From Craspedostauros australis (taxonomy: Eukaryota): a stretch of DNA of 33,639 nucleotides. The stretch is taken from assembly GCA_030167865.1 (NCBI GenBank), contig JALAGF010005973.1, positions 1-33,639 on the forward strand, written 5' to 3'. This document shows positions 1 through 33,639 of this stretch, piece after piece. Position numbers and translations under genes: made by a program. Under the pieces are notes generated by a model. The model was not told the origin of the DNA. It was given only the letters and a program-made list of their open reading frames with translations, and ran no database searches. Position 1 is the first letter of the stretch. Each line of letters opens with the position of its first letter.

Positions 1-1
1 G

Positions 2-1351
2 AGCATCCATGTCAATGGGATCATGAAGCGCATGGGCCTGACATCCACCACGCACGCCCCGTGCCTTTACACTGGACTCATCCGCGGTGAGCGTGTCTTC
101 ATACTCCGGCAAGTCGATGACTTCGCAGTCGCCACATCACGACGGCACACCTACATCGCGTTCTGTGATTTGCTTGACGAGCAACTCAATCAACCTATCA
201 CTAGGCATGGACTCTTCTCCCACTACAATGGGCTTGACCTCACTCAGGGCCGATCACATGTGACAGTACACTGCACCACATACCTGAACAAGGTGCTCCA
301 AAAGCATGGATGGCAAGATCTTCGGTCGTCGCAACGACTCCCCATGCGCGCGGACAACGGGTACATTCGACAACTGGACAGTGCAGACGTCCCAGCTACT
401 GAAGGAGAGCGGCGACAACTACAGGCATCGTTCTTCAGTTATCGGCAGGCCATTGGTGAACTGATTTGGGCCATGGTTTCGTGCCGTCCGGACATATCGT
501 TCCCCNTGGTAAANCTCAGCCAGTTTTCCGTCAACCCGGCCAAGNTCCATTATGAGGCGGTCAAATACCTCTTCCGATACATTGCTGCCACCAGGGAGCT
601 TGGAATCACGTACTGGCGGCCGTCGCCCCTGCCTGATCTTCCAGACATACCTGTGCCGCTGCCCCTTTCACCACCTGAGGACATTTCGCACAACGTGGAC
701 GATCATGAGACAGTCCGATTTTCCACGGTCTATGGGTACGTGGACGCCGACTGGGGCTCCGATATTCGCCATCGGCGCTCGGTCACTGGCATCGTGTTCA
801 TGTTCGGCGGCGCTGCCGTCGCGTGGAAGACTCGTGTCCAGCCGACCGTGTCCCTCAGCAGCTCCGAAGCCGAGTTTGTCGCTGCCAGCGATGCTGGCCG
901 CATGGCTCTGTGGCTTCGTTCCATCCTCGATGAGATCGGGGTGTCGCAACAGCACGCCACTCTCATCTTCGAGGACAATCGAGGAGCACGCATGATGGCC
1001 AACGCAAGTCAGCCTACACGGAATTCGAGACATATTGATATCCGAACCTTCGCGGTCAGTGACTGGGTGGATCGGGATCTTATTCTTATCGAGGACGTCG
1101 CATCCGATCTCAACGCAGCGGATGCATGCACCAAACAGACGCCGTCGGTTCTCTTTTTCCGCCATACTGACTTGATAATGGGTCGCTTCCGCCCGTCTTT
1201 CGCTCAAGACCATGATGGGCGTCGCTCGGTCAGAGCAATTTTTCCCGCTGGAAATCTTCCAGCGTGGGGGGGTGTTGGCATACGTACGCAGGACAGACGT
1301 CCGCAGCCTCCGCCTCTGAAGAGTGACAACGGAGACAGTCTCCTCCCATAA
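2..1351 (+). CDS. pol: Copia polyprotein, partial (reverse transcriptase C-terminal half + RNase H); 5'-truncated by the window edge
   Basis: The frame is open from base 2. RT motifs: PCLY..LRQVDDF, YRQAIGELIW..CRPDI. RNase H motifs: GYVDADW..RRSVTG..SSSEAEF..EDN..RHIDIR..NAADACTK. Confidence 0.93.
   Translation, partial: SIHVNGIMKRMGLTSTTHAPCLYTGLIRGERVFILRQVDDFAVATSRRHTYIAFCDLLDEQLNQPITRHGLFSHYNGLDLTQGRSHVTVHCTTYLNKVLQKHGWQDLRSSQRLPMRADNGYIRQLDSADVPATEGERRQLQASFFSYRQAIGELIWAMVSCRPDISFPXVXLSQFSVNPAKXHYEAVKYLFRYIAATRELGITYWRPSPLPDLPDIPVPLPLSPPEDISHNVDDHETVRFSTVYGYVDADWGSDIRHRRSVTGIVFMFGGAAVAWKTRVQPTVSLSSSEAEFVAASDAGRMALWLRSILDEIGVSQQHATLIFEDNRGARMMANASQPTRNSRHIDIRTFAVSDWVDRDLILIEDVASDLNAADACTKQTPSVLFFRHTDLIMGRFRPSFAQDHDGRRSVRAIFPAGNLPAWGGVGIRTQDRRPQPPPLKSDNGDSLLP
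1266..1272 (+). other. Polypurine tract (PPT) of the copia element
   Basis: GGGGGGG lies immediately 5' of TG at the LTR start, downstream of the RNase H domain. Confidence 0.75.
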
Positions 1352-1462
1352 ATCCATCATTAGCACACACACACACACACATCCTCCCGTACAGATACTG
1401 ACAGGATCATCGTAGAGCACAGCTACGATCCAGTCCCGGAGTAGTGCCGAGATTAGTTGACA
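1273..1462 (+). repeat. Putative 3' LTR (~190 bp), TGT...ACA termini
   Basis: Starts TGTTGG right after the PPT and contains a TATA-like CATAAAT (~1347-1353) and (CA)9 at 1364-1381). The right end at TTGACA (1457-1462) is inferred and cannot be verified without the 5' LTR. Confidence 0.6.
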
Positions 1463-3019
1463 TGGTGCTGGACGCGTTTGAGAAAAGAATGAAGCATTGA
1501 AGGAAGAATTGCATCCGAGACAATCGATTTGACGCAACCACAGCCTGTGGCACCAAAACAGGGGCCTTCGTGCTAGATTGTGGTGGCGCAGGAGATGGCA
1601 GCGACAGTGTTTCACGATGCTAAATCTTGGGCAGATCTCAATGACTTCGCCAACACCAACGCAACATTCATCCGCCGCAAGACTCGATTGTTCTTTCCGT
1701 CCATTTGACGGCGGATTCAAATTGTGCGATGGCATTCATTTCTGCCAGGCCATGGTCGATGCAAGGACTATGACGTCTGCATTAGTATCCATTGCTTTCG
1801 ACCTGAAAAATTGATGGCAGTATTGGTACAGTCAGGAGAGTTCCGCGGTATTGTCATGTGTGGCGGGTATTGGATGGCGGCATTGTTGTGCTGTGCGGGT
1901 ACCAGTGTCAAAAGCCTCTCGCCGCACATTGATGCGACGTGGAAGCGGACACGAACAGACAAAAACCCAGTGAAAAGGATGCGTTGGCCTCACATGGTTT
2001 CCTCATTTCGTGGATGTCATCAATCTCCATCTGGTTCCGCCACAACGGAGTCGTACGAGCTACTCTAGTACTGTATGTATGTGGAGTATTATGCATCCTT
2101 GCCGAGGCAATTTTGGAGCCAAACCGAGATGGCGCCAGTTTGGTGGTTTTGCCTTTTGTGCGACAAGCCGTGACGCTAGTCTCGGTGCACAGGGTTGGAT
2201 GCTATCGTATCGCAATGTGTCGCACGGTAATTCATGTCACGTCAGGCTATTGCATTCTGTTGATTTGGACAGTTGCGATCTATTGCGTCTGTCTGGAACC
2301 ATTTCATCCCGACACCAGCTGCTTCCGATCTTCGCGATGGTTGTGATGCACCCCCAAAAGCTCCCTGGAACGAGACAATCTTCCGAGAACGAGCACGACC
2401 ACGAATGTAGAGTGCAAAATGAGAAACGAAAGGGTGGGGATTGAGCGTGCTTAAGCTCCAGTGTCATCGTCCATCGGGGGAAACGTGAAATGAACACCTC
2501 CGTTTGGAATGCTTTCGGGGTAGAGCTAGAGCTGTATGCCATCGGGGTATGGAGGTGATAACGAGGTTGAAATGCGCAAAGCAGATGGTGGGAAGAGATG
2601 GATAGAGAACTGTGCATTCGACAAGTATGGTTGGTTTGAGCTGCGTCCGTAGCATCGCGTTCCTATCATGCTCGTACGCCATAATTTATCGTGTACTGCT
2701 ACACTAGGACATGTGGACAGTCTTGCATGCATGTTTCTATGGTCAATATGAATGTTCATGTTACTGTTGCCGTTACTGATTATGTCGTTGCTGTTGTTAC
2801 GGTCTCAATCGTACTTCATGCAGTGCATCTGCGTGCTTATTATGCATCCACGACGCACGATGGCCGTGCATTTGGTATGGTTGCGTAAGGAAACGCCGAT
2901 GGCTTCGTGCGGGAGCAATCCGCTGCTGTCCAGCTCTTGATCTGGTTCGATCAATGCAGGGATTAGGCTCGTACCATGCTGTTGGATGTGATTGAAGGGA
3001 TCCAAAGAGAAAGGACTCC

Positions 3020-3391
3020 TCATTGATTCAATGGTCGGAATGCCAACGGAAAATCGCTGACTGGAAGGTCGTCAGTGTCATCTTCTGCCAATATTTGGAG
3101 GGTGTCGTCCAGGATGGATTCCAGCAGTTGGAATGAATTGGCTGGTGCCGGAGCGCGGCTGCCGGTGTCGGAGACAGGCAGCAGCACCGCGTCTTGGAAA
3201 AGAGAGCTGCCCAGCGGATCCTGTGGATTCATATTTGGTCTGTAGCACGTGGATCTCTGTTGCCATGTGGGAGTGCGTGCTTGTTGTTGTTGTTGCTGAT
3301 GGTGCTGCGGCTGGTGTCTGCAAAGTGGGGTGCCATTCAGAGCGCAACCGAGGTTGCATGATGATGGGATGTTCTTCTGCGATGGACACAT
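3020..3391 (-). CDS. Small hypothetical protein (123 aa), Gln/His-rich, with an acidic amphipathic C-terminal helix
   Basis: The ATG has A at -3 and a long C/A-rich leader like the leaders of the real genes in this window. It encodes poly-Q and C-terminal LLESILDDTLQILAEDDTDD. No recognised domain. Confidence 0.55.
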   Translation of the reverse strand: MCPSQKNIPSSCNLGCALNGTPLCRHQPQHHQQQQQQARTPTWQQRSTCYRPNMNPQDPLGSSLFQDAVLLPVSDTGSRAPAPANSFQLLESILDDTLQILAEDDTDDLPVSDFPLAFRPLNQ

Positions 3392-4398
3392 GCTGTGATG
3401 GTTTCTTTGTGTTCTTGCTTGTGAGTTTGGTTTGGCTGTGGTTGCTGTGGTTTGTTCTGGTTTTTGATTTTATGAGAGAAGTGAACCGTGTTGGCAGATT
3501 GATTGATTGATTGATTGGTTCATTGGTTGGTTGTGTGGATCTGACTGACGCTTGATCCTCCATCCAGCCGGCGAGGTACTTTTGCGTGTGATGTGATCGA
3601 ATGTCTCGTACTCGTGCGTTGTTACAGTCAGAGGCTTGTGTCCAAAGAAACGCACAAGCGCGCAAACGAGAGAGTGCGCGAAAAGAATGGTGGAGGTGGT
3701 TTCGGAGAAGTACGGCGCAGTGATGCCTTTTGTTGAGATTTCTGCGGTTGGCGATTGACGGAGTTATTATGAGCGTGTTATGGACAGCGTTTGCTTAATT
3801 TGTTGCAACAACTCATAGCCCATTCCCGGGTTTTGACAAATTCCAAAGAAGCCCCCTGATTGGCAATGAGTCATGATCGGACAACAAGTCCATGTGGTGC
3901 ATGATGTTCACGAAGGAACACCAATGCGATCCCCAACGGCGCAGAATTAGTCGGTCTGATGTTGACATGTCATAGGAGAGAACATGAATAGGTACCGATT
4001 CGATGAGCGGAGAGCATAATTATTGGCTCTGCTCCACAAGCCCACAATCCAAATACGTACGATCTACTCCGGAATGTGAAAACGCACACAAAAATCCACA
4101 AAGTCCCAACATACAATCGCTTTGGTTGGAAGGTTTCGCCTCTACGGAATTGCTGTGACAAGAGATGAAGGTTAAACCTTTTCGGACGATCGCCATGGAG
4201 CTCATGGAACACATCCCCATGTTGGACGGAACTAATCTAAAGCGATCTTTCGTGCGCGTTTGTTGTGGGTGGGTTGGTAGTGGGGATGTCCATCTCCACT
4301 GCACTTCACCAACGTGAGTTTGCGATGTCGATTGTGGATCGAAAACGCGAACATCATTTGAACAACGATACATCATTCATGCCAGTGCAGAATGCAGA

Positions 4399-5825
4399 GT
4401 GTTGTTCTGGACGAGTGGGTGCGCCCGCGAAGATTTGGCACCACACAGAGTTCATTCAAGTGCTCTCTACAGCATAGTGTTTCGCCTGTGTAGGTTCAGG
4501 AGAAGTCGTGTCCATGTTCACATTCGGTTCCAACTCCAGACAAAGAGATCAGGCAAGGAACCTATTACATGAACTTCCCCCCAAAGGACAAGAGCCATCC
4601 ACGAAAGATTGAAGGTCGACATTCGACTCGGACCTTCAAAACCTTGCTGGCTGCTGAGGAGGACTTGTTTGGACACCTTAGATGAGCACCTGACGTGATC
4701 GCAACAGGCCGCTCTTGGTGTGCCGAAGCGGAGAGTGTCTGGAGCGTGTCAAACCTCAACCCCCCAAGATCACAAACGCGAAGGCGCGATTCATACCGCC
4801 TCGTACTGATGCATACGACGAGTTGCGGGTGGGCAGGTACCAACTCCTCGCAACGCCCAAGTAAGTATAGTAGCCCAACATAGTGGCTTGGCATAGTATG
4901 AATATGCCGACAAGTGCTCAAGAATACTCCTATCACACAGCGTAGGCACATTATCTGCCATCTTTCTTCGCTGCTCCAGCTCCTGTTGCAGGGGCTTTCC
5001 AGGCTCGGTGCTTGATGCGAAGAAGTGGAAGAAAATGCTCTTTGTTGCTGAGATTGCGCCTGTACGAGAACGTATGGATACCTATTCTCATACCACAGCG
5101 CATCCTCCCCTAGTTCCGTGTTCTGAGATCTCCGACCTCTGTGTGGAAGTTGTGAATTTATTGTGAGCCTCTTTGTTCGTGAGACGGCCTGCATCGCTCA
5201 GGTTCTCTCTCTCTCTCTCGCCGCATAGTTCCCGTAATAAGTCTACTCTATCCGTGTTCACCTTCCTCTCCTTCACGTGCACCCAAGCGATTCATCGAAG
5301 GTGGGATCGCAATCCAAGATATACTACTATACAAGCCATCAAAATCATTCTCGCTTCACAAGGCGTCGGTGATGTTCGGAATGCCATTTCATCGCGCACA
5401 TTCGGCCTTCTTGCTGCATCCATACAATCACATTCGGCAAAACCTTCAATGAGCCTACTCGTACAGTACGGAGAAAATGAGACTCTACCCCCTTGTGGAA
5501 TGGGCTTCGTGTGCTCTTCTCCTTCCCCTGGTTCATGTTCTAGCTCGTACCCTGACGTCGATCATCGCACGATTCCTACAACTCGTACGACTACTAATAC
5601 GTTCATGATGTCACTCGGGCCGCCATCACAAGTACACTCCGAAAGCTGAGTGAGGGCCTGGAATAGGGTACCGGCCTCTGCTCTTTTCTTTCGGGGAATC
5701 TGGTTCCTCTCTTGGGGGTGTTGAGGGTGGGTACAATTGCGATTGAGCCCAGCAAAGTCCATCAAAGTTCAGTAATAGGTGCTATGCCACACTGTAGCCT
5801 GTGGGCTCGTCCAGAAGAGTAACAT
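4399..5825 (+). ncRNA. Candidate long structured RNA or fold-back element of unknown identity
   Basis: Nested collinear inverted matches include 4405-4415/5806-5816 (11 bp), 4560-4576/5765-5780 (16 bp, 1 bulge), 4644-4650/5749-5755 and 4754-4769/5710-5726 (16 bp, 1 bulge). There are also many local hairpins, with G-T oppositions on the + strand. No known RNA family recognised. Confidence 0.35.
5204..5219. repeat. (TC)8 microsatellite
   Basis: Direct reading of the sequence. Confidence 0.9.
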
Positions 5826-6056
5826 ACGTACGTACTCGCAGGAGTAAGATCGTACCCAACAGGTACACGGAGGCATCGTGTTCATGCTGATGGTGTCAGA
5901 CGCGCACGTGCGCGTACACATCCGTCACCACCCAAATGGGTTGCGTCGGTGCCATTCATATTTTACATACGACTACGTACGACTACGTACTTCATGAGAA
6001 CTCGAAGGCATGAGAACAGAGTACTCCAGTCTGCTACACATGCTCTGCTCATTGCT

Positions 6057-8050
6057 CTATGCCTTCTTCGGCTTGGCTTTGGTTGGGTCAGTGTACTGTC
6101 TGTAGATGTCATCAATCTCCTCATGTACGTCATCGCCGAGCTTCGTATCGTAGGCCTTCAAGTTCTCCTCCAGCTGATCGAGTCTGGTGGCACCAATAAT
6201 GGTCGAGGCAACGCGTTCGCTGTGGTAGCACCAGGAGAGAGCCAATTCCGATGGGCTCATTCCGTTCGCCTCAGCGAGCGAGCAGTACGCGTTGACAGCG
6301 GCCTCGTTCTGGCTGCCGAGGTAGCGCTCCATGTAACCAGGAAACATGCTGAGACGGGCGCCTTCGACGGGGCCCTGGCGGTACTTTCCGCTCAACGATC
6401 CACCGGCCAGCGGCGAGTAGGCCAGAAGACCGACGTTGTGGTGGTAGCACGCCTCGCAGAGACCTGCCTCAAAGTCCTTGCGGACGACCAAGGAGTAGCT
6501 GTTTTGGATCGAAACGATCTTGGGGTACAGATCTGGGTACGACTTCGCTAGTTGGGCCATGGCGCACACGCCGTACGGTGTCTCGTTGGAGACACCGAAG
6601 TATCGCACCTTGCCGGCCTTCGCCAATTCCTGACATGCGGCCAGCTGCGCCTCGAAGTCGACGAACTGCGCCTTCGCCAGTTCCTCCTCGCAGGCGGATG
6701 GCAAGAAATCAGGCTGGCCAAACCTGCCACCAGTGTATCGATCCGGCCAGTGGAGCTGGAGCAGATCGATGTAATCAATCCCCAGGCGTTCCAACGATCG
6801 GTCGACGGAGTACAGAATTTGTTCCTTGGTCAACGCGCTGGTCGTCTCTGGCTCTTCTCGTGGGAGCCAGTTGATAATGGAACGACCGGCGACCTTGGTG
6901 GCCACGACGACATCCTCGCGGTCGCGTCCCTCCAGGAACATGCGAACGGATTCGTCGGTGCGGCCCTGGGTGTCGGGTTTGGTTGGAACGGGGTAGATCT
7001 CGGCCGTGTCCAAGAAGTTGATGCCATACTCGTCAAATGCCCTGTTCAGCTGCTCGGCGCCTTCCTCCAATGTGTTTTGCTCGCCAAAGGTCATCGTTCC
7101 CATGCAGACCTGTCGTCGTTGTCGTTTCCCACGATGCATAATATAATACGAGTAGAGAAGAGTATGAGACAGGAGTATCGTCGCCACAGCATGACCACCA
7201 TCCATTGCAGCATTACCAATCGTGTTGCGAGGTAGGACGAAGAACGCAATGGGCAATGTGCGTCATCCATACGAAGATGCGCACGCGTGAGAAATCAAGG
7301 TGTGTTGTACGTATGGCATGGAAGGTGATTGGGTAAGATTTGGTGCGGTCCAGTTCGATTCGATCGGAGTTGATTGAACAGATGATGGCCTCCCCATCAG
7401 ATCTGGTTCCGTTCAATCGTTGCGCGTTTGTATCCTTCCGCTTTGTTGAAACGCTTCGTTCCCACCTTGTCTCGCACACGCTTCTCACCTTGGAAACCAC
7501 AAGATCCGAATCTCCCAGTTGAATGTAATCCATCCCGTTCTTCAACCCTGGCACGGCATGGTTGCCGATCGCTTGCTTCGCCTTGGCAGGGCTGGAGAGA
7601 GCATCCGATGTGCTGCGAAGCACGCAAGTGAGTTGGCAGTACGAGTATGCAAGTGGATGTTGTTATGGTACAACGTTGTTGCGCAGCATCATATGGTGTG
7701 GCGTGGCATGACACGTTTGTCGTGTTGCTTGTTCGTAAGTGCAATGTTGAGAGGATGTGGTGTATCATGCATATTGATATCGTTGATGTGGTGTGCTGCG
7801 ACCGTGATGTGATACGAGCACATGTGGTTGGATGGGATGATCGGATGTACGAGCTGTGTGGTGTCCACATGCTTGTCGGCCACATCCAACTCACAATCAT
7901 CAGAATGCAGCGCGTGCATCGAGACACAGTCATCGAAATGCAATGGGTGCTCGAAGGACAGCAGCACTGGCAAAGATGGAGATCGAAGCACGCTCACCTC
8001 AAAGTCTGCAATAGCAGGGCGACAATCGCAGTTGAACGGAACATGGTCAT
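6057..8050 (-). CDS. Aldo-keto reductase, Tas-like, with bipartite (probably plastid) presequence; exons 8050-7998, 7612-7489, 7109-6057 (409 aa)
   Basis: The spliced product is MTMFRSTAIVALLLQTLSTSDA-LSSPAK...LGDSDLVVSKVCMGTMTFGEQ. AKR catalytic motifs are DTAEIY, VATKV and QLHWPD, with GVSNET, SIQNSYSL, LAYSPLAGG and IIGAT. Both introns are GT-AG and phase-compatible. Confidence 0.92.
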
Positions 8051-8229
8051 TTGATGTTGCTGTTGAATTCGCTGTGCAGGTAAAGGTGTCAGCGATCTAT
8101 GGTACAGAGGCTCTCGGGATCAAGCACCTGGTGTTTTGGATCCTTTGTTTGTCCAACAGTTGTCAGCTTCCTTCCTTGTGCTGTCGATTCCATGGCTGGG
8201 TCCGTTGTGCATTGTGCGTTGCGACGTTG

Positions 8230-8375
8230 TGACGTTGCGATGTGATGGGTTTGGATCGGCAGATTTTGATGGTCGCTGAGCTGGTCAAAGATGTTCTCGA
8301 ATGAACACGATGATGGGAGATGACGTCATCGGGTCCGTTCTGTCACAGAATTCACATCACGAGATTGCATGACGT
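8230..8375. promoter_or_regulatory. Cluster of three TGACGT (bZIP/aureochrome-type) motifs upstream of the aldo-keto reductase
   Basis: TGACGT at 8230-8235, palindromic ATGACGTCAT at 8320-8329 and TGACGT at 8370-8375, 180-325 bp upstream of the ATG at 8050. Function is inferred only. Confidence 0.35.
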
Positions 8376-8766
8376 CTACGCTGACTAAAACTAGTCTGCC
8401 AATGTCTCTACTCTGCTGACATTTCGTGTGATACGAGTAGTAGTATTGTTTCCGTCCGCAGGAAGTACAATGCATGTGTAAGCATGATCGTAGGGGGATC
8501 CATGATTGTTGCGCTCTTGGCGACATATAATATTTATTATACGACTTACTCTACTTACGTACTTCTACATGCTGTACTATTGCATTATTTTTACATTTGG
8601 TCTGCCAGCAACAATGGTGTGGAAGTGATGACTTGGGCAATCGATCTGGGGTGCTCTTTTCGGTATGAGTTGTGAATGGCGTAACTTGCGCGCGCATGTG
8701 CACGCTTGAGTACGTTCGGGGCAATGATGTTGTGGTTGGCTCATGTCTACTCCACGTTGCCCCGTC

Positions 8767-9822
8767 TCAAGGCTTCGGAGAACAGTACCGCCGAGCGGGC
8801 TTCATCCACAGCCGGCGCGTCAGGATGTGGTGATCCAGGTATTTGTTGAGCACATCCATCAGCAGCACCTCCACATCGTACCCGAAGTAGCTGTGATCCA
8901 TGCCTTCCGCGAAGAACGAATCCGCCCGGAACTTGTCATTCACAGCATCTGTCAGCATCTGCGCGTGTTCCAACGAGATGACGGTGTCCATGTGACCATG
9001 GACGATGCAAACGGGACAACGAACCTCCCGTATTCGATCGACGTTGGCGAACTTGTCCCCAGGCATGGTGATACCAACGTCGACGACAACCCGGTACACG
9101 GAAGCAAAGGCAGAGTGGAGGATAAGCCCCCCGACAGGATGTCCCTCCCTCGATGTTCTGGCTGCCAGGTAGCATGATGGACCTGGAATTTGTATGGCCG
9201 GCGGAATGTGGTGTGAGCGGCATTGATCAGAAGTGATTTGCGGTGGAGTAGTTCATGTGAGTACAGGTGAGAATGAGTCGAGGATGGGAGTGTCGTCACA
9301 TCATGCACATCCATACACAGGGTATTCGCACTCTGAGGAAACATAGCGAACAGATGGAACCCCAACGGATCATGCCCATGCGACCACAGCAGTCTGAGCA
9401 ACATCCAAGAAAGCAAACAAGCATTGCTCACCTGATCCCAGAGATCTGCCGTACAGAACGATCTGCTCAGGGTTCAGCCCACGGACGTTGAGCAGATAGT
9501 CATACGCCGCATCGATGTCGCAATAGCACTTGGACTCGCTGGGATCTTCGGTGTTGGAACCGTAACCCGTATAGTCGTACCCCATCACGTTCACATCGAG
9601 GTCTTGCGACAACTTCCGCATCCACCAGTATGCCGAATTCAGATCCTCCGCATTGCCGTGCGAGAACAGGATGGTGACATTCGCATGCCTTCGACGGATG
9701 TACATGGTTGCGATTCTGCTGCCGCGCTTGTTCTGGATGTGCGTGATGCGGTGTTTGGCGTGGTATCCCTCCGTCTGGGGCGGCCGGAACAGGAAGTGAT
9801 TCACGATGGATGATGCCAGCAT
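8767..9822 (-). CDS. ABHD17: Alpha/beta hydrolase, ABHD17 (protein depalmitoylase)-like; exons 9822-9432 and 9182-8767 (268 aa)
   Basis: Motifs FxPP, TILFSHGNAEDL, YDYTGYG, nucleophile GRSLGSG|GP across a GT-AG intron, GGLILHSAFASVYRV, IVHGHMDTVI (Asp) and GMDH (His). Confidence 0.88.
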
Positions 9823-11077
9823 GGTGCTTGTAGTTGGAACGTTTAGTGACAACTGACGATGGATGGAATGAGCTTGGAATGTGTTACGGTGTGCTATGGT
9901 GTGTCAAAGATGGGAAGATTGAGAGGAGTGAAGTGGAGTTGGATGTCTCGCCGAATTGTGCCGTTTTGTGATGGCATGCTGTGCAATGCGATGTGATGTG
10001 TATCAAGTGATGATGCCACTGCCAGGATTTACATTTCTCGGGGATGAAGCTTTGCAGACCAAGACGACATTGGCGACACACGGCACCGCGTCCCCAACAA
10101 CAGAAAGCCCAACGTGCTCTCAAGGTTGTGGCGGGACAAGTGGGTGCTTGAGAGCATTGCTAAACACTGGCTTGTTCTCGGTGAGTTGGCATCACGAAAT
10201 CCACTTTGGCTTGTCGCTGTTCAACTAAACCCAACCAAGCCCAACTAAACCCAACGCCCGTCATGTGCTTCCCGCCCAACTTCCGAATGTCACCAAGGGC
10301 GACATTGGTCGGCATGTGAGTCTCGTGGCCCCTCTTTGTTTTTCTTCCCGCCATCGTGCTAGTACGAGTATTGCGAGTTGCTCCCACCATTGCGTCATTC
10401 CCACCATCGCGTCATTTTCATCATCGCCGCCATCGTTGCGACACTCCCTGTTGGTTTTGTGGGAGGGAAAAGTTTGATCGTGGGAGTTTTCATGTGAAGA
10501 AGTTGTGACCATGTTGGTGACATTTTGTGGGTCGCGGAGTGTCGATGAAATTCGGATGTCGTGCTCCCTTGCCGACACTCGATCGTCATAACACACTGTC
10601 GCAAGCGACGTCCAAGACAAAGCCACAGATGGTGCAACAAATCCCTCTGCGACATCGCACACAGCGCATACCAAGACCCAACCACCCAACCAACACACGC
10701 AGAGCAAACAGCCGTCGCGAAGAAGTCAACTTTATGAACATCAAATTTCCTCCATGACCAAACGAGGACTTCTCGGTCTTGACCTTTGTAACTTTTCTCG
10801 AGCAACACATCGAAACCCCTTTTGCCTCAGCATGGTCCAACAACTTCTTTTTGCTGCGTGCTGGCGACGATACGGGCATCATGTGCGAGTGCTCTACTAA
10901 TAGTAAACGATAGTATTATGTGATATTATGTTATATTATATTATAACACAATAGAACACTATTATACGATTCCATGATATGATATCGTATGTCATTTGCA
11001 GCACATGTGTAGAGTAACAGTACTTTTGATAGTTAAAGATGGGGACTTCTGACTCGCTGTGCCTTGCACAACAGTTG

Positions 11078-13873
11078 TTACTTTGCCAGACCACCAAACA
11101 CGGCGGCCGGAACAGCTTTCGTCTTCACTCCCTTCGTCTTGGCGCGACCGCCGCCGGACGGTTTGGGCTTCTCATCATCGTTCTCGTCATCTCCCGCCTT
11201 GGCATCATCTCCCCCCTCGCCTGCATCACCATCACCATCGTCATCACCGTCTTCATCCTCACCTCCAAGCAGATCTTCGAGATCGATCTCGGCATCGTCA
11301 TCACCGTCTCCGCCCGCGGCAGGATCCGCCACGGCCTTGCGCAGTTTGGCAACGCGTTCCTCGACGTCCTCGAGGTTTGCTTTGGAAGCCGGTCGTTTCG
11401 AGGCACGGACGAAGGTCTGGCCTCCCTCGCCTCCCCGATTCTTGACGTCGATGCCCTCCTGCGACGCGATCATGCGCATGGCCTCGTCGTTGGACAGGTT
11501 GGTGACCTTGTCGGACGTGCTGCTCATCTCGGCGGCGTTGTAGTTGACTGTGGAGAAGGCTGCTTCCACGCTTCGCTTGATGCGCAGCATCTCACGGAAT
11601 GTCTCCTCGTTACCGTGCGTGACCTCAAAGTCCTTCCACGTGGACCAGTACTTGGGATTCATGCGAGGGTCGGCCATCTGCGCGCCGTAGGCGTAGATGC
11701 CACGAGCACGGTCCATCTCTGTCAATGACGTCTCCATCTTGGCAAAGTCCAGGCAGGTCTGCGCTGCCTGGGCCTCCGGTAGAGCCTCGATGGCCTCCTG
11801 GTAGATCTCCCTCGTGGCGGGCAATCCGAGGGTCTGGGTCGTCTTGGCGACGAAGAGCTGGTAGGCGGTGAACTTGTCCTTCGTCGGCACGCGTTTGCAC
11901 AGGTCCTTGTAGACCTTGAGGGCCCGTCTCGGCGTCCCGCACTTCTCCTCGAAGTCTGCGAACATCATGTAGAACTCGGAGAGGTCCTCCGGCGGGGCCG
12001 CGTCGACGCATCGCTGGAAGAGGTCGCGCGTTCTCTCCACCCTGGTGTCCTGGTAGCGGTCCAGGAAAGCTTCAAGGTAGGCCTTCCAAATGACCTTGAC
12101 GGCCGGGAACTCGAAGAGCTCGATGCCGCGCTCGTAGGCCGTGAAGGACTCCTCGAAGTACTTCTTCTCCTTGAGGTAGGTGGCGAAGTTGAGGATGTGC
12201 AACGGCGTGGCCACCTTCTGGTCGATGGCCTGGTTGTAGGTGTCCTTGGTGGTCTGGACGGTGCCCAGCGACTCCTCCAGATCCAGCAGAAGATCCCACA
12301 ACCGGAGGGATCGCGCGATGCCGCGGACGATCTTGGATTCGCCCTTCTGCACCACGACGCTCTTGCGGACGACGGAAAGGGCGGCGTCCCAGTTCTCGTG
12401 GCGCAGCTCGAACTCGACGAAGGCAGCGTGACAATCCGCCAGATCGTCGGCGTGCTTGAATTCGTACGTGTTCTGGTTGCAGATCCTGTCGAAGAGGTCT
12501 CGGGCCTTGTCGGGGCTCTTGCACTTGTTCTCATAGACCTTGGCGAGCTCCGTGACCATCTGGCTGGAGGTGCCGCCGATGGCCTTCCTGGCGTAGACGG
12601 TCCTGAGACCTTCCTCCAACGCGGCTGCTGCCATCTCCGGTTGCTTGTTCTTGAGGTATAGCTTGCAGCGGTTGAGCCATTCCCCGACGTCGTTGGGGTT
12701 CTGTCGCAGCATGACGCGATTCAGCAGGATCGGTCGTCGTCCCGTGAGGTTCTCTGCGCGCGTGAGTGCCAGCTCCAGATCGGACATGGTGTACGTCGCC
12801 TTTGGCGTGCTGTCCGATTGGGCGACCGTATTGTCCCCCAGCAGGATGTCCCAGTCGCAGTCGCCGGCACCGTCCGCTGCCTCATCCTTGGCCTCATCCA
12901 TCGCTTCGTCATCATCGTCATGATTCTGAATGATCTCCTCCAGCAGACTCTCCTCGAACTGGAGGTAGGCGTCCATCAAAATCGTGAAGTCCCTTACGCT
13001 GGACACCGTCTCGATGGCCTCCTCGTAGACGGAGCGAGCTAGCTGGAATTCTCCGCGTCGAATCCACGAATCCGCCAGCTGGTTCCACAGCACACCCTCG
13101 AGCTGATCGGGCAGGAACTTTTTGTTTTTGACGACGGATCTGACGATGGCATTCCAATCCAGACCGATGGTCTCGACGGGATGCTTGGTGCAGATGCCGG
13201 CCAGCGATATCCACAGATCCTGACGTTCGGAGGGCGTGGTGCGCGGCACCTCGAGCAGCGCCTTGTACAACAGGGCCGCCTCGCCCCACTTGTCGAGCTG
13301 GTTGGCAAAGAAGTCCGCGATCTCGCGCTTGGATTCCGGATCGAACTGGATGTACCTCCTGAGCATGCTGACCTTGGTCTCCTTGGGAATGTCGTCCGAC
13401 ATGGTCTTGTAGTATTCCAGCAGCACCGCCCAGATCTTGTCGTGCTGCGTCGGCGGCAGCGCCTCCAACGCCCGGTTGGCCAAGCGGCGCAGCGCCGTGG
13501 GGTCCTCCTTGTGGTGCGCATGCGCGTAGTGGATGTACTCGATCCACACCCTGGGGAACTTGCTGAGGGTGGCCAGGGCCGATTCGAAGAGATCCACGGC
13601 GTTGCCCACCTGGTGCTTCGTCGCGAAGTCCCAATGCAGCCTCCAGATCTTGTACGAGCGCGGCAGGTGCTTCACGGCTCTGCGTCCCACGAAGTCCCGC
13701 ACCTTGCAGATGGTGTCCTTGTCGTGCGACTTCTTCTTCTTCTTCGCGTCCAGCACCTGATCCACGTCGTCCAGATAGTTGGTCCACGCCGTCACGCTGT
13801 ACGCGTTCTTGGCGATCTCATCCTCGTGCTGGATCAGCTGCGGGTAGCTCGAGATCACGCCCAGCATGCTCAT
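11078..13873 (-). CDS. SYF1: Pre-mRNA splicing factor SYF1/XAB2 (HAT repeats), intronless, 931 aa
   Basis: Motifs LPRSYKIW, RRPILLNRVMLRQNPNDVGEW, DLEESLGT, KYFEESFTAYERGIELF, FEVTHGNEETFREMLRIKRSV and C-terminal VPAAVFGGL. The start is placed at the first ATG (13873) rather than the track start at 13996. Confidence 0.96.
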   Translation of the reverse strand: MSMLGVISSYPQLIQHEDEIAKNAYSVTAWTNYLDDVDQVLDAKKKKKSHDKDTICKVRDFVGRRAVKHLPRSYKIWRLHWDFATKHQVGNAVDLFESALATLSKFPRVWIEYIHYAHAHHKEDPTALRRLANRALEALPPTQHDKIWAVLLEYYKTMSDDIPKETKVSMLRRYIQFDPESKREIADFFANQLDKWGEAALLYKALLEVPRTTPSERQDLWISLAGICTKHPVETIGLDWNAIVRSVVKNKKFLPDQLEGVLWNQLADSWIRRGEFQLARSVYEEAIETVSSVRDFTILMDAYLQFEESLLEEIIQNHDDDDEAMDEAKDEAADGAGDCDWDILLGDNTVAQSDSTPKATYTMSDLELALTRAENLTGRRPILLNRVMLRQNPNDVGEWLNRCKLYLKNKQPEMAAAALEEGLRTVYARKAIGGTSSQMVTELAKVYENKCKSPDKARDLFDRICNQNTYEFKHADDLADCHAAFVEFELRHENWDAALSVVRKSVVVQKGESKIVRGIARSLRLWDLLLDLEESLGTVQTTKDTYNQAIDQKVATPLHILNFATYLKEKKYFEESFTAYERGIELFEFPAVKVIWKAYLEAFLDRYQDTRVERTRDLFQRCVDAAPPEDLSEFYMMFADFEEKCGTPRRALKVYKDLCKRVPTKDKFTAYQLFVAKTTQTLGLPATREIYQEAIEALPEAQAAQTCLDFAKMETSLTEMDRARGIYAYGAQMADPRMNPKYWSTWKDFEVTHGNEETFREMLRIKRSVEAAFSTVNYNAAEMSSTSDKVTNLSNDEAMRMIASQEGIDVKNRGGEGGQTFVRASKRPASKANLEDVEERVAKLRKAVADPAAGGDGDDDAEIDLEDLLGGEDEDGDDDGDGDAGEGGDDAKAGDDENDDEKPKPSGGGRAKTKGVKTKAVPAAVFGGLAK

Positions 13874-14507
13874 CGTTGCGACGGTGTCGGGTGTTGCCGT
13901 TTGTGTTGATTGTAGAGTGTTGTTGCTACTAGTGGAGTATTGTTTGCGTTGGCGTTGGCCTTGACAACGGAAGGTTGGGATCGCAATCACTTTCACAACG
14001 AGACTCGCTCAATGCCCTTGCCTTGCGTTCCCTTGTCTCGTCTTGTCGGAGATGGTGATGATGGTGATGATGGTGATGCTGGTGTCGGTGGATAGTTTGA
14101 TGGCAAGGAAGAGTGGTTGGGTGGACACAACAAAGGAACAAAACAAGAAACGCAAAACAAGGCGGAAGATCGTTGGCCACAATTTGGTTTCCTGAGCCGT
14201 TCGTGACTCATGGAATCACGCATTATTCAATACGGTTACCATAGTATATATTCACACAATGATGTACCATGTGGTATCTTCCGTTGACAACGAGCATTTC
14301 GCTTTTTTGGTTGTTTGCGGAGGGAGAGATGGCGACCATGGCGATTGCTGCCGTTTGGCAAAGACGAGAAGGTGGGCACAGAACGATCTCATTCGACAGT
14401 GGCATTGCACAAGGGAGATACTCTGGACGGCAGCGCGGACTCCCATTGACGACGTCCAAGACAATTCAAATCAACCAAAGTCAATGAGAGGAACTGCAGT
14501 CACTGTG

Positions 14508-14542
14508 TGCTGACTGCTGACTGCTGATTGCTGATTGCTGAT
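14508..14542. repeat. Tandem 7-mer (TGCTGAY)x5 in the SYF1/EXO70 divergent intergenic region
   Basis: tgctgac tgctgac tgctgat tgctgat tgctgat. Confidence 0.9.
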
Positions 14543-14710
14543 TGAGCGGAGAGCAATACTCGAGAAGGAGTAACAACAGAAGGCACCCAACGGAAGCAGA
14601 AGGAGAAAGACAAGGAGGGACTGAGCACTCCCCTTCACTTGTACACAATCGGCGAGCGCCACCATACGACCAGCATCGCGTTATTGAGGAGCACCTGAAG
14701 CATTGACATC

Positions 14711-17515
14711 ATGGGGGCGCAAACAGAATCGCAACGACGCATCAACGCGCTGGGCAAGGCGCTCGGGAAGATGAAGGCATCCACGTCGGAGGCCTGCCAC
14801 TGCTGCGATCAGCTCACGAAGCGAGCGCGGCAGCTGGATTCCTTGACGAGCCCGGCATCCGATGCATCCTCCATGCTATCCAAGGCATCCAACAACCTCG
14901 GTTCCACCGTGGTGCTCATGAAGGACGCCAGGGAGAAGTTCGACACCGTCCGGGATTGCGAACCGGCCATCGAGCGCTTGCACCGCGGCGTCCTCGACGT
15001 GCAAAACGAAAAGTCCGGCAACCGCAAGGCGCGCAACCCATTCCAGGATGACAAAGGCAAGATCGTTCTGTCGGAACAGGATATCTACGCAGCGGCGGAT
15101 TCCATGGAGATCATCCGCGATGCGTTCGACTACTTCATCGATCGCAAGCACTGGAGGAGCACGGCGACGGCCCTGGCCTCGTTGGAACGCGTGCATCAGA
15201 TGGGAGTCAGCAGCATGTGCGTGCTGGCGTCCTTGCATCTGGTCGATGCTGGTCAGGCGGTGCGCATCAAGCGCGTCGTCAAGCAGGACAGCGAAACGCA
15301 CGTCACGCCGTCCAATGAAACGGCTCAGCAGGTATGGCATCCATTCCTTCATCCGCATGCGTGCCTACTGGTTTGCAGCATCTCACCATCACACAACAGA
15401 ACGCAACGCAATGCAAACTGCAAGCTCGCTTTCACTGCCGTCACTCACATGCTCGATCCCTCTGCTCCCCCTTACTGCTCCACTTCTTCTTCTTCACATC
15501 ATATTCATATGCAATGCTCTATCAAACTACCCGTACATCAACCACGCTACAGACGCGTGATCGCCTTTCGCAAGCCTTGCAGAATCGCGATCTGTTGCGA
15601 TCGATCGGAGAGTTCGAAGAGTACCAACCCGTCGAAGCTCGATTGGTCCGAGAACTGCGCGGCATCTTCGAATGCTTGAGCGGCAACGGATTCCAGCTGC
15701 ACCGCGTGCCCAAGGTGGAATCGCCGAACATGCAGCACATCTTCGGACTGCCGGCCAACAGGGTCGTGCGCACGGAGAAGGTCGGCGCCGGTGGATTCAC
15801 CAACCTCATCCAGCGTCCGCTCAAGTCCGGCTTCCCCCACGTCGATGCCTACGGCGAGGCGCGCAAGACGACCGCCTTCTCTTCCATTGATGCCTACCAC
15901 CGCCGCATCAAGGCCGAGCGCAAACGTCACGCGGAGAAGTTCCGGCAGGATCTGGTGGACAGCGCCGATGCTGCGGCCCGCGACGCCGTGCGATGTCTGG
16001 AGCATGCCATGATCGTGGTTGCGGGTGAGAAGAACGTGTACAGGACCATCGTCTCGCCATCCCTCACCAAGATCGCAGACGAAGATGCCGTCAACGACGA
16101 AATTTCGCCATTCTACCGCAAGGCATGCGCGGCTTCGTACTCGCACGTGGTTTCCTGCGTCGTGGACAAGACCATGGACATCATCGAGACCATGTTCCTG
16201 AAGGAGGGTGGCATCGGCCACGCCTCTGGGTCGAAGGGTGACAACCAGCCGCTGTCGGTGCGTTCCGCCGCTTCGGCAGCAGCAGGCGGTCTTCGAATTC
16301 TCGATGGCGTGCGTATGCTCGGCCCCTCCCTTGCCAAGTTGTGCGACATGCCGATCGGAGATGGCAATCCGGAAAAGCCAAGTCTGGCATCCACGCTGTG
16401 CATCGCCATTCACAGAACAACGGTCAAGAACTCTGCCAGAACACTTGAGAATCTCGCGAGGGCCATCCAGGAGGACCCGTTGAAGGGCACGGCGCAGCGC
16501 GCCAAGGATGCCAGAGTGGCACCACTGACCGTCGACGTCGTGCGATCGGTTCGTCTCGTTTCGCCATTTGTCAGCGCCTACAAGAGCGTGTCCAAACGTC
16601 GGCAGTTGCCGTGGGACCCCAACATGGGAGAGGACGCTGGCGAATTGGAGTCCTTCATTCGTTTCCTCATCATGAGACTGCTCAATTCCTTGAAGGGCAA
16701 GGCTCTCACCTACACGAAGCATTCCGGAGATATGGGACAGGTAAGTGATATCATTTTTGCTGGTGCCTTCGCTGGCGCTGGTGCTATTGTGAATGATTCA
16801 TGTGCATTTGCGATACGCCGTGGCATTCTATGATGATATGTGTATGTGATGCTCGCACACTCACAATCCTATTCGCCTTCATTCTGTTGACATCCATGTC
16901 TTCGCTCTTTCCATTATTCACTCGCCGACTCACTCATCTACCAACGACGATGACAACGACGACGACGATGACAACGACGAGTAGGCACGAAGCAGCATGT
17001 TCATGATGAACAACACATTCTATTTGAGAGACGAGCTCGGCCCAAACACTGTGTACTTCGGCGACCCACGCGACGACCAATACCGTATCGAAAGCTCATG
17101 GTTCGTCGATAAGGTGAATCGTCTGTTCGAATCTGAAAAGAGCAAGTACCTGGGCCATTGGGAAGTACTCAACACACACCTCACAAGCGTCGAGCATGAC
17201 GAGTTGGAGTACCAGAAGAAGAACGACACCATCCTCTCGTTGGACAGTGGTCGTCTCATCAAGAACAGGTTCAGCGGTTTCAACGAAGACTTCGAGCGCC
17301 TCTGGGAGGACCACAGGGACCTCTGCGTTGTGGATCCACGCCTGCGTGACACCCTGCAAAAGGAGGTGGCAGGTGTTTTCCTGCCACTCTACAGCAAGTT
17401 TTACGACAAGTACAGCCAAATCCGATTCTCCAAGAAGCATCAAGACGAGTACACGAAGTTCAGCCCATACAAGATCGAGGAGATGCTCGATAAGTTGTAC
17501 ATCGATGCCGAGTAG
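14711..17515 (+). CDS. EXO70: Exocyst subunit Exo70; exons 14711-15331, 15553-16740, 16985-17515 (779 aa)
   Basis: Three ORFs are joined by two phase-0 GT-AG introns. The N-terminus is coiled-coil-like. C-terminal Exo70 signatures: FMMNNTFY, IKNRFSGFNEDFE, VVDPRLRDTL, PLYSKFYDKY..FSKKHQDEYTKFSP..IEEML. Confidence 0.88.
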
Positions 17516-17811
17516 ATATGCTTTGGGCATGCCACAAAGGGTCCAACGCACGAGCGTGTGCACCCTTTGCTGGATCATGTTCGAGTAAATGACGCCTTGG
17601 AATTACTCTATGTAATATTGTTTTCATAGCTTTGGAATTTCAGATTCCATGCTCCGTCTTCCAACGTCTTCCAACATCTTTGTGCCTGTCTGCCGCGAGA
17701 AGAGAAACGGGTGCCACCATGCATGCCAGTGGGCTATGTACGAATCTGTAATCAGGTCACTCATCAGCAACAGTAACGTGCGCGATGAATCGGAGCCCAC
17801 TGCCGGCATCG

Positions 17812-19873
17812 TTATTTCTTTGAACCAAACATGTCTCCGAAGAGCTTCTTTGTGACATCTCCAAACTGATAGTCGTCCTTGCCGGTCCACTGATGTGGGG
17901 ATTGGATGGGTGGTGTGGTAGCAAATGAAGGAGACAGTATGAGTACACACATTCGTCGAGCACCTGGCACTATGTTGTGCGAGCCGGAATGGCAGTCCAG
18001 TTGCTCCATGTCGCTATGTTCCCAGGCTGCCGTGACATATCCGAAAGCTGCAATCAGCGAGGCTCAGTCAACACATCACAAGCACGAGGCGTACTTACGT
18101 TGGTAATCGCCTTCTTGGTCAGGTCGCCGAATTCGTAACTAGCGGCAGCCTCCTCACCGAGGTATTCCTTTGCCCAATCCTGACGTCGTTGCTCGATCTC
18201 TGCATGACCAAGGGGTCGACCAAATTGCGAAACATATCAAATACATTAACAATACCAACATGAACAAAAGTATGAGACACGAGCACATGCAACTCAAGGG
18301 TGAAATTCCATTCGAGAAGACGGTACGGAGCACACTGGGCTACAACACAACACAATACCATACAGCACAACGCAACTCACCTCGAGCAACGTCACCGAAT
18401 TCATAGTCATCGTTGCCGGTGAATTCTCCAATCTTGTCCTTCACGCGTGAATCGATGGCACGTGTGATGTCGCCAACTTCATACTCGGTTCCGGTGAATT
18501 CGCTGTACTCGTAACGTGAAGAAAGGAGGGTGAAAGCAAAGGAAGGCGATGTGATGTGGTGTGAGGCATTGAGTATGAAATCCATTCGATTCAAATTGCG
18601 TTCTGCAGAATATCAGCTGACTATCACAGCTGCAAAGTCAAGGGCTGATTCACTCTGTACTTACCCGATCTTGTCCTTAATGTTCTGGTCAATAGCCACC
18701 GTCAGGTCGCCACTTTCGTACGGCTTGCCGGTCATCTACGACATGTCACGGATGATGTATTTGCAGGAGGTTTGACGTGCCCAAATGCAAGATGTGAAGG
18801 AAAGGCAAATAAAGTCGGGACAGTGAGCATCTCAATTTTCTGCAGCTCTTGGATTCACAGGAAGACGTCCACAAACAGATTCACATTCACATGCACAACT
18901 GCATCCAATCATGGGTGCCAAGCACAAGTTGCTATTCACAGGCTTACCTCTTCGACCATTGACTTTGACATTTCATCCATAGCAAGGATGAAATCGCCCA
19001 GCTCATATTCATCCTTTTCTCTCATGCTGTAATCGGGAAGGGGAGTGCGAATGGAAGAAAAGATGGATGATAGGAAGCAGCACAAGTGAGTTCCTGCTGC
19101 GTGTTGTATCATCCCCGAAACGTAGACAGACTGCTCGCCAACTGCTCCATGCTATCTTGACGTGTGATTCTACCGGGTGAGTTCGGGGAAATGCTTGCGG
19201 TGCCCTCCACGATATACTTACGACGAGATTCCCTCCTTGACACGACGATCGATTTCCTTTGAGACGTCACCGATCTGTTCAGAAATGTGGTAGAATTGCA
19301 CGCCATTCATGAAAGGAATGAATTGAATGGGAGCAGATCAAGACATGGAAGCAGGAATGAATGAATTAATGGGTGGATGAGTGAATGAGTGATCTGCCAA
19401 TTCCTACTCGTACAACTTGATCCAATATCTCCCGCACTCTCCAAAGATCGCATTATGTTATTGCTGTGATCCTTTTGCTTACGCGGAACGCCCATCACAA
19501 AAGGTCATGCGAGCCTGCATGCACTCACCTTGTACTCCTCGCTGCCAGTGAAGTCGTTCGTCTTCTGCTGAATGTCATCGATCGTCGATTGGATGGTGTT
19601 GGACAGCTCCATGCCCAAACCGTTCCATTCGTCATCCGTGACCAGGTTGCCCACAAGCTCTTCCTTTTCTTCGGGAGAGGAGAATGTGATGGCGCCATCT
19701 TCATCGCCGGCGGTGTTGTACAGACGCACGCCCGAATGGGATGGGGCAGCGACGAAGGCTGCGGCGGTCTGTCGTTGCAGCGATCGCGCTGCATTCACGT
19801 TGAAACCAGCAACGTTCAACATGGTAGTTGACACAGCAATGGCTGCGATCAGCGCGGATTGTTGGAACTTCAT
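17812..19873 (-). CDS. Uncharacterised probably plastid-targeted YExGD-repeat protein, paralog A; exons 19873-19529, 19274-19222, 19026-18948, 18735-18665, 18502-18381, 18199-18099, 17889-17812 (282 aa)
   Basis: Six GT-AG introns give a continuous frame of 849 nt. The signal peptide ends NVAG-F and is followed by an S/A/R-rich transit-like segment and seven repeats of [FMW]TGxxxYExGD+helix. The exon structure is independently matched by paralog B. Confidence 0.9.
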
Positions 19874-20057
19874 TGTCGATCTCTCTTTCTTGGCTATTGG
19901 CGGTGCTGCGATGCTATGGTGCTCTGCTCAAGTTATGATCGCTTGGTCTCCTTGGGATGAGATGCCGGATCATGCGATGCTGGTGAAGCGAGGGGGTGTC
20001 ACAGGATCGACTTTGTCACGAAGAAAGGATTCGAAGATACTTGACGCGTGAGCGTTC

Positions 20058-20065
20058 TGACGTCA
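20058..20065. promoter_or_regulatory. Palindromic TGACGTCA motif ~185 bp upstream of paralog A
   Basis: Direct reading; bZIP/aureochrome binding is inferred. Confidence 0.3.
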
Positions 20066-20375
20066 CAACGAGTGAAAACAAGGAAATAGAATGGTCAATT
20101 CACGTTTCGGCACACGTTTCGCTTCGACAAACGCAACGCAGTCCCGCCCCAAATCTATTCCTTTGGCTCTAGAACCAACTCTGCCAACAGCATCTCTCCA
20201 GAGCAATCACATCATGCTCTCACCTCGTACATACCATGCCACACCACACCACACATCGTACTCTCTAGAATACTCTCGGATGAGCTCTAAATATACCCCG
20301 CTTTTTGCATCCTATTGCATCATACAGTTGTTTAGTACGATACCCTGTCATGAGTATGGTACACACACTTCACTT

Positions 20376-23300
20376 TCAACCCACCCGATGCAATGTTCGC
20401 GCGCTGGTCTGTCCCATGTCGGTCATCTTGAGCATCGCATGGTACTTCTCGATCGCAGATTCCATCGATCTTCGCGCCGCGATCAGTGATTGCTTGGAGA
20501 GATTGTCTGCCATGAGGTTCTTTCGGAGGACGATTTCGATCAGATTCCACAGCGTGTCGATCTTCTTGAGGGGAACGAAGAGGACGTCTCCCTTTTCTGG
20601 GAGTCTGGTGCGTCCCTGCAGGGTGTGCGTGGATGACAGGACGGAGGTGACGAGCTCGCAAGCCTCGGCGAACAGACCGTACTTCATATACAGAGTCAGC
20701 AACGCTGACGGGTCTCCTCTGAAGCTTGTGTTGTTGTGTGCGTTCGCTCCGCTGCATGCAAACCCACCGCGCTTTGCAAATCGCTCGCCGCCCAGGCAGG
20801 TCTCGAGCCACATCGGCAGCTGCGCTGGAGAGCCGAATTCGTTGATACTGGAGACGAAAATGGCGTTGGCGACATCAGCAGCAATGAGCTTGTCCTGCAC
20901 GGCTTGGAAGTTGACGACCTTTTCAAGCACAGCCATCGCATTCTTCTCGATCAGAGTCTGCGTGTGCAACGAGCAAGACTTGTATTGCTCGGCTCGGATG
21001 AAGGAGAAGGTCGGTCCCTTGTCGAAGTACGACGCCGTGTTCTGGATCTGCCGCAGAGTCGGTCGTGACGTGGTCCAGATACGCTTGTCCGAGGTCTCGC
21101 CTTCGCTCTCCTCGTTGTCGCTCTGAGAGGCGGCAACGCCGATGGCGATGGGGACGATGTGTGCCTCCAGCAGCGTGCGGATAGCGTTGGAGAGGATGTC
21201 TTCGCCACCAGAGCCACATGCGCCCGTGGTTTGCCGGTAGTTGTTCGCCACCGTTTTGGCCAGCAGCAACGCCACTGGGTAGTAGCCCAAATCGAACAGC
21301 TTCTTGACGATGTCCAACGTCTCGTGAATTTCGCTCATGAAGCCACTCTTGGCGACAAGGGGATCGACCGATTTGTCCATGAACAGGGTGCGGAGCGCCA
21401 AGCTCAAGATGACGCGGCCATGTACTTCCGCAGGGGTCATTAGGAGGTCGATCTTGCCCGTCTCCCTGTCATTGCCATCATCTTCATCATCATCGTCTTC
21501 CACCACTGCAGCCGATGGGCCTGCAGTGCCCCGACTTCGCTTGTTGCTCATTTGCAGCATGGTGGCATCGTTGCTTTGGCTGGTGCTCACAATGTCATCG
21601 GAGTCGGATCCACCAGAGACAAAGTACTTCGTTCCCTTGTCCTTGACCAGTCCGAAGGAAACCCACGCCCCGAGCGATGCCATGGTCAAATCTTCGACGA
21701 TGATGGTATCCCGCAGGATCGATGCGCCCAGACTGTGAGCCGCCGTGTATCCTCCTGACTTCATGGCGCCCACTGCCGTCACGTACCGCACGTCCATCGA
21801 TTGCGCCGCACGTCGCCATTGGCGCTGCGATGTATGCAACGAGAAGAGCGCTCCGGCGTAGTCCGAGATTCGGAATGGCTCCTGCGAGGTGGCGCGGAGG
21901 GTGTAGAAGTTCTCGCTGCCAAGGGCCAGCTTCTCGAGCACGGTGGACGCGATCTGGTACAGATCGTGGGATGATTCACCATCCTCGCCATCGCCGGATC
22001 CGATCTTCTGGCATGCGGCGAGCAATTCTTGCAGCGCGCCACGGTCCACCATATCTCGCACGAGCTGTCGGAAGTCGGCATCCCGCCGACCTTCATCCGG
22101 GTTCTTGACGCACGCCTCGAATGCCTGGTCCCAATCCCTTGCGTTCACGGAGTGCTGGAACAAGGAGGACCAGAGGTTGATGTACTCTGGCATGGCCAGG
22201 CATTCCTCCGAAGGGATGCTGTCCTGGAATGTGGAGATGGTCCCGTTGATGAGCTGGATGACCATCGCCGAACCTTGCTGGGTGTAGTTGCTTTCCTTGC
22301 GTGTGGGTGATCCAATGTGACGCGAAACGACCGTGATTCTGTGCATGAGTTGCGTGAGATGGACGAGCAACGCGGCAAGCTCTTGGATGGCTGCTGCCAC
22401 CTCCTCCTCTTGAAACCGGGCGTTGCCTGCGGCGATCGAGGGCAGGAACCAGTTCTTGACGGACTCCAGCTTGGCCACGCGATCGAAATCGAAGCCAGCG
22501 GGCGCGGTGCCGTCACTCATTGCCAAGTTGCGCAGCATGCCTGACAGCTGCTTCTGCCAGTCTTTCATCATGGGAGTCGCCGACTTGCGACGCACGGATT
22601 GCAACGCTTCGATCGCCAGACCCGTTGTGTCTGGATCAATCGTTGGGTGGCCGAAACCGTTGGAGATGAGCAGGGCGCTGGCACGCTCACGCAGCTGCAG
22701 GATGGCATCCTCATCCTGCCCGCCCTGCTTGAACCACGCGTGGGACTCGATCAGCATACATTCGGCGGCTGTCTCGTTGCGGCGGCTCACATGATCCGTG
22801 GATTCGTGCTCCATGTGAAAGGAAACGTACGGCGCCAACAGTCTGAGCGCGAGCCGCGGGTAGTCGGTGACGACATCCATGTCCTTGGGGGTGGGAAGCG
22901 CACCCAGCTCGAGCTGCTGCTCACCATCATCGTGCGCGGGTGACGCAGCGAAGGAGATGTTGACTCGCTGCGAAGCGAAGGCAGAATGAACAAAGGCAAA
23001 CCCAAGCAACATGGTGACCTCGGCTGGGGAATTGGTGACGAACGTTGTTGCATCCATGCGTTGCGACGATGCCATCATGACAACATCCAAGGCTGTCGTC
23101 ACCTTCGCATTGGTGACTGGAAGTAGGCTCTGCGCGTCGTCACCAAAACTGAGGCGTTTGCCTGGAGGAGCGAAGCCGTCGGGGCTGCCATCGAAGTTGA
23201 CGGTCTTGCGACGCGTCGTGTGGTAGGCCGCATCGGGCATGGGGACGTGCTGCGACGTGGTCCAAAGCACTGCCACGGACTGAAAGTACGCTCGGCGAGC

Positions 23301-25880
23301 GACAACTTCGGCATCTCCACCTTGGATGAGGTCGGACAGCAGCAACCAGCGGCCTAGGTACATGCGCCGCATGGAGTCCGCACATAGCTTGGCCAGGCTG
23401 CATGCGCAATGACGCAGCTGGCTGCTGGCCATTACCATGCGTCCCAGCTTGCGCTCATCTTGCCGACCTTCCACGTCGGCACTGGCGACGCTGAGACCTG
23501 GAAGGTGCATACTGGATGGATCGGGCGTGGAGACGGCCCAATTCATGAGCTCCTCCACCGAGATCGATTCTCCGATCACCTCGAGCATCCCGTGCTCTTC
23601 GTCGCTGATCCCATTGGAGCCAGAGTCGGTCCACGCCCACGAGGCGAGGTTCTTGAAGTTGGATAGCATAGGATCGATGGTGTCCGGCGTGACCAGCGCA
23701 AGGGTGCCGGCGGAAGTCATCCTGCAAATGTCCTGCTCCAGTCGCGACAGATCGATGGACTTGCCACCATCCTGCTCCACCGCCGAGAGCAAGGACAGAG
23801 CGGACCGATCGAGGATGTTCCACTTCTCCTTCTCCAGATTGTCGACGCTGGTTTGATCCTGCGTGTGCGGCGGCTGGACGAGGGTCGTGGTGACGCCGGA
23901 ACGCACCACGATTTGGATGTTCGTATTTTGAGATTCGGCCCAGCCAGACAGCAGTGGATGACGCAGCGCTTCCTCCTCTTCCAGAACTTGCAACAGAAAC
24001 TGCCGCCATCGGCTATCGTGCTCGTGAAGCTTCTGCTGGTTCTTTTCGATGCGGGCCTCGATGTCGTCGTCGTCCATGTCATCGATGTTCATGTCGTGAT
24101 CGTCGTCGTCATCACCACGGCCGTCATCATCGCCGCTGCAATCCACCATCGACTGGTACACCTGCTGCGGGCTGGTGAGGATTCCTTGGGCGGCGTCTGC
24201 GACCGGCATGATGGCCTTCATGGGCGTTCCGAGAGGCTGCGCGCTCTGCTCCTTCGTGCGCCAATCCTCCATGGCTCGCATCGTCTCGAGCTCGACGGAA
24301 TAGGTCTCGGAGTAGGGTTGCGTTGTATTGTAGCCTCGCACGAGCTTTGCCATCGAAGCGCGGATGCAGTTGCGCGATGGTGGCAAAACAGTTCCCGTGC
24401 CGCGCGGGTAGATGGGACGGAAGAGGTACTTCATGTACATGGCGTCGATGGATTGCAGGCCGCTGTGCAGATCGGTACCAATGTCGTCGGGCATGAAGGA
24501 AAGGGCCTTGACTCGCCGCGTCTCCTCCGCCGCGGCCATGTCGAGACTGCCTTCGCAGCAGTTGATGGTCGGCGTGATCCCCACCATGGTCATGAAGCTC
24601 GGTGGGTAGGTGGCATCGATGATGCCGGTCTTGGATCTGTAGAGTGTCGCCAGCGTGCATCTGGACGTTGCGGGCAAGAAGGACATGCTGACGAGCGACG
24701 TGGCCGTGTTGGGGACCTGCAATGACAGGCACTTGGCCTCGGCGCTGTTCTGCTGCTGTCCCTCCATGACGACGAGGTGGCAGGTGGAAGCCGCGGGCGT
24801 CGACTGGCCGACGTCAAAGTAGGATTGGTGCACCTGGACGTGCAGAACGAGGGCGTAGGCCTGGCTGTAGAGGCGCGACGATAGAGCCACCGAGTTGGGA
24901 CGGCCGCTCCATTCCGATGGTCTCGGGACGCTGGCCTGATCGAGTTCGAGCTTGTAGACCTCGTGGGGACTCAAGCCTGCCTCCGGCTGCAGCGTCCACT
25001 TGCGGATGCTGGCATCTGAGTGCACCGTGAAGAGGAAGTAGGGATCCAGGAGGGGATTCGGTCGCGACGCCAGGCACATGGCCGCCACGGGTGGCATGTC
25101 GAGCACGCTGCCCTCGACCTTGCCGATGATGGCCTCCGACGTGCGCGTGAGGATCTTGAAGACGCTGCTCTGCATGCCCTCGAGGCAGTGCGACTCGCTC
25201 CAGATGGCCGACGTGGCCTTGTCGATGTCGACGGAGAAGATGAAGGGCGCCAGCGCGACGCAGACGTAGGACCTGGTGACGAAGGTGACCATGTTGGGCT
25301 GCAGCGTGGAGTTGGCCACCTGCTCGCTGACTTCGTTGGTCGCCGCCGTGCTGGGCATGTAATCGGAGACGGCGAGGATCTTCGCAGGCGCAGGATGCGG
25401 CATGAGCTGGTCGGTGCATCGGAAGACGAGGAAGGTGCCCCTGGTGTCCACGATGACCACGCGGATGGCGAGGCCGGCTGCCGTGTCCTCCGCGAAGGCG
25501 TGCACCTTGGCGATGGCGTCGCTGAGCTGGCCGCTGGCAATGATGTTGGTCAAATCCAGCTGGATGAGCTTGGGCGACTCCATCGGATCCGACGTCCAAG
25601 ACAGCGCCAACGACAGAACGTGCGGGTCGTCCGGCAGGGCGGAGGTCGTCAGGATGACGTCCTTCTGTCTCAGGTTGAGCGTCGACACGCTGGCCGCACC
25701 CATCAGCGCGTCCTCCGACGATGCATCGTACTTGTCCTGCCGCTCGAACGGCGACGATCCTGATGCTGCATCTCTCACAGCGGAGGCAGGGACTCTGCGG
25801 ATGTGGCAGTCTTCATCCACCGCGTAACGTCGGGGTGATCCCTCGATGCCAGGCAGCACGAGAGGGATCTCCGTCGACAT
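20376..25880 (-). CDS. NUP160: Nucleoporin Nup160/Nup120-like, intronless, 1834 aa
   Basis: Beta-rich N-terminus with LFTVHSDASIRKW and an alpha-helical C-terminus. Nup160-like segments: LWSSLFQHSV..WDQAFEACVKNPD..RR..FRQLV, DYAGALFSLH..QWRRAAQSM, LPMWLE..DPSALLTLYMKYGLFAEACELV and VPLKKIDTL. Confidence 0.82.
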   Translation of the reverse strand: MSTEIPLVLPGIEGSPRRYAVDEDCHIRRVPASAVRDAASGSSPFERQDKYDASSEDALMGAASVSTLNLRQKDVILTTSALPDDPHVLSLALSWTSDPMESPKLIQLDLTNIIASGQLSDAIAKVHAFAEDTAAGLAIRVVIVDTRGTFLVFRCTDQLMPHPAPAKILAVSDYMPSTAATNEVSEQVANSTLQPNMVTFVTRSYVCVALAPFIFSVDIDKATSAIWSESHCLEGMQSSVFKILTRTSEAIIGKVEGSVLDMPPVAAMCLASRPNPLLDPYFLFTVHSDASIRKWTLQPEAGLSPHEVYKLELDQASVPRPSEWSGRPNSVALSSRLYSQAYALVLHVQVHQSYFDVGQSTPAASTCHLVVMEGQQQNSAEAKCLSLQVPNTATSLVSMSFLPATSRCTLATLYRSKTGIIDATYPPSFMTMVGITPTINCCEGSLDMAAAEETRRVKALSFMPDDIGTDLHSGLQSIDAMYMKYLFRPIYPRGTGTVLPPSRNCIRASMAKLVRGYNTTQPYSETYSVELETMRAMEDWRTKEQSAQPLGTPMKAIMPVADAAQGILTSPQQVYQSMVDCSGDDDGRGDDDDDHDMNIDDMDDDDIEARIEKNQQKLHEHDSRWRQFLLQVLEEEEALRHPLLSGWAESQNTNIQIVVRSGVTTTLVQPPHTQDQTSVDNLEKEKWNILDRSALSLLSAVEQDGGKSIDLSRLEQDICRMTSAGTLALVTPDTIDPMLSNFKNLASWAWTDSGSNGISDEEHGMLEVIGESISVEELMNWAVSTPDPSSMHLPGLSVASADVEGRQDERKLGRMVMASSQLRHCACSLAKLCADSMRRMYLGRWLLLSDLIQGGDAEVVARRAYFQSVAVLWTTSQHVPMPDAAYHTTRRKTVNFDGSPDGFAPPGKRLSFGDDAQSLLPVTNAKVTTALDVVMMASSQRMDATTFVTNSPAEVTMLLGFAFVHSAFASQRVNISFAASPAHDDGEQQLELGALPTPKDMDVVTDYPRLALRLLAPYVSFHMEHESTDHVSRRNETAAECMLIESHAWFKQGGQDEDAILQLRERASALLISNGFGHPTIDPDTTGLAIEALQSVRRKSATPMMKDWQKQLSGMLRNLAMSDGTAPAGFDFDRVAKLESVKNWFLPSIAAGNARFQEEEVAAAIQELAALLVHLTQLMHRITVVSRHIGSPTRKESNYTQQGSAMVIQLINGTISTFQDSIPSEECLAMPEYINLWSSLFQHSVNARDWDQAFEACVKNPDEGRRDADFRQLVRDMVDRGALQELLAACQKIGSGDGEDGESSHDLYQIASTVLEKLALGSENFYTLRATSQEPFRISDYAGALFSLHTSQRQWRRAAQSMDVRYVTAVGAMKSGGYTAAHSLGASILRDTIIVEDLTMASLGAWVSFGLVKDKGTKYFVSGGSDSDDIVSTSQSNDATMLQMSNKRSRGTAGPSAAVVEDDDDEDDGNDRETGKIDLLMTPAEVHGRVILSLALRTLFMDKSVDPLVAKSGFMSEIHETLDIVKKLFDLGYYPVALLLAKTVANNYRQTTGACGSGGEDILSNAIRTLLEAHIVPIAIGVAASQSDNEESEGETSDKRIWTTSRPTLRQIQNTASYFDKGPTFSFIRAEQYKSCSLHTQTLIEKNAMAVLEKVVNFQAVQDKLIAADVANAIFVSSINEFGSPAQLPMWLETCLGGERFAKRGGFACSGANAHNNTSFRGDPSALLTLYMKYGLFAEACELVTSVLSSTHTLQGRTRLPEKGDVLFVPLKKIDTLWNLIEIVLRKNLMADNLSKQSLIAARRSMESAIEKYHAMLKMTDMGQTSARTLHRVG

Positions 25881-26529
25881 CGTCGTATCGCTGTGGTCTG
25901 GTTACCAGTACTATTATGCAATACGGGAGTAATAGAATGAACGATACAGCAGTATCCTCTCTGTTGTCTATTCTACCACCAAATCCTTGGTTTCAAATTG
26001 TGGCGTTGCTTTTTTGCCTCCGATGGCTGTTGTTGGTGGTGCTTCGTGTTTGGCGCGGCATTGTGTTGCAGCGCTTGTCGTTGTTGTTGGTGGTGTCTCT
26101 TGTGTGTGTTTGTGGTTTGATTTCCTTTGATTTGTGTTGGTCTGGTTCTAGAAAAGGTACCACTCAGATACCACACAGAAAGAGTCACTGGATCAATTGA
26201 AGAAACAAGAACACACTGATGTTTCAGAACAATTGTATTTTGCGGACAGTTAAAGCGGACAGAAGTTTACGATCATCATGTGTTTCGTCTGCAACTGTAT
26301 ACGTCTTCCATTGTCGTAACCAACCAAAAAGCGAGATCGCTGCGAAGATCACGGAGGCAACCGTTGTCCTATTTCTTGTTTTCTGTTACCAGCAGCGTTG
26401 ATGCCGATTGGGAGACGACCATCAACGACGCCACCATCAACACCACCATCATCATCAACAACAACAACATCCACCGCATAGCACAACGCAGAACACATCG
26501 CATTTCACTGATAGTGGATCGATAGAAAG

Positions 26530-28386
26530 ATGGCGGCGAAGACGAAGTCAAAGACGAAGGCATCGCTGGTGCCTGCGAAAGCAAGCCCCAAGCAGACGAA
26601 TGCTGCGATGGGACCCAAGAGCGAGGTCGTGGAACGCGCTGTGGCTGCTTTGGTCAAGCACGTGACGAAGGGCAAGGAGGGCAACGATCTGCTGCAGGAG
26701 GATGCCACCGTTCAGGTGCAGCTCTCCATGCAGATGGCACCCATGCACAGCAGTCCCAAGCCAATCCGGCTGCAGATCCCGAACGCGCTGTACCAGCTTG
26801 CCGAAACCGACGACGCCAAATCCGCCGGCAACACGAAGAATGAGAAGAAGAAAGCCGCGATGGAATTGGCACAGGAGGCGGAGGTCTGCTTGATCGTCAA
26901 GGAGGAATCGAAGTCATGGGTGCAGGAGATGATCGCCAACAACTCCACGCAGATGGGCTGCATCAAGAAGGTCCTGGGCCTGCAGTCGCTGCGCAAGAAG
27001 CACGCGCAGTACGATCAACGCAGACAGCTCCTCTCCAAGTACAACTTCTTCATGGCCGACGATCGCATCCTTCCCATGCTCACGAAGCATCTGGGAAAGG
27101 ACTTCTTCAAGGCCAAGAAGCTGCCTATTCCAATCAAATTGACGCGCAAGGAAGCACTGCCCTTTGCCGTCCAACGCGCGCTCGCCGCCACATTCATGTC
27201 CATTCCGGCTGGAACGTGCATCACCATCAGGTACGCTCGATGAATCAAACATGCAGCAGACGTCAGCAACATGGGCATGGTACACATCCATACGGTGTCA
27301 TTTATATCGACGCCTGCGTTGATAGCCGTGTCAGCACAACTGGATTATTGCCAAAGTTCAATGGTCCGATCCATTCGTTCATCAACATGCTTCATGCAAA
27401 TCTCATTTCATTATTGCGCCATGCCCTGCAATTACATTCCACTTCATCTGACATCGATTGTTGCTATTATGACCGTCACAATCGCCCAATGCCATCCACA
27501 ACACAACAGAGCCGGCCACACGGGAATGGACGAGCAGGACATCGCCGCCAACATCCTCGCCATCGTCCAAGGTGCCGCTGACAAAATTCCACGCAAATGG
27601 GCCAACGTCCAAGCCATCAACATCAAAACACCAGATAGTGTCGCGCTGCCAATCTACAACAAGAGTCCGGCAGCGCTGTTGGAGATTGCCCAAATGGCGG
27701 GTCTCCAGGCAATCAAACCGAAGCAGTACAAGGTGCTGGAACAGGCAAAGAAGTCAGCTGCCGCAGCCAAAAAGCAGCAACAGTCCAAGAAGCAGTCCGG
27801 CACAAAACATGACACTAAGGATGACACCGCGACGCCAACGCCAGCATCGACGCCGACCAAAAAGGACAAACCACAGGCCGCCAAAAAGTCAAAGACGGAG
27901 CTGAAGAGTCCCTTGCTCAAGGCCCTCAAGAAGCAGAAGCAAGATCAGAGAGATGCACAGAAGGAGCAGAAAGAAAAGACTACGGACAAGGATGTCACAT
28001 CCACGCCCACCAAGAGCAAAACATCGGACGAATCATCCAAGGGCAAGAAGCGCAAATCGTTGGATAAGAAATCGCCCAAGAAATCACCTGCTGCAAAGCA
28101 GAAGGATGACAACCCCACCAGCGGCACTCCCACTAGTGCGAAGAAGCAAAAGAGTAGCGACAGCGACACAAAGAAAAAGGACTTCATTTCTGCGAAGAAA
28201 TTCAAGGGCTCCAAATCGGGATACATCTTCACCCTGGGCAAGCAGGGTCTCGGATACTACGTCGATCACAAGCCGGTCGTGAACAAGATGGTCCTGGATG
28301 CGCTCACGAGACAGTCCAAGCAGTCCCGGCGCGGCGGTGCACGCAACAACAAGAAGAATAAGTACAAGGGCACGAGGCGGTTTTGA
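26530..28386 (+). CDS. RSL1D1: Ribosomal L1 domain-containing protein (RSL1D1/Utp30/Cic1-like); exons 26530-27230, 27510-28386 (525 aa)
   Basis: Motifs KPIRLQIP, EVCLIVK, IKKVLGLQSLRKK, YNFFMADDRILPML..LGKDFFK.KKLPIPI, GTCITIR|AGH, W.NVQAINIKT..SVALPIY, followed by a Lys-rich tail. The intron is phase-2 GT-AG. Confidence 0.92.
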
Positions 28387-28497
28387 GCACGCACATGGCA
28401 TAACCAAATGCTCTAGTTATCAATGTACTCTTAGCGCTCTCCTCTCGTGGTACAGAAATTGGAATGGCTCTCGATTCAACTAATGGCTGCGCACTCC

Positions 28498-29721
28498 TCA
28501 CTCCCATTTCACCCGGTGCTTGACTTTCCTCCGCGCGAACAACGCCAACACGAGCATGGACAACGCATCCATTCCAACGCAGACACCACCCACATAATGC
28601 ACACGCCCTTGATGCGCCAACAATGTAGTCCCCACAATGGGTCCAACAATTCTTGCCGCGCTTAACAGACAGTGCTGCAAATCCTGGTCGTCGTCCAAGA
28701 CTTGTCGCAGTTCCATGGCGACGCCAGTCGTCACAATCTGAGTGCAAAGCCCAATGCCAACTGCCGGCCAATTTGCCATCTTCATTTGCGCAAGTGCACA
28801 CCAAGCGATGAGATGCCCCACAAACCCCAACCATACCACGCCTCTGCATCCGGCACGCTGCGTCAATGGTCCCATGACGAAGGCGCCAAACAGCGCCGTC
28901 GCCGCCCGGTCCATGGCCATGTAGTGCGTCATTTCTGAGAACAGATAGGCCTGCTTCCAAATCAACGGAAGCGTCGTGGAATAGATGGAAGACGACAGTG
29001 AATTGCATGCATGGAGCAGAAGGAATGGAAGGACCTTGGACTGCATCGCGGTTCGGATGGAATTTGAAATGCGTTGAAAGAGTGTGATATCTGTGCGTGG
29101 ATGCAATGACGTACCGCCGCTGCTGTTGTTGTCGTATGCTTGCTGTTGATTGGGCAAGAACAGATAGGAGAATACTACGGACGCCATAGATAGGTACATG
29201 GAGTAACGCGCCCCGGTGTATAAATCATCGCCCTGTGATATCCGCGAGAAGGCAACGCCAACGAGCGGACCAATCACTGCCCCAACGGCATACGCCATGT
29301 TCATGAGGCGCAATACGACATGGGCATCGTCGTGCGTGAGCGCTTGTGCTGTCGCATTGGCCACCAGAAATGTCGCCTGAAAGAGTGCCGGGATCTTGCT
29401 CCATAGCAGCATATCCAAGTGCGTCGCGTTGGACACGATTGCGTATGAGATAGCGCACGACCCGAAGACGATGATGTTGGTGGTGCGAACCCCAACTGTG
29501 CGCAGGAGCCACCGCACGATGGGCATCCCGATGATTTGGATCAGCACGAAGATTGTCTGCAGTTTGCCATAGACCAAGGTCGCGTCATCGCCATCGCGGG
29601 ACAGCGCCTCCACTTGGAACGGTTCGAGACATCGCTGCAATTGGGAGCATGCCGCGTGCAGCGCGATGTTGATGCAAGTGATCCAGATCGCACGTCGGCG
29701 TTGTCGCGTTTCTCGTGTCAT
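28498..29721 (-). CDS. Major facilitator superfamily transporter, SLC22A18-like, divergent (407 aa)
   Basis: Multiple hydrophobic helices, with YGKLQTIF.LIQIIG.PI, LLWSKIPALFQ..FLVA, AYAVGAVIGPLVG and SAARIVGPIVGT.LL. Confidence 0.8.
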   Translation of the reverse strand: MTRETRQRRRAIWITCINIALHAACSQLQRCLEPFQVEALSRDGDDATLVYGKLQTIFVLIQIIGMPIVRWLLRTVGVRTTNIIVFGSCAISYAIVSNATHLDMLLWSKIPALFQATFLVANATAQALTHDDAHVVLRLMNMAYAVGAVIGPLVGVAFSRISQGDDLYTGARYSMYLSMASVVFSYLFLPNQQQAYDNNSSGGTSLHPRTDITLFQRISNSIRTAMQSKVLPFLLLHACNSLSSSIYSTTLPLIWKQAYLFSEMTHYMAMDRAATALFGAFVMGPLTQRAGCRGVVWLGFVGHLIAWCALAQMKMANWPAVGIGLCTQIVTTGVAMELRQVLDDDQDLQHCLLSAARIVGPIVGTTLLAHQGRVHYVGGVCVGMDALSMLVLALFARRKVKHRVKWE

Positions 29722-29932
29722 AGCGATAGAGTGCGTGCAAGTAGAGTCCCATGCGACTATGAATCCGTATCATCTTCAAGGTCGTCTGCGTTCTGCTATG
29801 TGTGGGCAGTGTTGCGATCAAAGTCGTTCTGCCGTGCAACGAAGGCGACGGTACCAACGGCTATGATGACAAGCTCACGCTGACTTCGCTCACAGGAGAG
29901 CAACTGCTCTGGCTGCAGCGACGGATGTGGTC

Positions 29933-29948
29933 AGAGAGAGAGAGAGAG
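29933..29948. repeat. (AG)8 microsatellite
   Basis: Direct reading of the sequence. Confidence 0.9.
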
Positions 29949-30405
29949 CGTATGCACGAGTGTGATCGTCGTTGTCTGCTTGCTGCTGGTATCCTCTTGC
30001 GTGCCGTTTGTGTGTGTGGCTTTGTTGTGAGGCAGTGTGCACATCCTTCCACGTCTCAGTTGGCCGTGGTGTGTTTCGGAATACATCCCGAAGAGCTATT
30101 CGAATTGGGATCCAAAAAGGGTGCTTGCGAATCAGTACCGAATTGAACGTGACTTCTCCATTTTCTCCGAAATTTGGCCTCATTTTGAGTTAGCTCTTCA
30201 GATTTACGACAAAGATCTGTTTCGATCTTCTTCTTTGAGGTGTCAACACGAACGATGCTGACGAGAACACACAACGCACACACGTGCACAACTGCACGCA
30301 GAGGCGCTCACAACGATCACAAACCAGGATATCGTAGATCATCGAACGCATTCTATTGCCACAGCAGATAGCACAAAACATACAAGCACCAGTACAATAC
30401 TCACC

Positions 30406-32533
30406 ATGAAGATTTCATTCACAGCAGTTGCGTTGCTCGCCTGCCTCAGCACCAGCAGTCAGATGGCCGCCGATGCGTTCACTGTGATGCCATGCACCAG
30501 TGTCCGATCATCCACAGTCGTCGCCGCACCATTCCGGCTCGCTGCAGCGCAACCGGACAGCCCCGATCCAGCGGCAGAATCAGGAGAACCCAGCAAGGAA
30601 GAGAAGGACGAAGCGGTTGGAAACTTGCTGGCAAATGATGAATGGGACGGATTGGGAATGGAATTGTCCGAGATCGTCAAGGTCGCCGTCGTGGAAGACT
30701 TGAAGAAGAATGCCAGAGACTTTTTGGGCAAGGACGAATACAAGGTGCGTCGTATTGCCTTGCGTTGAGTAATCACTGCGTCCTTGCTTCATTGCTCCAT
30801 TGCTCCATTGATTGCACACAAGCAAAGATCATCTGATGAATCTTCATCTCACTTCAACCTCCGTCGATCTCAATTCTTTCTGCCGTCCGATCCCGTCCAT
30901 CACCGCCGTTGCCATTGCCGTCCTCGTCGGGGTGCGCCATTGCCGTTATTGCATTACCATGCATCAACTTGCATACAACAATCAGGTTGGAGATATTTGC
31001 AAGGAAGTCGACACTCGTGTAAAAGGTGAAGTGGCAAAGTGAGTCAATGAGAATGATTCTGTACTGTACTGTGCCGTTCTGTGCTGAACTGAAGTCGCGA
31101 ATCATTCACGTTCGATGATGCCAATGGCTGACTGGAGGTATTTTAATTGATATCACACGAATCTTCGTGGATACGGACAGGTTTCACATGCATAGTTGTA
31201 CCACTTGATCATGGACTCACCCACTTCCATAATTCATGCCGTGACTCGTCCTTTCCTCTTGGATGACCTTTCGCCATGGCACCATGCATTGTAGAATGAG
31301 AGGCAAAGATGAATACGAACTGGGTGACTTTGTACTGGCGATGGATGACATGTCCAAGTCGGTGACGGAAGATGTGAGTACCATCGTGAAGCTTATCCGT
31401 CCCTGATACGATATCCTCGTTTGCTCTTCTGTGCAACACCTGTGCGCATTCGCCTTTATTGCCACCGATGCCAGCATGCGAGATTTCTCACACATTTCTA
31501 CTCCGCTGCTACTGCGATGACAGCTGACGGGCAAACCATACGAGGCAGGTGATCTGTCAAGGGAGATCGATAGTCGGGTGAAGGACAAGGTCAGGTAAGT
31601 CTCAAGGCGTGATCGCATATTCTGCAAATACCACTGTGCGCAAAAGGGGGTACCTTGGCGCTATGGCGATGAAACATGAGCGTGTTGATGAACAATCATT
31701 TGCACACCAACCGCTTGCTAACCAGCACACTCTTTCCACCATTCAATGCTTCTTCAATCAATGATGACGACAACGCTGATGACAACTTACGCCCACGCTA
31801 TTGACGATCATGACTGCAGCGATTTCACTGGCAAGCCATACGAGGCCGGTGACTTGTCGAAGGAGATTGATCGACGCGTGAAGAACAGAGTCAATGAGTT
31901 CACAGGAAAGGACGAGTACGAATTTGGTGATATCGCGAAAGGTACGTGAAGCAAACACGTGTAGTCTGGGTTGCGCATGGTATGGAGATGCCGCAGAATG
32001 ATACACTGAACAAATTGATGTTCCTGTGACGCACAGCATGCAGCGGGTCTCACTTACGCCATGTTATTCATCACGCTTACCAACGGTAATCTCTGTCATA
32101 TTCTTTCACGGTTTGTATGGCTTGAACACAACAGAAGTCGAAGAGAGACGCAAGGTGTGGGTGAAGGACTTTTTGGGAGAAGAGGCAGCGGCCAACTATC
32201 AATTTGGCGACGTCACCAAAGAGGCCATCTCCAGAGTAAGTGGGTTTGTCGCGATTGCGTGCCAACGAATATTCATGCCAATTCATCCAAAGAACGTGCC
32301 TCGTTTACCAATGTCTTGGCTTCACGTGGTTTCTCACCGAGCTGACGCCCGTGCTTTTGCGTGGCGATCGTCCACGCCATGCTCCCTTTGCTACTCATAC
32401 AATCTTTTCATCGCAAACATTATCCTACCATGCGTACTCGCAGTTCACGGGGAAGGACAAGTACGAATTCGGAGACGTGACGAAGAAGATCATGGGCAAC
32501 CTGTTCGGTACCAAGAAGAAGGACGGCAAATAG
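30406..32533 (+). CDS. Uncharacterised probably plastid-targeted YExGD-repeat protein, paralog B; exons 30406-30744, 30986-31038, 31295-31373, 31524-31594, 31820-31941, 32135-32235, 32444-32533 (284 aa)
   Basis: Six GT-AG introns give a continuous frame of 855 nt. The signal peptide ends AADA-F (ASAFAP-type), followed by a transit-like segment and seven [FML][TRL]GKxxYExGD+helix repeats. Internal exon sizes (53/79/71/122/101) are identical to paralog A. Confidence 0.92.
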
Positions 32534-32766
32534 TGGATGTATGACACGCGTATACTTGATCTTAGTTGGTATTGCATGTGACGACGCTGGATGGCATCGA
32601 TGTCGTCGAAACGCCGCCCAATCTCCACCATGCCGACTGAGGCATTGCCTTCTACTCCGCGAAGAAAACGGGCTTGTGCCATGAGGAATGGGAATGACAC
32701 CGACGTCCCCACCCGTGATGTGCATCAGCATCCCAACCCAACTGATCAACCATGCGGATCTGCCAG

Positions 32767-33096
32767 CTAATAGCCTTTATATTTGTGCCTCATGCACCGC
32801 GCCAAATCGCGTGCCACACCTCGACAATGATTCTTGATCTCCTTCGACGACGCCATGTCCTGTCTCAACAGCATTTCGTTTTCCGGAAACGCGAATCGTT
32901 CCAACAGCGTGGAACACGACGCCGACGACGAACCTCCGATCCTGTCGTTGTAGAAGTGCGCGGCTTCTCTGCTGCAGACCACTTGCGCATGGCATTTCTT
33001 GTGTCCTAGTTCCTCCTGAACGCACTCTTCTCCCGATTTGCCATATTGCTGATGGCATTGGTTCACCGCCAAATCGATCTCTGCGCAGCGGCTCAT
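32767..33096 (-). CDS. Small cysteine-rich protein with three CX9C motifs (CHCH-like, possibly mitochondrial intermembrane space), 109 aa
   Basis: ATG at 33096 in ACC context. Cys occur at residues 4, 14, 25, 35, 41, 61, 91 and 101, with helical charged composition and no signal peptide. Confidence 0.72.
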   Translation of the reverse strand: MSRCAEIDLAVNQCHQQYGKSGEECVQEELGHKKCHAQVVCSREAAHFYNDRIGGSSSASCSTLLERFAFPENEMLLRQDMASSKEIKNHCRGVARDLARCMRHKYKGY

Positions 33097-33639
33097 GGTG
33101 TGGTATTGAGTACAAGAGATTGCTATGTCGGGGCAGAGATGTGATGTCGGCTCCGATGGGGTTCTTTGCGCGTTGCAAACTGATTCAGCACTCGCGACTA
33201 AGTGTGTCGAAGATGAATGATGGACGATGAAGGAAGATGAATTGAGGAAATGGAGAGATTGGTGAGGCGGATGGGTTTGTTGCTTCCGCACACGCTTTGG
33301 ATCTTTGAATTAGCTCTTTGCTATGTGACAATGACTGACAGGAACTCCAAACACGCAACCTTGGAGAAATAGAAAAGCGCTAATCCAAACAGAATCTGCG
33401 ACGAAAAGATCGAAAACGGATCCAAAACCATCACCACAATCACAATGACGACAACGCAAACAGTTGATCAACGGACACAAATGAGGCAATCCATTGACGC
33501 AAACCCACAAGACACCATCCAACTGAGAGGCTCCCACTGGCCCAGAGACATGAAGCACAGACGATCTGATGGATTTTAATCATGATCAAGATGCTTCAAC
33601 TCCACTTCATGATCTCACTTGTATTCATTGTGCAATACG

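What the first reader, a model, noticed from the sequence alone, without database searches (positions are those of the whole stretch)
4399..5825. ~1.4-kb non-coding segment whose 3' ~110 nt pair piecewise and collinearly with its 5' ~370 nt: candidate novel long structured RNA
Seen: most of 5710-5816 is the reverse complement of scattered, correctly ordered blocks in 4405-4769. The pairs are TTCTGGACGAG 4405-4415/5806-5816; CTACA+GCATAGT 4467-4478/5781-5797; ACCTATTAC-a-TGAACTT 4560-4576/5765-5780; GGAC 4586-4589/5757-5760; TTGCTGG 4644-4650/5749-5755; GATCGCAA 4697-4704/5737-5744; CCTCAACCCCCCAAGA 4754-4769/5710-5726. Further inward are TTCCAGGCTC 4997-5006/5654-5663 and TCGCTCAG ~5194-5201/5646-5653. 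Several 5' stretches looped out between these helices form their own hairpins (e.g. TTGAAGGTC 4609-4617/GACCTTCAA 4631-4639). This looks like a multibranched RNA fold with juxtaposed ends rather than a simple terminal inverted repeat. Inference: an unannotated long ncRNA, the structured body of a non-autonomous retroelement, or an endogenised viroid-/virus-like RNA. Some short helices are expected by chance and two conflict with local hairpins, but the two 16-bp helices and the 11-bp helix in nested order are hard to dismiss.
Basis: partly seen in the sequence, partly recalled or inferred. Interest (0 to 1): 0.8.

Follow-up and report, generated by a model that had tools for sequence, protein, structure and literature searches.

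The report
Diatom intergenic end-pairing, probably coincidental
A gene-free 1.4-kb stretch of a diatom genome has short pieces near its two ends that could pair with each other, but the match is only a little stronger than ordinary DNA gives, the middle does not fold unusually, and no copy, relative or transcript was found, so a new RNA is possible but not shown.

Summary
The listed blocks are at the stated coordinates in a single-copy, non-coding gap of a diatom nuclear genome. Only three helices carry weight: 11 bp (4405/5816) and two bulged 16-bp helices (4560/5780, 4754/5726). Their nesting is the strongest long-range pairing in the window, but its significance depends on the score used. 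It was reached by 5 of 1079 and 25 of 1572 whole-window shuffles, by 3 of 70 real 10-kb pieces and by 5 of 79 real 11-bp anchors on energy, and it is not significant under a normalised model. Whole element, 5' arm and interior fold no better than shuffles; G-U pairs do not pick a strand. No Rfam match, telomerase template, ribozyme core, target-site duplication, second copy or homolog was found; covariation and expression could not be tested. Best reading: coincidence in ordinary intergenic DNA (0.5). Rivals: DNA-level inverted patchwork (0.23), new kilobase RNA with a zipped terminal arm (0.22). The scan earlier noted a 1-kb folded RNA in another diatom; its 18S-antisense 5' end is not matched here.

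The parts
4399..4416 (+). 5' strand of the terminal helix (11 perfect pairs 4405-4415, extendable with G-U pairs and a 3-nt bulge); partner 5805-5825
   Evidence: p 0.91 for 4406-4416
4467..4480 (+). block pairing with 5781-5804 in two alternative registers
4560..4576 (+). 5' strand of bulged 16-bp helix (9+7); partner 5765-5780
4609..4639 (+). local 9-bp hairpin; the only looped-out stretch that folds better than its shuffles
   Evidence: p 0.92; z -2.35 for 4590-4643
4644..4704 (+). two 7-bp blocks (4644-4650, 4698-4704) complementary to 5749-5755 and 5737-5743; chance-level, out-competed by local hairpins
4754..4769 (+). 5' strand of bulged 16-bp helix (7+9, includes a C6 run); partner 5710-5726
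4770..5709 (.). interior: non-coding, no excess structure; holds a (TC)8 repeat at 5204-5219 and donor-like sites at 4861, 5163, 5179
5710..5825 (+). 3' arm holding the reverse complements of the blocks in collinear order
6057..7560 (-). convergent neighbour: aldo/keto reductase gene with one intron (about 7113-7485); best relatives 64-77% identical, named ones are diatoms
3020..3391 (-). divergent neighbour: probable small low-complexity protein gene; weakly coding, no Pfam family

Best explanation
Ordinary single-copy intergenic DNA of a diatom (the promoter side of the divergent gene at about 3500 plus the gap to the convergent aldo/keto reductase gene). Three moderately long inverted matches happen to nest there. 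Once an 11-16-bp anchor is fixed and one-sided loops of 50-80 nt are allowed, further 4-8-bp blocks can nearly always be filled in, which gives the look of a piecewise, collinear arm. Shown: the matches exist, the DNA is non-coding and single-copy, and the rest of the segment has no excess structure. Inferred: that the matches have no function.
For: No excess folding: whole element z +0.43/-0.69, 5' arm z -0.04 with 46 of 100 shuffles as good, interior z +1.25, no 150-nt window starting between 4400 and 5750 below z -1.83 on either strand. Normalised chain model: the best parse is one 16-bp helix, reached by 39 of 284 and 53 of 301 shuffles and by 46 and 58 of 117 real tiles. With G-U allowed: 41 of 1530 shuffles, 23 of 130 tile-strands, + and - strands equal at 24.8 and 24.0 bits. 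Real anchors: 5 of 79 scored (of 177) reach -36 kcal/mol; 4 of the 5 come from one repeat-rich locus and the next values are -34.8 and -34.6. Real 10-kb pieces: 3 of 70 reach the three-helix score. First pairs flanking the 14 long-range blocks: 8 G-U on + against 5 on -. Ends of almost any RNA fold close together (PMC6193969, abstract).
Against: The triple (11, 16, 16 bp) is the only nested triple of strong helices in the window; none occurred in 674,313 real bases and only 5 of 1079 window shuffles had one, at the looser 11-bp threshold. Description-length score: 1 of 1591 shuffles and 1 of 142 tiles, that one tile lying upstream of the 18S gene. Co-folding gain -36.1 kcal/mol, the best of 249 slid controls, one of which is the element itself (next -32.7; boundaries chosen after the fact). 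The 3' arm is unusually densely covered and both arms sit inside one gene-free gap.
Confidence: 0.5

Rival explanations
1. A stand-alone + strand non-coding RNA of about 1.4 kb, probably made by RNA polymerase II and possibly spliced. Its last 110 nt zip onto the first 370 nt to form a terminal arm of stacked helices with hairpins looped out on the 5' side; this would protect and join the ends and leave a flexible interior as a protein scaffold, as in yeast telomerase RNA (recalled analogy). All steps inferred.
For: Nested triple rare in shuffles and absent from 674 kb of real DNA. Pair probabilities 0.83-0.97 for the outer helices; most of 5765-5825 is paired in the minimum-energy fold. Gain larger on + (-36.1) than on - (-27.1). 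It fills its own slot between a divergent and a convergent gene. Donor-like sites at 4314, 4861, 5163, 5179 on +. An unchecked scan note reports an abundant 1-kb folded RNA in another diatom (e1-7505578), a lead only.
Against: No excess structure outside the outer helices; significance vanishes under two of the scoring schemes; no G-U strand bias; no Rfam match at E up to 10; no promoter motif shared with the genome's U1, U2, U6, MRP or SRP genes at either end; acceptor sites score far below the genome's rDNA introns.
Confidence: 0.22
2. A DNA-level relic: the 3' arm is an inverted patchwork copy of the 5' arm, made by polymerase template switching during repair of a break or left by a decayed transposon with terminal inverted repeats, so the complementarity is historical and not selected.
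For: The segment begins TGTT (4400) and ends AACA (5824), like element termini. The arms are CpG-poor (observed/expected 0.67 and 0.27, against 0.98 inside and about 1.0 nearby; small counts). The strongest real-genome competitors include plain DNA repeats: a 27-bp inverted repeat in L140 and tandem-derived blocks in L044. Short templated inverted insertions of about 5-34 bp are documented in yeast (PMC11724301, abstract).
Against: Single copy, no target-site duplication at these ends, no coding remnant. Neutral decay should give scattered substitutions, not five one-sided gaps of 45-80 nt between near-perfect blocks. The yeast events are local fold-backs, not six to eight switches over 1 kb.
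Confidence: 0.23
3. A decayed or lineage-specific spliced protein gene on the + strand (exons 4165-4313, 4708-4860, 4941-5162 join in frame to about 176 codons). The 5' arm would lie mostly in the first intron and pair with the 3' untranslated region, perhaps affecting splicing.
For: Each open frame ends at a donor-like site (4314, 4861, 5163) and the junction phases agree (read by hand). The first exon gives a weak Atlas lead to leucine-rich-repeat clusters (score 0.88, family on 16% of members).
Against: Coding scores -0.31, -0.11 and -0.19 bits per codon against a held-out coding median of +0.33; no relative for exon 2 or exon 3 (the one hit is a repeat protein); no Pfam family at its cut-off; acceptors unlike the genome's rDNA introns.
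Confidence: 0.05

Closest known systems
Budding-yeast telomerase RNA TLC1 terminal arm (recalled, not from a call)
   Same: Kilobase length, 5' and 3' ends joined by a long interrupted arm, modest overall folding energy.
   Different: No template for this genome's TTAGGG repeat; no pseudoknot/template core identified; no transcript evidence. The two telomerase RNA papers searched do not mention diatoms in their main text (PMC8287931, PMC12133305; supplements not read).
Generic end-to-end proximity of mRNAs and lncRNAs (PMC6193969, abstract)
   Same: Ends brought together by base pairing without special selection.
   Different: Here three helices are longer than typical chance helices, so some excess over the generic effect remains.
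MITE / fold-back elements and solo LTRs (recalled)
   Same: Non-coding, TG...CA ends, complementary termini.
   Different: One copy, no target-site duplication, arms of 370 and 110 nt that match only in blocks.
Retrozymes, viroid-like RNAs and obelisks (recalled)
   Same: Size near 1 kb, branched fold with adjoining ends proposed.
   Different: No ribozyme, no rod fold, no long terminal repeats, no protein relative of the 209-codon antisense frame.
1-kb folded RNA of a freshwater diatom (scan note e1-7505578, unchecked)
   Same: Diatom, kilobase size, non-coding.
   Different: That RNA is reported as abundant and highly folded with an 18S helix-45 antisense 5' end; here neither end pairs with this genome's 18S tail better than 8% of control windows, and the look-ups by sequence found no look-alike.

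Membership tests
Telomerase RNA | Template longer than one telomere repeat, complementary to the genome's repeat | tested here: not met
   Telomeres are TTAGGG; 3600-6056 holds one 6-nt permutation only, on the - strand at 5669.
Telomerase RNA | Type-3 snRNA promoter upstream | tested here: inconclusive
   No motif common to U1, U2, U6, MRP and SRP genes was found in this genome, so the test has no standard; PMC8287931 (passages) found conserved elements among stramenopiles only in Blastocystis and its closest relative.
RNase MRP RNA / SRP RNA / U1, U2, U6 snRNA | Match to the family model; no better copy elsewhere | tested here: not met
   No match in the region at E up to 10; each family has hits on other contigs (the SRP and U1 hits are under the curated cut-off).
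U3 snoRNA / nuclear RNase P RNA | Match to the family model or its conserved boxes | tested here: not met
   No match in the region. Neither family was found elsewhere in the assembly either, which does not show absence.
Box C/D guide or U13/snR45-type snoRNA | rRNA-antisense element beyond chance, beside boxes C and D | tested here: not met
   7 matches of 11 nt or more to this genome's 18S on +; 158 of 522 control tiles have as many and 94 of 522 have a 13-pair match. End windows rank at 8-63% against the 18S tail.
Sm-class snRNA nested at 4880-5205 | snRNA promoter plus Sm site plus stable fold | tested here: not met
   The 13-mer shared with U2 promoters occurs 8 times in the genome; no Rfam hit in the 20 pattern loci scanned, 5 of them with this exact 13-mer; U1 promoters lack it; fold z -1.23.
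Hammerhead retrozyme / viroid-like RNA | Self-cleaving ribozyme core | tested here: not met
   One pattern hit (4603-4660) lacks the cleavage triplet and stem II on reading; no Rfam ribozyme.
Hammerhead retrozyme / viroid-like RNA | Circular RNA | not testable with these tools
   No run was listed.
MITE / fold-back transposon / solo LTR | Many dispersed copies | tested here: not met
   One match in the assembly, itself (the tool warns counts are lower bounds); none by blastn, nhmmer or tblastx in 949,510 fetched bases.
MITE / fold-back transposon / solo LTR | Target-site duplication | tested here: not met
   None at 4400/5824; seven 4-5-nt repeats at other end pairs among about 800 tried.
Any conserved structured RNA | Compensatory changes in homologs | not testable with these tools
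   No homolog reachable: the 14 neighbour-gene loci are 51-80% identical in protein and share no other gene with the window.

The most novel reading that the evidence does not exclude
A single-copy gene for an undescribed 1.4-kb diatom RNA whose last 110 nt act as a continuous spine for stacked helices with the first 370 nt, a scaffold-type RNP RNA of a class not in Rfam, perhaps akin to the kilobase RNA noted in another diatom.
Probability: 0.2. Interest if true: 0.7.

Novelty: not a real feature. Interest (0 to 1): 0.22.

Why it matters
If real, it would be one of very few kilobase-sized structured RNAs known outside animals, plants and fungi, in a group where U3 and nuclear RNase P RNA were not found in this assembly and where the telomerase RNA papers checked do not mention diatoms. 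It would be directly testable by RT-PCR and knock-out. As it stands, the useful result is a calibration: nested 11-16-bp long-range helices of this strength turn up in about 1 of 60-200 shuffled windows and roughly once per 230-700 kb of this genome, so such patterns need a homolog or a transcript before they are believed.

Tried and rejected
Sequencing runs: none was listed, so no reads could be laid; this is no evidence either way. Homologs: neighbour-gene scan of JGI metagenomes gave 14 loci, two of them long genomic contigs, with no similarity to the element and no shared neighbours. Exact patterns found nothing in GTDB genomes or IMG/VR; a 17-mer gave 15 viral loci that match only around the seed. 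blastn of phages and plasmids: no match. Proteins: 209-codon antisense frame, none of 74 candidates; 89-codon frame, one repeat protein; exon 2, none of 16; Atlas, no usable hit and one weak lead; Pfam on 19 frames, two hits below cut-off. Rejected identities: telomerase RNA, MRP, SRP, U1/U2/U6, U3, RNase P, snoRNA guide, nested Sm RNA, hammerhead, MITE or solo LTR (see membership test). My early impression that all mismatches were G-U on the + strand did not survive counting (8 against 5). A lenient chain score gave 5 of 3000 shuffles, but three other chains in the window and at least five in 174 kb of real DNA scored as high, so it was not relied on. The local-alignment score did not recover the proposed chain at all. 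Literature searches listed nothing on such an RNA in diatoms; only titles and abstract starts were seen.

Full report
Setting. The window is one whole contig of a 66-Mb, 6734-contig eukaryotic assembly with TTAGGG telomeres. The aldo/keto reductase gene next to the element has its best relatives at 64-77% identity, and the named ones are diatoms. The element (4399-5825) lies in a 2.5-kb gap between a probable small gene on the - strand (ORF 3020-3391) and the convergent reductase gene (stop at 6057). A coding model trained on this genome scores the frames tested in the gap as non-coding: -0.11 to -0.32 bits per codon, against a held-out coding median of +0.33 and +0.38 for the reductase; one open 150-nt minus-strand frame at 4900 scores +0.11. 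The element matches only itself in the assembly (the tool warns that counts are lower bounds), and nothing by blastn, nhmmer or tblastx in 949,510 bases of fetched loci.

What is there. All ten listed pairs exist. In the ensemble of 4350-5870 the outer helices are well defined: 4406-4416/5805-5815 (0.91), 4467-4472/5799-5804 (0.90), 4474-4480/5789-5795 (0.94), 4552-4555/5785-5788 (0.97), 4560-4576/5765-5780 (0.93-0.96) and 4754-4769/5710-5726 (0.83-0.84). The claim therefore rests on one 11-bp and two bulged 16-bp helices.

Is it more than chance? I used several scores because the answer depends on the score. Favourable results: the co-folding gain of the two arms is -36.1 kcal/mol on + and -27.1 on -, the best of 249 slid controls (mean -11.3, sd 5.2; one control is the element itself, the next is -32.7), with boundaries chosen after the fact. 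A description-length chain score is reached by 1 of 1591 shuffles of the gap and 1 of 142 real tiles, that tile lying upstream of the 18S gene. A nested triple of strong helices occurs in 5 of 1079 whole-window shuffles and not in 674,313 real bases; nested pairs occur 15 times there and twice elsewhere in the window. A summed version is reached by 25 of 1572 window shuffles (11 of 1572 if an outer 9-bp block is added) and by 3 of 70 real pieces of up to 10 kb.

Unfavourable results: with G-U pairs allowed and homopolymers down-weighted, 41 of 1530 shuffles and 23 of 130 tile-strands score as high, and the two strands tie. A normalised model that pays for helix lengths and loops does not link the helices at all (39 of 284 and 53 of 301 shuffles; 46 and 58 of 117 tiles). 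A gapped local alignment did not recover the chain (13 and 34 of 64 tiles; 0 of 60 shuffles reached the Watson-Crick-only score, whose best alignment lay elsewhere). Anchoring the same geometry on real 11-bp inverted matches, 5 of 79 scored (of 177 available) reach -36; four of the five come from one repeat-rich locus, the next are -34.8 and -34.6, and a window holds about 19 such anchors. Taken together the pattern has a probability of about 0.005-0.02 per window against shuffles and about 0.05-0.3 per window against real DNA of this genome: the best in its window, but not far outside what a large scan will meet often.

Is the rest folded? No sign of it. Whole element z +0.43 (+) and -0.69 (-) on 28 shuffles; 5' arm z -0.04; 4876-5210 z -1.23; interior 4770-5709 z +1.25 on 12 shuffles. 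Of the looped-out stretches only the one with the 9-bp hairpin 4609-4639 is better than shuffles (z -2.35). No 150-nt window starting between 4400 and 5750 goes below z -1.83; the lowest values of the scan (-2.1 to -2.4) lie upstream at 4200-4449. The first pairs flanking the 14 long-range blocks are G-U on + in 8 cases and on - in 5, so wobble does not mark a strand. Adjoining ends are a general property of folded RNA (PMC6193969, abstract). Real large RNAs can also have flat global z-scores (recalled), so these results weaken but do not exclude an RNA.

Known RNA families. Rfam gives nothing at gathering score for the window and nothing in the element at E up to 10. MRP, U6, U2, U1 and an SRP-like gene lie on other contigs; U3 and nuclear RNase P RNA were not found anywhere, but the element does not match them. 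There is no telomerase template: one 6-nt permutation only. A 13-mer at 4840 resembles the U2 promoters, and an Sm-like site lies at 5155, which suggested a nested 325-nt RNA. But the 13-mer occurs 8 times in the genome, no RNA family was found in the 20 pattern loci scanned, U1 promoters lack it and the fold is unremarkable. Following scan note e1-7505578 I took the 18S tail from this genome: neither end of the element pairs with it better than 8% of 4480 control windows, and matches to 18S overall are at chance level. One hammerhead-like pattern hit cannot form the core.

Mobile element or DNA relic. The segment starts TGTT and ends AACA, and its arms are CpG-poor (0.67 and 0.27, small counts), but there is no target-site duplication at these ends and no second copy. 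Short templated inverted insertions are known from yeast break repair (PMC11724301, abstract), and some of the strongest competitors in the real null are plain DNA repeats (L140, L044). A patchwork of six to eight switches over 1 kb would still be unusual.

Protein gene. Three + strand frames end at donor-like sites (4314, 4861, 5163) and join in phase to about 176 codons (phases read by hand), but they score as non-coding and have no relatives (one weak Atlas lead).

What could not be tested. No sequencing run was listed. No related diatom DNA with this gap was reachable: the 14 loci found through the neighbour gene share no other gene with the window and no sequence with the element, and pattern or blastn searches of bacterial, viral, phage and plasmid collections were empty or seed-only. 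Expression and covariation, the two tests that would decide, remain open. Literature searches listed nothing on such a diatom RNA. PMC8287931 and PMC12133305 were searched by term only and do not mention diatoms in the main text; their supplements were not read and may list diatom promoters or candidates.

Verdict. Observation partly confirmed; interpretation undecided, leaning against. Coincidence in ordinary intergenic DNA 0.5, DNA-level inverted patchwork 0.23, new kilobase RNA with a terminal arm 0.22, decayed spliced gene 0.05. Interest 0.22; 0.7 if a transcript and covariation are found.

Noticed in passing
L013 (G000:C5259:1-2615, - strand), L160 (G000:C522, - strand), L014: The nuclear 18S gene carries at least 12 complete spliceosomal introns of 153-246 nt plus two cut by contig ends, with part of the gene unassembled; one splits helix 45 near the 3' end. 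The phenomenon is known in Chaetocerotaceae, with up to eleven inserts in one 18S (PMC6306197, passages); this genome has more than that.
   Followed up: partly
L049:41-1138 (G000:C5259, about 0.9-2 kb upstream of the 18S start): Long-range inverted blocks (two of 17 bp plus shorter ones), the top real-genome score; probably external transcribed spacer structure or a spacer repeat.
   Followed up: no
window 1-1462: 3' end of a probable Ty1/copia retrotransposon: reverse transcriptase/RNase H-like frame 23-1351 (recognised from recalled motifs, no Pfam hit), a G-run at about 1266-1272 and a probable LTR at about 1273-1462.
   Followed up: no
whole assembly: U3 snoRNA and nuclear RNase P RNA not found; U1 (5 copies, 41-42 bits) and the SRP-like gene (51.7 bits) fall under Rfam's cut-offs; U2 has 10 copies.
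   Followed up: partly
L055-L064 and L112-L116: U1 and U2 genes share only short upstream features (a GTGTGCG word within about 30 nt of the start and a CAACAC run just before it); U6, MRP and SRP genes do not share them.
   Followed up: partly
window 4165-4311 +: 49-codon frame with a weak Atlas lead to leucine-rich-repeat clusters (0.88, 148 shared features); scores as non-coding.
   Followed up: partly
window 4200-4449 +: The lowest local folding z-scores of the gap (-2.1 to -2.4) lie just upstream of the element, not inside it.
   Followed up: no
L140:677-1901 (G000:C4837): A 27-pair inverted match 1.2 kb apart, the highest real-genome score.
   Followed up: no
window 31527-32484 and 18111-18495: Related 43-67-nt repeats (79% identical) and inverted matches between these two regions suggest a repeated-motif protein family present twice in the window.
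   Followed up: no

What the first reader, a model, noticed from the sequence alone, without database searches (positions are those of the whole stretch)
17812..32533. Linked pair of paralogous genes for an uncharacterised plastid-type protein built from seven YExGD-helix repeats
Seen: two 7-exon genes pointing away from each other, 10.5 kb apart and separated by NUP160, RSL1D1 and an MFS gene. Each encodes a signal peptide with Phe at +1, a transit-like stretch, a conserved cap (EEKxExVGNLxxxDEWxGLGMELS) and seven 22-26-aa repeats. In B these are FLGKDEYKVGDICKEVDTRVKGEVAK / MRGKDEYELGDFVLAMDDMSKSVTED / LTGKPYEAGDLSREIDSRVKDKVSD / FTGKPYEAGDLSKEIDRRVKNRVNE / FTGKDEYEFGDIAKEVEERRKVWVKD / FLGEEAAANYQFGDVTKEAISR / FTGKDKYEFGDVTKKIMGNLFG. 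Mature regions are roughly 60% identical by hand alignment, while presequences and introns are not alignable, implying an old duplication with both copies under selection. Inference: a multivalent plastid scaffold, since an aromatic turn motif plus an amphipathic helix recalls the logic (not the sequence) of Rubisco linkers such as EPYC1/PYCO1 or of LEA/apolipoprotein-like membrane binders. The two products could form a heteromer. I recognise no characterised family.
Basis: partly seen in the sequence, partly recalled or inferred. Interest (0 to 1): 0.75.

Follow-up and report, generated by a model that had tools for sequence, protein, structure and literature searches.

The report
Undescribed algal chloroplast helix-repeat protein pair
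Two real, spliced diatom genes encode members of an undescribed family of chloroplast-targeted proteins made of seven short helices; relatives occur in many diatoms, a dinoflagellate and Euglena, some carry a membrane anchor, and the family more likely coats or organises a chloroplast membrane surface than links Rubisco.

Summary
Both 7-exon genes are intact and share all six intron positions. All 12 introns are bridged by contigs of one run, and both models equal stored proteins (284 and 282 aa). Mature parts are 128/215 identical, with near-saturated silent sites. No Pfam, NCBIfam, PDB or Atlas family fits the pair, and no paper was found. The family is large (894 clusters at 50% identity). 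Named members are diatoms, Symbiodinium and Euglena; two pattern scans of bacterial and archaeal genomes found none. New here: the same YxxGD-helix repeat also sits in a second class with a hydrophobic proline hairpin (one such gene elsewhere in this genome) and in a Thalassiosira protein with a hydrophobic tail. The Rubisco-linker idea fits poorly: the proteins are acidic (pI 4.3-4.9), helical, spacer-free, conserved repeat by repeat, and 50% identical in a dinoflagellate. Best guess (0.4): a stromal amphipathic-helix coat or scaffold on a plastid lipid surface, working with the anchored paralogues. Linkage of the two genes looks like a leftover of local duplication. Localisation and function are untested.

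The parts
17812..19873 (-). Gene A, 7 exons, 282 aa; the faster-evolving copy
   Evidence: Model; six joints; identical to P0318; end branch 0.52 against 0.24 for B
19673..19873 (-). A presequence and linker: signal peptide, Phe at +1 (residue 24), Ala/Ser/Arg-rich transit-like stretch, acidic linker
   Evidence: Sequence read by eye; no predictor run
19529..19672 (-). A cap helix and start of repeat 1; one residue shorter than B, with Gln at a nearly invariant Lys (position 102)
17812..19274 (-). A exons 2-7: rest of repeat 1 and repeats 2-7 (core Tyr at 19007, 18720, 18483, 18405, 18137, 17871)
18200..18380 (-). A intron 5; a stored transcript-derived protein (P0170, 236 aa) reads into it and stops
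   Evidence: first 223 residues identical to A, then intron sequence
20376..25901 (-). NUP160 gene, one long open frame; bystander
26530..28386 (+). Ribosomal-L1-domain gene (RSL1D1-like); bystander
28498..29721 (-). MFS transporter gene, head to head with gene B; the same arrangement is seen in 1 of 19 longer related loci (L038)
30406..32533 (+). Gene B, 7 exons, 284 aa; close to the family consensus
   Evidence: Model; six joints; identical to P0001
30406..30597 (+). B presequence and linker: signal peptide, Phe at +1 (residue 25), transit-like stretch, acidic linker
   Evidence: Read by eye; pLDDT under 50 for residues 15-61
30598..30744 (+). B cap: one long predicted helix (residues 64-107) with the conserved D-E-W-x-G motif, then the turn of repeat 1
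   Evidence: mean conservation 0.73
30986..32533 (+). B exons 2-7: repeats 1-7 (core Tyr at 31314, 31539, 31839, 31917, 32197, 32462), each a G-K-x-x-Y-x-x-G-D turn plus a helix of 11-19 residues; basic C-terminal end

Best explanation
A and B are soluble, stroma-side members of an undescribed repeat family of algae with complex plastids. The family forms a protein coat or scaffold on a plastid lipid surface (thylakoid face or plastid lipid body). Shown: intact spliced genes, strong conservation, no transmembrane stretch in A or B, and paralogues that carry the same repeat next to a hydrophobic proline hairpin. Predicted: each repeat is a tight turn plus an amphipathic helix. Inferred: (1) the presequence takes the protein into the stroma; (2) the narrow apolar stripe of each helix lies on a lipid surface or packs on a neighbouring repeat; (3) hairpin-type paralogues anchor the array in one leaflet and recruit A/B-type proteins through repeat-repeat contacts; (4) the cap helix oligomerises or binds a conserved partner. 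The two linked genes are the remains of an old local duplication; B stays near consensus and A has drifted.
For: A second class (23 hits at E<=0.01 of 77 candidates; 21 aligned) has the same repeats (profile-profile probability 99.95) around a helical hairpin with two prolines. Its best 19-residue hydropathy is 1.6-2.2 in 8 of 8 members checked, against 0.7 for B and 0.3 for A. One such gene lies in this genome at G000:C2840. The Thalassiosira pseudonana catalogue holds two cap-type proteins, one hairpin-type, and one with repeats followed by a long hydrophobic tail (PMC6683858 supplement rows). Helices are amphipathic: 68% of apolar residues lie within 60 degrees of the moment axis. Repeat number can expand in the hairpin class (9 or more in P0204) and is mostly 6-8 among cap-type members, which suits a string of surface helices more than a closed fold. 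Predicted local helices are confident but the whole fold is not (82 residues at pLDDT 90 or more, pTM 0.43). Hairpins with a proline-rich region anchor known algal lipid-droplet proteins (PMC8100218, passages).
Against: No localisation, lipid-binding or interaction data exist. Mature proteins are acidic (median pI 4.77, 113 sequences), which disfavours binding to anionic thylakoid lipids (lipid make-up recalled). The charge pattern is not the apolipoprotein class A one: 49% of Lys/Arg lie more than 120 degrees from the apolar face and Asp/Glu peak at 60-120 degrees. A HeliQuest-type score (formula recalled) passes 0.68 for only 3 of 7 helices in B and 2 of 7 in A. The same repeat in two species is 64% identical but two repeats in one protein only 37%, which points to specific protein contacts. 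Nothing shows that the soluble and hairpin classes meet.
Confidence: 0.4

Rival explanations
1. Docking-motif system: the Y-x-x-G-D-helix unit binds one conserved plastid protein other than Rubisco (a photosystem, ATP synthase or shell component). Soluble and anchored paralogues use the same unit to tether that partner, in the way one motif is shared by matrix and membrane proteins of the Chlamydomonas pyrenoid (PMC7673724, listing and start of abstract only).
For: The core Tyr, Gly and Asp are nearly invariant in every repeat. Each repeat is conserved by position (0.64 against 0.37). The unit recurs in three architectures. A Symbiodinium natans protein is 50% identical to B over 225 residues.
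Against: There are no spacers between units, so seven bulky partners could not bind at once. No partner is identified. Conservation is spread over the whole helix, not only the motif.
Confidence: 0.25
2. LEA- or CsbD-like stress protectant: a hydrophilic protein that folds into amphipathic helices on drying, freezing or salt stress and shields plastid membranes or enzymes.
For: Very charged (94 of 220 mature residues in B), amphipathic helices, low global fold confidence. One exon of A gave a weak CsbD hit (E 0.15, 12.4 bits against a cut-off of 40).
Against: No CsbD or LEA family appears among the 25 listed matches for 48 members, the 25 listed of 44 for 113 members or the 14 for 21 hairpin members. 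Conservation of about 0.7 per column is high for LEA-type proteins (recalled).
Confidence: 0.15
3. Rubisco linker of the pyrenoid matrix, like EPYC1 or PYCO1.
For: Plastid-type presequence and repeated aromatic motif with helix. The linker of T. pseudonana is still unknown (10.1101/2023.10.26.564148, passages), and that species has this family. One known condensing element works through helices (RbcS-STAR; PMC13655443, passages).
Against: pI 4.86 (B) and 4.32 (A) against 10.03 for PYCO1. Repeats are 19-29 residues with no disordered spacer, against about 60-80. Known linkers share no sequence homology with each other, whereas this family is about 50% identical between a diatom and a dinoflagellate whose Rubisco is form II (recalled), and is present in Euglena (form IB, recalled).
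Confidence: 0.1
4. A self-contained soluble helical bundle or filament that binds small ligands (cations, pigments or lipids in transit) with the acidic turns or a hydrophobic core.
For: Residues about 90-210 are modelled at pLDDT near 90. Conserved Asp and Arg sit on either side of the apolar stripe and could form bridges between helices.
Against: pTM is only 0.43. No Cys or His ligand set is conserved. It does not explain the hairpin class.
Confidence: 0.1

Closest known systems
PYCO1 (Phatr3_J49957) and EPYC1, Rubisco linkers
   Same: Plastid-targeted tandem-repeat proteins with repeated aromatic motifs.
   Different: They are basic, disordered, with about 60-80-residue repeats, and share no homology with each other. 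This family is acidic, helical, spacer-free and conserved across phyla.
Hairpin lipid-droplet proteins StLDP and LDSP, and plant oleosins
   Same: The hairpin class has a hydrophobic helical hairpin with prolines, flanked by amphipathic arms.
   Different: No oleosin-type Pfam match among 21 members. The targeting looks plastid-type, not cytosolic. A and B themselves have no hairpin. StLDP and LDSP sequences were not compared.
Exchangeable apolipoproteins, perilipins and phasins
   Same: Strings of amphipathic helices broken by turns. Weak sub-threshold hits: Phasin in 3 of 113 members (best E 0.0053); Apolipoprotein E 0.023, 14.8 bits against a cut-off of 90, in one divergent member.
   Different: No hit reaches a curated cut-off. 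The turn is a conserved G-K-x-x-Y-x-x-G-D, and the charge pattern is not class A.
CsbD/YjbJ and LEA proteins
   Same: Hydrophilic helical repeats; one weak hit.
   Different: Far below cut-off and not repeated across the family lists.
'Novel protein one' of Dorrell et al. 2017 (PMC5462543)
   Same: Also a domain-less plastid protein of ochrophytes with one dinoflagellate homologue, spread through the plastid as a GFP fusion (passages).
   Different: Its sequence could not be seen (supplement not held). Its alignment is 16 taxa by 103 aa, with no match outside ochrophytes except one dinoflagellate, whereas this family reaches Euglena. Identity is unlikely but not excluded.

Membership tests
Rubisco linkers (EPYC1/PYCO1 type) | Mostly disordered, with spacers between stickers | tested here: not met
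   Model has helices over most of residues 64-276 with short turns between them; PYCO1 described as mostly disordered
Rubisco linkers (EPYC1/PYCO1 type) | Repeat length about 60-80 residues | tested here: not met
   Spacing 19-29 residues; expected values
Rubisco linkers (EPYC1/PYCO1 type) | Net positive charge | tested here: not met
   pI 4.86 and 4.32; family median 4.77; PYCO1 10.03
Rubisco linkers (EPYC1/PYCO1 type) | Pyrenoid localisation and Rubisco binding | not testable with these tools
   No diatom Rubisco complex was modelled; interaction tables of the pyrenoid preprint could not be seen
CsbD / LEA | Pfam model above its cut-off | tested here: not met
   CsbD 12.4 bits against 40 on one exon; P0001 has no Pfam family at E<=0.1
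CsbD / LEA | Stress induction and folding on drying | not testable with these tools
   No expression series available
Apolipoprotein / perilipin / phasin | Pfam or NCBIfam model above cut-off | tested here: not met
   only weak hits far below cut-offs
Apolipoprotein / perilipin / phasin | Tandem amphipathic helices | tested here: met
   Moment 0.39 against 0.24 shuffled over 680 helices
Apolipoprotein / perilipin / phasin | Class A charge pattern (Lys/Arg at the interface, Asp/Glu opposite the apolar face) | tested here: not met
   the definition of class A is recalled
Oleosin-like hairpin proteins (for the paralogue class only) | Hydrophobic hairpin with central prolines | tested here: met
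   helices 141-153 and 167-179 around the prolines in a low-confidence model (mean pLDDT 56.7)
Oleosin-like hairpin proteins (for the paralogue class only) | Oleosin or caleosin Pfam match | tested here: not met
   None among the 14 families matched by 21 members at E<=0.05
Ribbon-helix-helix RHH_6 (PF16762) | Whole domain with beta ribbon | tested here: not met
   P0204 reaches 29.1 bits (cut-off 27) over several repeats, but the best stretch covers profile positions 21-52 of 77 only; no strands are predicted in either model
Any solved fold | Structural match over most of the protein | tested here: inconclusive
   Foldseek best E 0.96 and 0.45; VIA-align best Z 5.3, nearly all on the single cap helix
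Diatom plastid-targeted proteins | Signal peptide with F/W/Y/L at +1 and a transit peptide | tested here: inconclusive
   Seen by eye in A and B; crude pattern in 110 of 135 homologues without control; SignalP and ASAFind not available

The most novel reading that the evidence does not exclude
The Y-x-x-G-D-helix repeat is the building block of an unknown membrane-shaping system of complex plastids. Hairpin-anchored members seed, and soluble members such as A and B extend, a coat that spaces or holds thylakoid lamellae or links them to the pyrenoid. This would suit its presence in diatoms, a dinoflagellate and Euglena, groups that share three-thylakoid stacks and diadinoxanthin (recalled), with Euglena having borrowed it from a red-plastid alga.
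Probability: 0.15. Interest if true: 0.85.

Novelty: new variant of a known kind. Interest (0 to 1): 0.52.

Why it matters
How diatoms and related algae shape their thylakoids, plastid lipid bodies and pyrenoid is largely open; even the Rubisco-condensing factor of T. pseudonana is unknown. This family is highly conserved, has several copies per genome, comes in soluble and anchored forms, and has a named model-organism member (Thaps3a_22732). It therefore gives a concrete set of genes to tag and knock out. The pairing of the two genes in this window is by itself ordinary.

Tried and rejected
Complex prediction of B (62-280) with A (66-282): no answer, score 0.00 in two runs, alignments not used, partner fold uncertain; no evidence either way. 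Sequencing runs: no holder is on record as RNA; one run listed, guessed to be RNA. Its depths were not used to rank the genes, and its lack of cover at 21149-28246 is no finding. Library searches without a usable match: Pfam on exons and members, NCBIfam, PDB sequences with profile A1 (0 at E<=1), Foldseek and VIA-align, ESM Atlas (no feature hit for B; 0.77 and 0.76 to unnamed clusters for the hairpin type; all TM under 0.3). Recurrent weak Pfam names (Phage_int_SAM_5 in 45 of 113, CD1375-like in 28 of 113, RHH_6) were rejected as likely sums of short helix matches over repeats; their alignments were not inspected. Prokaryote genomes: 0 of 49 and 0 of 117 pattern matches confirmed. Viral contigs: 0 of 101. 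These are pattern scans and miss distant relatives. Absence from green algae, plants and red algae was not tested: only 150 of 894 hits were listed and most carry no name. Test that A and B are sisters: not rejected (p-AU 0.294), so the tree does not prove that the duplication predates the split from other species. Synteny: NUP160, the L1-domain gene and EXO70 were found in 0 of 68 related loci, of which 19 are 4 kb or longer. Literature: six repeat motifs in full text, 0 papers; five forms of the id 22732, 0 papers; topic searches gave no description of the family. Supplements: 22732 absent from the one file of PMC5299434 and seen only in the catalogue sheet of the cut file of PMC6683858, whose fraction tables were not visible. 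The Euglena id was not found in the cut file of PMC7403612, in five files of PMC6366073 or in the text of 10.1101/573709. Six motifs were absent from three PYCO1 files. Supplements of PMC13602068, PMC5462543 and the bioRxiv preprints could not be seen and may list these proteins. Earlier scan findings: none by sequence or place; one unrelated by words.


Full report
Observation. Gene A runs 19873 to 17812 on the minus strand and gene B 30406 to 32533 on the plus strand. Each has seven exons, six GT-AG introns in the same phases and identical internal exon lengths. Contigs of one public run, guessed to be RNA, skip exactly these 12 introns. The models equal stored proteins P0001 (284 aa, named Craspedostauros australis by its source) and P0318 (282 aa). 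The run and the stored proteins may come from one data set, so they count as one line of evidence. A third stored protein reads into intron 5 of A and stops at 236 aa. The genes between are NUP160, an L1-domain gene and an MFS gene.

Age and selection. Mature parts are identical at 128 of 215 residues, while 31 of 44 four-fold sites differ and introns align no better than shuffles. That means an old duplication with both copies kept by selection. In a tree of 62 chosen homologues A groups with four unnamed sequences (100/96) and not with B, and its end branch is twice as long. The test that holds A and B together does not reject them as sisters (p-AU 0.294), so the date relative to species splits is open. 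A has lost one residue of the cap helix and a nearly invariant lysine. Local duplication recurs: Epithemia has two adjacent locus tags, 87% identical, that form their own clade, and T. pseudonana has two cap-type genes. None of 19 related loci of 4 kb or more held a second copy, and one kept the head-to-head MFS neighbour of B. The linkage needs no functional explanation.

Family. A search with the repeat region gave 465 proteins at E<=0.001 among 1692 candidates. A profile found 894 clusters at 50% identity, 150 of them listed. Named members are diatoms from many groups (Pseudo-nitzschia, Nitzschia, Cylindrotheca, Amphora, Epithemia, Ditylum, Proboscia, Thalassiosira, Cyclotella), Symbiodinium natans (50% identical to B, in what looks like a fused gene model) and Euglena gracilis (35%, seven repeats). 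Most hits are unnamed, and I looked up names for only 30. Pattern scans of bacterial, archaeal and viral collections confirmed nothing. Seven repeats are the rule (110 of 141). No Pfam, NCBIfam, PDB or Atlas family describes the pair, and searches of the paper library by motif, id and topic found no description. That library lacks most subscription journals, and several supplements were closed or cut.

Anatomy. After a variable presequence (column conservation 0.30) come a conserved cap (0.73) and seven repeats (0.68-0.75). The model of B shows one long cap helix and then helices of 11-19 residues joined by short turns that carry G-K-x-x-Y-x-x-G-D. Confidence is high locally and low globally (pTM 0.43). 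The helices are amphipathic (moment 0.39 against 0.24 shuffled) with a narrow Val/Ile/Leu stripe, and the proteins are acidic. A given repeat is far more alike between species (64%) than two repeats within one protein (37%), so each has its own role. A and B have no membrane-spanning stretch (best hydropathy 0.3 and 0.7).

The repeat is modular. A second class lacks the cap and has a hydrophobic helical hairpin with two prolines between repeats, with hydropathy 1.6-2.2. This genome has one such gene on another contig, with a plastid-type start; its exon structure was not fully built. The T. pseudonana catalogue in the supplement of PMC6683858 shows the same set plus a protein with repeats followed by a long hydrophobic tail; the first cap-type one is Thaps3a_22732. 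So in two paralogue types the repeat module sits on a likely membrane anchor.

Mechanism. I favour a coat or scaffold on a plastid lipid surface, built from soluble A/B-type and anchored hairpin-type proteins (0.4). Only the sequence features are shown; targeting, lipid contact and co-assembly are inferred. Against it stand the acidity, a charge pattern unlike apolipoproteins, and mixed lipid-binding scores. A shared docking motif for a conserved protein partner is the next best reading (0.25), then a LEA-like protectant (0.15), a Rubisco linker (0.1) and a soluble ligand-binding bundle (0.1). The linker reading fails three testable features, disorder, repeat length and charge, and is hard to square with conservation in hosts whose Rubisco forms differ (forms recalled).

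Papers seen. Passages: 10.1101/2023.10.26.564148, PMC10288592, PMC6683858, PMC13655443, PMC5462543, 10.1101/573709 (109), PMC8100218. Supplement searches or rows: PMC6683858, PMC7403612, PMC6366073, PMC5299434, PMC10288592. Listing only: PMC7673724.

Verdict. A real, undescribed and strongly conserved repeat family of complex-plastid algae, with soluble and anchored members and a model-organism handle. It is worth tagging and knocking out. The gene pair itself is an ordinary old duplicate, and the function is untested. Interest 0.52.

Noticed in passing
G000:C2840, about 11800-13900, minus strand (L004, L089): A third family member of the hairpin class, with a plastid-type start, several repeats split by introns and a divergent hydrophobic proline hairpin.
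   Followed up: partly
window 18200-18380, minus strand: A stored transcript-derived protein (P0170) retains intron 5 of gene A and ends after five repeats; unspliced RNA or an alternative form.
   Followed up: partly
PMC6683858 supplement file 1, row 5246 (T. pseudonana catalogue): A protein with YKFGD-type repeats followed by a long hydrophobic C-terminal part; a third architecture. The tail recalls DUF1279-type membrane domains (recalled, not tested).
   Followed up: no
P0204 (unnamed, 676 aa): Hairpin-class member with a tandem expansion of the repeats (at least 9 by profile).
   Followed up: partly
L038:8-148 (minus) and 1605-2345 (plus): The head-to-head MFS neighbour of gene B is kept in one other organism; 1 of 19 longer loci.
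   Followed up: partly
P0029 and P0040 (Epithemia clementina ACA910_005234 and 005233): An independent adjacent duplicate pair, 87% identical.
   Followed up: yes
P0157 (Symbiodinium natans, 670 aa): The family domain lies between an unrelated hydrophobic N-terminal part and a GMP-synthase-like tail; probably a fused gene model.
   Followed up: no
P0262 (Euglena gracilis EG_transcript_13980): Divergent member with seven repeats, a long presequence and no clear cap motif; a candidate for transfer from a red-plastid alga, not tested by a tree.
   Followed up: partly
window 20376-25901, minus strand: NUP160 appears as one open frame of over 1800 codons without introns, next to intron-rich genes.
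   Followed up: no
window 15319-17515, plus strand: An EXO70 gene ends about 300 bases from the stop codon of gene A, tail to tail.
   Followed up: no
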